From Candidatus Dojkabacteria bacterium (GTDB taxonomy: Bacteria > Patescibacteriota > Dojkabacteria > J137), in assembly GCA_025999215.1 (NCBI GenBank), contig AP024679.1, positions 633,924 to 697,923 on the forward strand: DNA of 64,000 nucleotides, in the 5' to 3' direction. A model generated the notes under the pieces. That model had not been told where the DNA came from and did no database searches. It saw only the letters and a list, made by a program, of their open reading frames with translations. Below are positions 1 through 64,000 of this stretch, one piece after another. Every line of letters begins with the position of its first letter. The stretch's first letter is position 1. Position numbers and translations under genes: made by a program.

Positions 1-478
1 GCCAATAATTTTTGTGGTTAATACTGCTGATCCTAACTCAAATTTAGTTCAAGAGATTAAAAAATTTGTAAAAGATAAAACCGTGTTACCTATGGATATT
101 AAACTTGAAGCAGATTTAGCTATGCTTGATGATCATGCAAAAAAGAGCTTTATGCAAGACTTGGGAATAAGTCAAACTGGCCTGGAAATTTTAACTAAGA
201 AAGCATATGATACTCTGAATTTAATATCTTTTTTTACACAAGGTCCAAAAGAAGTAAGGGCATGGACAATTAAAAGAGGAACTAACGCTCAACTTGCTTC
301 CGGAGTTATCCACACAGATTTTATTAAAAATTTTATTTCTGTTGAAGTTTGTAAATTTAGCGACTTTATTAATTATACAGGGTGGAACAATGCAAAGGAA
401 AATGGAAAGGTTAGGTATCAAGGCAGGGAATATATAGTTGAGGATGGTGATATTATGCTAATTCATCATAATTCATAA
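1..478 (+). CDS. ychF: Ribosome-binding ATPase YchF, C-terminal part (5' end lies outside the window)
   Basis: TGS/YchF C-terminal motifs (GPKEVRAWTIKRGTNAQLASGVIHTDF...); the ORF is open to the window edge. Confidence 0.8.
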   Translation, partial: PIIFVVNTADPNSNLVQEIKKFVKDKTVLPMDIKLEADLAMLDDHAKKSFMQDLGISQTGLEILTKKAYDTLNLISFFTQGPKEVRAWTIKRGTNAQLASGVIHTDFIKNFISVEVCKFSDFINYTGWNNAKENGKVRYQGREYIVEDGDIMLIHHNS

Positions 479-500
479 TGTCTGAATTTTGAAACATTAT

Positions 501-1001
501 TTACTGTTCTTTATTAATATTTTCATCATTACGTGGAAGAATATCACTGGCTTCTTCTATTAAGTCAGCACAAACTTCATCTAAAGTATTGCGAAAAGAT
601 TCTTCAAGTTCTGTTTCAAAATTAAAAAGATCTAAAATCTTGTCAACTAAAACTTCCATTCTGTTTCCTTCGCTTCTTACAAATGGAGCAAAAAAAGAGT
701 CATCATTAAAGCTAAATCTGCCTGGGTTATTTGCTATAAATATAATAAAAACTATTAGTTTTATTAACTTACTAGAAAAATAATCAGTTTCACTATCTAA
801 TTTCAACTCCAAATCTAAACGTTCTTTTGTTTTGCTTATTTTCTTTTTATCAAAAGCATCGAAAAAATTTTGAAACTCATTATCATTAGAGTATACTCTT
901 TCAGACTCCTTAAATAAATCCTCAAATAAATCCTCAAATGAATCATTTAAGCTTGGATTATTTACATTATTTTGCTCTTCAAAATTTGACATATAAATCA
1001 T
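501..1001 (-). CDS. Hypothetical acidic protein
   Basis: 166-aa ORF, very acidic (D/E-rich), no recognisable motif. Confidence 0.4.
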   Translation of the reverse strand: MIYMSNFEEQNNVNNPSLNDSFEDLFEDLFKESERVYSNDNEFQNFFDAFDKKKISKTKERLDLELKLDSETDYFSSKLIKLIVFIIFIANNPGRFSFNDDSFFAPFVRSEGNRMEVLVDKILDLFNFETELEESFRNTLDEVCADLIEEASDILPRNDENINKEQ

Positions 1002-1046
1002 TTATAAAAAGTTATGTTATTAGTTAGACTCTACTATTGTATCAAA

Positions 1047-3431
1047 TCAAACATTACTTTTCAACCTTTCTATCTCTTGAGATAGCATTTGAATATATAA
1101 AGCATAACCTATAGTATTTATATACCCATGTTGTTCTTTCCCTAACAAATTTCCAGCGCCTCTAATTTCAAGATCTTTGCTTGCTATGTTGTATCCAGAA
1201 CCCAATTCTTGATTATCAATAATTGTTTGAAGTCTCTCTAAATACTTATTGTTCGTACTTGAATTATAACCCCTACCAGAATAAAAAAGGTAGCAAAAAG
1301 CCTCCATATCTCCTCTACCTACTCTCCCTCTGAGTTGATAAAGTTGTGATAAGCCTAATTTTTCAGCTTTATCAATAATAATTGTATTGACATTTTGGTT
1401 ATCTAGTCCGTTTTCGATAATTGTTGTTGAAAGTAAAAGATCAAACTTTTTTGAATAGAATTCAAACATTACTTTATCTAAAACTTCAGGCTTCATTTGA
1501 CCATGAGCAACTCTCACTCTCAGTTTTGGTAAAAATTTTTTAAGTTTTTGTTCAATAGCGTAAATTGAATTAATATAATTGTGTACAAAATAAACTTGCC
1601 CACCTCTTTCAATTTCAAAATTGATTGCATTAATAATCTTATTCCAATCTTTCTTTATCAAAAAAGTTTTTATACTTTTTCTGTTTGGAGGTGGAGTTGT
1701 GATAATTGATAAATCTTGAATTGAACTTAACGCCATGCTTAAAGTTCGAGGAATTGGCGTAGCTGAAACTGAAAGTAAATGTGCTCCTAAATTTAATTTT
1801 TTAATTTTTTCTTTTTGCTTAACACCAAATTTTTGCTCTTCATCCACAACAATTAACCCCAAATTTTTAAAATCAACATCATTACTCAAAAGCCTATGTG
1901 TGCCTATAACTATATCAATTTCTCCGTTTTTTAACTTATTAATTACTTCTTTATTTTCATAATTATTTTTAAATCTTGATAAAAAATCAACTTTAAACCC
2001 AGTATTTTTAAACCTTTCAAAAAATGTTTTATAATGTTGTGCAACTAAAACTGTAGTAGGAGCTAAAATTAGGACTTGTACTCCATCAAAAACTACTCTG
2101 TAAGCAATTCTTAATATAACTTCAGTTTTTCCAAAACCTACATCTCCTATCAACAATCTATTCATTGGTCTTGAGGTAGAAATATCTTTTTCACATTCAA
2201 AAATAGCTTTTTTCTGATCATCGGTTAAATCAAATTGGAAATTATCCACAAATTTGTTATATTTTTCATCATCAACTATTGATATCGGCTTTGCTTTTGC
2301 TAGCTCTCGCTTAGCAAAATGTTCAATTAGCTCCATTGCAATTTTTCTTGTTTCAGCTTTTACTTTCTTTTTTAAATTTTTCCATTTTACTGTACCTAAG
2401 GTTGATAATTCAGGCTCTAAATCTGACTGCCCAATATATTTTGAAATTTTAGATAGTTGATGGATAGGTACATAAACTGTATCTCCATGTTTGTACTCTA
2501 TAACTATATATTCTTGTTGTGAATCATTTACAAATTGTTGTTCCAAACCTTTATACAATCCTACTCCATAATCTTCATGCACAACATAATCATTTATGTT
2601 TATTTTACCTTCAAACTTTTCAAGCAACTTCGATATATTTTTATTTTTTATGCCGTAATTTTTATTGAATATGCTTATTGTTCCAAAAGTTTCTCGCTCA
2701 CTAAGCATTACAATTTTGTTCATTGAATCAATGAAGCCTGCTTGTATATTTATTGGTTTCTTACTCTCAGCAAGCTTGATTGCATCATTTTCTATTTTGT
2801 ATCTTAAATTAAATTTTTTAAAAAATTTTTGGATTTCTTTTGGGATTTTATCTAAATTTAAATTAGTGTAAATTTTATAATTTTGAGAATTCCATTTTAT
2901 TAAATCTTTTTGCAACAAATCAATCCTGCCAAAATACAAAGCAGGTAAAGAAACTTTGGCGTCAATATATTCATTTTCAATAATTTGATTTGTAAAAATG
3001 ATATATTTTAAATCAGTATTATTATCCTGAATTTTAATGTGTGATAAATCAAATTGATCAGGTAATAAAATTAATCTATCTGTCTCTAGTAGTTTTTTAA
3101 AGTCAATGTTGTTAAGTAATTCTATAGATTCACATTCTTCACCCCAAAAATTAATTCTAACAGGGTTACTATAACCTTTGAGCCAAGCCGTTATTGTGTC
3201 TCCTTTTATTCCATATTCTCCTTCGCTATTAACTACTTCAACATATTTGTAGCTTAAGTTAAAAATGTTTTTTAATTTATTAAACATTAGACTTTTTTTA
3301 TCAATCACATTAATTTTTTCAAAAACTTTAATTATATCGGCACTGAAATATTCACTATAAACTAGACTCTCATCCTCAATAAAAAGAGGAATTAAATGTA
3401 ATGGAATTTTTATAATACTAAAATTTTTCAC
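1047..3431 (-). CDS. mfd: Transcription-repair coupling factor Mfd, short form (794 aa)
   Basis: Mfd-specific helicase motif I (LLIGDVGFGKTEV), RNAP-interaction-like segment (VVHEDYGVGLYKGL) and TRG-type C-terminus. About 190 N-terminal residues are missing relative to E. coli Mfd. Confidence 0.8.
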   Translation of the reverse strand: MKNFSIIKIPLHLIPLFIEDESLVYSEYFSADIIKVFEKINVIDKKSLMFNKLKNIFNLSYKYVEVVNSEGEYGIKGDTITAWLKGYSNPVRINFWGEECESIELLNNIDFKKLLETDRLILLPDQFDLSHIKIQDNNTDLKYIIFTNQIIENEYIDAKVSLPALYFGRIDLLQKDLIKWNSQNYKIYTNLNLDKIPKEIQKFFKKFNLRYKIENDAIKLAESKKPINIQAGFIDSMNKIVMLSERETFGTISIFNKNYGIKNKNISKLLEKFEGKININDYVVHEDYGVGLYKGLEQQFVNDSQQEYIVIEYKHGDTVYVPIHQLSKISKYIGQSDLEPELSTLGTVKWKNLKKKVKAETRKIAMELIEHFAKRELAKAKPISIVDDEKYNKFVDNFQFDLTDDQKKAIFECEKDISTSRPMNRLLIGDVGFGKTEVILRIAYRVVFDGVQVLILAPTTVLVAQHYKTFFERFKNTGFKVDFLSRFKNNYENKEVINKLKNGEIDIVIGTHRLLSNDVDFKNLGLIVVDEEQKFGVKQKEKIKKLNLGAHLLSVSATPIPRTLSMALSSIQDLSIITTPPPNRKSIKTFLIKKDWNKIINAINFEIERGGQVYFVHNYINSIYAIEQKLKKFLPKLRVRVAHGQMKPEVLDKVMFEFYSKKFDLLLSTTIIENGLDNQNVNTIIIDKAEKLGLSQLYQLRGRVGRGDMEAFCYLFYSGRGYNSSTNNKYLERLQTIIDNQELGSGYNIASKDLEIRGAGNLLGKEQHGYINTIGYALYIQMLSQEIERLKSNV

Positions 3432-3440
3432 TGGAGAATT

Positions 3441-6400
3441 TTAAATTATTTTTTTAAGCCATTGACCTGTATAGCTATTTTCACAATTCATCACATCTTC
3501 AACACTACCTTCAACTACAATTTCACCTCCTCTATCACCACCTTCCGGACCTAAATCAATTATCCAATCAGCAGTTTTAATTACATCTAAGTTATGTTCA
3601 ATCACCAAAACTGTGTTACCTTTTGCAACCAAACCATGAAGCACCAAAAGCAATTTCCTTACATCTTCAAAATGCAACCCAGTTGTAGGTTCATCTAAAA
3701 TATAGAATGTTTTACCTGTTGAACGCTTTGATAGTTCTGTTGCTAGTTTTACTCTTTGCGATTCACCACCTGATAGAGTTGTTGCACCTTGACCTAATCT
3801 GATATAACCCAATCCTACATCATTCAATGTTTTTAGCTTAGTTTTAATTTTAGGAATATTTTCAAAAAAGCTTAGTGCTTCATTTACCGTCATATCCAAA
3901 ACTTCAGAAATGTTTTTTCCTTTATAATCAATTTGTAAAGTCTCTCTGTTGTATCGCTTTCCGTTACACTCATCGCATTTAACGTAAACATCTGGCAAAA
4001 ATTGCATTGAAATTTGAATAACGCCTGCTCCTTGACATGCTTCACATCTACCTCCTTTTACATTGAAGCTAAACCTTCCCGGTTTGTAACCTCTTGCTCT
4101 TGCTTCTTTAGTTTGTGCAAAAATATTCCTAATTTCTGTGAAAATTCCCGTGTAAGTTGCTGGATTTGATCTTGGTGTTCTTCCGATTGGCGATTGATCA
4201 ATATCTATCACTTTATCAATGTGCTCAATTCCTCGTAATGTTCCAAATTTACCGAGTTGATTTGAATTACCATTTAACTCTTTTGCTAGTGCTTTGTAAA
4301 GAATTTCATTTACTAATGTAGATTTTCCAGATCCTGATACTCCTGTAACTGCTACAAATTTACCTAGAGGAAATTCACAATCAAATCCTTTGAGATTATT
4401 TTCTTGAACATTTGTAACAATTATTTTGTTGTTGTTTACTTTTCTAAAAGATTTTAAGCCTAATTGCTGTTTAACTTCTTTTTCTATTTCATTTTTTGAA
4501 ATTTGAAGTTTTTTTGATAAATATTTACCTGTTATTGAATTATCAACTTTTTTAATGCCTTCTACATCTCCTGCGTATACTACTTCACCTCCTTTTTCGC
4601 CAGCACCAGGACCTATATCAATAATATAATCAGCTCTATTTATAGTATCTTCATCATGTTCAACAACTATAACAGTGTTACCGATATCTCTTAAATTTTC
4701 TAAAGTTCTAATTAATCTTTCATTATCTCTTTGATGCAATCCAATTGAAGGCTCATCAAGCACATACAAAACTCCCGTTAATCCTGTACCTATTTGAGAA
4801 GCTAAACGAATTCTTTGAGATTCACCACCTGATAAAGTTTTGGCAGATCTACTAAGCGTTAAATATTCAAGACCAACAGCAAGCAAAAAGTCTAGGCGCG
4901 ATTCAATTTCTTTAAAAACTTGCTTTCCTATCACGAGTTCTTGATTTGATAATGAATCGTCGTCATTGATTTGTATGCCAAAAAGTTCTTGCATTGTTTG
5001 AGAAGTTTGTAACTTCGCCTTTCCTTGTTTTGTTTGTGATACCCAAAGCTTAGCTTGTTTAATAGACATATTAACAACATCCACAATGTTTAAACCATTT
5101 ATTGTAACACTTAGAGATTCTTTCTTGAGTCTATAGCCATTACATTCTGGGCAAACCTTTTCAAACATATATTGCTCAATTTCGCTCCTTACATACTCAG
5201 ATTCACTCTCTTGATATCGTCTCATTAAATTTGGAATCACACCTTCATATTTCAAACTAACTTTCTTCTTGTTTCTGTACGAATCTGTATACTCAATTTC
5301 AAAAGTTTTATCGGGTAGTCCAAACATCAAAATATCAAAATGTTTTTTACTTAACTCACCAATAGGCTTTTTAAGCGAAAAACCTTCTTTTTTAGCAACA
5401 TTATGAATTAATTTCATCATGTAAGAATTCTCATTATCTATTATTCTGTTCCATGGATAAATTCCACCTTCCATCACTGTCAATCGTGGATTGTAAACTA
5501 GAGACAGATCGATTTCTTTTATAAATCCCAAACCGCCGCACTTACTGCACGCACCATGAGGGGAATTGAATGAAAAAGAATGAGGTTCAATTTCTGGAAA
5601 AGATTCACCAGTAGTAGGATCAACTAATTTTTCAGAATAAAAAAGATCCCCATTTTCATTCGTTTTTAAAATAGATTTATAATTTTTAAAATCATTCAAA
5701 TGAACATATATTTCACCATTGCCATAACTTAAAGCTAGTTCAACAGAATCAGTTAACCTTTTTATAAAATTATCATCATCTTTTGAATCATTATTTAAAA
5801 CAAGCCTATCAATAATCAAATCAATATTGTGTTTTACATACCTTTCTAAAGTGATATCTTCTTCAAGCGAGTAAATTTGCCCATCCACTCTCACTCTAGC
5901 AAAACCTTGAGCTAAAAATCGTGTGAATAGTTCTTCATATGTGCCCTTTCGACTTTTAATAACCGGAGCAATAATCATGATTTTAAGCTTATCAAATTTT
6001 AGTTTTTGGGGTAATTCACAAATGCTATCTACAATTTGCTGTACTGTTTGTTTTTGCAATCGCTCACCAGTTTTGTGGCTTCTTGGGTGCCCCACTCTAG
6101 CAAATAAAAGTCTTAAATAGTCATAAATTTCTGTTACTGTTCCAACGGTGGATCGTGGATTGTGTCCTGTCGACTTTTGATCAATTGAAATTGCCGGTGA
6201 AAGTCCTTCAATCAAATCTACATCAGGTTTATCCATTAAACCTAAAAATTGCCTTGCATAAGACGATAATGACTCTACATACCGTCGTTGTCCTTCTGCA
6301 TAAATCGTATCAAACGCAAGTGATGACTTACCTGATCCTGATAAACCTGTGATAACTGTTAATTTATTTTTTGAAATATCTACATCTATGTTTTTTAGAT

Positions 6401-6443
6401 TGTGAGTTCGGGCTCCTCTTACTTTGATTTTTTCTATAGCCAT
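3441..6443 (-). CDS. uvrA: Excinuclease ABC subunit A
   Basis: 1000 aa with two ABC ATPase modules (GLSGSGKSSLAFDTIYAEGQRRYVESLS; second Walker A GVSGSGKSTL) and zinc-finger cysteines. Confidence 0.95.
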   Translation of the reverse strand: MAIEKIKVRGARTHNLKNIDVDISKNKLTVITGLSGSGKSSLAFDTIYAEGQRRYVESLSSYARQFLGLMDKPDVDLIEGLSPAISIDQKSTGHNPRSTVGTVTEIYDYLRLLFARVGHPRSHKTGERLQKQTVQQIVDSICELPQKLKFDKLKIMIIAPVIKSRKGTYEELFTRFLAQGFARVRVDGQIYSLEEDITLERYVKHNIDLIIDRLVLNNDSKDDDNFIKRLTDSVELALSYGNGEIYVHLNDFKNYKSILKTNENGDLFYSEKLVDPTTGESFPEIEPHSFSFNSPHGACSKCGGLGFIKEIDLSLVYNPRLTVMEGGIYPWNRIIDNENSYMMKLIHNVAKKEGFSLKKPIGELSKKHFDILMFGLPDKTFEIEYTDSYRNKKKVSLKYEGVIPNLMRRYQESESEYVRSEIEQYMFEKVCPECNGYRLKKESLSVTINGLNIVDVVNMSIKQAKLWVSQTKQGKAKLQTSQTMQELFGIQINDDDSLSNQELVIGKQVFKEIESRLDFLLAVGLEYLTLSRSAKTLSGGESQRIRLASQIGTGLTGVLYVLDEPSIGLHQRDNERLIRTLENLRDIGNTVIVVEHDEDTINRADYIIDIGPGAGEKGGEVVYAGDVEGIKKVDNSITGKYLSKKLQISKNEIEKEVKQQLGLKSFRKVNNNKIIVTNVQENNLKGFDCEFPLGKFVAVTGVSGSGKSTLVNEILYKALAKELNGNSNQLGKFGTLRGIEHIDKVIDIDQSPIGRTPRSNPATYTGIFTEIRNIFAQTKEARARGYKPGRFSFNVKGGRCEACQGAGVIQISMQFLPDVYVKCDECNGKRYNRETLQIDYKGKNISEVLDMTVNEALSFFENIPKIKTKLKTLNDVGLGYIRLGQGATTLSGGESQRVKLATELSKRSTGKTFYILDEPTTGLHFEDVRKLLLVLHGLVAKGNTVLVIEHNLDVIKTADWIIDLGPEGGDRGGEIVVEGSVEDVMNCENSYTGQWLKKII

Positions 6444-6558
6444 AATGTTTTTTTAAACGCTATCCAGTCATTATAACATTCTCTGTTAATATTTTTAAAA
6501 TTGTATAGCAAAATTTTTTATTAAAATTAAAATATTTTATAAAAAACTTCAAAAAGAC

Positions 6559-6587
6559 TTGAACTTTTTTTGAAAATGATGTAAAAT
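6559..6587 (+). promoter_or_regulatory. Sigma70-type promoter, TTGAAC-17-TAAAAT
   Basis: -35 at 6559-6564, 17-nt spacer, -10 at 6582-6587. No ORF downstream. Confidence 0.5.
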
Positions 6588-6593
6588 TGCTTA

Positions 6594-6665
6594 GTGGTAA
6601 CTCATGTGTATAGAACCATGTGTTGCCCCTTCCCTAAAACCCTTCAAGTTCCTTGAAGGGTTTTT
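6594..6665 (+). ncRNA. Candidate small RNA 1 (about 72 nt), ends in an intrinsic terminator
   Basis: Transcript predicted from the 6559-6587 promoter. Terminator: 9-bp stem CCCTTCAAG/CTTGAAGGG (6640-6660) followed by TTTTT. Confidence 0.35.
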
Positions 6666-7328
6666 ACTTTCTTATGTCAATACTTCACAAAAAAATTAAA
6701 ATGAGCAATTTAAAACATGTAAAAAAGTATGGTAAAATTTAGTTAATCGTACTTTAGAATCGGTGAAATAGTGCTAGGCGAAAGGCTAAATATAGATCAA
6801 GGCAGTAAAAGCCCCCCAACACCTCAACACCCATTCCATTATTCATAATTGATAAGTAATCTATAAAAAATTTGGTAGTATTTTTAGTACTTTTATTGAT
6901 AACTAAAAAATTTCGAAGTGTATTAGGATATATATTATATACTAATTTTCTTTGCAAACCCTAGAGCTTTTCATTTTAAAGCTCAAACTTTACAGATTAA
7001 TAAATTTTCACTAAAAAACTTTACATATTTAACAAATATTTTGTGTACCTGTTCAGGTGGGATAATGTTCCATGACTGAACGGCGATTTCCCACCTTTTA
7101 CTACAAAGTTAATATATTTTTCTAAATTTGAATATTGAAAATGTAAAATTAACTGTCGTGAGCGAACGGCTATTACTCTTTTAATTTTTCGAAAACTCCT
7201 TCTATCTATATTTTAAATTATAACAAAATTTAGTTTTTATAAGAAAAATAAAAAAGGCTTGTTTTTTGTTTAGTTTTATTATAAAATGACATAGGATGTT
7301 TTTTTCATTTTTGTATCCTTTTTTTATA

Positions 7329-7359
7329 CCCTTCCAGTTCCATCTAGGAAGGGTTTTTT
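7329..7359 (+). terminator. Intrinsic terminator-like hairpin, CCCTTCC-loop-GGAAGGG plus T6
   Basis: Stem 7329-7335 / 7347-7353, then T-tract 7354-7359. Sequence resembles the 6640-6665 terminator, suggesting a paralogous unit. Confidence 0.45.
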
Positions 7360-7421
7360 CTTACTAAAATAACTGATTAGTTTAAAGCTAAAATTTCAAG
7401 CAAAATTTTAGCCAATAAATG

Positions 7422-7449
7422 TTGACTTTTTTTAATTTTAATATATAGT
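7422..7449 (+). promoter_or_regulatory. Sigma70-type promoter, TTGACT-16-TATAGT
   Basis: -35 at 7422-7427 and -10 at 7444-7449 in an ORF-free region. Confidence 0.45.
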
Positions 7450-7455
7450 ATACCT

Positions 7456-7556
7456 TTCAAACTTGCCGCGGAGTTTCCCGGTTCGCGTTCTCTAAGGCAA
7501 GTGAAGTCTATCTATATGGTGGGTAAAGAAAAATCCAGGCCAGCTTTCACCCACCA
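7456..7556 (+). ncRNA. Candidate small RNA 2 (about 100 nt)
   Basis: Predicted from the promoter at 7422-7449. Internal stem CTTGCC...GGCAAG. Terminal 9-bp stem ATGGTGGGT/ACCCACCAT (7506-7547) followed by a U-rich tail. Confidence 0.35.
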
Positions 7557-7688
7557 TATTTCTTTGATAAAAAAAACTTATTATAATTTTTTCAATAAAT
7601 ATTTCCATCAGAATCTATCTATACAACATCAAAATTAATTGTAAGATTTAATATTTACTAATAATACAATTTATAGTACAATACTAAT

Positions 7689-7756
7689 GCCGTGAACACA
7701 CACTCCTAACGGCACATTGAGCTCATTTATCATAAATGAGCTCTTTTACTTTTTTA
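7689..7756 (+). ncRNA. Candidate small RNA 3 (about 68 nt) with a strong intrinsic terminator
   Basis: Possible promoter TTTACT-17-TACAAT (7654-7682). Hairpin GCCGT/ACGGC. Terminator: 10-bp stem GAGCTCATTT/AAATGAGCTC (7719-7743) plus a T-run. Confidence 0.35.
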
Positions 7757-7858
7757 AAATTTATTTAAGTACGTAATTTTTTGATTTAAATACTCTTATT
7801 TAACTTGCATAATTTTTTGTTTTATTGTATCTTTACGATAATTGACACCCTCTTTCTG

Positions 7859-7893
7859 GCTCCAGAAGCAAACTTCTGGAGCTTTTTCTTTTT
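7859..7893 (+). terminator. Intrinsic terminator, GCTCCAGAAG-CAAA-CTTCTGGAGC plus T-tract
   Basis: Perfect 10-bp stem (7859-7882) followed by TTTTTCTTTTT, with no upstream ORF. Fits the same small-RNA array. Confidence 0.5.
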
Positions 7894-8121
7894 GTGGATG
7901 ATAATTGCAAAATTTAATTAGGTTACTATCATGCAATATGTTAAAATGGAAGTGTTAGAGCTTTTCTCTCAAGCTTTAGCAAAGGAGAATTCTTGACGCC
8001 CACTCAAGAATTCTCCAAATTTCCTTCTTGTTTATCTCTTTTGATGGTTAACAATATACGATAAAACTAAAACAGCCATGAGGTTTGAGCACATTTCAAT
8101 ATTTTTTGTAAATAAAAAAAT

Positions 8122-8150
8122 TTGACAAAGTTTATTTAAACGTGTTACAA
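8122..8150 (+). promoter_or_regulatory. Sigma70-type promoter, TTGACA-17-TACAAT
   Basis: Consensus -35 at 8122-8127, 17-nt spacer, -10 at 8145-8150. Downstream is a structured region closed by ACCAGGGG(8161-8168)/CCCCTGGT(8203-8210). Confidence 0.5.
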
Positions 8151-8665
8151 TGCATTAATTACCAGGGGTTTCAGGATGCGACATTACCATTGTCGTCCCT
8201 CCTCAAATTGCTCATGAAGCGTGCCCCTGGTCTTTCCTTATATCAACTTAGGTTTTTAGAGTTATTTTAAGCAGATTTTTTCACTGGGTATGTTATTTAA
8301 ATTAAATATAAATTATTTTTCATTATAGTTTCAAACTTGTAATTATTTTGATTTTTCTTTATAACTATTCCGCTTAGCATGGTCTCATTCGCCATGGCTT
8401 TGCAACTCCGCTTACTTGTTGATATACAAAATTTTCTTTAATATCTATATAAGTATCGTCTTTATTTTATTAAATTATTTGTTAACTTAAACAGTTTTTA
8501 ATACATTGCCAATTGTTAAAAATATTTAATAAAAATTTTTTGACAGTTACAAAGTTTTTTATTTATTGATCAACAAGGAAAGTAATTTATTGTTGAATGT
8601 TGAATTAATATTTTAAAAGAATTTAACTATCTTTATATTCACACCCCAAGAATCTACTAATGTTG

Positions 8666-8694
8666 TTGACACTAAAGTGTGTGTATGGTATAAT
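8666..8694 (+). promoter_or_regulatory. Perfect consensus sigma70 promoter with extended -10, TTGACA-17-TGgTATAAT
   Basis: -35 TTGACA at 8666-8671, 17-nt spacer, TG at 8686-8687, -10 TATAAT at 8689-8694. Confidence 0.7.
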
Positions 8695-8700
8695 ACTGAG

Positions 8701-8822
8701 TATGGCCCCCAAATTGGGGCCTGCAGCAGATGAGGCTTCGTGCCTCTTGTGTGTGGTATGATGCACCCTCACAATGTGGAAAACACGGAGCCTCAAAACC
8801 AAATCATCTGCTAACTTTTTCT
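8701..8822 (+). ncRNA. Candidate highly expressed structured small RNA (about 120 nt), antisense to the tyrS 3' end
   Basis: Starts about 7 nt after the perfect promoter. 5' hairpin GGCCCC-CAAATT-GGGGCC (8704-8721). Nested long-range pairings GCAGCAGATGA(8724-8734)/TCATCTGCT(8804-8812) and GAGGCTTCG/CGGAGCCTC. Then a TTTTT tract at 8816-8820. Overlaps the last roughly 20 nt of tyrS on the opposite strand. Confidence 0.45.
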
Positions 8823-9928
8823 TCGATCTGCTTTCTCCATTGTTTAATTTCATCTTGATTTAAATACTCTCTAGCAGGATCAAGTATTTGATTTAGAGTT
8901 TTAGCTACAGCTTTTTTCAAATCAGCAGGGTGAAGTTTTTTTTCAATAAAATCATTCTGTAATGTTTGATAATCAAAATATTCAACATCACCTCCCCATT
9001 TTTCAGGTCTTTCTACTTTTAAAGTAAAATTCATAACATTAAAAATCAAATGTTCTACCCAATCTAAAATTGGATTTAATTGCACAACTCCCTCAGGGCA
9101 ATAAGCTTTATTAATTTTTCTGTTTACCTCGTCTTCTGTATCAGTCATAAAAATAGCGCTATCTGGTTTGCTTTTACTCATCTTAAGGTCAGTTCCAACA
9201 TTTGCAATTTCTATTTCATTTTGTTCAATCTTTTTCAAAAGTTCTGGATTTGGTGGTGTTAACCCCATCAATAAATGGTGATGAATTGCAATAGGCTTAA
9301 TTTTTTTATCGTCTAATTTCAAATTATTAAATTTAATTTTATCTGCAACGTCTATTGCAATAACATGAGCTTTTCTCTGATCCATTCCAGCATGCGCAAT
9401 ATTTATATTCATAAAAAAAATATCTGCAACCTGCATTGGTGGATATATAAGCTTCGCAAAATCAACACTCTCACCTTCTTTTCTTCCCATTATTGAAATA
9501 CTTCTCTGTATACGAGATAGAGTTGTATTTTTACTAACATCAACAACTGTAGCCCAATACATCATGTCCTGTGCTATTTCACTACCTGTTACAAACTCAA
9601 TTTTATCAACATCAGCACCCACAACCTTTGCACCCGCAATCATATTTGCCTTAAAAAATGGAATACCCACTTCTCTGATAAATTCTAAATCTCCCCCAAG
9701 TTTATTATTAATCCATGAATGCCAATCTGCCAAAAAGACTTTACAGTTTACTCCCAACGATTGCAATTCCTTGATTACTGCCATACTCATCACCGCTGAT
9801 CCAATATGAGGTTTTCCGGAAATCTCAAAACCGATGTAATGATTTATTGATTGATTGTTTTTAATAAGTTTAATTAGTGTCTCTTCTCCGATAATTTCTT
9901 CCGTAATTTCTTTTAATCTATTTAGCAT
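8804..9928 (-). CDS. tyrS: Tyrosine--tRNA ligase, class I, archaeal/eukaryotic-like type (TrpRS not fully excluded)
   Basis: HIGH-like motif (GKPHIGS), KMSKS motif, and a class Ic Rossmann core (FLADWHSWIN). Confidence 0.7.
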   Translation of the reverse strand: MLNRLKEITEEIIGEETLIKLIKNNQSINHYIGFEISGKPHIGSAVMSMAVIKELQSLGVNCKVFLADWHSWINNKLGGDLEFIREVGIPFFKANMIAGAKVVGADVDKIEFVTGSEIAQDMMYWATVVDVSKNTTLSRIQRSISIMGRKEGESVDFAKLIYPPMQVADIFFMNINIAHAGMDQRKAHVIAIDVADKIKFNNLKLDDKKIKPIAIHHHLLMGLTPPNPELLKKIEQNEIEIANVGTDLKMSKSKPDSAIFMTDTEDEVNRKINKAYCPEGVVQLNPILDWVEHLIFNVMNFTLKVERPEKWGGDVEYFDYQTLQNDFIEKKLHPADLKKAVAKTLNQILDPAREYLNQDEIKQWRKQIEEKVSR

Positions 9929-10004
9929 ATTGAATTTTTAATCTTTGTAATTTTAACTAACATTTTAATATATGTAAACTCTATAAAAAATGTAAAATAC
10001 TATA

Positions 10005-10598
10005 GTGTTAGAATTTGAACAATCATTTAAGTTTTATTCAAAAGACATTGAATTAATCAGTGGTGATAGATTATTTAGTGAAATAAATAGATTTGTAAAT
10101 ATAAATTTAAAAATCATTAAAAAAATTTTAGATGTTGAAGAAAATGAAATTTCAATTAGATTGTGGCCTCATCCATGGAGCGCAGTAACTTTTAAAAAAC
10201 AAACATTTTGCATCTTTTTACCTAAAAATCTCATCAATATAAACCCAAATAAAATTTTCTATTTTACTTCTCAAGAAGAAATATTAATTTTCATTGTATT
10301 TATGCTTGCTCATGAACTTTATCATGTACGACAAGTTGTAAAATATCCAAGTTTTTTTGACAGAAACCATTTAGATATAAGCAAAAACTCCTTTTTGCGA
10401 TTTTACCTTAATCCAACAAATTTCTATAAAACATTTAACGGTAAAATTGAAACCTCAGCAAACCTTTTTGCAATGAAATATATCCAACAAATTCAAGCAA
10501 AAAACCTATTCGGCTTATCAATTCCTGCAAGTAAGTTTTTAGAAAGAAAATTTATTCTTAATTTTATTATACTTGCAATTAATCTTGTTGAATTTTGA
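10005..10598 (+). CDS. Hypothetical protein with HExxH motif, possibly an ImmA/IrrE-like zinc metallopeptidase
   Basis: 197 aa; motif FMLAHELYHVRQ resembles the LAHELGH motif of M78/ImmA-family peptidases. Confidence 0.35.
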   Translation: MLEFEQSFKFYSKDIELISGDRLFSEINRFVNINLKIIKKILDVEENEISIRLWPHPWSAVTFKKQTFCIFLPKNLININPNKIFYFTSQEEILIFIVFMLAHELYHVRQVVKYPSFFDRNHLDISKNSFLRFYLNPTNFYKTFNGKIETSANLFAMKYIQQIQAKNLFGLSIPASKFLERKFILNFIILAINLVEF

Positions 10599-10759
10599 GG
10601 ATTATTTTTGTTTTTATTTTAAAAAATATCTTGGAATTGAAATCTTAGTAAATTTATAAAATGTTACGAAAACATTTTTGAAGTTTTAAAGCTAGCGAAT
10701 ACCTGAAACAAATCTAACTTTTAATTTTATTTGCATATTTCGTCCTGGGTCAACGCGAT

Positions 10760-10840
10760 TTATAAGGGCATGGACTCATCAGTCACAGATCCAATATGAG
10801 ATATTTTAAGAGTGAATACAGTCATGGAGCCATAAGCCAA
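10760..10840 (-). pseudogene. Degenerate fragment resembling the tyrS N-terminal region (gene remnant)
   Basis: Reverse complement reads SMTVFTLKISHIGSVTDESMPL*, compare tyrS FEISGKPHIGSAVMSMAV. It shares the nucleotide string gatccaatatgag with tyrS at 9797-9810. Confidence 0.3.
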
Positions 10841-11170
10841 GCTAGGCATCAAAAAGACTGTGTTCACTTTTTTAAAAAATTTTTAATCTAGAGAGATATT
10901 AAAAGAAATGAACACGAGCGGGGATATTTCGTTTTCCTTCCACCTGCACCAATCTTTGTTAAAATCGTATAAGGTACATCGGCTTTACGGGCAGGTTCGT
11001 CTTGAGATAAACCAAGACCAGTTCTTAACTTTTTGATTCTTTCTTAATTTATTGTCTTGTCTATCTTCCATATTTTGATATCATAAAATTATTGATATCT
11101 TCTTCTTTCATTATTATGCTAACAAATATAATAAAGACAAGCAAATTTTTACAACTCAAAGATGAGAAAA

Positions 11171-11244
11171 AGCCCGCTTTTGGCCTGCATGCTCCGCACG
11201 TAAAAGTAAAGAATATTTGAAGGGAAAATCGGCTGGCGAGCCCT
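11171..11244 (+). repeat. Copy A of an approximately 73-bp direct repeat (about 96% identical to copy B at 15238-15310)
   Basis: agcccgctttTggcctgcatgctccgcacgtaaaagtaaagaatatttgaagggaaaatcggctggcgagcc; the two copies differ by one inserted T and one G/C change. Confidence 0.8.
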
Positions 11245-11313
11245 TTTAAATTCCACCCAGAATGCCAATTGGCAGAAAGGACTGGACGCTTTTCGAACTT
11301 TCCCCTGGTTTGA

Positions 11314-11684
11314 TCATATCAAAAATACTGATGACTTCATCAAGGATTTAAATTCCCTACTTAGCTTTGCCTTTTCCACCGGATATTTCTTATCGTTTAT
11401 ATCAATCTTCTCATCAATTATCTCCAATAGATCTACGCCTGCTTCTTTGCACAATAGAAGAAGATAAATTCCTACATCTGCAAGCTCTTGTCTGAATTCT
11501 GCAACCTTATCTGGATTCTATAGAACTTTTTTAGATTCGTCTAAAACCTTCCAAATAAAGTATTCAATAACCTCAGAAGCTTCAAACGATAAAGCAATTG
11601 CTAGATTTTAGGATTGTGAAACTGCTCCCGATCTCTATCTGTTCTGAATTTTTCTATCTTCTCTACAATTTGTTGAATGTTCAT
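11314..11684 (-). pseudogene. MazG-like nucleotide pyrophosphohydrolase pseudogene (frameshift plus internal stop)
   Basis: Reverse-strand translation MNIQQIVEKIEKFRTDRDREQFHNPK / [frameshift] NLAIALSFEASEVIEYFIWKVLDESKKVL*NPDKVAEFRQELADVGIYLLLLCKEAGVDLLEIIDEKIDINDKKYPVEKAKL... matches the MazG/YpjD NTP-PPase family. Reading is interrupted by a frameshift and a TAG. Confidence 0.6.
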
Positions 11685-11743
11685 TTTAGTAATTTAAAAG
11701 TTAAGTTTTATTAACTCGGAATTTTAAGTATTAATATAATTTT

Positions 11744-12589
11744 CTAGCTTTTGTCTACTAAAGATCTCAAAAAGACTTTAGAAGTCTTGCTATGTATTAG
11801 TCTTGTTGGTCCTGTGGCAATCAATCTAATCTGATCATTACCATTATAACTTCCTTGTAAACTCTTTGTTCTTGCCTCGGTATAATCATACTCTGGTGAA
11901 TTATCTGAACGCATACTAATATATGCATCCTTCTGAAAAGTAACTATAATTCCTCTTTTATCTTTCATAAAGTGATGAATAACTCTTTCCATCCTTCTTT
12001 GATCAAAGTACTCAACCTGCGATAAGGCTTTACTACCAAATAAACGTCTTAAGCCATTTACTCCTGCCCATGGTTCAACACTTGGTGTACTAGGCATTGA
12101 GAAGTATGAAGCAAATCCAAGTAAGAAAGGAGACTCATACCTACCAGACCATAAGATCTCTTTTCTTTCATGACTTTTATCTAAATTGCTTGCTCCTGAT
12201 GAATCTGGTAATATAGCTACTCCAGTTTCTCTTAGAACCTTCCATACTCTGTGTTCTCTGCCATCTCCCTCAAATGAGAATATTGCCTTTTCTTTTACAG
12301 AGTGGGGGGCAGGATTACCAAAAACTAGCAATAAAGGAGTTCTTGAATCTTGTAGATTTGGAACTAACGATTGTGAGTAGTAGCTAAGAGTATCTCCTTC
12401 TTTAAAAAAAACATATTGATTAGAATCATCAGACTGATAGAATTCATTCCATCTTGTTTCGAACTGAGCTCTTTCTTCTCCTGCTGAATATAAAGCATTT
12501 AAGTTAATGGAAATTTTTTCTATACCTTTTTCTACAAGTTCAATTGAGAAGTTGCCGTCATTAAATTGTTCAACTAATTTATCATCCAT
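11744..12589 (-). CDS. Hypothetical protein; weak resemblance to uracil-DNA glycosylase superfamily motif A (LLLVFGNPAPHS)
   Basis: 281-aa intact ORF. The GxNPxP-like motif is the only recognisable feature. Confidence 0.35.
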   Translation of the reverse strand: MDDKLVEQFNDGNFSIELVEKGIEKISINLNALYSAGEERAQFETRWNEFYQSDDSNQYVFFKEGDTLSYYSQSLVPNLQDSRTPLLLVFGNPAPHSVKEKAIFSFEGDGREHRVWKVLRETGVAILPDSSGASNLDKSHERKEILWSGRYESPFLLGFASYFSMPSTPSVEPWAGVNGLRRLFGSKALSQVEYFDQRRMERVIHHFMKDKRGIIVTFQKDAYISMRSDNSPEYDYTEARTKSLQGSYNGNDQIRLIATGPTRLIHSKTSKVFLRSLVDKS

Positions 12590-12768
12590 AAATTCTTATT
12601 TATATGATTTTAAAAGCTTATCTATTATGTTCATGATCTCTATTTCGTCGTTAATATCTAGCTTATATTGTATTTCTTTTCTGGAAATCTCATTTAAACT
12701 TTCTTTTATTTCATCTGTATTTAATTGGTCGATTCTAATAAGGTGTAACGACTTGGTGTTATTTACAA

Positions 12769-13929
12769 TTACATTTTTAAGTCAATTCTGATACTGATTC
12801 CGAAAATATAGGTTTGTACAATCTTAGGATTGAGCATTTTGACGCACATATCAATTACATGGCGAGGGGTGAAGTATTGGCCCTTTTCGCCTTTTGATGA
12901 CTTATTGACCAAGTATTCAAAGGCTTCGTCAATAATTTGCAGATTGGAATTGAAAAGTTTTATATCCTGCAAGCTGGAAACGCTGACGGAAAGATGAGAG
13001 GGTGAAAGTTGAATAAGGCTTCCTTCATCAAAAACGCCCGGCCACTTGGCCTTGGCTTCATCAAAAAGTTTTTGTATTTTCTTTTTAAGTTCTGACTCTG
13101 ATTGTCCGGAGTTTCTAAATTCTAAAACCCTGAAATTGGAATCATCTATTTTTGCCAAAACTTCTTTTACCTTGTCATAATCTCCGCGATCTTCTTGGCT
13201 TAATTTGTCTTCAAGATAAATTTCCAGACGCATTTTGTCTTTTTTGCTCTGCAATTCATCGTAAAGTTTGGTGAAAATTAGTTTAAAAACTTCTTCAAAA
13301 ACATCCACGCCAGCGTTTGCTAAAACTTCATCTTCCATTTCCTGAATAATGGTTTTGAACGATTTTCCCTCGTTTGGGATTTTGTCTTTGATGATTAAGT
13401 CTTTGAGGGTGAATCTTTCTTTTAAAATATCGGAAAGCGTCTGATCGGCTTTGGGAATGTCGGTAATGTCTTCAAAATAGTTCGGATCTTTGCGGTGGTA
13501 ATGACTGATTTGTCCGCCGTTGGTCCAAACTGCAATTGGCGCGCCGGTGGCGTTGGTGTAGGAGCGGAGCTGATTCTTTCCGTCTTGGAGTTTTGACTTT
13601 TTTACTTCAACGATAATGTATTCAACTGTCGGGCGGTCTTTGTCGAAAATAACAATATCGGCGGATTTTACCTGTCTTCCAAAATGGATAGCGTGTTCAA
13701 ATTTGATTCTTTGTTTTGGGTAGCCATATTCTTCAATGAGTTTCATGGCGTAAAGCTGGCGGACGACTTCTTCGGATTTCAAAACAATTTCTTTATCACG
13801 GATAGCGCAAACAACATACGGCTTGCCATTTTTGAAAGTTATTTTACTTTCTAATTCATCAACCAGCTTTTGGTCAAAAATAGAAAAGCTGTAATTTGAA
13901 TCTTTGATAATGTTTAAAATGTTTTTCAT
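12769..13929 (-). pseudogene. Truncated N6-adenine DNA methyltransferase (HsdM/type IIG-like) with HSDR_N-like N-terminal domain
   Basis: N-terminal HSDR_N-like segment (ADIVIFDKDRPTVEYIIVEVKK). MTase motif X (GQYFTPRHVIDMCVKMLNP) is followed immediately by a stop. The downstream DPACGSGGFL and NPPF/Y motifs are absent. Locally higher GC than the surrounding genome. Confidence 0.65.
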
Positions 13930-14015
13930 AGTTTTAACTTTATTAAATCATCAACACTAGCTTCAAGCTCTTCTGTAGTCTTGGCTAATTTTTCGTAATA
14001 TGGTTTTTGCATATT

Positions 14016-14924
14016 TTATTTATTATAAGTATAACTTTGTTTAATAAGCTCGAAAACCTGGTCAATTTCTTCTTCTTTTTCGAGTTTCACTTCATAATCA
14101 CCATTGCCCCAATGTCCAACCTTTTTCGGTTTTGCAAGATCGCGAGCAATGCCGTGAGGATCATTGAGCTCGCCACTTGGTACATTGAGAAAAATTTTGA
14201 GGCCATATTTTTTTACAACAACATCAACAAAATTCGTCGATAGCTTGTAGGCGATATATTTTGCTTTCGGCTCAACGATAATGGATTCATCAAGCGCAAC
14301 AATTTTTTCATTGATTGCCTCAAAAATTTTCTTGGCTTTTGGGCTGATTCCGCCTAGATGGTCTTCGAGGGTGTATATGACTTTTTCCTTGATTACCTTT
14401 TCTTTCTTTTTTTTGTCAAAAACTTTCGCGGTTGAGATACGCACTTTTTGTTGTGTTTCCGGTTCAACTAAAAGAATGTTGTTTTGGTAAATGCGGAATT
14501 TCAAAAGCTCAATTTTGATAGGGAGCAATTCAGCAGTATCTAAATCAAATTTATTGTAGCTTTCGGCAACGCAGATAACTCGGGGGGAGGCCCAATCAAT
14601 ATCAACATTCACTTTTGCTTTTTGCACTAAAACTTCAAAATCGGCTTTGTGGTCCAAAAGCCATCGAAGATATGAGAGTCCTTGATTGATCACATTATCG
14701 TTTTGGTTTCTTTTGTACTCGATGATTACTGGTGAGCCGTTCTTGTCAATGCCGAGAGAATCAATCCGTCCCCCGAAACTCGTTGAGTATTCGCTAGTGA
14801 GAAATGTGATGTTCAAAATCTCATTTAGATTTTTTTCAAAAATTTTCTGTATATCTCTTTCTAACCCAACTTTGATCGGAGGAATTTTTCTTACTTTGCC
14901 GTTTTGTATTAAAAATAAGGCCAT
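14016..14924 (-). CDS. NucS/PD-(D/E)xK-like nuclease domain protein with DUF5655-like C-terminus
   Basis: Motif GGRIDSLGIDKNGSPVIIEYKR matches the PD-(D/E)xK core of NucS/DUF91-type nucleases. Higher-GC gene inside the island. Confidence 0.5.
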   Translation of the reverse strand: MALFLIQNGKVRKIPPIKVGLERDIQKIFEKNLNEILNITFLTSEYSTSFGGRIDSLGIDKNGSPVIIEYKRNQNDNVINQGLSYLRWLLDHKADFEVLVQKAKVNVDIDWASPRVICVAESYNKFDLDTAELLPIKIELLKFRIYQNNILLVEPETQQKVRISTAKVFDKKKKEKVIKEKVIYTLEDHLGGISPKAKKIFEAINEKIVALDESIIVEPKAKYIAYKLSTNFVDVVVKKYGLKIFLNVPSGELNDPHGIARDLAKPKKVGHWGNGDYEVKLEKEEEIDQVFELIKQSYTYNK

Positions 14925-14928
14925 AGTT

Positions 14929-15183
14929 TTATTTCACTAAATCATCTAAAAAAACGCCAAGACCCTTAGCAACTTTCGTTATTGTCTGCAAAGAGGGATT
15001 TTGAATAACATCACTCTCAATTTTAACTAAAGTCGTATAGGGAATATCTGCCTTTTTTGCCAAAGCGTCCTGCGTAATTTCTTTCTTTTTACGCCATGAT
15101 TTGATTTTTTGGTCTATTGTTTTGACTCGATTCATTTTCTTTCTTCCATATAATACTAGTATAAAGTTATTGGCATTTAGCAA
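14929..15183 (-). CDS. XRE-family helix-turn-helix transcriptional regulator, candidate controller (C) protein of the adjacent nuclease/methylase genes
   Basis: 84 aa with HTH_XRE signature (ITQDALAKKADIPYTTLVKIESDVIQNPSLQTITKVAKGLG). Confidence 0.7.
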   Translation of the reverse strand: MLNANNFILVLYGRKKMNRVKTIDQKIKSWRKKKEITQDALAKKADIPYTTLVKIESDVIQNPSLQTITKVAKGLGVFLDDLVK

Positions 15184-15237
15184 TCATCAATATTATGATA
15201 ACAAGTATGCTGGGATCAATCAAATTAAAAATTCGGG

Positions 15238-15310
15238 AAGCCCGCTTTGGGCCTGCATGCTCCGCACGTAAAAGTAAAGAATATTTGAAGGGAAAATCGG
15301 CTGGCGAGCC
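15238..15310 (+). repeat. Copy B of the approximately 73-bp direct repeat, immediately 3' of tRNA-Ser(GGA)
   Basis: Near-identical to 11171-11244. Contains a GCCC-GCTTT-GGGC hairpin that would serve as the tRNA terminator on the minus strand. Confidence 0.8.
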
Positions 15311-15329
15311 AACAAAGACATTTCCTAAC

Positions 15330-15419
15330 TGGCGGAGAGGACAGGATTCGAACCTGCGGTTCCGTTTCCGGAACACTGTCTCTCCAAGACAGCGCTTTCG
15401 ACCACTCAGCCACCTCTCC
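15330..15419 (-). tRNA. tRNA-Ser (anticodon GGA), CCA encoded
   Basis: The reverse complement folds as a class II tRNA with a long variable arm. Anticodon loop TTGGAGA, T-loop GGTTCGAATCC, acceptor GGAGAGG/CCTCTCC, 3' GCCA. Confidence 0.9.
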
Positions 15420-15453
15420 ATGTTAGAATATTATAACATTTATTTTCTAACAC

Positions 15454-15720
15454 ATGATTGATTTTATACCTCAAGCAACTCTAGATTACCACAAATTTGG
15501 TAAACTTTTGCCGTATGATATAGAAAAAATTCTTTTTGAATTTATTGAAGATAGCTATTATTCTAATTATCAAAAAATTTTAATTATCACAGGAAAAGGA
15601 AAAGTAGTTAGACCTCTGGTAAAAAGGCTATTGGCTCAAAATAAATTTGTTAGTAACTTCAAACAAGCTAGCTATTTTAATGGACAAAGTGGTGCCTTCG
15701 AAGTTACTCTCATATCATGA
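15454..15720 (+). CDS. Smr (small MutS-related) domain protein
   Basis: ILIITGKGKVVRPLVKRLL matches the Smr core (IIHGKGTG...RAV..WL). Confidence 0.6.
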   Translation: MIDFIPQATLDYHKFGKLLPYDIEKILFEFIEDSYYSNYQKILIITGKGKVVRPLVKRLLAQNKFVSNFKQASYFNGQSGAFEVTLIS

Positions 15721-15723
15721 AAT

Positions 15724-15999
15724 TTAAAGTCTGTTTTGCATTCTTTTATCAATTTTTTTGCTTAAATATTCAATAAGTTGCTCCATTCCTTTTTCTGATT
15801 CAGGATCTAGATCTAATTCATCAATTCCTGCTTTAAATTTATTTAAGGCCTCCTTTGCCAAAAAATAATCTGTTTGTGCTCTAACATCTGATGCATTTGC
15901 ATTCAATGCAAGCCCAACTATCGCCAAATTTTTAATTCTATTTTTTGTAGCTTCGTCGGGCATTCTTTTCGAGTTTTTAAAATTTGTTAGGTTATTCAT
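15724..15999 (-). CDS. Hypothetical protein (91 aa)
   Basis: ORF only; 4-nt overlap with the downstream SIMPL gene suggests co-transcription. Confidence 0.35.
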   Translation of the reverse strand: MNNLTNFKNSKRMPDEATKNRIKNLAIVGLALNANASDVRAQTDYFLAKEALNKFKAGIDELDLDPESEKGMEQLIEYLSKKIDKRMQNRL

Positions 16000-16787
16000 T
16001 TTATTTCATAGTAAATTGTTACGGTATAAGACAATTCTTCAAGACCCGTTGAAATTTCTAATTCGTTAGAGTTTGATTTGGTTTCTAATTCAGCTGATAA
16101 GTCACTCACACCTCTTTCCATCATCAAAGGATAAGGATATTGATAATTATCTGTTACAATGTTTGTTATTTTACCTAATTTCACTCCAATAGTTTGCTCA
16201 TATTTTTCCTTTTCTGCTTTAGCTTTTTCTATTGCTTCTAATTTAAGTTCTTCTAAAATTTCATCCCTATTTGAAATATCATAATAAATTCCATTAAGTT
16301 GATTAATTCCTAAATTTTGAGATTCGTTCAAAATTGCTCCAACTATATTTTGAGAACTAAAATCATCAAGCATTACTTCTATTTTTAAATTTGCAGATAA
16401 ATAGTATTCTGGTTTCTCCTTGGTTTCGATGTAGTAAAAATTTCTATTTTGTAAATTAAAGTTTTCAGTTTTAATTTTATTTTCATCTATTCCTAACTCA
16501 ACTAATTTTTGTTTGACGCTGCTAATAACTTTACTTGCTTCATCTTGCATAGCTACAGGATCAGATCCTTCTAGGTATAATCCCAAATTTACCACAACAA
16601 TATCTGGTTTTACTTCTCTTTTAGCTTTGGCTGTAATTGGAATAGTGTCTTGTGATGATTTATTTTTTAAGCCAGGTATAAAATTTGTGAGTAAAATCAC
16701 CAACACAAAAGCTAAACCTAGCGCAAAGGTTGTTTTGCTCGCAAACAACATAAATTCAATGATTGTTTGTTTTGTATTATTGGGCAT
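15996..16787 (-). CDS. SIMPL/DUF541-like periplasmic protein with N-terminal TM helix
   Basis: 263 aa with an N-terminal hydrophobic helix and SIMPL-like repeat architecture. Low-specificity call. Confidence 0.45.
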   Translation of the reverse strand: MPNNTKQTIIEFMLFASKTTFALGLAFVLVILLTNFIPGLKNKSSQDTIPITAKAKREVKPDIVVVNLGLYLEGSDPVAMQDEASKVISSVKQKLVELGIDENKIKTENFNLQNRNFYYIETKEKPEYYLSANLKIEVMLDDFSSQNIVGAILNESQNLGINQLNGIYYDISNRDEILEELKLEAIEKAKAEKEKYEQTIGVKLGKITNIVTDNYQYPYPLMMERGVSDLSAELETKSNSNELEISTGLEELSYTVTIYYEIK

Positions 16788-16914
16788 AATGAACTTCTAA
16801 AAAATATTTTGTTTACTTCATTCTAAATGTTATGTATAATTTTGCAAGTGTAAAAAAGTTTTTTCAAAAATTTTTGTAAAAGCATATTAAATTTTATTTT
16901 TTATTTTTTTAAAA

Positions 16915-17301
16915 ATGGCAAACGATACAAACAACAATGCAGCTAACAATTCACAGTCAGGTACTGGATTACAACCAAACATATCAGCAACTCTTTCTTA
17001 TCTGTTTGGTTTTGTAACTGGTTTAATATTTTTTCTGATTGAAAAAGATAATAAATTTGTAAAATTTCATGCAATGCAATCAACAATTACTTCATTGGGC
17101 TTTACTTTTGTTTACTTTTTCTTTATGATGTTTGCATTTGTTTTACCAAGTTTTTTATCACTTTTGATGTGGTGCTTAATTTCACTAATGGCTCTATCTT
17201 ATCTTGGTTTGATGATTTTCTTGATGTACAAAGCATATAGCAACGAAAAGTTTATGTTGCCATTGGTTGGAAGTCTAGCTGAAAAACTTAGCAATCAATA
17301 A
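16915..17301 (+). CDS. DUF4870-family small membrane protein
   Basis: Motif LSYLFGFVTGLIFFLIEKDNKFVKFHAMQS and multiple TM helices. Confidence 0.55.
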   Translation: MANDTNNNAANNSQSGTGLQPNISATLSYLFGFVTGLIFFLIEKDNKFVKFHAMQSTITSLGFTFVYFFFMMFAFVLPSFLSLLMWCLISLMALSYLGLMIFLMYKAYSNEKFMLPLVGSLAEKLSNQ

Positions 17302-17306
17302 AATAA

Positions 17307-17567
17307 ATGGAATTAGATTTTTATATAGGCTTTGTTGGCGCTATGGCGGTACTGGTGCCATTTGCGCTGATGAAGTTAAATGTTTGGAAAAGTAGTGATA
17401 TCTACTTTAATGTGTGTAATCTATTGGGATCAACTTTGTTGCTAGTATCAGCTTACTTAATTGATTCAATTCCTTTTGTACTTTTGAATTTGGTATGGCT
17501 TTTCTTCTCAGCAAGAGATGTAGCTAAATACTTTTTCAAGAAAATTTATCAGAGAAATGAAAAATAA
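17307..17567 (+). CDS. Small hypothetical membrane protein
   Basis: 86 aa with two predicted TM helices; it overlaps the umuD start. Confidence 0.4.
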   Translation: MELDFYIGFVGAMAVLVPFALMKLNVWKSSDIYFNVCNLLGSTLLLVSAYLIDSIPFVLLNLVWLFFSARDVAKYFFKKIYQRNEK

Positions 17568-17955
17568 AATCGTTTTGATTCCAATTGCAACCGAGAGTGT
17601 AAAGGCAGGCTTTCCATCGCCAGCAAGTGATTTTGTTGAAAAGTCTTTAGATTTGAATGAATTCTTGATAAATAATCCAGTATCAACTTTTTTTGTAAGA
17701 GTAAGTGGTGATTCCATGGAAGAATATAAGATTTTTGACGGAGATATTCTGATTATTGATCGTTCAATTAAACCTACAAACAATAAAATTGTATTGGCAA
17801 TGCTTGATGGAGAATTCACTGTTAAGAAAATCGTTATTAAAAATAGCGAGATTACTCTGCTCCCCGGAAATGCTAAGTATTCTCCAATAAAACCAAATTT
17901 AGAAAATTTTGAAGTATGGGGAGTTGTTACAGCAACTATTAGAAAATTCAAATGA
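17557..17955 (+). CDS. umuD: UmuD-like S24 peptidase (translesion polymerase accessory subunit)
   Basis: FPSPASDF...FFVRVSGDSM...FTVKKIV Ser/Lys dyad without an N-terminal HTH. Overlaps the umuC start by 4 nt. Confidence 0.8.
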   Translation: MKNKIVLIPIATESVKAGFPSPASDFVEKSLDLNEFLINNPVSTFFVRVSGDSMEEYKIFDGDILIIDRSIKPTNNKIVLAMLDGEFTVKKIVIKNSEITLLPGNAKYSPIKPNLENFEVWGVVTATIRKFK

Positions 17956-19208
17956 TATTTTTAATTGATTGCAACAATTTTTATACAAGCTGTGAAGAAA
18001 TTTTTAATCCAAAACTCAAAAATTTTCCTTGCGTTGTACTATCAAGTAATGATGGGTGTGTAGTTGCGCGCTCTAGGCTTGCTAAGCAAATTGGTATTCC
18101 TATGGGCATTCCTGTTTTTAAAATTAGAAATCTTATAGAAAACTACAATGTGCAATTGTTTTCTGCAAACTTCAGTTTGTATGGTGATATTTCAAACCGA
18201 GTTATGCAAACTATTAAAACATTTGGTTTTGAAATTGAACAATATTCAATAGATGAAGCATTTGTTTATGTAGACGAGAAGCTAGATTTTCAAAAATTAG
18301 CTTTTGATATGCAAAAAAAAATCAAACAATGGTGCGGCATTCCTGTATCAATAGGTATAGCTCCCACAAAAACTCTTGCTAAATTAGCAAACTATCATGC
18401 CAAAAAATTTTCTGAAAAAAATATTTCTTACATTGATAATATCTATAGCCGCCAATGGTCTAACTTTTTTAAAAACTCGGCAATAACTGAAGTTTGGGGT
18501 ATAGGTTACAGAAACACTATTAGACTCAATAAAATTGGAATTTATACTTTGTTTGATTTCTTAAACGCAGATAGACTTGTAATTAAAAAAACTTTAGGAA
18601 TCAATGGCGTTAGAACTCAAATGGAATTGAAAGGAATTCCAACAATTTCAAAAGAAAGTTTTCAAACATCTAAATCTATTGTTACATCACGCTCTTTTGG
18701 AAAAAATATAACTAGTCTTAATGAGTTAAAAGAGACTGTATCTACTTTTGCCAACAATGTAAGTATCAAGTTACGCAAACAAAATGCTCTGGCAAGCTAC
18801 GTTTTTGTTGTAATTTATACCAACAAATTTAGTTCAAAATCCAAGCAATACTACGCCAAAGATTTCATTGCTCTTGATTCTCCCACAAACAGCAGTCAAA
18901 TTTTGATAGATAACGCAATAAAAATCTTAGAAAAAATATACAAAAAAGGTTATGAATACAAAAAGTCCATGGTTGGTGTATGGGGTATTTTTCCAAGTGG
19001 ATTTGAACCTAAAACATTATTCGATGATAAAAATAATTTGAAACTAAAAAATTTGGATGAAGCTATAGATAAAATAAATTTGAAAATCAAAAAAGACGGG
19101 ATAAAATATGCAGTTATGGGATTAGAATCAAAATGGATTCCTAAATCAAATATGAAAAGTTCAAAATATACTACTAATTGGAATGAAATATTGGAAATAA
19201 AGATTTGA
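17952..19208 (+). CDS. umuC: Y-family DNA polymerase UmuC (Pol V catalytic subunit)
   Basis: N-terminal FLIDCNNFYTSCEEIFNP, typical UmuC/DinB palm motifs, 418 aa. Confidence 0.85.
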   Translation: MIFLIDCNNFYTSCEEIFNPKLKNFPCVVLSSNDGCVVARSRLAKQIGIPMGIPVFKIRNLIENYNVQLFSANFSLYGDISNRVMQTIKTFGFEIEQYSIDEAFVYVDEKLDFQKLAFDMQKKIKQWCGIPVSIGIAPTKTLAKLANYHAKKFSEKNISYIDNIYSRQWSNFFKNSAITEVWGIGYRNTIRLNKIGIYTLFDFLNADRLVIKKTLGINGVRTQMELKGIPTISKESFQTSKSIVTSRSFGKNITSLNELKETVSTFANNVSIKLRKQNALASYVFVVIYTNKFSSKSKQYYAKDFIALDSPTNSSQILIDNAIKILEKIYKKGYEYKKSMVGVWGIFPSGFEPKTLFDDKNNLKLKNLDEAIDKINLKIKKDGIKYAVMGLESKWIPKSNMKSSKYTTNWNEILEIKI

Positions 19209-19238
19209 AAATTTAATAATAAACTGTATAATGGTATC

Positions 19239-19577
19239 ATGAATGCTTTACAAATTGTCGGTATTGTAATATCTATAGTACTTAGTCTGTTTGGAATAAT
19301 TGTTCCTAAATCTGTTTCAAAATTTTTGGGTTTAAATTCTGAAGATAGACGAGGAGATATAGAAATAATGGCAACTTATGGAGGATTTTTTCTGGGATTA
19401 AGCATTACTGCTCTAGTGCTAAATTCAAGCGCCGCATTTGACACACTAGCTGGTGGCTGGGTTGGCGCAGGAATTGTTAGATTAATCGCTATTGGAAAAT
19501 ACAAAAAGTTCTACCCTATTTCAATAGTTTTAGTAGGCTTTGAATTATTGGTTGGTGCTATATTGTTTCTAGCTTGA
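19239..19577 (+). CDS. Small hypothetical membrane protein
   Basis: 112 aa with three hydrophobic helices. Confidence 0.4.
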   Translation: MNALQIVGIVISIVLSLFGIIVPKSVSKFLGLNSEDRRGDIEIMATYGGFFLGLSITALVLNSSAAFDTLAGGWVGAGIVRLIAIGKYKKFYPISIVLVGFELLVGAILFLA

Positions 19578-19656
19578 CAATTTTGACAAGAAAGATTTAT
19601 CATTTCGTGTCAAATTGATTAAATTCAATTAAATTTATTTTTAAAAATTTTTTAAT

Positions 19657-22352
19657 ATGGACAACTCTAGGTTCTAGAGAAAGTATTTCAAAGTTTAGTT
19701 TGTTTTTTGCAAACTCTTGGCGGTTTAGTTTGCTTACTATTACTCGCTATAGTTCCTTAGGATCACTCTCTTACACTACATTTTTACAAAGAGAAGGTTT
19801 TCCTGAAGTAGAAGTTCCTGTAGTTGTTATAAATGTACAAAACTTTACAAATGATTTAGAAAAAAATAATAAGGAATTAACAATACCTATAGAGCAAGCT
19901 TTGAAAGAAGTTTCAATAATGGAATCTTTCCAATCGACTACAACTCCAGTTGGTTCTTTTATAATAGCAAACGTTTCACCAGAGTTTTCTTCTGATGATG
20001 CTTTAAAAATAATAAAAGATGAAATTAGCGAACAAGTAACTTTGCCTGAAACTTCAAAAATCGATTATCAAACTTTTAGAGCTGGTTCAATTGATGGTAC
20101 TCATGATCTACTTTTCTCTATCACAAATGATTCAAAAAGCATTGTAGAAATGCAAAATGATGCACAAATTGTTGCAAGTGAGCTTGCAAGCCTAAATGAA
20201 GTGAGAGAGGCTAATGTGATAGAACAGATTACAAAAGAAGTAGATTCTTCCGGAAATGAATTTTTTTATCAATCACAGTTTCAGAGAGTTGGTTTAAAAA
20301 ACAGTGATGGAAGTATAGAGTTTAAAAATGCAGTAAATATTGGTGTAGTTAAAAGAAATCAAAATGTAGGAACTATAGAGCTATCTGAAGCTGTAAGAGG
20401 AAAAGTAAACGATTTAGTTGAAGACGGAGTTTTGAGCGGTTATGAGATCAATTACGGTGGAGATTTTGCTGAACCTTTAAAATCACAGATATCATCACTT
20501 GAACAAAATGCTTTAAGTGGACTTATTGCTGTAATTATAATCTCGTTTATTTTTATTAGTTGGCGATCGTCTTTAATTACTGGTTTGTTTATACCTGTAG
20601 TAATGGCAAGCACTTTTATGGCTTTGTTTGTGATGGGTTACAGCCTAAATATAATTTCACTTTTTGCATTAATATTGGTATTGGGATTACTAGTTGATGA
20701 TGTGATAATCGTTGTTGAAGCAATTGCCAAAAAACGTGAAGAAGGTTTGGAAAGGAAAGAAGCTATCAAAGAAGCAATAAAAGACATTGGACCTGCTGAT
20801 ATTTCCGGAACAATCACAACAATTTTGGTATTCATGCCTATGCTTTTTATCTCTGGTATTTTAGGCGATTTTATTGTATTAATTCCTGTTACAGTGATAA
20901 TGACTTTGATTTTCTCTTTATTAATAGCTTTATCGCTTTTCCCAATGTTGTCATCATGGGTTTTACCTAAAGGTGATGTTAGTCAAAAGAAATTTGGTAA
21001 GGTACTTAACTTTTCAAGTAGATTTATTAACAAGCTTGGAGTATATGTTTCAAAATATACCAATTGGTACTTGAATTCTAAAATTAAAACAACTGTGGTC
21101 GCAATTCTTGGAATAGTACTTGTGGGAGTTGGGATGAATTTTGCAGGAAGATTAGATTTCAATATTTTTCCTAAAGCTAAAGACTCAGATTCAATTTTCG
21201 TAAATATTACCTATTTACCTGGTACTGATATAGAAAAAGCTAAATCAATTGCTACCGATGTAGAAAATATAATTCTTAACAATTTAGATCAATCTAACAT
21301 TGAATACTTAACTTATTATATTGCTGATGATACTCAAGCTAACTCTAGCTGATACAACTTACTCCTATTGGCTCACGTGATGAAACTGCTATTGATATTG
21401 AAACCAAACTCAATGAGTAAATTAAGAGAATTTAGTGATGCTATTAGTTTCAGCAGAGTCATCTCAAGCGGGTCCTCCATCTTCAGAGTATCAATTTTTC
21501 GCTCAAATATATTCAAATGATTCACAGGTTCTGCAGAACCGCAAGTAGTGAATTAGTTGACATTTTTAGAAATCACAGAATATAAATGGCGTAACTGTTA
21601 CAGATACTTTTGTAACTGGTTTAGATCGATTAACCAAAAAGGATGGAAGAAGATTTGCTGAAGTTAAGGCAAAACTTAGTGATACTCTCGATACTGCTGT
21701 TGTCCTTGAACTTGAAAATAAAGTATTGGAAAATTTTAACGAACAAAAATTGCAGACATCTAGGTTTGATGAAAACTCTATAGAGTTTGATAAAGGACAA
21801 GAAAGTGAAAATTTAGAATCATTTAACTCAGCAATTTTTGCCTTTGGATTCTCTTTGATAATGATGTATGCGCTTTATTGGTGTTACAATTTAATTCCTT
21901 TTCTCAACCTTTGCTAGTTATGTTTGCTATACCATTGACATTTGCAGGTCTATTCCCAGGCTTATATTTTACTAATAATCCATTAAGCTTTTTTGTTATG
22001 ATTGGAGTTATTGGGCTTTCAGGTATTGTTGTTAATAACACTATAATGCTTGTTGACTTTGCTAATCAGTCAAGAGCGAAAGGTCAGAAATATAAAAGTA
22101 TCAATTACTAAAGCTATTCAAGAAAGATTTAGACCATTAGTAACAACATCCTTTACAACTGTGGTAGGACTAATTCCTTTAGCTCTAAACGATCCGTTCT
22201 GGGAGGGTTTGGCGTTTAGCATTGTTTTTGGACTAATTGCAAGCACCACTCTTGTTATCTTTGTTTTCCCGTCATATTATGTGATGGTAGAAAGAACACG
22301 AGAATTACGAAATAAATTGTTCGAAAAAATTAGTAACTTGGTTACAAATTAA
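19657..22352 (+). pseudogene. RND-family efflux transporter (AcrB/HAE-like) pseudogene, in at least four fragments
   Basis: Fragments at 19700-21352, 21726-21917, 21878-22111 and 22050-22352 each carry RND transmembrane motifs (LLVDDVIIVVEAI; PLTFAGLFPGLYF; PFWEGLAFSIVFGLIASTTL). Stops and frame changes occur in the N-terminal region and between 21353 and 22050. Confidence 0.7.
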
Positions 22353-22371
22353 AATTAAAGCATCAAAATAA

Positions 22372-23648
22372 ATGTTCAAATGCAAAAATTGTCAAAAGGA
22401 ATATTCTAAGTGGCAGGGAAAGTGTGATTCTTGTTTGGAATGGAATACTTTAGTTGAAGATTTTGATGAGTTCAACCAAAAATAGAAAAGACTTAAAAAA
22501 ACTAGAAATTGTTGATCTTGATAGCGTTAGTTCAAACTTCAAACAAAAGTTGGTTACTGAAATTTATGAGTTTGATCAAGCTCTGGGTGGGGGAATAACT
22601 CTTAGGTCAAGCAATTTTACTTGCAGGGTCACCAGGTATAGGAAAAAGTACACTTCTTTTATTAATTGCAAAACAATTAAAAACTAAGAAAGACATTTTA
22701 TATATTGCGGGTGAAGAATCGGTTGAGCAAATAAAAACAAGAGCTGTTCGGTTAGGTGAAGATTTTAAAAATCTTAAATTTATTCAAAACACTAACATAG
22801 AGAGTATTGAAAATTTTATAGTAAAGAACCATTCTTCGTTTTCACTAATTTTGGTTGATTCTATTCAAACGCTTTTTAGTCATGAAGTATCTTCGCCAGC
22901 GGGATCAATATCTCAGGTTACAACTTCAGCAGATAAATTAGTTCATCTTGCTAAAGGTTTCAATATTCCAATAATAATTGTTGGGCATATTACAAAAACA
23001 GGTAATATTGCTGGTCCAAAAACTCTTGAACACTTGGTAGATACAGTACTTTATTTTGAGGGTGATAAAAAACATGAGTTTAGAATACTACGAGTAGAGA
23101 AAAACCGTTTTGGTCCAACAGATTTGGTTGGTTTATTTAAAATGACGGAAAGTGGTTTAAAGGAAGTTAAAGACACAAAAGAGTTATTTCAACCTAAACA
23201 AGCACCAGCAATTGGTTCAGTTTTTACAGTTGCAATTGAAGGTAACAGACCTATAGTTTTAGAAGTGCAGGCTTTGTGCACAAAGTCATATTTTGAAATA
23301 CCACGAAGAACTACATCGGGATTTGAAAAAGCTAGACTAAATATTATTCTTGCACTTTTAGATAAAATTCTGAAATTAAAAACTTATGCATATGACGTTT
23401 ATGTAAATATAACTGGTGGATTAAACATCAAAGATCCAGGAATTGATTTAGCTGTTTTGAAAGCTATTATTTCAAGCATTAAAAATGAACCTGTTGATCC
23501 TAAAAATTTGTATTTTGGAGAAGTTGGTTTGACTGGCGAAATTCGTAAAGTAATGTTTCAAGAAAAAAGAACAAAAGAAGCCAAAAAATTAGGTTTTCAA
23601 AAAATTATTTGTTCAGATTACGTTCAGCAAATTAAAAATCTCGTTTGA
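22372..23648 (+). CDS. radA: DNA repair protein RadA/Sms, interrupted by two apparent 1-nt frameshifts (near 22470 and 22600)
   Basis: Zinc ribbon (CKNCQKEYSKWQGKCDSCLEWN), Walker A in a shifted frame (LLAGSPGIGKSTLLL), KNRFG motif and a Lon-like C-terminal domain. Removing one A from ctt-a-gg restores LGQAILLAG. Confidence 0.75.
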
Positions 23649-24576
23649 TGGCATCCTCAATTTTAGTATCTTCCCAATTAAAACTAAAATTTAATAATTT
23701 TTGTGGAACAACTTTTTGACTTGATAACAAAAACACATTTGTTTTTTCTTTGCCAAAAATTAAATATAGAAACAGCTTTGGTATTTTTACTGTAAAATAG
23801 CATTTATAATAATTTTTTAGAGATTTAATTAGTGCTTCTTGAGTAATAGTGTAAGGGTTAACTAAATTAACTGCACCTTCTATTTTCTCGTTTTGAATTA
23901 TAAACAAAATGGCTCTAGACAAGTCATATAAAGAAATCCAAGATATTTTATTTTTTCCATTGCCGAGTATTGCTAAAAACTTTAAAAACTTGGTTTTAGT
24001 TAACTCTTTCAAAATACCTCCTCCATTACCCATCACTATTCCAAAACGAGTAAAAACAACTCTAGTTTGAGAATTTACAACAACAGATTTTTCCCAATCC
24101 TGACAAACTTTTGATAAAAAATCTCCGTCAAAACTTGAATTTTCATAAGCCTTTTCAATTTGACTCCCATAAATACCTATTGCACTAGTTGATATAAATA
24201 AATCCAATTTTTTGTCTTTAAAAATTTCACTCAAAAATTTAGTAGTATTAATTCTTGAAGTATAAATCTCATTCTTTACATTTTTAGTCCATCTGAGGTT
24301 TTTACTTAAACTTGCACCAGATAAATTTATAACACATGAGATTTTTGAATTGTTAAGTTTGTTGGTATCGATAAATTGTTTACTTGGATCCCACTCGATC
24401 TCAAAATCATTTTGAGGTTTTCTTCTAACAAGTTTATAAATTTCAAAACCATGAGATTCCAGAAATTTAGATAGGTAACCACCAACAAACCCACTAGCTC
24501 CTGCAATTAAAATTTTATAATTTGAATCTGTATTTAACTTTGCTATTGTCATACATTGTAATAATTGTTCCCTCAA
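23632..24576 (-). CDS. YfcH-like NAD-dependent epimerase/dehydratase family protein (TIGR01777)
   Basis: N-terminal ILIAGASGFVGGYL Rossmann motif and a DUF1731-like C-terminus. Confidence 0.65.
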   Translation of the reverse strand: MREQLLQCMTIAKLNTDSNYKILIAGASGFVGGYLSKFLESHGFEIYKLVRRKPQNDFEIEWDPSKQFIDTNKLNNSKISCVINLSGASLSKNLRWTKNVKNEIYTSRINTTKFLSEIFKDKKLDLFISTSAIGIYGSQIEKAYENSSFDGDFLSKVCQDWEKSVVVNSQTRVVFTRFGIVMGNGGGILKELTKTKFLKFLAILGNGKNKISWISLYDLSRAILFIIQNEKIEGAVNLVNPYTITQEALIKSLKNYYKCYFTVKIPKLFLYLIFGKEKTNVFLLSSQKVVPQKLLNFSFNWEDTKIEDAIKRDF

Positions 24577-25189
24577 TTAACATATGTTGTTGTAATCCAG
24601 TCGTATTAGCGCCCAAGTTAATAAATTGGTTGGAAATATCTAATTCTTGAAGATGACTATGTCCGCAAACAAGAATTTCATCTTTTTGGAGATTTTGTTT
24701 AGCCCAGGCTTTCATATCATTATTCATTTTTTGATAAAAAGTTTTAATAAATTTTTTGTTCGTAATATAAATTATAAAGCTTATAAATTTACTCATTATT
24801 TTCCTTAACAATTTATATTTCACTACAAACGAATGAAATGAATTTAGATATCGCACAACATTGTGTCCATGAGTAATGTAAAGAGTTTTTTTACCTACTT
24901 TTAACTTATATTGATTTAAAATTTTAACATGAAGTATTTTTTCCGCATTTTTTGGTGTTTCTTCATCATGATTTCCAAGAATATAAATAACTTCTTTTTT
25001 TTCAAATGTACTCAAAAGCCCTTTCCATTGCGATTTAATGAACTTTTGAAACGTAGTTTTTCCATCATCCCAAAAATCACCATTAATTATTATCCGATCA
25101 GCATCTTCAAACAAATTTTTTAAAACTACATATTTTTGTTTGCTAAATGCCTTTCCTAAATGTGTATCAGAAATTATTAATGTCTTCAT
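24515..25189 (-). CDS. Calcineurin-like metallophosphoesterase
   Basis: MKTLIISDTHLG...NGDFWDDG...GNHDE motifs. Confidence 0.65.
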   Translation of the reverse strand: MKTLIISDTHLGKAFSKQKYVVLKNLFEDADRIIINGDFWDDGKTTFQKFIKSQWKGLLSTFEKKEVIYILGNHDEETPKNAEKILHVKILNQYKLKVGKKTLYITHGHNVVRYLNSFHSFVVKYKLLRKIMSKFISFIIYITNKKFIKTFYQKMNNDMKAWAKQNLQKDEILVCGHSHLQELDISNQFINLGANTTGLQQHMLIEGTIITMYDNSKVKYRFKL

Positions 25190-25195
25190 AATATT

Positions 25196-27550
25196 TTACC
25201 ACTTCCAATTTTTGATTTCCGGCATATCGTCGCCATGCTCAAAAATATATTTTTTGTGTTGATTAATTTTATTTGCTAAATAAGTTATTGCTTCATCCTT
25301 TTGGGCGTTGATCTTAGAGTTAATTTCTGAAGCTTTTTCTATTGCTTGAATAGCTATATGGAATCTACTTGTACCGTTTAAAACTTGCATGTCAAATGGC
25401 GTTGTGGTTGTTCCTTCCTCTCTGTATCCTAGTATCGTTAATCTGTTTGAGATTTCATGCCCCCAAGTCAACTGCTTTATTACCTCTGGATAACCATGAA
25501 AATTTAAAATTATGGGTTTATCTTTTGTAAAATATGCATTTAATTCATCATTATTCAAAACTTTGCTTTTGTCATTTCCAATTCCAAGAGGAGTGATTTC
25601 ATTTAAATTCACATACCTCAATTTTATTTCTGGAATTAAATTTTTAAGTATAGAAATAGCAGCTAAAGTTTCAACTGTTTGGTAATCTCCAACACTCGCC
25701 AAAACAATATCTATCTCTGACTCATCACTTGCAGTGCTTGCCCAATCCCAAATACTCAAACCCTTTGCTACATGTTTCCTTGCTTCTTCTTGTGTCAACC
25801 ATTGTGGATTGTCTCTTTTACCAATTACAATTAAATTTACTCTATCATAATCAGTTAAGCATTCACTGAACGTAAAAAGCGCAATATTTGCATCTGCTGG
25901 AAAATAAACACTAGCGCAATCTCCTTGTTTTGTAATTAAATTATTGATTAATGATGGATTTTGATGCGTAAAACCATTATGATCTTGCCGCCAAGCTGTA
26001 CTCGTTGAAATGAAAGTCATCGCTGGTATACTTCGCCTCCAACTAATGTTTTTAGCTTGTTTAACATATTTAAGAAACTGATCAATTTGAGAAGAAATTA
26101 TGTTCAAAAAAGCTTCATATGATACATACACTCCCCATCTTCCACTCAATACAAAGCCTGTGTACCACTCCATCAAAACATGCTCACTTAAAATCTCCAA
26201 AATTCTTCCGTCTTTTTTAAAATACAAATCATGTTTTTTCAAAGGCCAAATATATTTTCTATTTGTAATTTCAAATAATGGCTCCAATCGATTTGATTCT
26301 GATTCATCAGGAGAAAAAACATAAAAATTATTTTCATTAAATTTAATTATATCCTTCAAAAAATAACTTGCTTTTTCTAAGTTTTTTTCTTTAACTACGC
26401 CTCTGTCTTTTAAATTTAATGTGTGCTCTTCAAGGTTTGGTATGATTAATTTTCTTCTAAAATTAGCATATTTTTGCGTTACAAAACCAAGCTTTAAATT
26501 TTCTTGCTTTGGAATAATGCTCAAAACTTCTTTTTTGGGATTATATTCATCGTCTAGTAATTCGTGTATTCTGTAGCTTTCTAACCAAATTTTTAGTACT
26601 CTAAACTCTTCACTGTCAGTTTTTGGATTATTTAAAGGTATTCCGTGACAATTATTACAATCTTCCAATTTTTTACTTTTACATTCATTTGGTATTCCCC
26701 ATCCCTTTTTTGTCTTTATTACAATAAGTGGCCAAATCGGTTTACTTACTGAATATGTACTCCAGTTTTTCTTAATTTTTATAATTTTTTCGTATGATTT
26801 TAACAATGCTTGAATTAAATCAATATAAACATCACCACCTTCATACTGATCTACCCAAATAACTTCGTAACTTAAACCTTTGAAAAAATACTCTATTTCT
26901 TCTTTTGACATTGTACCCCAAACAGTTGGTCCAGAAATTCTATATCCATTGAGATGAAAAATTGGTAAAACAACTCCATCTGTAATTGGATTTAAAAACT
27001 TATTACTTTGAAAACTAGCCATTAATGGTCCAGTTTCTGCTTCGCCATCTCCAAATACAGCAGCAACTATTAAACCTGGATTATCAAAAGCTATGCCAAA
27101 AGCAGTACCAAGTGAATAACCTAGCTCTCCGCCTTCGTGAATAGTTCCAGGAACTCCAGGGTATGGATGACTTGGGAATCCATTTGGCCAGCTAAATTCT
27201 TTAATCAATCTCGATAAACCTTCTTTATTTGGTAGATATCCATCGCAGTATTCATTCAAAGTTCCCTCTAAAATTAAGTTAGATAAAATTGCTGGCGCTC
27301 CATGACCTGGCCCAATCACTGGTAAAATTTCAACCTGCTCTTTTTGAGCAAGATAATTTAAGCCAGCATAGATAAAATTAAGACCTGGAACCGTTCCCCA
27401 ATGACCTAAAATTCTTTCTTTGATATGATCAGGTTCTAATGTTTCTTCAAGAAAAAAATTATCCTTCAAATACAGCATGGCAGCTGATACATAGTTTGTT
27501 AATCTATGGTAATTTTTAATGTTTTTTAAAAGTATTTGTATATCATTCAT
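25196..27550 (-). CDS. xfp: Xylulose-5-phosphate/fructose-6-phosphate phosphoketolase
   Basis: GHWGTVPGLNFIY, GPGHGAPA and EGGELGYSL signatures; 784 aa. Confidence 0.9.
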   Translation of the reverse strand: MNDIQILLKNIKNYHRLTNYVSAAMLYLKDNFFLEETLEPDHIKERILGHWGTVPGLNFIYAGLNYLAQKEQVEILPVIGPGHGAPAILSNLILEGTLNEYCDGYLPNKEGLSRLIKEFSWPNGFPSHPYPGVPGTIHEGGELGYSLGTAFGIAFDNPGLIVAAVFGDGEAETGPLMASFQSNKFLNPITDGVVLPIFHLNGYRISGPTVWGTMSKEEIEYFFKGLSYEVIWVDQYEGGDVYIDLIQALLKSYEKIIKIKKNWSTYSVSKPIWPLIVIKTKKGWGIPNECKSKKLEDCNNCHGIPLNNPKTDSEEFRVLKIWLESYRIHELLDDEYNPKKEVLSIIPKQENLKLGFVTQKYANFRRKLIIPNLEEHTLNLKDRGVVKEKNLEKASYFLKDIIKFNENNFYVFSPDESESNRLEPLFEITNRKYIWPLKKHDLYFKKDGRILEILSEHVLMEWYTGFVLSGRWGVYVSYEAFLNIISSQIDQFLKYVKQAKNISWRRSIPAMTFISTSTAWRQDHNGFTHQNPSLINNLITKQGDCASVYFPADANIALFTFSECLTDYDRVNLIVIGKRDNPQWLTQEEARKHVAKGLSIWDWASTASDESEIDIVLASVGDYQTVETLAAISILKNLIPEIKLRYVNLNEITPLGIGNDKSKVLNNDELNAYFTKDKPIILNFHGYPEVIKQLTWGHEISNRLTILGYREEGTTTTPFDMQVLNGTSRFHIAIQAIEKASEINSKINAQKDEAITYLANKINQHKKYIFEHGDDMPEIKNWKW

Positions 27551-28791
27551 TTATCTAAATTAACTTTTGTTCTTTTTTTGTAATCTTCCACTTCAGGTTG
27601 ATCAAATGCATTTACATTCAAAAATTTACTTAAAAAGAAAATCTCAAACATCTTACTTTGCATAAAATAACCTAAATCATATTCAATATTTTTATTTTCA
27701 AATTCAATCTCTAAGAAAGGAATGTTGTTGTTTTTAAAACTATCCTTAACGCCATTGTAAATTGCTTGTCTAACTTCTGATAATTTTTGAGTACTAATCT
27801 CACCTACCAAACTACTAAAATCACCCAAATCAAACTTGATATTATTCAAGTTATCAACATAAATAAAATTGTGAAGTTTATCATCCAAACCACCTACAAA
27901 CAATTGTTGCAACGAATGTAAGTCAGTCGTCCCTATCGAGAATAATGGCGTGATCCCTGATCTTTGCATTTCACCACTAATATTATATTTTTTGCCTAAA
28001 CTTTCTGCAATTAGCTGCCTTAACCACTTACCAAGTGTTTCTAACTCAGGAGCAAATAAAAAATTATTTGTGATTTTTCTGTTAAGCTTATAATGATGAT
28101 AATGAATAAGAGCCGAAATTAGAGCGTAGTTTTTAAAATTTTCTAATTTAGAATCTTTAACTGCATCACTAGCACCAGATAAAATTTTTGAAACGTTAAT
28201 TTTTAAAATTTTTAAAGGGAATAATCCAACATTTGAAAAAACAGAAAATCTACCACCCAAAGTTTTGGGAATTTCCAAAACATGAAATTTTTTACTAACA
28301 GCAAATTCCCACAATTTTGAATCAGCATCAGTTGTAACAATTACTCTATCACTTATATTTTTAAATTTTTTTTCCATAGCGTTAAAAACTATAGAACTGT
28401 TAACAATTGTTTCAAGGGTTGTTCCAGATTTGCTAACTATATTTACTAAAACTTGCTCTTTTTCATTTATATTTTTTAATTTTTCATGTAGTAAATTGAT
28501 TTTTGTTTTAGAAAAAGTATCAAACACTATAAAGTCTATACCAGAATTATTTCCCAAAAAATTAATTATCGCTTCAGCACCCAAGTTAGATCCACCAATA
28601 CCAATTAATACAAATAGTTTTAAATTACTAGAATCAATTTCTTTTAAAAAATTATCAAGTTTTTCATTAATATCAAAAAAATCAAGCTCGAATGGTAGGC
28701 TTATTGTGTTTTTTACAATAAGTTTATTTTCATCAATTAAATTTTTTAAAGTTTGCTCATCTAATTGTGAGTTATTAAAATTAAATTTCAT
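27547..28791 (-). CDS. pgi: Glucose-6-phosphate isomerase
   Basis: IGIGGSNLG and SKSGTTLET motifs. Confidence 0.8.
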   Translation of the reverse strand: MKFNFNNSQLDEQTLKNLIDENKLIVKNTISLPFELDFFDINEKLDNFLKEIDSSNLKLFVLIGIGGSNLGAEAIINFLGNNSGIDFIVFDTFSKTKINLLHEKLKNINEKEQVLVNIVSKSGTTLETIVNSSIVFNAMEKKFKNISDRVIVTTDADSKLWEFAVSKKFHVLEIPKTLGGRFSVFSNVGLFPLKILKINVSKILSGASDAVKDSKLENFKNYALISALIHYHHYKLNRKITNNFLFAPELETLGKWLRQLIAESLGKKYNISGEMQRSGITPLFSIGTTDLHSLQQLFVGGLDDKLHNFIYVDNLNNIKFDLGDFSSLVGEISTQKLSEVRQAIYNGVKDSFKNNNIPFLEIEFENKNIEYDLGYFMQSKMFEIFFLSKFLNVNAFDQPEVEDYKKRTKVNLDK

Positions 28792-29648
28792 AGTAAATTA
28801 TTCCAATCATTAGTAAATTTTGTAATACCGTCTATTAAAAATTGATTTTCTAAATTTAGATTTTCTAAACTGTTAGATACTTTCAAGTGATCCAAATCAA
28901 ATTTTTTTAAAGCTATTCTCGATTGTAAAAAATTTTTTTCTGGTTCAAAATTTTGATTTTTTAAAAAATAATCTGCAATTATATCTTTTGGTGCAGTAAT
29001 TAAATCCATTTTCTGATTTAAGAAAAAATTAAATACTTGAAGATTTCTAATACTTGAAGCAAGTATTAAAACATTACTAATTTGATTAATTTGATATAGC
29101 TTTTTTATCTTCAAAACTAAATCAACTCCATCTAAACCTTTATCGTCTAGTCGTCCAACAAATGGAGAAATAAATACGTCGCCTCTTTTGGCATGTTTCG
29201 TTACCAAAGCAACTCCATATGCTTGTTCCAAACTAAACACAAGCGTTATATTAACTTTAATTCCCATACTTACTAATTCTCTTGCAGCTTTTAACCCTTC
29301 TAAATTTGCCGGTACCTTTATGTGTACATTTCTTGCCCAGTGTGACATATTGACACCTTGTTCTACCATTTCATTTGCTTTTGTTTTTAAATCAGCATAT
29401 ACTTCAACTGAAATTGGTTTTCCAGGTAAAATCTCATCAATTTCTTGAACAATTTCTTTATAAAAATTAATTAAATCTCTCGATGTGAGTTTTTGGCCTT
29501 TTTTTAATAACTTAGCCTTAGGATTGGAAGCCACAAGTGATGGATTAGTTGTTTGGCCATCAAGTTTTATCTTTCTATCTAACAATTCTCTTGTTACGTT
29601 TGGATCTCCAGAATCTAAAAATATTTTTGTGTTCATGTTACTCTTCAT
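28788..29648 (-). CDS. tal: Transaldolase family protein
   Basis: KIFLDSGD...GQTTNPSLV and ISPFVGRLDD motifs. Confidence 0.75.
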   Translation of the reverse strand: MKSNMNTKIFLDSGDPNVTRELLDRKIKLDGQTTNPSLVASNPKAKLLKKGQKLTSRDLINFYKEIVQEIDEILPGKPISVEVYADLKTKANEMVEQGVNMSHWARNVHIKVPANLEGLKAARELVSMGIKVNITLVFSLEQAYGVALVTKHAKRGDVFISPFVGRLDDKGLDGVDLVLKIKKLYQINQISNVLILASSIRNLQVFNFFLNQKMDLITAPKDIIADYFLKNQNFEPEKNFLQSRIALKKFDLDHLKVSNSLENLNLENQFLIDGITKFTNDWNNLL

Positions 29649-30348
29649 AAATATCTGTAAAAATTTTAGCTTTTTTTATTTTTTTAACTATTTGATACGG
29701 CATCAGATTTATTGGGACATCTTCTTTTAGTTTTAAAAACACTTCTTTTTTATTTTCGCCCATTACAACTGAAATTGCAAAATCTACAAAATGCTCTAAA
29801 AAATAAAGGCTTACCGTCACTCTTTCTAAAAAAACTGTATCTTTTTTATCTAATTTGTATCCCACGACTAATTTTGCTGGATTAATAAATCTTTGATTAA
29901 ACAATTGAATATTTTTATTTGGAAAAATTCCTGCAACATGCCCATCTGCTCCCATCCCAAGACTCGCCACAACTTTTCCTTTTTTATTATCACTAAGCCA
30001 CCCACTTATTGCTGCGAAAAATTTTTGAGTATAATCTTCCAAAGCTTCATTTTCATTAATCTCTTGATTAAGTAATCGCAGATTTTTATTTATTTTTATG
30101 AATTCAGAGTTAATTAGTTTGCGAAAGTTTTGTTCAGAAACATTTGAGGTAAATCTTTCATCAATAATCCCTACTGTTAAACTATCTAACGCAACTAAAT
30201 TTGAATTTAGAACTTCTATACAACTTCCGCCAGAAGATAGAAAAAGAATAGGGTTACTTTCATTAGCTTTAAAATATTCGTTTAGAGCAAACGTTGCATT
30301 TTGAATTACATCATTTTTGGTTTTGTATTTTTTTATTTCTAAGTTCAT
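29638..30348 (-). CDS. pgl: 6-phosphogluconolactonase
   Basis: SLGMGADGHVAGIFP motif. Confidence 0.75.
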   Translation of the reverse strand: MNLEIKKYKTKNDVIQNATFALNEYFKANESNPILFLSSGGSCIEVLNSNLVALDSLTVGIIDERFTSNVSEQNFRKLINSEFIKINKNLRLLNQEINENEALEDYTQKFFAAISGWLSDNKKGKVVASLGMGADGHVAGIFPNKNIQLFNQRFINPAKLVVGYKLDKKDTVFLERVTVSLYFLEHFVDFAISVVMGENKKEVFLKLKEDVPINLMPYQIVKKIKKAKIFTDIYEE

Positions 30349-31253
30349 TTTATAGAATGACCACCAAACATATTTCTTAGCATACTTAGGATTTTTCCTG
30401 TGTAAGATGGTTTGATAGCTGATTCTTTCCTAAAATTTAGCGCCTGTTCAATATTATCAAAATTCACATTCATTTCTTTAGCTACACTTATAGCCCACTC
30501 AGCTTCACCACTATGATTAACTGTACCTGAAACATTATTTAAATCTTGTCCATATTTTTTATAACCATCTCTCAACCATTTTATAAGTGATGATTCTATT
30601 ACGCTTCCGTGAGAATATACTTCTGCAACTCTGTAAAGATCAAGATCAAAATTACTTTCTCTAAGTAAAGTAAAACCTTCAGCAATCGCCTGCATCATTC
30701 CATATTCTATTGCATTATGAACCATTTTTACAAAATGTCCAGCTCCATTTCCTTCAAAAAAAGCATAACCTTTTTCAATTGACAAATCTTGAAACAAATT
30801 TTCTAACTTTTTAAAATTTTCTTCGCTTCCTCCAATCATTAAACAAGCACCATTTCTTGCTCCATGTGGCCCTCCTGATACGCCAACATCAACAAAATTA
30901 ACACCTTTTTTTGTGACATAATCATATCTTTTAATAGTATTTTTGTAAAAAGAATTTCCTGCATCTATCAAAAAATCCCCAGGCTCCAAAAAATTAATGA
31001 TAGAATTTCTTCCTGTAATTATTTCTTCTATCGGTTCACCAGATGGTACCATCACCCAAACTATTCTGGGTTTTGAAAGTTTTACTTGCACTTCCTCAAA
31101 AGAATAAATACCATGTAAGCCGAAACTTTCAAGTTCCTTTGTTTTGGTAGGGGTTCTATTGTAGCCAAATACTTTATAGCCATGATCTAGTAAATTCAGT
31201 GCAATTCCACTCCCCATTTTCCCCAACCCTATAATAAAAATCTCTTTTTTCAT
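30345..31253 (-). CDS. gnd: 6-phosphogluconate dehydrogenase, decarboxylating, short (about 300 aa) form
   Basis: GLGKMGSGIALNL Rossmann motif and GVSGGPHGARNGACLMIGG; operon context between zwf and pgl. Confidence 0.7.
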   Translation of the reverse strand: MKKEIFIIGLGKMGSGIALNLLDHGYKVFGYNRTPTKTKELESFGLHGIYSFEEVQVKLSKPRIVWVMVPSGEPIEEIITGRNSIINFLEPGDFLIDAGNSFYKNTIKRYDYVTKKGVNFVDVGVSGGPHGARNGACLMIGGSEENFKKLENLFQDLSIEKGYAFFEGNGAGHFVKMVHNAIEYGMMQAIAEGFTLLRESNFDLDLYRVAEVYSHGSVIESSLIKWLRDGYKKYGQDLNNVSGTVNHSGEAEWAISVAKEMNVNFDNIEQALNFRKESAIKPSYTGKILSMLRNMFGGHSIK

Positions 31254-31267
31254 TTTCTTAAATTAAT

Positions 31268-32608
31268 TTAATAATATTCTAATGGAACGAGATTGTTTTG
31301 CCAAGCTTTAATAATGTTGTCGGTAAATTTCCACATTTCTAAAATTTCATCATTACCTACAAAAAATATTCTTTCTCCAATCATCATTTTGTATATCAAA
31401 AAATAATATTCAGAATATAAGTTGTCGTTAAATTCCTCAATTTCAAATTCGTAAGGAGTTAGTTGGTAGTTAAATATACTTTCTGTTTTATAAAATTTTG
31501 TAATAATTTTAGGTTTTGGTTGAATTTGAAAAATTATTTCATTTGGTGATTTTTTTTGTTTATCAAACAAATTGTTATTTTTGAAAATAACTCTAATTTC
31601 TTTTCTATCTTCTTTCCAATATTTACCACCTTCTAAAACAAAATCTACACCTTTCCATCTTGGCAAATTTATACTAGCTAATATCTTAAAATAGGTTTCA
31701 GTTTTTGAATTTGGAACAAGTTTTGAATATATTTTACTCTGCTTCCTTATTGTATTTTTTACAATATCTTTTTTATTCATTTTGTTTAGGTTTTTTAAAA
31801 CTTTGTGCTTTTCTCTACTGATTTCTTCATGATTAAAGTTTTGCGGTTCATCCATTGCTACGAAAGAAAGCATTTGTAGCAAATGGTTTTGACCAACATC
31901 CCTAAGTGCTCCAACTGTGTCATAAAAACTAACTCTATTTTCAACTCCTTCTGTTTCTAAAATTTTTAATTCTACTCTTTCTATAAAATTTTTATTCCAT
32001 ACTCCATCAAAAATACTATTACTAAACCTAAAAGTAAAAAGACTATGTAAAATTCTTTTACCTAAATAATGATCTACCCTATAAATTTGGTCATCAACAA
32101 ATAATTTTCTAAGCAACTTTTCAATTTTTTCATCCGACTCTAAACTTTCACCAAAAGGCTTTTCAATAGCAATTCTGTACCAATTTGAAGGTGCATTGCA
32201 AATTTTTGTCAACTGTACTTTATCGATATTTCTTAGAACATCTTCGTAAAACTTGGGTGTTAAAGATAGATAGTAAAGAAAACTTGGGCAAGTCTTCATT
32301 ATTTCAACCTCATTTTGAATTTTTTCTTTCAATTTTACATAATCATTAAAATTCGTAACATCACCTTTACAAAACTTAACTTTTTTTAAAAATTCAATTT
32401 TCTTTTGTTCATCGCCATATAAATAACTACTCAAATAATTTCTAAATTCTTTATCGGTTTCAAATCTTCGAGCAAAACCAATTATTTTAAAATTATCTCC
32501 AATAATTCCATCACAAAAAAGATTGAAAATTCCAGGGAAAATTTTGCTGGTAGCTAAATCTCCAGTTGCGCCAAAAATTGTAAAAACCAAAGGTAAATCC
32601 ATTTTCAT
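31268..32608 (-). CDS. zwf: Glucose-6-phosphate 1-dehydrogenase
   Basis: IFGATGDLA N-terminal motif; 446 aa. Confidence 0.85.
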   Translation of the reverse strand: MKMDLPLVFTIFGATGDLATSKIFPGIFNLFCDGIIGDNFKIIGFARRFETDKEFRNYLSSYLYGDEQKKIEFLKKVKFCKGDVTNFNDYVKLKEKIQNEVEIMKTCPSFLYYLSLTPKFYEDVLRNIDKVQLTKICNAPSNWYRIAIEKPFGESLESDEKIEKLLRKLFVDDQIYRVDHYLGKRILHSLFTFRFSNSIFDGVWNKNFIERVELKILETEGVENRVSFYDTVGALRDVGQNHLLQMLSFVAMDEPQNFNHEEISREKHKVLKNLNKMNKKDIVKNTIRKQSKIYSKLVPNSKTETYFKILASINLPRWKGVDFVLEGGKYWKEDRKEIRVIFKNNNLFDKQKKSPNEIIFQIQPKPKIITKFYKTESIFNYQLTPYEFEIEEFNDNLYSEYYFLIYKMMIGERIFFVGNDEILEMWKFTDNIIKAWQNNLVPLEYY

Positions 32609-32688
32609 AAATACATGTTAATCTAAAATTAATTTTAAGTCTATAAACAATTGAAACTAATTAAAAAACATTTTAGAATTGAATTGTT

Positions 32689-34404
32689 ATGAACGAATTT
32701 TTTGATTTTACAGTTTTAATTGCCTTAGCTTCAATATTAGCTTTAATCGCTAATAGATTTAGGCAACCTTTAATACTAGGTTATATTGGTGCCGGAGTAT
32801 TAATTAAGGTTTTTGGAATCATCGATCCAAACGATATAACAGAATTTAAAATTTTTTCAGAAATAGGAATAGTTTTTCTGCTTTTCATTTTGGGTCTTGA
32901 TTTAGACATTGCAAACTTGGGTAATCTTGGAATCACTGCGTTTGTTACCGGAATTGGGCAGATTGTTTTTACAGTATTGGTTGGCTTTTTCATAGCACTT
33001 CTACTTGGATACCAAGCTACCAGTAGCCTGGTTATCGCTGTAGCCCTTACATTTAGCAGTACAATTGTTATTGTAAAACTACTTTCAAGCAGAAATGATT
33101 TAGATAGTCTTTATGGAAAAATCTCAATTAGTTTCTTACTTGTCCAAGATTTAGCAGCTATTATAATTTTAATTTTACTTTCAGCAGCTTTTCAGGATGG
33201 AAATTCTGATCAGATTTATCTAAAACTTGCTGAATTGGGTATTGTGTTGCTTATTTTAGGAATTGTCTTGTATGTTATCAATAAATATATAGCGCCAGCT
33301 TTAATTCATTTTACATTGTACGATAGAGAAGTTTTGTTTATTTCTATGGTGAGTTTGGCCCTTATTTTTGCTTTAGGAATGAGTCAATTAGGTTTATCAA
33401 AAGAAATAGGAGCCCTTGCTGCAGGAATCGCTTTATCGACTAGAAAAGAGGCTCTGCAGATTGAGAGCTGGACTAAACCTTTGAGAGATTTTTTCATTCC
33501 AATATTTTTTGTTTTGCTAGGCTTTAGTATTGATGTCTCTGATGTTTCAAGTGTAATTATTGAATCAATTGTCTTTTCCCTATTTATTCTAATCGGAAAT
33601 CCTTTTATAGTCATGGTGATTATGAGACTTCTAAAATTTGATACAATAGTTGGTTTTCAATGTGGATTGACTGTTGCTCAAATCTCTGAGTTTAGTCTAA
33701 TTGTTGCAGAATTTGTGCGTAATAATGATAGCTCAATTATTTCATCAAGTGATTTAACAATGTTGACAATTGTTGGTGGAATCACTATGAGTGTGTCTAG
33801 CTATATGATTTTGTACAGTGAAGAAGTTTACTCTTTTATTCGACCTTTGTTAAAGAAAACCTTTCTTTACATAGAAGAAGACTACGATGTTGATTCATAT
33901 TCAAAGCAGAGACTTTCAAATAAAATAATTGTATTTGGGTTTAATAGAATGGCAAGAAGTTTAATACCTTTAATCAAAAGACAAAAACATAAGTTTGTAA
34001 TTGTTGATAATGACCCAGAAAAATTAGAATTTGCAGAAAAATTTGGCGCTAAAACTATTTATGGAGATCTTAAAGATGAATCACTACTAAACGGCTTAAA
34101 ACTTGAAAAAGCAGAAATGATAATATCAACAGTTCCAGACATAAATGCCAACCTAAACTTACTTTATGAATTACAGAATCTTACTCGCAAACCTGTGGTG
34201 ATTGTTACAGCTCTCAACGATGAAGACGCAAGTAAACTCTATGAAGAAGGTGCAAGCTATGTAGTTTATCCATATATTTTGGCTTCAAACTTTTTACATA
34301 GAGTAATTACCAACAAAGACACAATTAGAAGTTTGAAACGAGCCGCACAAAAAGATCAAGAATACATATCACAAAGAAACAATTTACATTTGGTAAAAAA
34401 ATAA
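32689..34404 (+). CDS. CPA2-family cation:proton antiporter (Kef-type) with C-terminal TrkA-N/RCK domain
   Basis: About 12 TM helices, then KIIVFGFNRMARSL...VIVDND Rossmann-like RCK. Confidence 0.75.
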   Translation: MNEFFDFTVLIALASILALIANRFRQPLILGYIGAGVLIKVFGIIDPNDITEFKIFSEIGIVFLLFILGLDLDIANLGNLGITAFVTGIGQIVFTVLVGFFIALLLGYQATSSLVIAVALTFSSTIVIVKLLSSRNDLDSLYGKISISFLLVQDLAAIIILILLSAAFQDGNSDQIYLKLAELGIVLLILGIVLYVINKYIAPALIHFTLYDREVLFISMVSLALIFALGMSQLGLSKEIGALAAGIALSTRKEALQIESWTKPLRDFFIPIFFVLLGFSIDVSDVSSVIIESIVFSLFILIGNPFIVMVIMRLLKFDTIVGFQCGLTVAQISEFSLIVAEFVRNNDSSIISSSDLTMLTIVGGITMSVSSYMILYSEEVYSFIRPLLKKTFLYIEEDYDVDSYSKQRLSNKIIVFGFNRMARSLIPLIKRQKHKFVIVDNDPEKLEFAEKFGAKTIYGDLKDESLLNGLKLEKAEMIISTVPDINANLNLLYELQNLTRKPVVIVTALNDEDASKLYEEGASYVVYPYILASNFLHRVITNKDTIRSLKRAAQKDQEYISQRNNLHLVKK

Positions 34405-34418
34405 TAGAGTGTTATAAT
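34392..34418 (+). promoter_or_regulatory. Promoter for tRNA-Glu, TTGGTA-15-TGtTATAAT
   Basis: Extended -10 TGTTATAAT at 34410-34418, about 15 nt upstream of the tRNA 5' end. Confidence 0.5.
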
Positions 34419-34433
34419 TTCTTACCTAAAGCT

Positions 34434-34506
34434 GGCCCCTTCGTCTAGCGGTCTAGGACATCGCTTTCTCAAGGCGGAAACACGGGTTCGAGTCCCGTAG
34501 GGGTCA
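34434..34506 (+). tRNA. tRNA-Glu (anticodon CTC), no encoded CCA
   Basis: Aligns with E. coli tRNA-Glu (GxCCCCTTCGTCTAG...GGTTCGAxTCCC...GGGGxC); anticodon loop TTCTCAA. Confidence 0.85.
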
Positions 34507-34507
34507 T

Positions 34508-34540
34508 AAAAAAGAAAAAAGCCTGGGTTGGATACCGGGC
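34508..34540 (-). terminator. Intrinsic terminator for ORF 34552-35088
   Basis: Minus-strand hairpin GCCCGG-TATCCAAC-CCAGGC followed by TTTTTTCTTTTTT. Confidence 0.6.
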
Positions 34541-34551
34541 TATGTCATGGC

Positions 34552-35088
34552 CTAGCCTTTGAGTTTGCGTTTAAACTCAACAATTGCAAGCATCGATAAT
34601 TGTTTTGCTACAGCGCGTAGATCTATTCTTTTTCCTGTTCCCTTCAGACACAACTCAAGACGAGTATTCGGAAACAGGTTGTTTGTCAGCGACAAGGTTG
34701 AGTAGAGCTGTACTACAGTGCTTAGGAGTACGATAAATCGAACCAAAACCTCCTTGAGCTCGTTAATTTTATCTGTAGAAAGCTCTGAAAGTTTAGCCGT
34801 AAAATCTTGCTCAATTTCTTTTATACTCTCATTGAGCTGTTCATAATTTAAATTTAACTCCACCCACCATTCAGGTGGTACCAGACTTATGCAATCTCGC
34901 AAACATCTCACAAACCACCCTAGTAGCGAAATAATTGACAACGAACTTCCTATGGCACTAGCGAGAGCTTCAACACTTAAATCTTCTTCATTATAATGAA
35001 AAAAGCTCATCATTTCCTCCTTTCGAGGATAAACATAGACACGATACATGATTTTATTATTTAAATTGTTCGTTGTCAACATTTTCAC
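34552..35088 (-). CDS. Hypothetical protein (178 aa), atypical codon usage
   Basis: Intact ORF with own terminator. Locally higher GC. No recognisable motif. Confidence 0.45.
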   Translation of the reverse strand: MKMLTTNNLNNKIMYRVYVYPRKEEMMSFFHYNEEDLSVEALASAIGSSLSIISLLGWFVRCLRDCISLVPPEWWVELNLNYEQLNESIKEIEQDFTAKLSELSTDKINELKEVLVRFIVLLSTVVQLYSTLSLTNNLFPNTRLELCLKGTGKRIDLRAVAKQLSMLAIVEFKRKLKG

Positions 35089-35422
35089 AAAAATTTTTTA
35101 AATATATCTAAAATTCAAATTAGAATAATTTTTAAATTAATATTCAACTATCAGCTTTAGTTTAAAGATTGGCAGCCTGGTGATGCATGTGATCATGACT
35201 TAATGGTATGGAAGAAATTTAAAGGTCATCAAAATGATAAAAAACAATTCTTAGCCTGAAGGTGAGTAATTTGTGATCAGCAACAACACAAAGTGACATC
35301 GAGCTCTTATTTTTAATTTTTTCCAATCTTATTATCAAATTTATAATCCGAATATTTATAATACTTTATCCTGTACATTTGCTAATTCGTAACATCTATG
35401 TTAATAGTTTTTGTTAAAACAG

Positions 35423-35452
35423 TTGACATAATGTTCAAACATTTGTTAAAAT
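35423..35452 (+). promoter_or_regulatory. Strong sigma70 promoter, TTGACA-17-TTAAAAT
   Basis: -35 at 35423-35428 and -10 at 35446-35452, about 25 nt upstream of the 35477 ATG. Confidence 0.55.
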
Positions 35453-35476
35453 AAGTAAATATTTAAGTAGTGTAGT

Positions 35477-36040
35477 ATGTATAATTTTGAAAAACATATA
35501 AGCAATAGAAAAACAATGACAGAATATTGGCTAGGAAATTTTAATACTGTTGAGGTATATATGAATCAGCAGGGTCAGTTTGCCAATGAAGGAGAAATAT
35601 TAGTGACTAACGGGTTAAATGGATGTGTAGCTCTCATTGTCAGAGCAGAAATGCCTGATGGAAAAGTAAAAGGTTTTCTTGCGCATAAACACTTGGATAA
35701 AAAAAGAATTCATGAATTTCTTAACGATCTAAAGAATGGTAATCTGTTATTAGATGCAAAGCTGTATGGGACAATTCTATATCCTGGAAATGAGCACGGC
35801 TTAATGCTTAGTCTTGAAGCCGAAACAATACAGGAAGAAATACAACAAAAACTAATTAATAATTTTGCTCCTGAAGCATGGTACCAATTGAGGTCTGTTA
35901 GGTATGCGATTTATCGTGGATTTCCAGGATCAGTTAATTCTAATCGGTTAGCCTATAATATTTCAGCAAATATGTGGGTATATCGTGAAGGTGCAGATCT
36001 CGAACATCCTTTAAGTGGCTTATTAAAACATGATAAATAA
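35477..36040 (+). CDS. Hypothetical protein (187 aa) with a conserved-looking Cys motif (TNGLNGCVALIV)
   Basis: Intact ORF behind a strong promoter. The motif suggests a Cys-dependent enzyme fold, but the family is unknown. Confidence 0.45.
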   Translation: MYNFEKHISNRKTMTEYWLGNFNTVEVYMNQQGQFANEGEILVTNGLNGCVALIVRAEMPDGKVKGFLAHKHLDKKRIHEFLNDLKNGNLLLDAKLYGTILYPGNEHGLMLSLEAETIQEEIQQKLINNFAPEAWYQLRSVRYAIYRGFPGSVNSNRLAYNISANMWVYREGADLEHPLSGLLKHDK

Positions 36041-36514
36041 ACAATTTTGACAGCAACCTAGATTTCTCCCACAAAATCGTTGAATGTTGGAATTCAACCT
36101 TACATGAGCTAACATTAGATTGTTACTCTTCAGCCATATCCACCATACTTTTTTAAAATTTTTTTGATAAACGCTCTCAATATTAATTTTTTGGTTTTAT
36201 TTTTCAAAACACTTCATAGTAAGCAAATAAAATTGCTAAAAAAGATGATCATATCATGCTTAATTACTTAAATATTTTTCACGACAATTATATAATGCAA
36301 AAAAAAGGAATAATTAAGGTAAATACTATCTAGCAAAACTTTCGTTCGTTAAGGAACTATATTTTGATATGGATTTATGCTAGTTCTTACATCTTAACCC
36401 CTAAAGTCTATTTCATCATACTATACCTAATCACTTATCAATTTTTTTGCAAAAATCATTGACTATGCTGTTACATCTGTGGTAAAGTTCAAGAAATAAA
36501 GTAAATGTTATATT

Positions 36515-37051
36515 ATGTTTATGTCTAACTTTGAAAATCTAGACTCTCAACGTACTCCTCCTGAAGATGGAATATATAGTGCTCGAGATTTGTGGATAAA
36601 ATTAAATGATGGTAATATTGCACAAGTTTTAAGTAAAAACTTATCTTTTGATTTAGAGCATGAGAACTGGAAAGTAAAATTTGAATATACCCCCCCAAAT
36701 GAAGACATTCAGGAAGACATTCAGTTTGCTCAGTTAAGTATAACAGATGAGCAAAAAAATACTGAGATTGAAATTCCAAAAGATATCATAGATAAAATAA
36801 TGAATCATTTAAATGAAAACAAAACTCAAGATCCCGGGCAGCTAGCTATTAATTTAAATACCTTGTTAAAAAAATATTTTGAAGATAAATCAAATCTTTT
36901 TTTCGTTACAATGTTCTTTTTGTATGTGATAGTTTTTGAAATGCAAGGAATGAAAGATATTCAAGATGAAAATGAAAAAAAACGAAGGGCTAAGTCTTTT
37001 GAAGTAGCAATGACTATGCTTAATTCTCCTGATATTCGTAATGAACAGTAA
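36515..37051 (+). CDS. Hypothetical protein (178 aa): acidic N-terminus, one hydrophobic segment, basic C-terminus
   Basis: ORF only. Candidate promoter TTGACT-17-TGgTAAAGT at about 36452-36485. Confidence 0.4.
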   Translation: MFMSNFENLDSQRTPPEDGIYSARDLWIKLNDGNIAQVLSKNLSFDLEHENWKVKFEYTPPNEDIQEDIQFAQLSITDEQKNTEIEIPKDIIDKIMNHLNENKTQDPGQLAINLNTLLKKYFEDKSNLFFVTMFFLYVIVFEMQGMKDIQDENEKKRRAKSFEVAMTMLNSPDIRNEQ

Positions 37052-37890
37052 ATTATTTTGTAATTTTAAAATAAATTGCTGATAGGTTATCGAATTTTCG
37101 GAACACTTTTTTTGATTCTTGAGATTTGAACTCATTTTGATGTGTATTTAAATCAGACTTAAAATTAGTGAAAAATTATTGTAACTTGTTAAGTTATTTT
37201 ATAGATAGTTCAAGCTTTAGGAAGATTTATGTAAAAATTTAACTATTTATGAAAGTCCCGAAGAGAGAATGGTAATACAACTGCCCGCCCTCGGATATTC
37301 TTACACAGAAGTTTTCATATTTGAGGGCTTTGAAAGACTGTACTAATGAAGGTAAAGTTCAATTGAGTGAATTGGTTGACACGTTATTTCATAATTTTAT
37401 TCCATTGTTTTGTTTTTTTATAATGATCATCATCATTATGAGAGTGATTCTTATAGAAATTCTTTTTTTGAATTTTAATAAATTTTATTACGCATTAATT
37501 TAAAGAGAAGATCCATCAATTGAAGAAAAAGATCGAGTAATTGAAGTGAATTTAACTTATTTTTTAGATATTTTAAGTAGAATTATTGGTGATGAATATA
37601 TTTCTACCCAAGCTAAATACTATTTTCTGATAAAAGGTTTACCTAGATATATTGATAAAATAAAAAGATCCTTACCGCCAAAGGATGAAAATACAAATTT
37701 AGCCTTAATTAAATACATTTAAACCCTCTAGCAATTTAAAAGTACACTCACAGACCTTAAATTTTAAATCATATTATACTTTTTGCATTTTTTAAAAGAT
37801 ATTCTTTATAAACAATCTTAAAAAAATATAAAATAAATCCTATAGTAATAAGAGTGAAAATTGTATTTATAATTAACTCAAAGCAATAGC

Positions 37891-37936
37891 TTAATTTCTT
37901 TAATTCTTTAATTCTTTAATTCTTTTATTCTTTCAT
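37891..37936. repeat. Short tandem repeat (AATTCTTT)n, about 5 units, 3 of them perfect
   Basis: ttaatttctt-taattctttaattctttaattcttttattctttcattcc, at the 3' end of ORF 37925-38695. Confidence 0.6.
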
Positions 37937-38695
37937 TCCATAAACTGCACCTATAGCATATGGATGAGCAAAGCTATTGAATAACATAAAAGCTAAAATC
38001 GTAAATGGCCATAGACAAACCCCTATTATCACAAAGGTTAGTAAAACATTAACAAAAAATACCACCCAAAAAAACATTGTGATCAAAAAATAGAAAAGAA
38101 CTCCTAAGTTGTAATTGCGATTTTTAAATGAGCTTTTGAAATACTGTTTGTAATTAAAAGCTTCTTTGAATGTATTTGTTTTTATCATCTGTAACAAAGC
38201 AGGTTGCATTACATAAAAAGAATACAAGAATGCAAAAATTGTTTGAAAAATTGAAAAGCAAACGAAAAGCATAACCAGTATAAATTCTACATTTGAATCT
38301 TCAGCTCCTTCAGCCAAAACACTTAAAATTTGTGAGAAAAAAGATACAAACACCAAAGGAATTGAATATATTATGCTTACTAAAAGATACTTTCCTGACT
38401 TTTTAAATAGTTCAACTTTATCTTTCTTCCAAATTATATCAGTATCTCTCTGATGAATACCTGCTTGTGTGTACTCGTAAGTATAACTTATATTCCAAAC
38501 CAACCCCAGAACAAACAATACTAATCCAATGGAGCACGCAAGCATAACGCCAAGTATAGGATGTATCAAAAAACCAGGAAATATAAATACCAAACCTACT
38601 AAAATCAAAACAAAATTTACCAAAAAATAAACGCCTATTTTCTTTAAAGCATCTTTTTCTTGAATTGGTTTCTTAAGGTTTTCAAAATAATACAT
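37925..38695 (-). CDS. Polytopic membrane protein, hypothetical
   Basis: 256 aa with about 6 TM helices. Confidence 0.45.
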   Translation of the reverse strand: MYYFENLKKPIQEKDALKKIGVYFLVNFVLILVGLVFIFPGFLIHPILGVMLACSIGLVLFVLGLVWNISYTYEYTQAGIHQRDTDIIWKKDKVELFKKSGKYLLVSIIYSIPLVFVSFFSQILSVLAEGAEDSNVEFILVMLFVCFSIFQTIFAFLYSFYVMQPALLQMIKTNTFKEAFNYKQYFKSSFKNRNYNLGVLFYFLITMFFWVVFFVNVLLTFVIIGVCLWPFTILAFMLFNSFAHPYAIGAVYGMKE

Positions 38696-38730
38696 AAGAG
38701 TAAATATAAAAATTTAATTTTTAAATTATA

Positions 38731-40422
38731 TTATTTTTTAGTACGTTTTACAATATATTTTGACAATTTATAAATAAGTAATATTAAAATCACTAAAACT
38801 GTAAAAAGTCCCACTCCCAAAATGATAGGATGAAAGCTAACTTTTACTTTTTGAGTCTGAGATTTATAGAGATTATCAATATTGGCTTCCACTGTAATTT
38901 GATTGTCACTTCCTCCCCAAAACTTTCCTAAAGTTAGATTATTCAAGACTAAATCTACATTTTGTTGAGGCAACAATATAATATCTTCTATTTTAATTTT
39001 TTCTTTATTTACAAAGATGTCTTGTATTTCCAAAATTTTATTTGACTTGTTCGTCACTTTTAGTAAGAGATCAAATGGAAAACCGAAATAAACTTGCGTA
39101 GGTAGTGAAATAGATAAATCATAATTAATTTGCTTGTCATCAAAACTTGGATTTATAGAATTAATTTTAATTTGCTGATAATTTTTATTTTTTAAACCCA
39201 AAAAATTATTTTCAGATTTCTCAAAATTTGGCTCCACAACTCCCCACGGTATACGAAGATTATAATTTGTTTCCCTCAAATAAATACCTGACTGTGTGTG
39301 TAAAAATGGATCAAAAATTAAAAAATTTTGTTCATCATGAATAACACACCACACATAAGGAAGAGTAGGTTCAATGCCAGGCAAGAATTTACCAACAAAA
39401 TAACCGTACTCCAAATATCCTTTCAGCCCAGAATTTTGCGCAGCACTAACTAGGTAAATACAAGCTTCAAAGTTGTTTAAAGTTTTATTACTTAAATTTT
39501 TTTCAAATAAAGAATTATCAAAATTAACATCTCGTTGCGCTTTAATTTCATAATCATCAAAAAACTGAAAATAAAACTTTTCAAAATTTTCTAAGTTTTT
39601 AAAATCCGCCTTAAAATCTATATTTGCTCCGTAGTTAATATTTTCATTAAAATTGTTTGTGTTGCTAACCCCAAGACTTATTTGTTGATTATCCATAGCA
39701 TCTACTTCCACCCATAAATTTTGAAAATTATCAACAAAAGCTTTTTGTAAATTTAACTCTTTTAGTAAAATTACATCTTGATTCACAACTCTTGGAAAAT
39801 TAATAAAACCACTACTTTCTAAATTTATAGTATAATCAACTCTCCACATATTATTGTTTTTTATCCAAGCGAAGTAGTGAGAATTAAAATCAGATATATT
39901 AATTGTTAAATTACTTATAAATTCTTCTTTTCCGACAAAATTTAAATTCTCAAAACTTTGAGGTAGTTTTATTTTAATGTTATGTTTTGTACTTTCATCA
40001 AAATTTTGTATAGGAACAAAAAGTTCCCACAATCCATCAATTGATTGAGCAATTATTTTATTTGATGAAAAATCAACTTCTATATCTATTATTTCTCCAT
40101 ATTCCAAAGCTTGATTTTGAAAATTTATACTTAAAATGTCGAACTCAAGGTTTTTAACTTGAAACTGTAGATTTTTACCTTCAGATTTAACAGAGTTTAC
40201 CCTAACATCATGAAAAGGTATGGTGAAATCATAACCACCTATAATTTTACTTAAGTCGTTATTTTGAATTTTAATTTTAGTTTTTGCTCTACTCTCAAGA
40301 TTTTCAGATACATCTACTTCGGTTGAAATATCAACATTAATGCTAGATGCATCTACTTGAGTTATTGTAAAAAATAAAAACAAGAATAATAAAAAAAATG
40401 TTGTTTTGAATAAATTGTTCAT
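38731..40422 (-). CDS. Secreted/surface-anchored protein with possible transglutaminase-like cysteine protease core
   Basis: N-terminal signal peptide and a C-terminal TM anchor with a KRTKK tail. Possible Cys...His...Asp core (EACIYL..., YVWCVIHDEQNFLIFDP) with low similarity. Confidence 0.4.
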   Translation of the reverse strand: MNNLFKTTFFLLFLFLFFTITQVDASSINVDISTEVDVSENLESRAKTKIKIQNNDLSKIIGGYDFTIPFHDVRVNSVKSEGKNLQFQVKNLEFDILSINFQNQALEYGEIIDIEVDFSSNKIIAQSIDGLWELFVPIQNFDESTKHNIKIKLPQSFENLNFVGKEEFISNLTINISDFNSHYFAWIKNNNMWRVDYTINLESSGFINFPRVVNQDVILLKELNLQKAFVDNFQNLWVEVDAMDNQQISLGVSNTNNFNENINYGANIDFKADFKNLENFEKFYFQFFDDYEIKAQRDVNFDNSLFEKNLSNKTLNNFEACIYLVSAAQNSGLKGYLEYGYFVGKFLPGIEPTLPYVWCVIHDEQNFLIFDPFLHTQSGIYLRETNYNLRIPWGVVEPNFEKSENNFLGLKNKNYQQIKINSINPSFDDKQINYDLSISLPTQVYFGFPFDLLLKVTNKSNKILEIQDIFVNKEKIKIEDIILLPQQNVDLVLNNLTLGKFWGGSDNQITVEANIDNLYKSQTQKVKVSFHPIILGVGLFTVLVILILLIYKLSKYIVKRTKK

Positions 40423-40467
40423 ATTTTTTATTTTATTGATATAATTTTACAGTATTTTTTTTGACTA

Positions 40468-41277
40468 ATGTTACACAAACATAAATTTAAAAAGTTTTTC
40501 GGCCAAAATTTTTTAACCAATCCTGTCTTTGCCAATGAAATTATTAATTTATCTAAAATAGATAAAGAAACTCATGTTTTAGAAATTGGTCCTGGCTTGG
40601 GATATTTAACAAAATTTTTACTGGAACACTCAGCAAAAGTTACTGCCGTAGAAATTGATTTCAGTTTAATTCCAAAACTTCTGAAAAAATTTTCCATACA
40701 CCCTAACTTTGAGCTGATAAATGAAGATATTTTAAAAATTAATCTAGACGAAATATTTAAAGACTCTAAAAAAATATGCATTGTTGGATCTTTGCCTTTT
40801 AATATATCAAAAAAAATTATTAGAAAAACTATTGATTTTGGGATGTACACAAACAGCGAACTAAAGCCTTTTACTTTCATTGTGCAAGATGAAGTAGCCA
40901 ATCTTTATACAAATTTAGATAATAAGCTAGGGGTAATATATCAACATTATTGTAATGTAAAAAAAGCTAATGTTATTCCAGCTTCGGCATTTACTCCTAA
41001 ACCCAAAGTAAATGGAGCAATTTTATGTTTTGAAATTAATAAAAAGCAAAAAAATACTAATTTTGAAACTCTGGTAAAACAAGCTTTCACTCAACCCAGA
41101 AAAACGCTTTATAACAATCTAAAGAAAGCATACCAATTAGACAACTTGGAAAGATCATTTAAAAAATTAAATTTAAACAAAAACACCAGAGCGGCAGAAT
41201 TAAACATAGATACTTGGGAAAAGTTAGCAGAAGAGTTATCTAATAGTTATAGTTACACTTTCACTAACAACTCTTGA
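40468..41277 (+). CDS. rsmA: 16S rRNA (adenine1518/1519-N6)-dimethyltransferase
   Basis: FGQNFLTNPVFANEI...VLEIGPGLGYLT SAM-binding motifs. Confidence 0.85.
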   Translation: MLHKHKFKKFFGQNFLTNPVFANEIINLSKIDKETHVLEIGPGLGYLTKFLLEHSAKVTAVEIDFSLIPKLLKKFSIHPNFELINEDILKINLDEIFKDSKKICIVGSLPFNISKKIIRKTIDFGMYTNSELKPFTFIVQDEVANLYTNLDNKLGVIYQHYCNVKKANVIPASAFTPKPKVNGAILCFEINKKQKNTNFETLVKQAFTQPRKTLYNNLKKAYQLDNLERSFKKLNLNKNTRAAELNIDTWEKLAEELSNSYSYTFTNNS

Positions 41278-41760
41278 TTTAATATAGATTTTGGCGGTAA
41301 TTGTGTTAACTCCTTTGTCTAGTTTCAGAGTAATTTTACTTGGAGAATACTGAGATATATTGGTTTCCACAAAATTCTTTATTTTTTGATTATTTTCAAC
41401 TTCCCAAAAAATATCAAAAGTTAAGCTTTCATTATTTCCCCAAGCAAACCCATCAACTATAGGCAGCGCGCTAAAACTATACTCTGTTGGTGAAATTTTA
41501 GTGTATGAAATGCTTAGCTCAACCTTAGAATCTGCGCTAATGCCTTCTGTTCCTTGATCATAATTATTCAAATAATATCCCAAGCCCAAACTGGAACCTA
41601 ACATAGTTAAAGCTACAGCTAACGCCAAAGTTTTTCCCAAAAATCCATACCTGGGTCTTTGTAATTTTTTAATTTTAAGGCCTTGAAAAATAATAACTAT
41701 AACCAAAACTAAAATGATTAGCCCAAGCACAATGTATACTAAATTATCATTTAAATTCAT
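41236..41760 (-). CDS. Hypothetical membrane-anchored protein
   Basis: N-terminal TM helix and a beta-rich extracytoplasmic domain; overlaps the rsmA 3' end by 42 nt. Confidence 0.4.
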   Translation of the reverse strand: MNLNDNLVYIVLGLIILVLVIVIIFQGLKIKKLQRPRYGFLGKTLALAVALTMLGSSLGLGYYLNNYDQGTEGISADSKVELSISYTKISPTEYSFSALPIVDGFAWGNNESLTFDIFWEVENNQKIKNFVETNISQYSPSKITLKLDKGVNTITAKIYIKSRVVSESVTITIR

Positions 41761-41764
41761 GGTA

Positions 41765-42793
41765 TTACAATAACTTAATATAATTAAATTTCAAATTATA
41801 TTTGTTCAAAATTTCTAGCAGTTCTACCATCAACTGGTCTTTTTCAATATCTTGATTAGCTAACTTAAAACATACCTCAATTATTTTTGCATCTGGCTTT
41901 ATTTCTTTGGTAAAAATTTCAAAATTATCTATATAATCTAAATTTTCTTTTAAATTTTTCTGAAGAATTTTTACTTCGTTAATGCTTGGTTCATCTTGCA
42001 AAGTGAGCTCAATTTCTAAATTTATGCGTTGAAAATTCTTATCTTGAAAATTAGTTATTGCTTTTGAAACAATTTCACTGTTTGGGATAATAATTAATTG
42101 ATTCTCACTTCCTTGTAATTTAATGCTTCTTAAGCCAATTTTTTGTACAACTCCCTCTATTGAATCGCTAATTTTTATTCTATCTCCAACCAAAAAAGGC
42201 TTATCTAGTATCAAAACTATTGAGGAAATTAAATCAAAAATTATTTTTCTAATCCCAAAAGCTATAGCAAAACCGGTAATTCCTAATCCAGCAACAAAAG
42301 TTGATACATCAATACCCATATTAGAAAGCAAAAAAACAAATGCCAAAACCCAAATCACAACTAGAAAAGTATTAGATAAATATTGGTATATGTTTTTAGA
42401 TTCTTTATCATCAATTACTTTTAACCTGCTGATTATAAATATCCTGTAAAAGTATGAAAAAAGCTGAATTATTTGAAAAATTACAATAACTAATATCCCA
42501 GTTTCAATATATTTGCCAATTGAATAATCTAATCTATCTCTAATAGGTAGTAATGATATAAAAATAGAAAGAAGAACAATTGAAAATGTTGGTAATATTT
42601 TTGATTTATCAAAATTTATAGAATCATTTTTCTTAAATATTTTGTAAAGTAAAGCGCTGAACTTATTTTTAAAGTAAACTAAAAATAAAAAACTTCCAAT
42701 TAGCAAAATTAATGAATAAAAATAATCTTGCTCTAAATTTTGTAAGTTACTTATAAACCTTTCAAAATCCATTTTTATAAAATTAAAAAACAA
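41765..42793 (-). CDS. mscS: Small-conductance mechanosensitive channel (MscS family)
   Basis: Three TM helices then the MscS beta-domain motif (PFLVGDRIKISDSIEGVVQKIGLRSIKL). Confidence 0.8.
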   Translation of the reverse strand: MFFNFIKMDFERFISNLQNLEQDYFYSLILLIGSFLFLVYFKNKFSALLYKIFKKNDSINFDKSKILPTFSIVLLSIFISLLPIRDRLDYSIGKYIETGILVIVIFQIIQLFSYFYRIFIISRLKVIDDKESKNIYQYLSNTFLVVIWVLAFVFLLSNMGIDVSTFVAGLGITGFAIAFGIRKIIFDLISSIVLILDKPFLVGDRIKISDSIEGVVQKIGLRSIKLQGSENQLIIIPNSEIVSKAITNFQDKNFQRINLEIELTLQDEPSINEVKILQKNLKENLDYIDNFEIFTKEIKPDAKIIEVCFKLANQDIEKDQLMVELLEILNKYNLKFNYIKLL

Positions 42794-43491
42794 TTGACAA
42801 TAAAAATAAAAATTACTTTTGTAAAGAAAATTCTTCCTTTTGACATTGTACCATCTCCACAGTCACAAATAGGTAAATTTTTCTTCAAATCAAATGATAA
42901 GATTAGTGAAATTAATACAGAAATTCCTAAAAATAAAAAATAGTTTAACAAAGAAATGAAATTAATTTTTAATAAAATAAAAAAGATGCTTGGTATCGCA
43001 AAATATAAACTTTTAAAATTTCTTTTACTGAGTGAGAAATCAGTTAAAAATGATACAAAAACCACTATCAAGTAAAACTCTTTTTGAGTGAAATTAAAAA
43101 CATAATAAGCAAAAATTGAATACAACAACAAATCAATAATTGTTGCCCCAATACCTACACTTTGACTTATTATTCTTAATACAAAAAGTATAAATACTAT
43201 CTCTATAATTGAAATATCTAAACTTTTTTGTGTAAAAAGTAGGAGCAAATTAGATAATACTGCAAACACATTTGCAACTACAGGGTATGATGGATACAGC
43301 TCTCTAAAAATTGCCCATACTAAAAATACTAATATAAATGAGTACCAAACTAGTTTTTTTTCAAAATCAAAAAATGTAACCAATAAGCTAAACTGCAAAA
43401 AAGTTAAAACAGTAACAAAAAAAATAAAAATATTTGATTTGTATTTAAAATCAAGAGGACGAGGGAAGCAAGAAAAATAGCGAATTTTCAT
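42775..43491 (-). CDS. Polytopic membrane protein, hypothetical
   Basis: 238 aa with about 7 TM helices and a C-terminal CDCGDG motif. Confidence 0.4.
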   Translation of the reverse strand: MKIRYFSCFPRPLDFKYKSNIFIFFVTVLTFLQFSLLVTFFDFEKKLVWYSFILVFLVWAIFRELYPSYPVVANVFAVLSNLLLLFTQKSLDISIIEIVFILFVLRIISQSVGIGATIIDLLLYSIFAYYVFNFTQKEFYLIVVFVSFLTDFSLSKRNFKSLYFAIPSIFFILLKINFISLLNYFLFLGISVLISLILSFDLKKNLPICDCGDGTMSKGRIFFTKVIFIFIVNCFLIL

Positions 43492-43492
43492 A

Positions 43493-44125
43493 CTATTTTA
43501 AAATTTCAAGCAACAATTTAAAAGAATCATAGTACGCTTTAGAGTTCTCATTAAAAGGAAAATTGAAGCTGCTAACACAAACTTTACTTGTGCATGCATA
43601 TGCGCTAAAAACAAAAGCTTCTTCATTAATTAATTCTCTATCAATATCATTTGTAGGCTCCTCAACAATACTCTTACGAGCAATTAACTCTGCTTCTTCA
43701 CCAAAAAGCTCAATAGTACCTTCACTAACTTCTTGACCACCCATGAATTTAGGTTTTACAAAATAATCACTTACAAATGCAATGCTTTCATTTAACTCAC
43801 TATCGTAAATTTCAATCGCAATGCAAGTTGTATCGCAGTAGTACTGTTCTGAAATAAACTCTCTTCCCTGAAATATAGATACAATATTATATCGCTCTGG
43901 CAATTCTCTTTCAAAACCTTTGATATTAACTAAACTAGGATTAGAATTTGGCAAAATCTTTGAAAGAGTATCTTCACTAAAATTTAAACTATTTTCAGGA
44001 GATGTATCTTCTTGAGAGCCATAAAAAAAGTTATATGCAAGCAAACTTAAAAATATAACAAGGCCTAAAGCCAATAAAATAATAAAAGTTTGAGTTTTTA
44101 GTATTTTTTTATTTTGGTTCTTCAT
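43493..44125 (-). CDS. Hypothetical membrane-anchored protein
   Basis: N-terminal TM helix and an extracytoplasmic domain with cysteines. Confidence 0.4.
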   Translation of the reverse strand: MKNQNKKILKTQTFIILLALGLVIFLSLLAYNFFYGSQEDTSPENSLNFSEDTLSKILPNSNPSLVNIKGFERELPERYNIVSIFQGREFISEQYYCDTTCIAIEIYDSELNESIAFVSDYFVKPKFMGGQEVSEGTIELFGEEAELIARKSIVEEPTNDIDRELINEEAFVFSAYACTSKVCVSSFNFPFNENSKAYYDSFKLLLEILK

Positions 44126-44162
44126 GTTAATATAATTTTAAATAAAATCTTATAAAAAGTAA

Positions 44163-44402
44163 ATGAATAAAAAACTGCTTAGAATATTAAAAAATAATGA
44201 TAGTAAGTTCTTATTAGTTGACAAAGAACTACAAGAATTAATCACTAAATTAAGTCAGACTATGAATACTAATGCTCATGATGTTGTAAAAACTGCATTA
44301 AAAATTTTAGATAAAAGTATAGGAAAAAAAGTTATTATCAGAGATACAAATGCCAAAATAGATGAAGAAATTACAGCTTTTGAAAATATCAACAAAATAT
44401 GA
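44163..44402 (+). CDS. Small hypothetical protein
   Basis: 79-aa ORF, translationally coupled to the next ORF (ATGA overlap). Confidence 0.35.
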   Translation: MNKKLLRILKNNDSKFLLVDKELQELITKLSQTMNTNAHDVVKTALKILDKSIGKKVIIRDTNAKIDEEITAFENINKI

Positions 44403-44797
44403 ACGAACAAGAAAAGGAACCAAAACTAATAGAATTTATAGACCCTAACGAATTAATAAGTTTTGAAGAAAATACTGATGACGAAGAAAATACGATTTCT
44501 GAGGAATCTTTTGAAGAAGTTTTAAGTGAATATAAACAAGACGAGTACGCCCAAAAAATTGATCAGACATCAATTCTTAGAAAACGAGAAGATTATAGGG
44601 GAATTTTGGCATTGGTTTACACTGCTTGTACTTTTATTGTTTTCTTGGTAGTAATCGCAATATCTGTTATTGATGGTCTCAATAGAGATGTTAGTATTAT
44701 TGTGAATTTAAAAGAAACTATACCTCTTGTATCTGGAGTTTTTTTAGGAACTCTGGGTTTCGTGTTAGGTTACTACTTTAAAAAAGATAATGAGTGA
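44399..44797 (+). CDS. Hypothetical protein: acidic N-terminus with C-terminal TM helices
   Basis: 132-aa ORF; overlaps the GNAT gene start by 4 nt. Confidence 0.35.
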   Translation: MNEQEKEPKLIEFIDPNELISFEENTDDEENTISEESFEEVLSEYKQDEYAQKIDQTSILRKREDYRGILALVYTACTFIVFLVVIAISVIDGLNRDVSIIVNLKETIPLVSGVFLGTLGFVLGYYFKKDNE

Positions 44798-45309
44798 TGT
44801 ACACTTTCAGATTTGCTACAGAAAAAGACTTTCAAAAGATTAAGGTAATGATGTTACAAGCACTAATTGAATCAAGTGTTGCGTTTACATTAACCTATAG
44901 TGAAGCAACCAATGCAAGTGATTCTTGGTGGAATGCTTACCTAAATAATTTTTTTGATCGCAAGCGAGGCTCAATGATACTTTCATTTAATCAAAATGAA
45001 CTTGTTGGTATGGGTGGAATATTATTTAATTCATATACCAAGAAAAAACATGTTGGAGAATTGGTTTGGATATACACCGATGTTGGTTTTAGACAACAAG
45101 GTATAGCTCAAAAAGTTCTTAAAGAATTAATTAACCTGGCAGAAGAAAATAAACTTCTGAAGCTAAATTTAAGTGTAATAAATACTCAGACCAAAGCAAT
45201 AAATCTTTATAAAAAAAATGGATTTGTCGTTAGCGGAATTATGAAAAAAGAAATAAAAAATAATGATATATATCAAGATTTAATCTTAATGGAAAAGTTT
45301 TTAGCATGA
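44794..45309 (+). CDS. GNAT-family N-acetyltransferase
   Basis: Acetyl-CoA binding motif (VGFRQQGIAQKVLKELINLA). Confidence 0.7.
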   Translation: MMYTFRFATEKDFQKIKVMMLQALIESSVAFTLTYSEATNASDSWWNAYLNNFFDRKRGSMILSFNQNELVGMGGILFNSYTKKKHVGELVWIYTDVGFRQQGIAQKVLKELINLAEENKLLKLNLSVINTQTKAINLYKKNGFVVSGIMKKEIKNNDIYQDLILMEKFLA

Positions 45310-46145
45310 AACTTGAAATTGATATATCACAATTTAATTTTCAAAAAAATCTATTAGGAGGACAATCCTTCACTTGGATTAAAGAAGATGAGAAATTTGT
45401 AGGTATAACAAAAAATAAAATCATATTTTTAGAACCAACAAAATCTGGCTTTAAATGTGAGACTTATCCACAAGATGATGATACTATATTTATACAAAAA
45501 TACTTTAGGCTTAATGAAAATTACGATCAAATTATAGAAAATTTTAAACATGATCCATTTTTTTTACAGGCTAACCAACAAATTCCAGGAATAAGATTAC
45601 TTAATCAAGAAATCGAAGTTGTAATTTTTTCATTTATTTTAGCTACAGCGAAAAATGTGAACTCGATTAAAAAATGTGTTTTAAATTTAATAGATAAATT
45701 AGGCGAAAAAATAACAATCAAATCCAAAACATATAGACTGTTTCCAACCACTGAAGCTATAGCTAAAGTACCTATTGAAGTTCTTTTAGAAACTGGCGCA
45801 GGTTTTAGAGCTAAATATTTAAAATCAACTGCACAGAGATTATTAAATGATAATTTTGACTTTGAAATCGAATCAGAAGAAAAAGTTAAACAATACCTGC
45901 TATCATTAGATGGAATTGGACCAAAAGTTGCAGATTGTATAATGCTTTTTGGGTTAGCTTATGATCATCGCAATCCGATTGATGTATGGGGTTATAGAAT
46001 TCTTGAAAAATGGTATAAACAAAAAAATAATAAAAAATATGAAGATCATCAAACTTGGTTTAGAGATTATTTTGGAGAAAAAGCAGGCTGGGCAGGCCAT
46101 GTGCTATTTGAGTATGCAAGAGAAAATCCAAATTTGTTAAAATAA
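45306..46145 (+). CDS. ogg: 8-oxoguanine DNA glycosylase, OGG1-type (HhH-GPD)
   Basis: N-terminal LLGGQSFTW and an HhH-GPD motif (LLSLDGIGPKVADCIMLFGL...D). Confidence 0.75.
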   Translation: MKLEIDISQFNFQKNLLGGQSFTWIKEDEKFVGITKNKIIFLEPTKSGFKCETYPQDDDTIFIQKYFRLNENYDQIIENFKHDPFFLQANQQIPGIRLLNQEIEVVIFSFILATAKNVNSIKKCVLNLIDKLGEKITIKSKTYRLFPTTEAIAKVPIEVLLETGAGFRAKYLKSTAQRLLNDNFDFEIESEEKVKQYLLSLDGIGPKVADCIMLFGLAYDHRNPIDVWGYRILEKWYKQKNNKKYEDHQTWFRDYFGEKAGWAGHVLFEYARENPNLLK

Positions 46146-46154
46146 AAATAATTT

Positions 46155-49100
46155 ATGGCAAAACAATTTACACACCTACATGTCCATACTCATTATTCTC
46201 TGCTTGATGGAGTAAACACAACATATCATCTTTTAGAGAAAGTAAAAAATAGTGGAATGGAAGCGATCGCGATCACTGATCATGGGGTTTTATACGGAGT
46301 TCCAGAATTTTGGAAAACTTCAAAAGATTTTGGTATCAAACCGATTTTAGGATGTGAAATCTATTTATCTCCCAAAAAACACACGCTCAAACAACCTGTA
46401 AACGGAATTAAGTATTACCATCTTTTGTTGCTTGCTAAAAATTTAGATGGATATAAAAATTTAATCAAAATTGTTACTAAAGCACATGTTGAAGGGTTTT
46501 ACTATAAACCAAGAATTGACATAGAAACTTTGAAAAAATATTCAGAAAATTTAATTTGTACATCAGCTTGTTTAGCAAGTCCTATTGCAAGACATATTAT
46601 TAGAAACCAGGAAAAAATAGCCCTGGATTGGATGCTTAAGCTAAAAGATATATTTAAAGAAGATTTTTATCTTGAGCTTCAAAGACATGTTCATCACGGA
46701 TCAGATGAAATTGATGAAAAAAATATGCAAAATTTAAGTGAAGATGCAATTGATTTAATGAAAAAACAGATTAAAGTCAATAAAAAACTCAAAGAATGGA
46801 GTGAAAAATATAATATTCCTCTTATCGCTACAACCGATGCGCACTATCTTGATGATAAAGATAAAGAAGTTCAAAGCGTATTATTTTGTATAAAAGATGG
46901 ACTTACTTTAACTGACGAAAGAGCAAGAAAGGGCTACATTGGAACGTATATTAAAACTCCTGAAGAAATGTACCAAGTCTATGCAGATGATCATACTCCA
47001 TTAATCAACACAATGGAAATAGCGGACAAAGTTGAAATAATTAATCTTAAGCCCGATAGAGTTCAGCCAAAATTTTGGAATTTGCCCAAAAATAAATCTT
47101 CCTTTGATGAGCTTAGAGAACAAACTTTTGAGAGGGCAAAGCAAAAATTTGGAGACAATTTAAGCGATGAAATCGTCGAAAGATTAGAAAATGAGCTTTA
47201 TGTAATAAACAAAATGGGATACAGTGATTATTTTTTGGTAGTTGGTGACATAATGCAGTATGCAAGACGTAGCGGTATTGTTGTTGGAGTTCGAGGATCG
47301 GCAGCCGGAAGTCTTGTATCTTACTGTTTGGGTATCACCAATGTTGATCCTATAAAATGGGGATTGGTATTTGAGAGATTTTTAAATCTAGAAAGAGCTT
47401 CTCCTCCAGATATTGATATGGATATTGAAGATGATGAGCGAGATAAAATTGTAGAGTATGTTAAAGAAAAGTACGGTAAGAGCAGTGTTGCAGCAATCAT
47501 TACTTTTGGAAAAATGACAACTAAGGCAGCTATCCGAGATGCAGCTCGAGTAATGGGCATTGATTTACAAACTGCGGATAAATTATCAAAAATGGTAACT
47601 GTTTTGTTTGGTAAACCATTTAGTTGGGATAAAATGATGGAAACTGATCCCGATTTTAAAAATCTAGTTGAATCTGATGAAAGATTACAGAAATTAGGAG
47701 AAATTGTCAGAAAAATTGATGGATTAAATCGTCACACTGGAGTGCATGCAGCAGGATACTTGATAACGCCAGGACCTCTAGATGAGTTTATGGCCTATCA
47801 AATTGATACTAAAAACCCTGATTTGTTTGTAACTCAAATGGACGGGACTTGGATAGATAAACTTGATTTTATGAAATTTGATTTTTTGGGATTAAGAACT
47901 TTAACGATAATTAAAAATGCAATTTTATACATCAAAGATAGGCACGGTATTGATATTAATCTAGAAGAAATTAATGTTAATCCAACGCAAGGTGAGTTTG
48001 ATCCTAAAGCTTTAGAGATTTTCCAAAAAGGAGAAACTGTAGGCGTATTTCAATTTGAATCTCCACCAATGCAAAAATACTTAGTTGAACTTAGTCCAAA
48101 AAACTTGGAAGATATTTGTTTCATGGCGGCAGCATACAGACCTGGACCAATGCAATATATCCCTAGCTACATTGAAATAAGGCAAGGTAAAAAAGAACCC
48201 GAATACTTAATTCCAGAGCTTGAAGAAATTTTAAAAGATACTTTAGGTTTTCCTGTTTATCAAGAACAGCTTTTAAAAATTTGTCAAAAATTAGGAGGAT
48301 TTTCACTCGGTGATGGCGATGTTATTCGAAATGCTTTGAAGAAAAAGCAGTTAGAAATTTTAAAAGCTAAAGAAGAAGATTTTAAAAAATATTTTTTAGA
48401 ACACTTTGATTACGGCCCAGAAATTGCAGATAAAATTTGGGCGCAGTTAGAACCGTTTGCATCATACGGATTTAATAAAGCTCACGCGGCAAGCTATGCA
48501 GCAGTTGCTTATTGGTGCGCATATTTGAAAGGAAACTATCCGCTCGAATTTATTACTGCACTTATGCATTCAGATTTAGAGAATACTGATAGAATTACAA
48601 TTGACATTAAAGATGCAAAACGATTAGGTTTTAAAATATTACCTCCAGACATTAATAAATCTGATATTTATTTTTTACCAGAAGGTGATAACTCTATTAG
48701 ATTTGGTTTGGGAGCTATTAAAAATGTTGGAACAAAGGTTTGCAAATTAATTATTGAAGAAAGACAAAAGAATGGCGAATATAAAAGTCTAGATGAACTG
48801 ATATTTCGCGTTGGCACAGGAAACATCAACAAAAAAGCTTGTGAATGTTTAATACAAGCAGGTGCCATGGATTCTTTTGGTGATAGAAAAGGGTTATTAA
48901 GCATTATTCCTGAAGTTTATGAAAAAGTTCAAAAAAGAGAAAAACAAGAATCTCTAGGTCAAAGTGATTTATTTAGCGTTCTTAGTGAAAATCCAACTCA
49001 AGTTAGTATTGAACCTACCAAAATTCCAGAAAATTTCAAAGCTACTTCTCAAGAAAAATTAAATTGGGAAAGAGAATTGATGGGAGTTTTTATATCTTCA

Positions 49101-49646
49101 CACCCTCTTGATCAGTATAAATGGATTAATTTAAATGCAGAATTTTGTGAAATAGAAAATGTTTTGTACAAAAATGCTGATACAAAAGTTAAAATACCAT
49201 GCGTAATATCTGACATTAAAATAACTCATACCAAAAAAGATAATAGAAAAATGTTAATTCTAACACTTGAAGATAAAAGTGGTGCTATTGGTGGAATTAT
49301 TTTTCCAAATGCATATTCAGAGATTTCCCAAAATATAAACTTAGAAAATGGAATGGCAGTAATTGTAGAAGGTACAATTAATCAAAGGGACGATGAGAAA
49401 ACAATAATTATTAATGCTATTTCTCTACTTAGTAACTTAACGCCTCCAGATCAAATAACCATAAATATTATTGGAGTCAAAGATAAACAAAAGCTAGAAA
49501 ATTTAAAGAGTATATTCAGCGACACTGGAGATTTAAAAATCACAATTGTATACGGTACCACAAAAAATCCAAAACATATTTTCAAATACACTAAACTCAC
49601 AGAACACAACGTAGCGATCCTAAATGATTGGATCACAAAATATTAA
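46155..49646 (+). CDS. dnaE: DNA polymerase III alpha subunit
   Basis: PHP domain (FTHLHVHTHYSLLDG), polymerase core and an OB fold; 1163 aa, intact. Confidence 0.95.
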   Translation: MAKQFTHLHVHTHYSLLDGVNTTYHLLEKVKNSGMEAIAITDHGVLYGVPEFWKTSKDFGIKPILGCEIYLSPKKHTLKQPVNGIKYYHLLLLAKNLDGYKNLIKIVTKAHVEGFYYKPRIDIETLKKYSENLICTSACLASPIARHIIRNQEKIALDWMLKLKDIFKEDFYLELQRHVHHGSDEIDEKNMQNLSEDAIDLMKKQIKVNKKLKEWSEKYNIPLIATTDAHYLDDKDKEVQSVLFCIKDGLTLTDERARKGYIGTYIKTPEEMYQVYADDHTPLINTMEIADKVEIINLKPDRVQPKFWNLPKNKSSFDELREQTFERAKQKFGDNLSDEIVERLENELYVINKMGYSDYFLVVGDIMQYARRSGIVVGVRGSAAGSLVSYCLGITNVDPIKWGLVFERFLNLERASPPDIDMDIEDDERDKIVEYVKEKYGKSSVAAIITFGKMTTKAAIRDAARVMGIDLQTADKLSKMVTVLFGKPFSWDKMMETDPDFKNLVESDERLQKLGEIVRKIDGLNRHTGVHAAGYLITPGPLDEFMAYQIDTKNPDLFVTQMDGTWIDKLDFMKFDFLGLRTLTIIKNAILYIKDRHGIDINLEEINVNPTQGEFDPKALEIFQKGETVGVFQFESPPMQKYLVELSPKNLEDICFMAAAYRPGPMQYIPSYIEIRQGKKEPEYLIPELEEILKDTLGFPVYQEQLLKICQKLGGFSLGDGDVIRNALKKKQLEILKAKEEDFKKYFLEHFDYGPEIADKIWAQLEPFASYGFNKAHAASYAAVAYWCAYLKGNYPLEFITALMHSDLENTDRITIDIKDAKRLGFKILPPDINKSDIYFLPEGDNSIRFGLGAIKNVGTKVCKLIIEERQKNGEYKSLDELIFRVGTGNINKKACECLIQAGAMDSFGDRKGLLSIIPEVYEKVQKREKQESLGQSDLFSVLSENPTQVSIEPTKIPENFKATSQEKLNWERELMGVFISSHPLDQYKWINLNAEFCEIENVLYKNADTKVKIPCVISDIKITHTKKDNRKMLILTLEDKSGAIGGIIFPNAYSEISQNINLENGMAVIVEGTINQRDDEKTIIINAISLLSNLTPPDQITINIIGVKDKQKLENLKSIFSDTGDLKITIVYGTTKNPKHIFKYTKLTEHNVAILNDWITKY

Positions 49647-49674
49647 ATTTTCCCACCAACCCACCCTAGTTTTT

Positions 49675-51590
49675 TTAAACTATTTCTCCTTCTTCGGCAT
49701 CTTTAGATTGATCATCTTTTCTATCGTTTGAATCTTTTTCTTTGCCACTATCTTTATCATTTGAGTCTTGATATTTATATATTTCTGAACCTACTCTCTG
49801 AATTGTTTCCTCAAGATTTGTTAATTTTGATTTCAAAGCATCCTTATCAACTTCAGTTTTGTTAAGTTCATCCTTGACTTCTTGAATTTTTGCTTCTAAA
49901 TCTTTTCTGTTTATTTCATCGATTTTATCAGCATAATCTTTGAGCATTTTTTCTGCTTGCCATACAGTTGTATCAGCTTCATTTCTGATTTTTAATCTTT
50001 CAAGTTCTTCTTTATCTCTTGCTTCATTTTCTGCTGCCTCTTTTACAAGTTTTTCTATTTCTTCTTCATCCAAGTGCGTTGATGCTGTAATGGTTACATC
50101 CTTTTCTTTTCCAGTTCCAAGATCCTTTGCTTTAACATTCAAAATTCCGTTTGCATCAATTTTAAAGGTAATCTCAAATCTTGGTACTCCACGAGGAGCA
50201 GGTGGAACTTCCAAATGAATCACTCCTAATTCTTTGTTATCTTTAGCAAGAGGTCTTTCACCCTGCAAAATCCTAACATCAATCGCTGGTTGATTATCTA
50301 CACCAGTCGTAAATCTATCTTCACTTTTTTCAACAGGAATTGTTGTGTTTCTTGGAATCAAAACATACATTTCCCCACCGTTAACCTCAATTCCCAAAGA
50401 TAACGGAGTAACATCTAACAAAGTTATATCTTCAACACTTGAATCTCCAGCTAATACAGCACCCTGTAATGCCGCTCCAACAGCAACTACTTCGTCAGGA
50501 TTTACACTTTGGTTAGGTTTTTTACCAAAAAATTCCTCAACTTTCTTAACAATCAAAGGCATTCTGGTCATTCCTCCAACCATTATCACCTCATCAATTT
50601 CACTTTTTGTTTTTCCTGCATCTTTGAGCGCATCTTCAACTGGTTTCAATGTTTTTTCAACTAGGTGCATTACAAGTTTCTCATACTCAGATCGAGTTAG
50701 GCTCATCTTGAAATGCTTTGGACCTTTAGAATCTGCAGTGATATACGGGAGATTAATTTCAGTCTTTTCGCTACTTGATAAAGTAATTTTTGCTTTTTCT
50801 GCTGCTTCCTTTAATCTTTGTAACGCAGCAGGGTCTTCTTTTAAATCAATGCCATGCTCTTTCTTGAATACGTCAACCATGTGGTCAATCAACACTTGAT
50901 CAAAATCATCTCCTCCAAGATGCGTATCTCCGTTTGTTGATAAAACTTCATAAACTCCATCACCTATTTCTAAAATTGTAATATCAAATGTTCCACCACC
51001 AAGGTCATAAACTGCAATCGTTTGTTCTTTATCTTTTTTATCTAAACCATAAGCAATCGCAGCAGCTGTAGGTTCATTGATTATTCTTCTTACATTGAGG
51101 CCTGCTATTTTACCGGCATTTTTAGTTGCTTGTCTTTGAGCATCATCAAAATATGCAGGAACAGTTATTACTGCATCAGTCACGCTCTCACCCAAATAAG
51201 CTTCTGCATCGGCTTTAATTTTTGCCAGCACTCTCGCAGAAATTACCTCAGGAGCAACCCACTTATCACCAAATTGGATCTCTACTCCACCCTTGGAGCT
51301 TTTTCGGACTTTAAAAGGAAAGTTACTAATATCTTTTTGCACTTCTGGATCGTCAAACTTTCCTTCCAATTAATCTTTTTACAGAATAAAAAGTTTGCTC
51401 AGGGTTCGTAACCATTTGGTTTTTCGCGGTAATTCCAACAATCTCACTCTTTGTATCAACATCAATTGCAACAACAGAAGGTGTAGTCCTAAAACCTTCT
51501 TTGTTTGTGATAACTTCAGGCTTACCTCCTTGTACAAAGGCAACCGCTGAGTTTGTAGTTCCCAAGATCTATTCCAACTATTTTTCCCAT
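49675..51590 (-). CDS. dnaK: Chaperone DnaK (Hsp70), with an apparent +1-nt frameshift near 51362
   Basis: N-terminal [17 protein letters not shown] (true start about 51590), then [13 protein letters not shown] and DLGGGTFD motifs. Deleting one G in gga-agg-aaa-G-tt-tga restores [12 protein letters not shown]. Confidence 0.85.
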
Positions 51591-51703
51591 AAATTAAAAT
51601 CTAACAAATAATCTGTATTAGCACTTAAAGTATAAGACTGCTAATTTAAATTGTCAAGAGTTTCCTGATAATTTTTTGTTGTTCTTAAAAATTGAAATGA
51701 AAA

Positions 51704-52265
51704 TTACTTACCAACAATAACCCTCGCCGGCCTTATTACACCATCTTTTCCTTTGTATTTGTAAGCTGAAGATATTACTGCTATGACCTTATTCTTAAAA
51801 TTTTCATCGGGTATTACAGAAATTGCCTCCATAATTTCTTTATCAAATTCATCGCCTTTTTTAATTTCTATTTTTTCTACTCCCGCAAGATTAATCGATT
51901 GGTTAAGCTTTTCTTTTGCAGTTTTCAAAGCTTCTTTGGCACCTTCCAAATTTAAATCTTCATCATTTAAAGCCAAATCTATGTCGTCACTTACTTCCAG
52001 TATCTCTTGAATTAGTGACAAATTTGTTAGTGCTCCAAACGTTGCTTTCTCCTTTTCAATCCTTTTTTTGTAATTATCAAAGTCGGCCATCACTTGTAAT
52101 TTTTTGTTTTTTTCAAGCTCTAATTCTTGTTGTAATTTTGCTATTTCTTTTTCAAGTTTGGTGATTTTTGCGTTTTGATCACTTGCACTTTGTTTATTGA
52201 GCTCTGTTTGCTAGCCTGTGATTGATTGCCCTTTTTTGACTTTTTTTATCGTTTTTCTGTGTCAT
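51704..52265 (-). CDS. grpE: Nucleotide exchange factor GrpE, with a probable frameshift in the 5' region (T-runs at about 52232-52247)
   Basis: Core ...ITKLEKEIAKLQQELELEKNKKLQVMADFDNYKKRIEKEK and a C-terminal beta domain. An upstream ATG at 52265 is in a different frame. Confidence 0.7.
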
Positions 52266-52287
52266 AGCTTTGTTCTATAAAAAATAA

Positions 52288-53017
52288 TTACCAACCTCTC
52301 ATCAAATGAGTTATTGTTTCTGCTATATATTTTACTGCTGGTATTACAATTTCATAATTCATCCTGTTCGGGCCTACAACCGCAATGTAGGCTTTTTTAT
52401 CCTCAAAAATTTTTAAAGTTGTGAAAATTATTGTGTAATCGCTTAAATGATCTTCTCCCGTCTCTTCGCCGATCAAAATTGCGACATCATCATTTTCATA
52501 GTTATTAAAAATTTTAGATAATGCTGAATAATCTTCGATCAAGTAAAGCAATCCCTGCAGCCGTCCAACATCCTGAAATTCAGGAAGATTAACCATTTTA
52601 GCCAAACCAACATGAAAAATATTGTTACCTACCAAAGCAATTGCTGTATTTTGCTGTCATGTGGTGCAAATAATCAAGGCTTCGCATTATCAACTTCTCA
52701 GTTTCAAATTTCAAAATATTTAACTGGTATTTAATTTCTTGTTCAGTATCTTTTATAACATTGATTGGATTCTTTGGTTTTACTTTGTGGATGTAAAACC
52801 TCCATGCCTTCGTTGTGGGTATTCTGCCTCCACTCGAGTGCTTCATGTAGAGATAACCTTTTTTTACCAACTCCGCCATTTCATTTCTGATCGTTGCTGG
52901 ACTCACATTCAACTTGAGTTTTTCTTGCAGACTCAGCGACCCAACCGCGCTTCCGGTATCTATAAATTCTCTAATTATTGCAATCAGCAATTCTTGTTGT
53001 CTTTCTGTGATGTCCAT
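52288..53017 (-). CDS. hrcA: Heat-inducible transcription repressor HrcA, with an apparent frameshift near 52630-52665
   Basis: N-terminal wHTH (MDITERQQELLIAIIREFIDTGSAVGS...ATIRNEMAEL) and C-terminal motif IAVVGPNRMNYEIVIPAVKYIAE lie in different frames. Confidence 0.75.
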
Positions 53018-53049
53018 AGTCCTAAGTATTCTAAACTTCAATATTAATT

Positions 53050-53068
53050 TTAGCACAATTTAGCACTC
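53050..53068 (-). promoter_or_regulatory. CIRCE-like half-site (GAGTGCTAA plus a TGCTAA repeat) in the hrcA leader
   Basis: Minus strand reads GAGTGCTAAattgTGCTAA, about 35 nt upstream of the hrcA ATG. The canonical partner TTAGCACTC nine nt away is absent. Confidence 0.4.
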
Positions 53069-53160
53069 TTTTAAACAGACTGATATTTTATTGCATTTGA
53101 TTGACAGTTTAAATTAGGCCTAATTGCTCTGGGTGTATGCTCTTAGGTTTCTTGGGGCGT

Positions 53161-55569
53161 TTAGATTTGCGAGGCTCGATTTTCATTTTTTGACTGTTTT
53201 TCAAAATCATTGAGTATCTCGTTTGCTCTCCTGATTACTTCTTCAGGTACTCCTGCCAGTTTTGCGACATGTACACCATAACTTTTGTTGGTTGCGCCTT
53301 CGACTATTTTATGTTTAAAAAATATGTTTTGATCTCTCTCTTCTACGTCAACGGAAAAATTTTTTATATTCGAAAAATTATTTTCTAAAGCAGTTACCTC
53401 GTGATAATGTGTTGCAAATAAAGTTTTACAAAAAATTTTTTGAGCTATAAATTCTAAAATTGACCATGCTATGGCTACTCCGTCGTAAGTGCTTGTTCCT
53501 CTGCCAACTTCGTCCAAAATGATTAAACTTTGTGACGTAGCGTTATTTAAAATATTGGCTGTTTCGTTCATTTCAACCATGAAAGTGGACTCTCCTCTTG
53601 CCAAATTATCTGATGCTCCCACTCGTGTAAAAATTCTATCAACTACTTCAAACTCCATTTTATCAGCTGGCACGAATGAACCTATTTGGGCAAGCAAAAA
53701 GTTTAGCGCCACCTGCCTTATATATGTTGATTTTCCTGACATGTTTGGTCCAGTTATTATGTGAATTAAATTATCACTTTTAAATTTCGTAGAGTTTGGA
53801 GTAAAAGTTTTGGATATTGCCTCAACTACTGGGTGCCGTGCATTTACAATTTCGCAATATCCTTGAACTATATTGGGTTTAGTATATTTCCTTTCTCTAG
53901 CAATTTTTGCAAAAGCTACCCAGATATCAACATTAGCTACAAAATTTGCTATGGTCAAAAAGTATTCTAAATATTTTGATATTTCATCTAAAATTTCAAA
54001 AAACAACTCTTTTTCACGCTCAATTAGCTCTGTCTCAGCATTTAAAAGTTTTTCTTCGATTTCTTTTAGTTCTTGTGTTATGAATCGTTCAGCATTTGCA
54101 AGTGTTTGTTTTCGAATATAATTGTCTGGAACTTTTTGTAAATTAGACTTGGTAACTTCAATGTAATAACCAAAAACTCTATTAAATGAAATTTTCAACG
54201 AAGATATTCCTGTAGATTCGATTTCTTTTTGTTGCATTTCTCTTATTATTTTTTGGGCATTTTGTCTCAAATTTCTAAATTCATCAACCTTGGCATCAAA
54301 GCCATCATTTATTATTCTACCTTCATTTATATTAACTGCAGGGTCATTAATTATAGCTTTGTCCAAATATTCTATTATGTTTTTAATTTGTTCATAATTT
54401 GAACTATCAACAAAATAGTTTTTAATATCCTGCAAAAGTTTTGGCAAATTTTTGTTTTCTAAATGGTCAAAAAAATCAAAAGTTGCAATTAAACTTTCTT
54501 TTAAAGCTACCAAATCTTTAGGGTTAGCCGAACGTACTCCAAGCCTTGCTGTTATTCTTTCTATGTCTGAAATTTCTTTAAGCTTAATTTCTAAATCTTC
54601 CAAAATATCCTTGTTGTTATAAAAAAATTCCACAGCATCAAGCCTTTGTTGGATTTTATTTTTATCATTGAGGGGCTGAATAATCCAATTACGAAGCATT
54701 CTCTTTCCCATTGGTGTTTTACATTTATTAATCACATCATAAAGAGAAATACCATCATTATTTAAAGGAAAAATAAGCTCTAGGTTTCTAATGGTTTCAG
54801 AATCTAAATTCATCACTCCGTCATAGTCATAAACATTAACCTTTCTTAAATGTCTAATACCATTTAAATGACATTCTGCCAAATACCTTAAAACAGCGCC
54901 CAAAACAATTACAGCTCCTTTATCTTGATCTAAACCAAACCCTTTGAGCGAGTTAATTTCAAAGTGTGATTTGATAAAATCAGTAGCCCTTTCAAGATTG
55001 AAAAAATCATCTGGAAGTATCTCTATGTTTTTAAGATCTTTCAATTTATTTACTTCACTTTTTTTAACCAAAATTTCTGAAGGGTTGTACTTTAAAACTT
55101 CTGAAAATAATTGATTGATTGTATTAGCTTTAAAAATATTTATGAGCCCTGTATGAGGATCAGTAAAACCAAAAATTTTTTCATCAATTAGTACACATCC
55201 TAAATAGTTATTTTTAAAATGTGGAAGATCATTTCCATCGTCAATTACTGTTCCTGGAGTGATAACTTTAGTAACTTTTCTCTCAACCAACTTGCCTGGG
55301 ACCGCCTCCTCTGTTTGATCAGCAATAGCTACTTTCAAACCTTCTTCAATTAATTTAGGCAAATAATTTTTCAATGCATGGTGAGGAATACCTGCCATTG
55401 GTCTTTTGGATTCACCTTTTCCTCTTGATGTTAATGTGATACCCAAAACTTGAGAAATCTTTTTTGCATCTTCATCAAAAGCTTCGTAAAAATCACCCAG
55501 TCTAAAAAGCAGTATAAAATTTGGATAGCGAGATTTAATTTCATTGTATTGTTGTTGCATAGGTGTCAT
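53161..55569 (-). CDS. mutS: DNA mismatch repair protein MutS
   Basis: N-terminal MTPMQQQYNEIKSRYPNFILLFRLGDFYE, Walker A ITGPNMSGKSTY; 802 aa, intact. Confidence 0.95.
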   Translation of the reverse strand: MTPMQQQYNEIKSRYPNFILLFRLGDFYEAFDEDAKKISQVLGITLTSRGKGESKRPMAGIPHHALKNYLPKLIEEGLKVAIADQTEEAVPGKLVERKVTKVITPGTVIDDGNDLPHFKNNYLGCVLIDEKIFGFTDPHTGLINIFKANTINQLFSEVLKYNPSEILVKKSEVNKLKDLKNIEILPDDFFNLERATDFIKSHFEINSLKGFGLDQDKGAVIVLGAVLRYLAECHLNGIRHLRKVNVYDYDGVMNLDSETIRNLELIFPLNNDGISLYDVINKCKTPMGKRMLRNWIIQPLNDKNKIQQRLDAVEFFYNNKDILEDLEIKLKEISDIERITARLGVRSANPKDLVALKESLIATFDFFDHLENKNLPKLLQDIKNYFVDSSNYEQIKNIIEYLDKAIINDPAVNINEGRIINDGFDAKVDEFRNLRQNAQKIIREMQQKEIESTGISSLKISFNRVFGYYIEVTKSNLQKVPDNYIRKQTLANAERFITQELKEIEEKLLNAETELIEREKELFFEILDEISKYLEYFLTIANFVANVDIWVAFAKIARERKYTKPNIVQGYCEIVNARHPVVEAISKTFTPNSTKFKSDNLIHIITGPNMSGKSTYIRQVALNFLLAQIGSFVPADKMEFEVVDRIFTRVGASDNLARGESTFMVEMNETANILNNATSQSLIILDEVGRGTSTYDGVAIAWSILEFIAQKIFCKTLFATHYHEVTALENNFSNIKNFSVDVEERDQNIFFKHKIVEGATNKSYGVHVAKLAGVPEEVIRRANEILNDFEKQSKNENRASQI

Positions 55570-55584
55570 ATCCGAATTTTAACA

Positions 55585-57822
55585 TTAACTTAATTTAATT
55601 TCTTTTCTTTTTCTGTTTACATAAATTACAACACCTACCAAACCAACAAAACCTAGCGGAGATATTACACTGTAGGCAATTAGCGATTGCTTTTCTTGAT
55701 TAGTTAATTCAAGTGGTAATGGAGTTCTATTTTTTGCGCTAATTTGAGATAGTGAACTTGTATCATCAAGTAACCACTCAATACTTGATAATGCAAAATT
55801 TAAATTTGTTTGAGTTAAGAAATCATCATCCAAAAATAAAGAATCACCAACCACGATCGATTTGCCGGAATTATTATCTAAAGCAACAGCCAAATTTAAA
55901 CTTTTATCACTTTCACTAGGTTTAAATTCTTGATTTGTAGAAATATTTAAATTATCTTCTGTTTGAAAATTTGACGAAGCGCTTGTTGTCAAAAGCACAA
56001 TAACTCTAACGCCTTCAATATCCTCTACATCAATAGAGCTTCCCCACAAAATTGATACATTACCTAAATCTTTTAAAATTTCTTTGGCATCTTGAGTTGT
56101 ATTAGCTCTTACCCAAAATGGATAATCTACAATAACTGGCAACAGCCCACTTGATAAATTTATTTGATTATTATTTTCTAGATCATAAACTAAATTATCT
56201 TGCACTACTACACCGTAAGGCTCAAAAAGATCTTTTAAACTAAATTCATTAGGTATAGGCACAAATGTTTGCTCTGGAACTTCTATGGTATCAACAAGTA
56301 ATAGAATTCTTCCACCATTTTCAAAATAACTTCTTAAATTTTCTAAAACTCCCTGTTCAAACGCTTGATTAGGTGAAGTCAAAACTACCAAATTGTATTC
56401 ACTCAAATTAGTATCTCGATTTAATTCAATATCGCTTACATCATAAATTTCACTCAAACTTTGATTTAAAATTCTATAATTTACAACTCTAGTTCGAGCT
56501 ACATTGTTTTTAACAAATGCAACTTTTAATTTATTGGTATCAGTCAAACTCTTAATTTTTTTCGTTATCTCAAACTCAAGATTTGAACTAACATCTTCTG
56601 TCAATTCCAAAGATTCTGTTAAACCTTGATACTCAAAACCTAACCCTAAATACCCTATAGTTCTATTAGCTGAGTTTTCAGAATTTACTGAAAATAATAT
56701 CTCTCTTAACCCTATACTTTGAGCTTTTTCTTTTGCATTTTCATCTCTATCAGTATAAAGAATTTCAGTTTCAATGTTTCCCGAAGAAAACGATTCATAA
56801 TCATCTAGAATATCTTTAACACTTTGCAAGTCTTTTTGGAATTGAATTGGCAAGTTAGATGAAGTGTACAAAGTAATTTTAAGTTTTTCGTTTTCAATAT
56901 TTTGGATAATATTTTTAGTTACTTCTGAAAGTGTGTAAATTTTATTTTCAGTTAAATCAGCTCTACCAGAAATTTCTTGACCGTAAAAAGATACTAAACC
57001 AAATATACTTATAAAAAAGAAAATTGATACTTGCCCCAAAACTCTTGTTGTAAAATTTTTGGGATATCTTTCTGTAATTAAACCAAAGGTGGAAACACTC
57101 AATGCTAAAATTATTAAACTCAAAAAATAAATTAAATCTCTCAAATCAAGCACTCCTCTTGAAAGCGAAGTGTAATGAGAGTAAATTCCAAAAACTCTTA
57201 AGAAAGAGTCAAATTCAAAAGGTAATACTCTTAAAAAATCCGAACCTATTACAACCATCAAACCGCAAATAGTAAGAGATAACAAAAAAGCAGGGATCTC
57301 ATTTTTAAAATAAGTTGAAACCGCAATGCCAATTGATGCAATTGCTGACCCAACCAAGAACACACCAAAAATTTGCATTGACACCTGACCTAAATCTAAT
57401 TTTTCTATCGAATTTATAAATAAAATTGACGGAAGTAGCAGTATACTCAACACCCCAACTATAAAACTAGCACTCAACCATTTTGCTAATACAAAAGTAA
57501 ATATTGAAAAAGGTTTATTTAAAACAAATTCAATTGTTCCCAACTGTTTTTCTTTTGAAATTGCTCCCATTGTTAATGCAGGAACGATAAATACAAAACT
57601 AAACAGTGATGCGGTAAATAATGGTGAAATGTTTGTTGTACCAAACTCTACAAACCTAAAAATTCCAAAAAATATCAAAAAAACAATAAAAATATAAAGC
57701 CCTGAGATTACAAAAAAAATTGGAGTAAAGAAAAAATACTGCAATTCTTTTTTAATCAAAAACAAAAAAATGATAAAGTTTTTCAAATTGATATTTTTTA
57801 ATTTAGGTATTTTTGTTTTCAT
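55585..57822 (-). CDS. ABC-2 type permease fused to a GldG-like auxiliary domain (GldF/GldG-like)
   Basis: N-terminal 6-TM ABC-2 permease region, a large extracytoplasmic domain, and a C-terminal TM anchor. Confidence 0.6.
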   Translation of the reverse strand: MKTKIPKLKNINLKNFIIFLFLIKKELQYFFFTPIFFVISGLYIFIVFLIFFGIFRFVEFGTTNISPLFTASLFSFVFIVPALTMGAISKEKQLGTIEFVLNKPFSIFTFVLAKWLSASFIVGVLSILLLPSILFINSIEKLDLGQVSMQIFGVFLVGSAIASIGIAVSTYFKNEIPAFLLSLTICGLMVVIGSDFLRVLPFEFDSFLRVFGIYSHYTSLSRGVLDLRDLIYFLSLIILALSVSTFGLITERYPKNFTTRVLGQVSIFFFISIFGLVSFYGQEISGRADLTENKIYTLSEVTKNIIQNIENEKLKITLYTSSNLPIQFQKDLQSVKDILDDYESFSSGNIETEILYTDRDENAKEKAQSIGLREILFSVNSENSANRTIGYLGLGFEYQGLTESLELTEDVSSNLEFEITKKIKSLTDTNKLKVAFVKNNVARTRVVNYRILNQSLSEIYDVSDIELNRDTNLSEYNLVVLTSPNQAFEQGVLENLRSYFENGGRILLLVDTIEVPEQTFVPIPNEFSLKDLFEPYGVVVQDNLVYDLENNNQINLSSGLLPVIVDYPFWVRANTTQDAKEILKDLGNVSILWGSSIDVEDIEGVRVIVLLTTSASSNFQTEDNLNISTNQEFKPSESDKSLNLAVALDNNSGKSIVVGDSLFLDDDFLTQTNLNFALSSIEWLLDDTSSLSQISAKNRTPLPLELTNQEKQSLIAYSVISPLGFVGLVGVVIYVNRKRKEIKLS

Positions 57823-58561
57823 AAGCTTTTAAAACTATTTCACAAAATAATTTTTCTAATGTGATATTTTTTTGATTAATTGTAGTCTTAATTGATTTGA
57901 TTGATTTATCAACCAATAGTTTGCCTTTTGCAATGATAAGAACGCGAGAACACATTGCTTCCACTTCTTGCATTACATGAGTACTTATCAAAACTGTTCG
58001 TTTTTTTCCTATTTCTTTTATCACATTCCTAATCTCTATTCGCTGTATTGGATCGAGTCCTTCAGTTGGTTCATCAAGCAATAAAAGCTCTGGATCAACC
58101 ACCAACACTTGCGCAAGCCCTACTCTTTGCTTGTAACCTTTTGAAAGCGTAGCTACACTTTTATTAAGATAATTCTGTAATCCTGTTGATTCAATTGCAT
58201 ATTCAAGCGCTTCTTTTCTCTTACGTCCCCAAACTCCATGCAAATTTAGAGAATTGTTGAGAGATTCAATTACAGTTAAATGAGGATACAGGGGATTATT
58301 CTCTGGCATATAACCTATTTTTTTTTGAACGCTTAAAATATCTTTATATGTTGAATATCCACAAACTCTGACCTCACCTGTATCAGGAATAAGAAAACCT
58401 GAGATTAATTTCATCAAAGTACTTTTTCCTGCGCCATTAGGTCCCAACAAAGCCACAACTTCTCCTGCTTTCACTGTAAAACTTATATCATCCAAAGCTC
58501 TAACCTTGCCGTAATTTTTTGTAACATTTTTAACTTCTAAAACTAATCCCATACTCTGCAT
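57803..58561 (-). CDS. ABC transporter ATP-binding protein
   Basis: Walker A LLGPNGAGKSTL, signature LSKGYKQRV, Walker B LLLLDEP. Confidence 0.9.
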   Translation of the reverse strand: MQSMGLVLEVKNVTKNYGKVRALDDISFTVKAGEVVALLGPNGAGKSTLMKLISGFLIPDTGEVRVCGYSTYKDILSVQKKIGYMPENNPLYPHLTVIESLNNSLNLHGVWGRKRKEALEYAIESTGLQNYLNKSVATLSKGYKQRVGLAQVLVVDPELLLLDEPTEGLDPIQRIEIRNVIKEIGKKRTVLISTHVMQEVEAMCSRVLIIAKGKLLVDKSIKSIKTTINQKNITLEKLFCEIVLKAYENKNT

Positions 58562-58614
58562 TTTGCTTTATACAATAAAATTTGTCAAGTATTAGAATTT
58601 TTACTTTAAAAATA

Positions 58615-58643
58615 TTGAATCAATATTAATCTTTTGATAAAAT
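58615..58643 (+). promoter_or_regulatory. Promoter for the proS T-box leader, TTGAAT-17-TAAAAT
   Basis: -35 at 58615-58620 and -10 at 58638-58643. Confidence 0.45.
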
Positions 58644-58649
58644 TTGAAA

Positions 58650-58870
58650 AGAGTAAATTGTTACACACGATGAAGAGGCTTCCTACCTCGGAGTGTTTGG
58701 GGATCCTTAATGCTAACCCAATCAAGTTTGTCACTTGAGTAACGAGAAACGACAAGGTTGTGTGTAGTAATACATTTCAACCACTGAGTGAAAAATGAAG
58801 GTGGTACCGTGGCTTAAAAGTCACCCTTCTAGGTTTTTATTGCAAGAACTTAGACGGGTGACTTTTTTTA
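58650..58870 (+). promoter_or_regulatory. T-box riboswitch leader upstream of proS
   Basis: Conserved T-box sequence AATGAAGGTGGTACCGTGG (58794-58812). Terminator stem AGTCACCC/GGGTGACT plus T7 at 58819-58869. Stem I region contains a CCU specifier candidate in ggcttCCTacc. Confidence 0.65.
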
Positions 58871-58895
58871 TTATTAATTTTTAAAATTTAAATAA

Positions 58896-60634
58896 ATGAC
58901 ATATTCAAAAATTTTTACAAAAACAAACCAAACGCAAAAAAACTTTGATTCCAAAAATGCAACATTTCTTCAAAAAGCGGGATACATTCACCAAACAATG
59001 GCCGGAGTGTACACAATGTTACCCTCTAGGAAAGAGAGTTATCCGAAAAATTGAAAACATTGTTCGAGAAGAAATGGATAAAATTGCAGATGAAATAATA
59101 ATGCCAGCAATAGTTCCAAGAGAACTTTGGGAAAAAACTAATAGAGTGGATTCAAATGATTCACTTTTATCTGCTGTTCCTGCAAACGATCAATCAAAGA
59201 AAAACAATGAAGCTGACTATATACTTTCACCTACTCACGAGGAAGTCGTAACCCCCCTAGTGCAAGAATTTGTAAAAAGCTACAAAGATTTACCCGTTGC
59301 TGTGTATCAGATTCAAGTGAAATTTAGAAATGAAGCAAGACCTAAATCAGGTTTAATGAGATTAAGAGAATTCATAATGAAAGATTTGTACAGTTTTCAC
59401 AAAGATAAAGACTGATTTAATGAATTATTATGAAAAATCTAAAGAAGCTTACAAAAGAGTTTTTGATAGACTCGGAATTGGCGATGTTACAGTAATTGCT
59501 CTTGCTTCAGGTGGTGATTTTACTGATAATTTTTCTCACGAATTTCAAACATTTTGTGAGATTGGAGAAGATACACTTTTTTACGATGAAACAACAAACA
59601 CTTATTACAACAGAGAAGTAACACCTTCTAAAGCACCAACCAAAGAAACAAATGAAGAAATGCTACCTCGCGAAGATGTTTTTGGCGAGGGAATCGTAAG
59701 CGTTGAAAAACTAGTTGAATTTTTAAATATTCCAATTGAAAAAACAGTAAAAACTCTTCTTTACAAAGACGAATTAAATCAAATTTATGCTGTTGCTGTG
59801 AGGGGAGACTACGAAGTGAGCGAAGAAAAGCTTAAAAAAGTTTTGAATGTAAAATCTATTGAATTGCTATCTGAACAAGAAATTTTTGAGAAAACAGGAG
59901 CCCAAGTTGGGTATGCAGGAATACTTGATTTACCTAGCGATATAAAGATTATCTGTGACGAAGCGCTTGAGAGTATGATAAATTTTGAAGTTGGCGCGAA
60001 CAAAACTAACTACCATACCATAAATGCAAATTGGGGACGAGACATTCAAAAACCTGAACAATTTTATGACATAAAAGTTACCAAAGAAGGAGATCTTAAT
60101 CCAAAAACTGGTAAACCTTACAAATACTTCAAAGCGGCAGAGGTTGGAAACATTTTCCCGCTAGAAATTAAGTTTTCAAAAGCTTTTGATTTTAATGTAA
60201 CCAATGAAAAGGGTGAACAAGAAATAGTTTATATGGGTTGTTACGGCATAGGTGTAACTAGATTAATGGGAGTAATTGCAGAAGTAAAAAGTGATTATAA
60301 AGGCTTAGTTTGGCCAATTCAAATAGCTCCTTACCATGTTCATTTACTAAACATCGGCAACAAAGAAACTGAAGCATTCAGAAAAGCTGAAAGTTTATAC
60401 AATTCATTGATTGAACAAAATGTAGAAGTTTTGTGGGATGATAGAGATGAGGCTCCAGGTAAAAAACTTAACGATGCTGATTTAATTGGTATCCCGATTC
60501 GGGTAGTGGTCAGTGAAAAATCACTAAGCAATGGAGGTTATGAAGTTAAATTGAGAAATAAAAATGAAGTGATGTTACTTGATGAAACAAAATTAATTGA
60601 ATTTATCAAAAAACAAATTAATTATATTGTGTGA
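58896..60634 (+). CDS. proS: Proline--tRNA ligase, with two apparent 1-nt frameshifts (near 59033 and 59413)
   Basis: Three frames carry consecutive ProRS segments: MTYSKIF...FLQKAGYIHQTMAGVYTMLP, then LGKRVIRKIENIVREEM...LSPTHEEVVT...MRLREFIMKDLYSFHKDKD, then DLMNYYEKSKEAYKRVFDRLG... and a C-terminal anticodon-binding domain. Confidence 0.8.
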
Positions 60635-60719
60635 TTTGTAACAAAGGAAATTTTTAGATGTAATTATCTGAGAAGATCTGAGGTTATTGTTTGCAAAAGA
60701 GTCCAGAGAGTCCAGTGAT

Positions 60720-61352
60720 TTAGCTTTCTAATGAGATGTTTGACAGAATATATCTCGTAAGTTTTTCTGCAGAATCAATACGATTACTTGTCAAAAGATC
60801 AACTTGTTTGCTTCCAATCTTTAACACCAATTTGCTTCCTGGAAAACAATACAATAATTGAAGTGTACCAAATAAAAAACTACCTAACAAAGAAATATCA
60901 TTTTCATTAATTTCCAAATTGATTTCTTCTAGCTTAAAAGGAATTGGCTGTTGGAGAAAATCATAATCCTTGTATAAATCTTGAATTATTGTATCTGCAA
61001 CTAGTTTTTCAGTTGAATCAAGTGATGAAACTGTAACCTGATTTCCGTTATGATCTAAAGGCACAATAGTAACTTTTCTATACAAAGATTTAATTAGCCC
61101 AAGTAACTTATTTCCTAGATTATCATCAATATTTTGATCAATTTCTTGTGTCCACGTTAATTTAATTTCTCCACCTTGAATTAAGTCTTGAATTGTAACA
61201 CCTTCAGGAAAATTTTCATCATAAGCATTTACTGGCAACCCTGCAGTGTGAGCAATTAAACTATTTATAATATCAACCAATTGCCCAACTGGAATTGCCT
61301 CATTATTATTATGTGATTCTGGATTCTTAAAAGATGGCATAATACAAAGCAT
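60720..61352 (-). CDS. Hypothetical protein (210 aa)
   Basis: ORF only. Confidence 0.4.
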   Translation of the reverse strand: MLCIMPSFKNPESHNNNEAIPVGQLVDIINSLIAHTAGLPVNAYDENFPEGVTIQDLIQGGEIKLTWTQEIDQNIDDNLGNKLLGLIKSLYRKVTIVPLDHNGNQVTVSSLDSTEKLVADTIIQDLYKDYDFLQQPIPFKLEEINLEINENDISLLGSFLFGTLQLLYCFPGSKLVLKIGSKQVDLLTSNRIDSAEKLTRYILSNISLES

Positions 61353-61447
61353 AAATTAAACACTTCGCATATGATTTTAGCATTATAAAAAAAAAGTGTC
61401 AATATAATTTTAAAATTTTTACCACTCTAATTTGTTAAAATTTGACT

Positions 61448-61476
61448 TTAATAATAAAATTTAATAGTTGTAAAAT
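61448..61476 (+). promoter_or_regulatory. Promoter for tRNA-Ser(CGA), TTAATA-17-TAAAAT
   Basis: -10 at 61471-61476, about 10 nt upstream of the tRNA 5' end. Confidence 0.4.
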
Positions 61477-61485
61477 TTACAAAAA

Positions 61486-61575
61486 GGAGAGGTGGCCGAG
61501 CGGTCTAAGGCACATGTCTCGAAAACATGAAGGGCAAAAAAGCCCTCGTGGGTTCGAATCCCACCCTCTCCGCCA
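61486..61575 (+). tRNA. tRNA-Ser (anticodon CGA), CCA encoded
   Basis: GGAGAGGTGGCCGAGCGGTCTAAGGC... with anticodon loop CTCGAAA, a long variable arm, T-loop GGTTCGAATCC and 3' GCCA. Confidence 0.9.
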
Positions 61576-61825
61576 ATTGGTATTCTGGGGGGAATTTAAA
61601 AGGGCACGCCAGCTGAGTTTCCCTTCAAATATTTTTACTTTGCTTGAAAAGTAAGAGAGCAAAAGCGGGTTTTTTCTCATCTTTGGCTTAAAAATTTGCT
61701 TGCCTTGAGTATTACTTAGTATAATGTTGACACATGTAAATATAAAAAATTGTAGTTTGCTATAACTAAAAATACTCACCCACAGGGGTGTTGAACGTTT
61801 CACTTGAGGAGTTAATAAAATAATT

Positions 61826-64000
61826 ATGGCTTTAAAAAAATCACAACTTTATAATAAAATTTGGCAAGCATGCGATGCGTTACGAGGTGGCATGGATGCC
61901 TCTGAATATAAAAATTATGTACTCACACTTTTGTTTGTTCGCTACCTTTCCGATAAACACGCCAACAACCCAAATAGCATTGTTGTAGTTCCTGAAGGCG
62001 GAAGTTTTGCGAATCTTTCTAAATTAAAAGGTAAGTCAAACATCGGGGAAGAGATTAATAAGGTTCTTCACAAACTTGCAGAAGCTAACAATTTAAAAGG
62101 AATAATCGACATTGTTGACTTTAATGATGAGAGTAAGCTTGGTAAAGGGAAAGAGCAAGTTGATAGATTATCAGAATTAATTGCTATTTTTGAATCAACT
62201 GAGCTTGATTTTTCTAAAAATTCTGCCGAAGGTGATGATCTTTTGGGAGATGCTTACGAGTATTTAATGAAAAACTTTGCCGTAGAATCCGGAAAAAGCA
62301 AGGGGCAGTTTTACACTCCAGCGGAAGTTTCTCGCTTAATAGCAAAGTTGGTAGAGGCTAGCAAAGCCACAAGTAACTCTCAGAATGCCTATGATCCTAC
62401 TTGCGGTAGTGGGTCGCTACTTTTGAAAGTTGCAACTGAAGCAAAGCCTGTCAATCTTACTCTTTTTGGTCAAGAAAAAGACAATAATACGCATGCATTA
62501 GCAATTTTAAACATGTGGCTTCATAATGAGCCAACAGCAGACATTAGAAAAGGAAACACTTTGTCAGAACCTGCTTTTACTGAAAATGGCGCATTAAAAA
62601 AATTTGATTTTGTGGTTGCTAATCCTCCGTTTTCCCAAAAAAACTGGATGCAAGGGCTTGATCCTGAACATGATTTATACGCCAGATTTGATGGCTTTGG
62701 TATTCCTCCAGCTAAAAATGGCGACTACGCTTTTTTGCTTCACATTGTTAAATCTCTAAAAAGCACTGGCAAGGGAGCAGTGGTTTTGCCTCATGGTGTG
62801 CTTTTCCGCGGAAACGCCGAGGCCCAGATCCGCCAAAGCTTGGTTAAGCGTGGTTATATTAAAGGCATCATCGGCCTGCCCGCAAATCTCTTTTTTGGTA
62901 CAGGCATACCAGCCTGCATCGTTGTTTTGGATAAGGAGAAAGCGGCCGAACGCCAAGGCATTTTTATGATCGATGCCTCAAAAGGGTATCGTAAAGACGG
63001 CAATAAAAACCGCTTGCGCGATCAGGATATTGAAAAGATTTTGGATATTTGGCAATCACAGGAAGAAATTCCAGGCTTTAGCCATTTTGCTACTTTGAGA
63101 GAGATAGAAAAAAACGAATACAACTTAAATCTTCCCCGCTACATTGAAAACATAGATCAGGAAGATGATCAATCAATAGAAGGGCATCTCTATGGTGGAA
63201 TTCCAACAAAAGACATTGAAAGCCTTAAAAACTTTTGGCAGGTTTGCCCTAAACTAAAAGATGAGATTTTTACGCCATTAAGAGATGGTTTTGTTTCTCT
63301 CAAAGTTGACACTGACAACCTTGGAGAAACTATCCAAGAAAGAGCTGAATTTTTAAGTTTTAAAAACAAAACTCAGGAGACTTTAAGGCAGTGGCAAAAA
63401 GTACAACAGGAATATTTAACTAGTTTAGACTCTGATGTTAGGCCAAAAGAAGTCTTTTTCAAACTAGGGCAAGCACTAAAAACTGCCTTTGCAGAAAACC
63501 CCTTGCTTGATAAATACGATGTTTTTCAAGTTTTGGCTGATTACTGGCAGGAGATAATGCAAGATGATGTGTATATAATTGTGAGCGATGGCTGGCTGGC
63601 AGGCAAAGAGGTAATAAGGCTTACCAAAGAAAATAAAAACAAGAAAAAGGCCGAGATTAAAGGCTTAGCCGGGCTTGAGGGTAGATTAATACCGGTAGAT
63701 CTTCTTATCAAAACATACTTTGCCGACACTTGGCAAGATTTGGAAAAGGCAAAACAAGACCAAGAAGAAGCAAAATCTCGTATGGATGAGATAAAAGAAG
63801 AGCATGGCGGTGAGGATGGTTTGCTCTCGGATCTTGCAAGCGAATCTGGCAATATTCCCAAAAAAGATCTTCTTGCCAGACTCAAAGAACTGCAAAGATC
63901 GCAAAATTTGGGTGAGTTAGATGAAGAAGAAAAGGAAGAGCTAGATGTTTTGCAAGAATATGCGCAAAATCTAGAAAAAGAGTCCCAAGCTAAAAAAGAG
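61826..64000 (+). CDS. hsdM: Type I restriction-modification system methyltransferase subunit HsdM (3' end outside the window)
   Basis: RBS GAGGAG. N-terminal MALKKSQLYNKIWQACDALRG, motif X GQFYTPAEVSRLIAKLV, motif I DPTCGSGSLL, motif IV NPPFS. No stop before the window edge. Segment 62750-63060 is about 50% GC. Confidence 0.85.
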   Translation, partial: MALKKSQLYNKIWQACDALRGGMDASEYKNYVLTLLFVRYLSDKHANNPNSIVVVPEGGSFANLSKLKGKSNIGEEINKVLHKLAEANNLKGIIDIVDFNDESKLGKGKEQVDRLSELIAIFESTELDFSKNSAEGDDLLGDAYEYLMKNFAVESGKSKGQFYTPAEVSRLIAKLVEASKATSNSQNAYDPTCGSGSLLLKVATEAKPVNLTLFGQEKDNNTHALAILNMWLHNEPTADIRKGNTLSEPAFTENGALKKFDFVVANPPFSQKNWMQGLDPEHDLYARFDGFGIPPAKNGDYAFLLHIVKSLKSTGKGAVVLPHGVLFRGNAEAQIRQSLVKRGYIKGIIGLPANLFFGTGIPACIVVLDKEKAAERQGIFMIDASKGYRKDGNKNRLRDQDIEKILDIWQSQEEIPGFSHFATLREIEKNEYNLNLPRYIENIDQEDDQSIEGHLYGGIPTKDIESLKNFWQVCPKLKDEIFTPLRDGFVSLKVDTDNLGETIQERAEFLSFKNKTQETLRQWQKVQQEYLTSLDSDVRPKEVFFKLGQALKTAFAENPLLDKYDVFQVLADYWQEIMQDDVYIIVSDGWLAGKEVIRLTKENKNKKKAEIKGLAGLEGRLIPVDLLIKTYFADTWQDLEKAKQDQEEAKSRMDEIKEEHGGEDGLLSDLASESGNIPKKDLLARLKELQRSQNLGELDEEEKEELDVLQEYAQNLEKESQAKKE

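Follow-up and report, generated by a model that had tools for sequence, protein, structure and literature searches.

The catalytic Cys/His/(Ser or Thr) triads of the protein deamidases CheD and NTAN1 have been defined (PMC7022378). CheD is a glutamine deamidase of chemoreceptors. NTAN1, the eukaryotic N-terminal asparagine amidohydrolase, is a protein of about 300 aa whose C-terminal region caps the active site and determines the specificity for N-terminal Asn. Cys-His catalysis and the same superfamily fold are also found in CNF1, CNFy, BLF1 and YfiH/PgeF (DUF152); the deamidase toxins CNF1, CNFy and BLF1 occur as domains within large proteins that are secreted or injected, and YfiH binds zinc through His/Cys/His. 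We know of no bacterial N-terminal amidase with the CheD/NTAN1 fold. Here we analyse a stretch of 64,000 nucleotides (the window) from the MAG KatS3mg085 of Candidatus Dojkabacteria, a tiny, uncultured CPR bacterium, in which a 3.4 kb patch (34508-37924) follows a tRNA-Glu(CTC) gene (Table 1). The patch resembles tRNA-linked islands in its start at a tRNA 3' end, its partly atypical composition (ORF1), its low coding density and its pseudogene, and differs from them in having no integrase, no att direct repeats and no phage or plasmid genes. Like prophage morons, its ORF2 forms a separate transcription unit that brings a promoter of its own. With a probability of roughly 0.6, we read the segment as an accessory patch of mosaic make-up (a 'plasticity zone') on the 3' side of the tRNA gene, made of four unrelated pieces of differing ages that do not form a co-functioning module. 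The patch boundaries and the insertion history are reconstructions, because the empty site has never been seen and no close relative of the source genome was found in genome and metagenome scans; the flanking genes are singletons with no relatives at ≥ 90% identity among 15 billion proteins.

Table 1. Features of the patch and its left edge (window coordinates), and tRNA genes and disruptions at loci carrying ORF2 relatives (L numbers)
Feature	Position	Strand	Basis and remarks
Promoter-like TTGGTA-17-TATAAT	34390-34418	+	Promoter scan
tRNA-Glu, anticodon CTC	34433-34507	+	ARAGORN; Rfam RF00005, 57.7 bits; left edge of patch
Weak terminator-like hairpin AGCCcGG...CCaGGCU, then UUUUUUCUUUUUU	34508-34541	-	Right after ORF1 stop
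ORF1, ORFan; probable CDS of 152-153 aa	34552-35013	-	Longest ORF to GTG 35088, 178 aa
ORF1 Shine-Dalgarno AGGAGG, part of AAAGGAGGAAATGATG	35016-35021	-	Precedes ATGATG
ORF1 promoter, sigma-70-type, TTGACA-17-TAAAAT	35051-35079	-	Promoter scan, 11/12 positions
ORF2 promoter TTGACA-18-(TG)TAAAAT	35423-35452	+	Promoter scan, 11/12 positions, TG extension
ORF2, 187 aa; putative Cys-His-Thr amidohydrolase, CheD/NTAN1-like	35477-36040	+	
Promoter-like TTGACT-18-(TG)TAAAGT upstream of ORF3	36459-36488	+	Promoter scan, weak, 9/12 positions
ORF3, ORFan, 178 aa	36515-37051	+	Codon score 0.321, GC3 0.225
Probable pseudogene, ~157-160 codons	37249-37722	+	Six-frame translation; TAA at 37273 and 37501
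tRNA near ORF2, window			tRNA-Glu, 970 nt upstream
tRNA near ORF2 relative, L002			tRNA-Lys, 214 nt
tRNA near ORF2 relative, L003			tRNA-Leu(TAG), 224-260 nt
tRNA near ORF2 relative, L025			tRNA-Leu(TAA), ~200 nt
tRNA near ORF2 relatives, L027 and L028			tRNA-Leu(CAA), 166 nt
Disrupted ORF2 copy, L025			Frameshift
Disrupted ORF2 copy, L029			Fragments
Disrupted ORF2 copies, L030-32			In-frame TAA

About half of the patch is non-coding. Its coding density is 0.48, compared with 0.86 in the rest of the window, which places it near the 5th percentile of sliding windows of the same size; this density is not the lowest in the window, and other sparse stretches exist. The long non-coding gaps noticed in an earlier, sequence-only reading of this DNA measure 388, 474 and 873 nt, whereas the median gap in the window is 15 nt, and the coordinates it gave for three ORFs behind the tRNA gene hold exactly. 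These ORFs are longer than expected by chance. The open stretches span 189, 183 and 181 codons (the ORFs 178-187 codons), while in 1000 simulations of this region with a Markov model the longest open stretch never exceeded 166 codons and the third-longest never exceeded 105. We regard it as hardly probable at all that ORF1 and/or ORF3 are chance or decaying frames and not real genes. Their lack of homologues, the low-confidence structure model of ORF1 and the gene decay in the surroundings would fit such a view, but three stretches of at least 178 codons were never obtained in the 1000 simulations and the codon score is clearly highest in the own frame of each of the three ORFs. Moreover, the promoter, Shine-Dalgarno sequence and U-run hairpin of ORF1 are correctly placed and the codon usage of ORF3 is fully native. 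As a whole the patch is ordinary, being of the tRNA-proximal, ORFan-bearing type that is common in CPR genomes. The window contains three tRNA genes in total, and GC3-rich accessory genes are found directly 3' of all three; behind the two tRNA-Ser genes they are related to restriction-modification.

ORF1 is compositionally foreign, and it is alone in this among the three ORFs. The gene was correctly described as GC-richer and on the minus strand: its GC content is 0.38-0.39 and its GC3 is 0.36, against 0.224 ± 0.059 in the window (z = +2.4). Its codon score of 0.06-0.09 lies below that of all other window genes (0.328 ± 0.076, minimum 0.147). The atypical composition that had been ascribed to the whole block is confined to this gene, since by GC and codon usage both ORF2 (GC3 0.23) and ORF3 are native, with GC3 at the window mean. 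The ORF1 promoter falls inside the longest ORF, near its 5' end, and this internal promoter together with the AGGAGG indicates that the true start is probably ATG 35013 or 35010 and not GTG 35088. None of the 43 other ORFs in the window carries GGAG, GAGG or AGGA at -20 to -4. Outlying GC3, codon usage and the foreign-type Shine-Dalgarno sequence together support horizontal acquisition of ORF1. The hairpin and its U-run begin 1 nt past the tRNA 3' end. They correspond to the gene's 'own terminator' of the sequence-only reading, but the structure is weak: the fold of 34505-34556 on the minus strand has an energy of -7.2 kcal/mol with z = 0.25, which by itself is not significant. ORF1 would be a foreign gene and a recent arrival that has retained its donor's sigma-70 promoter, strong Shine-Dalgarno sequence and U-run hairpin. 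A Shine-Dalgarno sequence where the other window genes have none is an easily read sign that DNA in a genome of this kind is foreign and recent. Among 5.8 billion proteins ORF1 matches only itself. The protein is predicted to be helical with two marginally hydrophobic segments (hydropathy), and a single-sequence AF2 model with five helices reaches a pLDDT of 63 and gives no Foldseek match below E = 0.2.

ORF3 also matches only itself among 5.8 billion proteins and has no match to Pfam, NCBIfam, PADLOC or PHROG models. A single marginal hydrophobic helix is found at about residues 128-146, and we take ORF3 to be a small protein specific to this lineage, native in composition and possibly membrane-anchored. 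The promoter-like element upstream is of a weak kind that is frequent in this AT-rich DNA (27 matches found, 19.8 ± 4.3 expected). Further downstream, a possible gene remnant had been suspected at 37250-37500. Frame +3 is indeed open over the longer interval given in Table 1 save for two TAA codons, and its codon score is coding-like (0.188, against at most 0.036 in the other frames). It encodes a strongly hydrophobic segment and is listed by the ORF finder as two pieces of 60 and 58 aa; no family-model match and no paralogue within the 64 kb window were found. A gene has probably decayed here, and debris of decay is the simplest reading of the long gaps.

ORF2 is the piece to which a function can tentatively be assigned. 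Its promoter is at the site proposed earlier, with a spacer of 18 and TAAAAT in place of 17 and TTAAAAT. The protein has no match to Pfam, NCBIfam, PADLOC or PHROG models. Hydropathy shows neither a hydrophobic segment nor a secretion signal, and ORF2 is predicted to be cytoplasmic. Structure prediction and remote homology, which had been proposed for all three proteins and yielded no relative of ORF1, were informative here. The AF2 model (pLDDT 85.1, pTM 0.85) shows the alpha-beta-beta sandwich of the CNF1/YfiH-like superfamily in a fold test. In a Foldseek search of the PDB its best match is CheD of Thermotoga maritima (PDB 2F9Z, chain 2f9z_C; PF03975) with E = 1.4e-6 and TM 0.50/0.58, followed by NTAN1 (PDB 6A0E/F/H/I) with E = 9e-6 to 2e-4. 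Comparable matches come from giant-virus proteins, which are annotated as CheD or as uncharacterised. CNF1, CNFy, BLF1 and YfiH/PgeF are weaker matches (E = 4e-3 to 5e-2). We predict from this model that ORF2 is a CNF1/YfiH-fold cysteine amidohydrolase whose nearest relatives are CheD and NTAN1.

The conserved-looking TNGLNGC motif of the sequence-only reading is borne out: T44, N48, G49 and C50 show almost no variation among the 10 family members, and C50 is the predicted catalytic cysteine of CheD/NTAN1 type. H70 is nearly invariant across the family as well, and H72 is an additional conserved His. In an hhalign comparison with a CheD sequence validated against 2f9z, T44/C50/H70 align to CheD T21/C27/H44 with a pairwise E of 0.0067 and a probability of 5.7%, and we predict a catalytic triad of these three residues at CheD-equivalent positions. 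Both proteins have the alpha-beta-beta sandwich, an identical Thr-x5-Cys spacing and the His on the next strand, and by eye the C-terminal 'NSNRLAYN' of ORF2 resembles the CheD 'GGNRARSVEYN'. The hydroxyl-to-Cys spacing of 6 residues is also that of the NTAN1 triad Ser69/Cys75/His92 (PMC7022378). On the other hand, the Cys-to-His spacing is 17 residues in CheD and 20 in ORF2, and ORF2 has about 25 extra N-terminal residues and the extra H72. Unlike CheD, it is also a solitary, tRNA-adjacent and often pseudogenised gene. Identity to NTAN1 is 13-15%, and the 187 aa of ORF2 include no capping C-terminal region. In comparison with CNF1, CNFy and BLF1, ORF2 is small and has no delivery domain. CheD proper was considered as an identity for ORF2 and rejected: the PF03975 profile matches none of the 10 family members at E ≤ 10, and no che or MCP genes are found among the annotated genes on the contigs of the window copy and 9 related loci, up to 10 kb per side where the contig reaches. 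The ORF2 family profile likewise does not match 2F9Z among PDB sequences.

The predicted enzyme would hydrolyse a side-chain amide of a protein or peptide substrate, i.e. deamidate Gln or Asn, by means of a Cys thiolate. As in CheD and NTAN1, His would activate this thiolate and Thr would orient it. Because CPR/Patescibacteria generally lack chemotaxis (PMC7137472), chemoreceptors are unlikely as substrates, and the substrate of ORF2 would therefore differ from that of CheD.

The ORF2 family is small, with 9 homologues of 62-71% identity (about 10 sequences in all) and 6 clusters among 1.84 billion representatives. One member is assignable to a different CPR lineage, Roizmanbacteria. By its dN/dS of 0.11-0.25 the family is under purifying selection, and dS between members is saturated. 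The relatives have a conserved promoter, AAATTGATAAAATT, which is followed by ATG 7-8 nt later. In 4 of 9 contexts a tRNA gene lies within 260 nt of the family gene, compared with a rough chance estimate of ~3%. The surroundings contain toxin-antitoxin, IS or recombinase genes. Each relative is in a different neighbourhood, only the ORF2 coding sequence is shared between loci and no conserved partner gene is found among them; copies are disrupted in three lineages. In these traits the family resembles a moron-type accessory gene, i.e. a single gene with its own promoter, near tRNA or toxin-antitoxin genes and often inactivated.

It would be very improbable that ORF2 is an ordinary housekeeping enzyme, either chemotaxis CheD or a PgeF/YfiH-like peptidoglycan-editing enzyme, with an incidental position near a tRNA gene. 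CheD is the best structural match and YfiH/PgeF a weaker one, purifying selection is strong, codon usage is native, and the conserved C50, H70 and H72 could, we assume, resemble the Cys/His/His site of YfiH. These points are opposed by the scarcity of the family among billions of proteins, by the disrupted copies, by the frequency of nearby tRNA genes, by the lack of a Pfam CheD match and by neighbourhoods free of che genes in a group generally without chemotaxis (PMC7137472).

The sequence-only reading proposed horizontal acquisition beside the tRNA gene, which is supported for ORF1. For ORF2 a transfer is plausible but old: the patchy family, the member in Roizmanbacteria, the differing neighbourhoods and the tRNA adjacency speak for it, yet composition is native and dS is saturated. 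ORF3 has no compositional sign of transfer. A different origin, in which a single integrative element (a prophage or an island) carried in all the genes when it inserted into the tRNA-Glu 3' end and has since decayed, appears unlikely to us. It would account for foreign DNA that begins about 1 nt from the tRNA 3' end, for the pseudogene and low coding density, for the foreign-looking genes behind the window's other tRNAs and for the tRNA-linked positions of ORF2 relatives, one of which (L003) has a tyrosine recombinase gene 1.2 kb downstream. That recombinase, however, has a XerC/D-type domain make-up. In the patch's own surroundings no integrase is found within 10 kb on either side, and the genes between 23.6 and 46 kb encode no integrase or transposase domains. 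The search for att repeats gave no shared k-mer of ≥ 14 nt, and within the 64 kb window the tRNA 3' end does not recur even if up to 3 mismatches are allowed; related loci contain no such copies either, and the patch has no phage-family or viral-contig matches. The composition of ORF1, which is far from that of ORF2 and ORF3, argues for separate arrivals, in line with the mosaic patch that we favour.

The same observations bear on function. A toxin/immunity pair, an abortive-infection module or another defence module had been guessed for the three genes, and these guesses find no positive support; none of the three matches a Pfam, NCBIfam, PADLOC or PHROG model. It is very doubtful that they constitute one conflict module, with ORF2 as a deamidase toxin and ORF3 or ORF1 as its immunity protein or antitoxin, or an abortive-infection system. 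Such a role would be in keeping with the fold of ORF2, whose deamidases count potent toxins (CNF1, BLF1) among them (PMC7022378), with the wealth of toxin-antitoxin modules in the accessory regions where its relatives lie, with the small size and possible membrane association of ORF1 and ORF3 (hydropathy) and with the adjoining tRNA gene. Against it, ORF1 and ORF3 have no homologues and are absent from all loci with ORF2 relatives. These relatives are always solitary, so that ORF2 without these neighbours is already seen family-wide. The three genes have separate promoters, lie 388-474 nt apart with one divergently oriented, and their compositions point to differing ages. ORF2 has no secretion signal, PADLOC gives 0 matches for 6 proteins, and neither a conserved co-oriented set nor a match to a known defence or toxin-antitoxin model is found. 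There is no evidence that the three genes act jointly, and they are not a demonstrated module; the lack of a conserved partner is nevertheless compatible with ORF2 and the ORFans being functionally linked in this strain only.

By its structural model, ORF2 is predicted to belong with the CheD/NTAN1 protein deamidases, as a relative that had not been classified before. Since the small family lies outside Pfam, NCBIfam, PADLOC and PHROGs, this prediction provides an annotation handle for about 10 'hypothetical proteins' and a testable enzyme. A bolder proposal, which we hold only as a rather unlikely one, is that the family represents a new stand-alone class of protein deamidases, found in CPR bacteria where a lineage can be assigned and carried as a single-gene, self-promoted 'moron' (leaderless in the relatives) at tRNA-proximal hot spots; it would act in conflict or host interaction. 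Candidate targets would then be a protein of a phage or of the cell that hosts the episymbiont, or else N-terminal Asn/Gln in the case of a bacterial N-degron amidase, and neighbouring strain-specific ORFans could modulate ORF2. Should ORF2 be an effector in conflict or an N-terminal amidase from bacteria, this would be of moderate interest; under the bolder proposal, CheD/NTAN1-type chemistry would gain a new biological role in bacteria without chemotaxis.

The stretch 3′ of tRNA-Glu(CTC) is best read as a mosaic accessory patch beside this tRNA. Four constituents would make it up: ORF1 as a recently imported ORFan, ORF2 as an older, self-contained gene for a predicted CheD/NTAN1-like Cys-His-Thr amidohydrolase, ORF3 as a lineage-specific ORFan, and a probable pseudogene. 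The window has a G+C content of about 30% and comes from an 862 kb contig of the Candidatus Dojkabacteria (candidate phyla radiation) MAG KatS3mg085. The three ORFs proposed by the sequence-only reading are found where it had placed them (Table), and they are not chance ORFs. The open stretches in the patch have 189, 183 and 181 codons, while in Markov simulations of the region (n=1000) the longest stretch reached at most 166 codons and the third-longest at most 105. The codon-usage score is highest in the own frame for all three genes. Gaps of 388, 474 and 873 nt are observed in the patch, against a window median of 15 nt, and its coding density is 0.48 versus 0.86 outside; the window has further stretches that are equally sparse or sparser. 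Downstream of ORF3, one frame is interrupted by two TAA codons only and its codon score remains coding-like. This segment is best read from its sequence as a pseudogene, in agreement with the gene remnant suggested earlier.

Features of the patch and window, and loci elsewhere with ORF2 homologues (L-numbers, in the numbering of each locus)
Feature	Position	Strand	Context or property
ORF-free stretch	6444-8622		2.2 kb; no ORF of at least 70 aa, no Rfam match at gathering score
ORF-free stretch	10599-11743		1.1 kb; as for 6444-8622
HSDR_N_2 domain and truncated N6_Mtase fragment protein	12769-13929		GC3 0.41; beyond the DUF5655 gene, 3′ of tRNA-Ser(GGA)
DUF5655 protein	14016-14924		GC3 0.37; 3′ side of tRNA-Ser(GGA)
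tRNA-Ser(GGA)	15330-15419	minus	
K+/H+ antiporter	32689-34404		Na_H_Exchanger and TrkA_N; just 5′ of tRNA-Glu(CTC)
tRNA-Glu(CTC)	34433-34507		
Patch	34508-37924		
ORF1	34552-35013	minus	probable extent; longest form to GTG 35088
ORF2	35477-36040	plus	187 aa
ORF3	36515-37051	plus	178 aa
Probable pseudogene	37249-37722		frame +3
Short tandem 8-mer repeat	37889-37937		TTCTTTAA/AATTCTTT, about 4-5 copies; over stop-codon end of DUF4013 gene, right edge of patch
Small LexA/HrcA-like winged-helix protein	52625-53017	minus	highest GC3 of the window (0.42); not tRNA-adjacent
tRNA-Ser(CGA)	61486-61575		type I HsdM gene 250 nt further on
L002			between purine operon and tRNA-Lys / RuvC / 23S rRNA
L003 (Roizmanbacteria)	tRNA 9089-9171		after tRNA-Leu(TAG); a 1.2 kb empty stretch follows, then a XerC/D-like recombinase
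L006			adjoins rve transposase
L024			adjoins YafQ-type toxin-antitoxin pair
L025	tRNA 3143-3228		after tRNA-Leu(TAA)
L026			before two PIN toxin-antitoxin pairs
L027, L028	tRNA 725-810 (L027)		after tRNA-Leu(CAA)
L029			gene-poor region; five tRNA genes within its first 4.8 kb
L030-32	ORF2 homologue 10001-10570 (L030, GCA_001789635.1)		adjoins HicB

A pentose-phosphate operon and the K+/H+ antiporter lie upstream of tRNA-Glu; a DUF4013 membrane protein, a 563-aa protein, KsgA and others follow the patch. No integrase or transposase was found within about 10 kb on either side. The best relatives of the antiporter, at 32-40% identity, come from Gammaproteobacteria, DPANN archaea and an actinobacterium, and a pattern-based genome scan found none in Dojkabacteria; this distribution may reflect an old transfer or merely the limited sensitivity of the scan. 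In the two ORF-free stretches, weak Rfam matches to PinT (7808-7885, E = 0.03) and Hammerhead_3 (10732-10807, minus strand, E = 0.05; 25 bits where the gathering score is 48.5) are probably due to chance.

ORF1 is the compositional outlier of the patch. Its GC3 is 0.36, compared with 0.224 ± 0.059 for 46 ORF-like genes of the window, and its codon log-likelihood score of 0.06-0.09 is lower than that of all 43 comparison genes (0.328 ± 0.076, minimum 0.147). ORF1 carries AAAGGAGGAAATGATG at 35023-35008, and 0 of 43 other window ORFs have GGAG, GAGG or AGGA between -20 and -4 relative to the first ATG. The host genome appears to start translation with practically no use of Shine-Dalgarno sites, ORF1 being the one clear exception. 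A second AGGAGG followed by ATG is seen at ~8203 (minus strand) within an ORF-free stretch. The true start of ORF1 is probably ATG 35013 or 35010, giving 152-153 aa, because a TTGACA-17-TAAAAT promoter at 35079-35051 sits inside the longest frame. Between the stop codon and the tRNA, which it adjoins, is a weak hairpin with a U-run. By its outlying GC3 and codon score and its Shine-Dalgarno, promoter and hairpin signals, ORF1 appears to have been imported recently, from a donor with Shine-Dalgarno sites and higher G+C. The atypical composition formerly ascribed to the whole block holds for ORF1 but not for ORF2 (GC3 0.23, codon score 0.248) or ORF3 (0.225 and 0.321), which are native-like and do not look recent by these measures.

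ORF1 and ORF3 match only themselves among 5.8 billion proteins, and neither has a match among phage genomes or to a Pfam, PADLOC, PHROG or NCBIfam family. Tblastn of ORF1-3 on phage genomes gave nothing except one match at E = 0.7, and two small ORFs and the stitched pseudogene have no significant match in Pfam, PADLOC, PHROGs or NCBIfam. Marginal hydrophobic helices are present in both ORF1 and ORF3. For ORF1, single-sequence AF2 modelling gave five helices at low confidence (pLDDT 63), and Foldseek with this model returned generic helical bundles only, with no meaningful fold match. For ORF3, a lineage-specific ORFan is the best-supported reading.

ORF2 has no significant Pfam, PADLOC, PHROGs or NCBIfam match, and PDB sequence searches with the protein and with its family profile gave noise only. 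Nine homologues are 62-71% identical to it; an HMM scan of 1.84 billion representatives found six ORF2 clusters only, including one member 39% identical. The AF2 model built from the family alignment has a pLDDT of 85.1 and a pTM of 0.85. In Foldseek against the PDB, the chemoreceptor glutamine deamidase CheD (2f9z_C) ranks first (E = 1.4e-6), the N-terminal asparagine amidohydrolase NTAN1 second (E = 9e-6 to 2e-4), and YfiH/DUF152 and CNF toxins follow. Among viral models it finds giant-virus proteins, one labelled CheD. Residues T44, C50, H70 and H72 are nearly invariant across the family. Hhalign pairs ORF2 41-74 with CheD 18-48 and places T44/C50/H70 on T21/C27/H44 (156 of 157 residues of the CheD sequence used match 2f9z_C). 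The known triads are Cys27/His44/Thr21 in CheD and Cys75/His92/Ser69 in NTAN1 (PMC7022378). Because sequence profiles alone stop short of CheD, ORF2 counts, on its predicted fold, as a new, divergent family of the CheD/NTAN1 superfamily and not as a CheD orthologue. Among family members dN/dS is 0.11-0.25, which shows purifying selection, with dS saturated. A CheD-type chemoreceptor role is unlikely, since chemotaxis genes are generally absent from Patescibacteria (PMC7137472) and none of the family's copies has a che gene nearby. We infer a deamidase chemistry on a protein or peptide substrate outside chemotaxis.

Comparison of the ORF2 loci shows that only its coding sequence is common to them, not ORF1, ORF3 or the spacers, and all neighbourhoods differ. 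In 4 of 9 contexts a tRNA lies within 260 nt of the family member, where we roughly estimate ~3% by chance at about one tRNA per 20 kb; the window copy lies at 970 nt. Because the neighbouring tRNAs vary (Glu, Lys and three Leu isoacceptors), a function of ORF2 tied to one tRNA was rejected. In three different genomes (L003, L025 and L027) the homologue follows a same-strand tRNA-Leu gene at a distance of 166-260 nt, and the anticodons assigned by ARAGORN differ. L003 and L025 are 78% identical over ~245 nt, spacer included, which points to a tRNA-Leu/ORF2 unit that is orthologous between them and has changed its anticodon. L027 has the promoter alone in common. A conserved extended -10 element (AAATTGATAAAATT) precedes the ATG by 7-8 nt in the relatives, which would therefore be leaderless, self-contained units. 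In the window, the ORF2 promoter (TTGACA-18-TGnTAAAAT) ends 24 nt upstream of the ATG. Broken copies occur in three lineages: L025 is frameshifted, L029 is reduced to fragments, and L030-32 have a TAA in frame. The L030 homologue (~40% identity) is otherwise full-length and in frame, with a single TAA at codon 84, and the identical truncated product recurs on 24 contigs; a nonsense mutation fixed recently or a split gene would account for it. The ORF2 family has the profile of an accessory gene that its hosts can dispense with, rather than of a core enzyme.

The horizontally acquired, tRNA-flanked island of the sequence-only reading is supported in part. The position at the tRNA 3′ end, the foreign signature of ORF1 and the visible gene decay fit it, as do the GC3-rich accessory genes 3′ of the other two window tRNAs. 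Near tRNA-Ser(GGA), the DUF5655 and HSDR_N_2/N6_Mtase genes look like restriction-system remnants. By tRNA-Ser(CGA), the HsdM gene (HsdM_N and N6_Mtase, E = 1.7e-103; 61486-64000 region) runs past the window end; its GC of 0.39 and GC3 of 0.33 exceed the background values of 0.30 and 0.22, making it another GC-rich accessory or defence gene adjacent to a tRNA. No integrase was found, and att repeats were found neither in the window nor in related loci. The patch genes have no phage or plasmid match, and neither the ORF2 alignment nor a degenerate VNSNRLAYN pattern picked up anything in scans of viral contigs. These absences do not fit a classical element. Rfam finds only the tRNA; a CRISPR-DR50 match (E = 1.2) was rejected as chance. 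Among the collections searched there is no close relative of the source genome. Scanning genome contigs for syntenic relatives with the antiporter gave only 23-40% identical proteins (Gammaproteobacteria, DPANN archaea and other phyla) and no Dojkabacteria; neither a metagenome scan with the 563-aa neighbour nor a search for exact matches to 48 nt, the 3′ two-thirds of tRNA-Glu, found anything, and each flanking protein is a singleton at 90% identity. L001, a Logan contig from run DRR290133 with an identical ORF1-3 region, starts inside tRNA-Glu (its position 1 is window 34479). We rejected this edge as an island polymorphism; it is most likely a k-mer assembly break at the repeated tRNA segment, not a population variant.

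The toxin/immunity or defence module once guessed for the three genes is not borne out. A functional three-gene module is unsupported because ORF2 has no conserved partner gene across its family loci, each gene has its own promoter, the gaps are long, the genes appear to differ in age, and PADLOC has no match among the patch proteins. The mosaic accessory patch itself is ordinary. ORF2 is a new addition to a known superfamily, modest in importance.

Follow-up and report, generated by a model that had tools for sequence, protein, structure and literature searches.

The window analysed here is a 64,000-nt stretch of the Candidatus Dojkabacteria contig AP024679.1 in which seven genes are interrupted by single-base indels. 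An AcrB/RND-family transporter gene (19670-22352, forward strand) lies directly upstream of radA (22372-23648, forward strand), followed at a distance by the reverse-strand genes dnaK (49675-51590), grpE (51704-52265), hrcA (52288-53017, a short 242-aa form) and mutS (53109-55569), and by the forward-strand gene proS (58896-60634). Shift sites were placed by frameshift-aware alignment to the orthologues of a syntenic relative, and the compared sequence comprised 42,885 orthologue-aligned positions from the seven affected and 28 further genes. A total of 16 one-base indels were located in the window: seven in the AcrB-like transporter gene, two each in radA, dnaK and proS, and one each in grpE, hrcA and the 3' end of mutS. 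Thirteen were insertions and three were deletions (binomial p = 0.02). The affected genes contained only these 1-nt indels, with neither nonsense codons nor larger (multi-base) deletions.

In the relatives each of the seven genes is encoded in one frame, and intact, syntenic orthologues occur in the assemblies of three JGI samples. The affected proteins were 65-89% identical to these orthologues at aligned residues (88-89% for dnaK and proS). NCBIfam matches of the gene fragments were contiguous in profile coordinates, yet the frames differed. The original prediction had described genes that are recognisable but split by 1-nt indels, and all seven of the frameshifts that it named were recovered from the frames of the NCBIfam fragments and from the frameshift-aware alignment, together with others that it had not listed. 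An alternative genetic code, in which UGA or UAG is read as sense and the ORFs become continuous (codes 4 and 25), is excluded, as had already been argued, because homology continues in a different frame. UGA recoding does occur in some candidate-phyla-radiation lineages; here, however, homology changes frame at every break, and code 11 leaves long ORFs in other parts of the window unbroken. Single-base correction gave full-length DnaK, ProS and RadA above the NCBIfam equivalog cut-offs, and the corrected ProS, HrcA and MutS (578, 242 and 819 aa) had exactly the lengths of their orthologues.

Indels in the AcrB-like gene and radA

The first stretch, Patch A (21342-22598), holds nine one-base indels in 1.26 kb, placed by frameshift-aware alignment and by the layout of ORFs and frames. 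It takes in the final third of the AcrB-like gene and the opening 230 nt of radA, and clean sequence lies on both sides, over the initial 1.67 kb of the transporter gene and the terminal 1.05 kb of radA. The seven shifts of the transporter gene, which the earlier inventory had overlooked and which emerged from the alignment to the relative, are deletions at about 21342-21350, at 21569 and at 21874 and insertions at 21415, 21443, 21534 and 22088. Pieces of the Pfam ACR_tran domain fall in different frames; the corrected protein matched ACR_tran at 315 bits, and two JGI assemblies contain an unbroken orthologue of 889 aa. Two shifts had been proposed in radA at 22.4-22.6 kb, and the alignment placed these +1 insertions at about 22459 and about 22598. 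The corrected RadA of 424 aa (425 aa in the relative) scored 477.6 bits against TIGR00416 (cut-off 403).

Indels in dnaK, grpE, hrcA and mutS

Patch B (51361-53169) contains five one-base insertions in 1.8 kb. It includes grpE and hrcA together with the initial 230 nt of dnaK and the final 60 nt of mutS; the rest of dnaK (1.69 kb) and of mutS (2.4 kb) is clean. The dnaK gene carries +1 insertions at 51553-51566, just past codon 8, and at about 51361, and its fragments matched positions 9-76 and then 77-617 of the 625-position NCBIfam profile. The shift at 51361 had been attributed to an extra G at about 51362; the shift is confirmed, but an A or T added to the adjoining AAA and TTT runs would explain it as well as a G. 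The corrected DnaK of 637 aa scored 880 bits against NF001413 (cut-off 648), covered profile positions 1-617 of 625 and, along its entire length, shared 87% identity with the 648-aa DnaK of the relative.

The stop-to-stop ORF of grpE covers GrpE profile positions 29-190 of 191, but no start codon occurs in it ahead of 52093. An ATG is present at 52265 in a different frame from the conserved body, which requires a +1 insertion within 52194-52211, an interval bounded by flanking stops in both frames; the exact base would be a matter of inference. The corrected GrpE is 186 aa long. For hrcA, tblastn aligned residues 1-121 and 122-241 of the relative in two neighbouring frames separated by a single extra base at 52654, which locates a +1 insertion at about 52649-52654. 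The fragments matched positions 1-118 and 229-337 of the 338-position NCBIfam profile, and the corrected protein covered both ends of the model at 188.8 bits, just below the cut-off of 197.2. The hrcA-grpE-dnaK operon, which had been credited with three clustered indels, thus contains four, the additional one being the second dnaK shift at 51553-51566; the clustering itself stands. The mutS gene had been listed as intact, and this was contradicted by a +1 insertion at about 53169 that removes the last ~17 residues and leaves the conserved C-terminal tail (...KRPKKPKSIHPEQLGLI) in another frame down to 53109.

Indels in proS

Patch C (59022-59413), in the 5' third of proS, consists of two +1 insertions separated by 391 nt, one in a CCC run at 59022-59024 and one at 59413, which is not in a run. 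Both shifts had been predicted, with an extra T at about 59413, a site that agreed, and an extra C in a CCC run at about 59033, a run whose actual position is 59022-59024. The three fragments matched positions 1-47, 43-167 and 163-558 of the 559-position NCBIfam profile, and the corrected ProS scored 578.8 bits against NF006625 (cut-off 558) over positions 1-558.

Clustering and local sequence context

All 16 indels fall in the three stretches, which together make up ~3.45 kb, or 8% of the compared sequence, at about one indel per 215 nt, while the remaining 39.4 kb of aligned sequence (28 further genes) contained none. When 16 events were placed at random on the 42,885 positions, none of 200,000 trials matched the observed largest nearest-neighbour distance of 515 nt (p < 5e-6), and the probability that seven or fewer genes would be hit was 0.0008. 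The borders of the patches fall inside genes, and two unrelated neighbours, the AcrB-like gene and radA, share one patch. The indels follow physical position, and not gene, operon or function. Equal indel density elsewhere, which the original prediction had named as evidence against its reading, is found within the window in the AcrB/radA patch.

This distribution bears on the proposal that the heat-shock operon and proS had been truly inactivated, which is left unsupported, since indels also strike radA, the final 60 nt of mutS and a transporter unrelated to either. In its general form, as a real and very recent pseudogenisation in a decaying lineage that is losing the heat-shock operon, proS, radA and the transporter, this explanation is extremely improbable. 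It accords with the presence of the indels in a deposited 'finished' sequence and with a nearby island at 11.3-15.3 kb that shows possibly real decay (an in-frame TAG in a MazG-like domain and a truncated methylase). However, loss of proS, which charges the proline tRNA, would be expected to be lethal, and no second proS or dnaK was seen in the window or among the top database hits; specifically, no second DnaK from the same genome occurred among the best 120 hits. The lesions track position and halt mid-gene, leaving most of dnaK and mutS clean, and they are 1-nt indels biased to insertions, whereas bacterial gene decay is deletion-biased. The affected proteins also retain the identity to orthologues given above. 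Genes of Mycobacterium leprae and of recent insect symbionts are likewise recognisable and interrupted by frameshifts, but such genuine decay extends along the full length of genes, combines several types of lesion, is biased to deletions and leaves essential single-copy genes untouched; the present indels show none of these traits.

The clustering is not explained by local sequence, since the patches are not repeats and their homopolymer content does not exceed that of the remaining window. Errors in HiFi reads are commonly described as concentrated in homopolymers. The best fix fell inside a 3-nt run at four of the seven resolvable sites, in a sequence where runs are so common (31% GC) that the power of this comparison is low; several fixes tied, and the simple local test failed at 8 of 15 aligned sites where alignment gaps were nearby. 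Several sites fit a short run gaining a base; site 59413, as noted, does not. The earlier suggestion of 'localised assembly or homopolymer errors' therefore holds for localised consensus errors, on the strength of the patches, the gene restoration and the provenance, and its homopolymer qualifier is weakly supported.

The 16 sites have no motif or sequence context in common. Restoration of the proteins by programmed ribosomal frameshifting or transcriptional slippage has a practically negligible probability: some sites do adjoin short A or T runs, but both +1 and -1 corrections would be demanded across the 16 sites, at least one site lies outside any run, the runs are only 2-4 nt, and the relatives encode these genes in a single frame. 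Runs of 2-4 nt are too short for efficient slippage. The programmed +1/-1 frameshifts of prfB and dnaX and the poly(A) slippage of endosymbionts similarly place a one-base frame break in a functional gene, but they need conserved motifs or long runs that are kept in relatives, and here the relatives are in frame.

Two further regions of the window were considered. A small HTH gene at 10.9-11.1 kb was tried as a fourth error patch, and it was not counted as one because the hand-corrected version lacked Pfam support. An ORF-free 2.36-kb stretch was searched against Rfam at a permissive threshold, for repeats and for sequence similarity, with no interpretable result.

Assembly provenance and origin of the indels

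The contig corresponds to KatS3mg085, a Candidatus Dojkabacteria genome from a hot-spring metagenome, assembled as one circular contig of 862,240 bp at 10.8x coverage (PMC9671151, Table S3). It was built with metaFlye 2.8.3 from PacBio HiFi CCS reads >Q20 alone (DRA011957, PRJDB11609), the methods mention no further polishing, and the sample, which dates from June 2012, was stored at -80 C before its DNA was extracted (PMC9671151). A check of the sequencing platform, which had been recommended earlier, thus revealed an error-prone provenance of long reads only at low coverage. In an independent benchmark, HiFi assemblies made with metaFlye were reported to contain indels without any read support, with thousands of genes affected (bioRxiv 10.1101/2025.04.22.649783). 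In the protein database, the best DnaK besides the fragment from the window itself was 87% identical, and no conspecific second assembly was found; a similarity search of genome contigs with MutS returned distant relatives only (50% and 41% identity).

Because the arrangement in patches, the clean recovery of full-length genes and the recorded provenance agree, localised errors are strongly supported, and we put at roughly 0.9 the probability that the frameshifts are local consensus errors of the deposited assembly and are absent from the genome of the organism. Its genes for DnaK, GrpE, HrcA, MutS, ProS, RadA and the RND-family transporter are very probably intact, and raw reads would be expected to contradict the indels at these sites. 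On this explanation, the consensus of the three stretches of 0.4-1.8 kb would be of about Q23, equal to that of the poorest accepted single reads, in otherwise clean sequence. If the window were typical, some 40 such patches would be expected across the genome, with the additional ones falling at dips in coverage. The contig may there follow one poor read or an unpolished draft segment owing to thin local coverage; alternatively, the polisher itself may have created the indels. Gene callers would then have cut the affected genes into the fragments now held by public protein databases. By a rough hand estimate, simple Poisson sampling at a mean of 10.8x makes stretches covered by one read or fewer rare, and the explanation therefore requires uneven coverage, strain-filtered read recruitment or errors introduced by the polisher.

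It is also conceivable, if very unlikely, that the indels belong to real molecules that do not represent the population consensus, the contig having followed single reads of minority or damaged DNA, such as the products of mutation showers caused by error-prone repair synthesis. Multi-change patches of 0.4-1.8 kb are similar in size to repair tracts, cases of long-read assemblers adopting a single-read variant have been published, and the sample had been stored from June 2012 before extraction. Against this, the patches show no excess of substitutions (the DnaK N-terminus, for example, is 98.6% identical to that of the relative), and pure 1-nt indels are a signature of sequencing chemistry and not of translesion polymerases. 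Even if it were true, the functional genome of the organism would remain intact. That the patches are real in either sense, as indel mutation showers in a subpopulation captured by the assembler or as a collapsing lineage with dnaK/grpE/hrcA, proS and radA freshly inactivated, is highly improbable. With regard to error-prone repair synthesis, the window encodes a Y-family polymerase and a LexA-like S24 peptidase at 17.5-19.2 kb.

Comparison with other assemblies and consequences for the record

The probable consensus errors seen here resemble those described in a study of metaFlye and metaMDBG HiFi assemblies (Trigodet et al. 2025, bioRxiv 10.1101/2025.04.22.649783), which shares with the present case the assembler family, the read type and ORF-breaking 1-base indels in contigs of otherwise good quality, even in circular 'complete' ones. 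That study differs in that metaFlye 2.9.5 was used, this dataset was not included, and read support was examined, whereas the present analysis worked from the assembled sequence and its comparison with relatives. The tight patchiness, with stretches of ~Q23 and 0.4-1.8 kb in a clean background, is an observation of the present analysis and not of Trigodet et al. 2025. Genes split by frameshifts in noisy long-read assemblies, as detected by IDEEL-type protein-length tests, likewise yield proteins shorter than their best homologues as a result of indels, and polishing cures them. Such errors are usually genome-wide and tied to homopolymers, whereas the indels reported here are restricted to a small number of short stretches and show no association with long homopolymers.

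Biologically the indels are a non-event, and their relevance lies in data quality, since a genome labelled 'finished' and circular has stretches of ~Q23 that disrupt essential genes. Conclusions drawn from this record about lost genes, a diminished chaperone capacity or the number of pseudogenes in this candidate-phyla-radiation lineage would be misleading. Short indel-dense stretches in clean sequence, blind to gene borders, offer a useful diagnostic for low-coverage HiFi/metaFlye assemblies. Truncated products are already present in NCBI nr, among them a 564-aa 'DnaK' and a 265-aa 'hypothetical protein' corresponding to the C-terminal portion of RadA.

Identification of split genes

In the window, which has a GC content of about 31%, long intact ORFs alternate with groups of short ORFs that share a strand but change frame. 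Profile matches (NCBIfam and Pfam) identified the short ORFs as consecutive pieces of single genes. The dnaK pieces covered profile positions 9-76 and 77-617 of a model of 625, the proS pieces positions 1-47, 43-167, and 163-558 of 559, and the hrcA pieces positions 1-118 and 229-337 of 338. The body of grpE matched positions 29-190 of 191 and lacked an in-frame start codon. radA was split over three frames, and the AcrB/RND-family gene directly upstream of it was found in at least four pieces. Stop-codon reassignment was rejected, in agreement with the original prediction for UGA and UAG, because homology resumed in another frame at each break.

The best match to the reconstructed DnaK was a 100%-identical fragment of 564 aa on an 862,240-bp contig of a Candidatus Dojkabacteria MAG, carrying the NCBI annotation DnaK; the second-best was a full-length protein of 648 aa from a JGI metagenome (87% identity). 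Most of the window length was syntenic with this JGI source (the relative), in which the corresponding genes were intact: proS (578 aa), mutS (819), hrcA (242), grpE (174), dnaK (648), AcrB-like (889), and radA (425). Orthologues of all seven were present in assemblies from three samples.

Catalogue of one-base events

The window DNA was aligned with 35 orthologous proteins of the relative using a frameshift-aware dynamic programme, and junctions were checked at the nucleotide level. Sixteen one-base events were required, all in 7 of the 35 genes. The AcrB-like gene carried deletions at about 21342-21350, 21569, and 21874 and insertions at 21415, 21443, 21534, and 22088, all placed by the alignment, as were the two shifts anticipated in radA (insertions at about 22459 and 22598). 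Alignment and junction checks placed insertions at about 51361 and within 51553-51566 in dnaK, and at about 52649-52654 in hrcA; the grpE insertion was confined to 52194-52211 by the stop codons of the two frames. The shifts originally predicted in these three genes were thus recovered, with four events in the operon rather than three because dnaK has two. Both predicted proS insertions were also found by alignment and junction check (59022-59024 and 59413), the first in a CCC run that had been placed at about 59033. No events were needed in the remaining 28 genes, including tyrS, the pentose-phosphate genes, and uvrA, mfd, dnaE, and xfp, which had been listed as intact; mutS, listed with them, has an insertion at about 53169 (alignment and junction check) that cuts off its conserved C-terminal tail. 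The detached tail (53109-53170) ends in ...HPEQLGLI and is retained in the relative as ...HPEQLGLM; it may correspond to the motif with which other MutS proteins bind the beta clamp through their C-terminus.

After correction, DnaK (880 bits, equivalog cut-off 648), ProS (579 bits, cut-off 558), and RadA (478 bits, cut-off 403) matched their models end to end. HrcA covered both ends of its model and scored 188.8 bits, slightly below the cut-off of 197.2, and the AcrB-like protein scored 315 bits on ACR_tran. The corrected ProS, HrcA, and MutS had exactly the lengths of their orthologues. Public databases now hold fragmented gene calls from the broken dnaK and radA: NCBI nr lists a 564-aa 'chaperone protein DnaK' without the N-terminus, while the C-terminal part of RadA is entered there as 'hypothetical protein KatS3mg085_638' (265 aa).

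Distribution and origin of the events

All 16 events fell into three patches, with 9 in 21342-22598, 5 in 51361-53169, and 2 in 59022-59413. Together the patches span 3,447 nt (8% of the compared sequence), with one indel per approximately 215 nt or roughly Q23, and alignment to the relative's orthologues revealed no indels in the other 39,438 nt compared. Clustering this tight was obtained in none of 200,000 random placements, and the probability of seven or fewer genes being hit was 0.0008. Patch borders cut through genes: dnaK has both of its events within the first 230 nt and none over the following 1.69 kb, mutS was damaged only in its last 60 nt, and damage to the AcrB-like gene was confined to its last 1 kb, the same patch continuing into the start of radA. 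No copies of the patches were found elsewhere in the window, nor any homopolymer excess over the window average. Some events fit the extension of a 2-nt run to 3, with ambiguous attribution to individual runs; site 59413 lies outside any run.

The 16 indels are putative sequencing or consensus artefacts rather than real genome features, with a probability of about 90%. A sequencing or consensus process is favoured over selection-driven decay because physical stretches are affected, gene boundaries are ignored, only one-base indels occur, and the proteins are otherwise conserved. Real pseudogenisation would need some 16 independent recent events inside 3.4 kb, two of them in proS, and is very improbable. 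Deletion bias is typical of bacterial decay; here insertions outnumbered deletions by 13 to 3 (p = 0.02), and the lesion types of such decay are likewise absent. Restoration of the products by programmed frameshifting or slippage was rejected, given that the sites share no motif, both +1 and -1 corrections would be required, and the orthologues are in frame.

The assembly, KatS3mg085, was recognised by the locus tag KatS3mg085_638 of the protein matched by the RadA fragment. It was obtained from Katase hot-spring sediment using PacBio Sequel II HiFi reads that passed a >Q20 filter, assembled with metaFlye 2.8.3 with no further polishing step described, and annotated with DFAST (Kato et al. 2022, PMC9671151). 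Table S3 of that study assigns it to Dojkabacteria order J137 and gives a single circular contig (862,240 bp, AP024679) with 852 CDSs, 31.4% GC, 10.8x coverage, and status 'Finished'. In independent benchmarking of HiFi metagenome assemblers, metaFlye and metaMDBG sometimes followed single-read variants or output sequence without read support; they also produced the highest numbers of indels lacking any read support, with thousands of genes affected (bioRxiv 10.1101/2025.04.22.649783). The implied patch quality of about Q23 is slightly above the authors' Q20 read filter. In the patches the contig may follow one low-quality read or a piece of draft sequence left unpolished, either of which would be expected to give such local quality; candidate causes, unranked, are thin local coverage, strain-filtered read recruitment, and the polisher.

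Other features of the window

Between uvrA and tyrS, a 2.36-kb segment (6444-8803) has stop codons at random density in all six frames, and no Rfam match, notable repeats, or similarity to the relative were found in it. The tyrS-uvrA spacing in the relative is about 300 nt. The segment may be non-coding DNA inserted in this lineage, or possibly one of the 'non-existent sequence' artefacts known from metaFlye.

Both tRNA-Ser genes, GGA and CGA, are followed directly by a conserved element of about 190 nt (79% identity), the element regions being 11084-11296, 15140-15419, and 61486-61754. The third copy, at 11084-11296, is accompanied by a tRNA-Ser 3' fragment of about 25 nt and has a 73-nt core 98.6% identical to the copy at 15238-15310. 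This third copy (11.1-11.3 kb) and the one beside tRNA-Ser(GGA) (15.1-15.3 kb) form direct repeats flanking an island of about 4 kb with higher GC (11.3-15.3 kb). Two island genes in the 11314-13947 region are damaged. The Pfam domain of the MazG-like gene is interrupted by an in-frame TAG (11518-11520), and an A-run near 11610 in this gene probably carries a -1 shift; the HSDR_N_2/N6_Mtase gene is truncated, its methylase match ending at profile position 45 of 311. Such lesions are of another type than the patch indels and could reflect genuine decay of an integrated element, so they were left out of the error-patch count.

Small hypothetical ORFs without Pfam matches make up a 3.4-kb block beside tRNA-Glu (34433-37915), probably a small genomic island. 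The relative lacks this block and has the DUF4013 gene immediately after the gene for the Na+/H+ antiporter. Directly upstream of the AcrB-like gene, genes for a LexA-like S24 peptidase and a Y-family (ImpB/MucB/SamB) polymerase form a conserved pair (17524-19208), and both are intact in the window and the relative.
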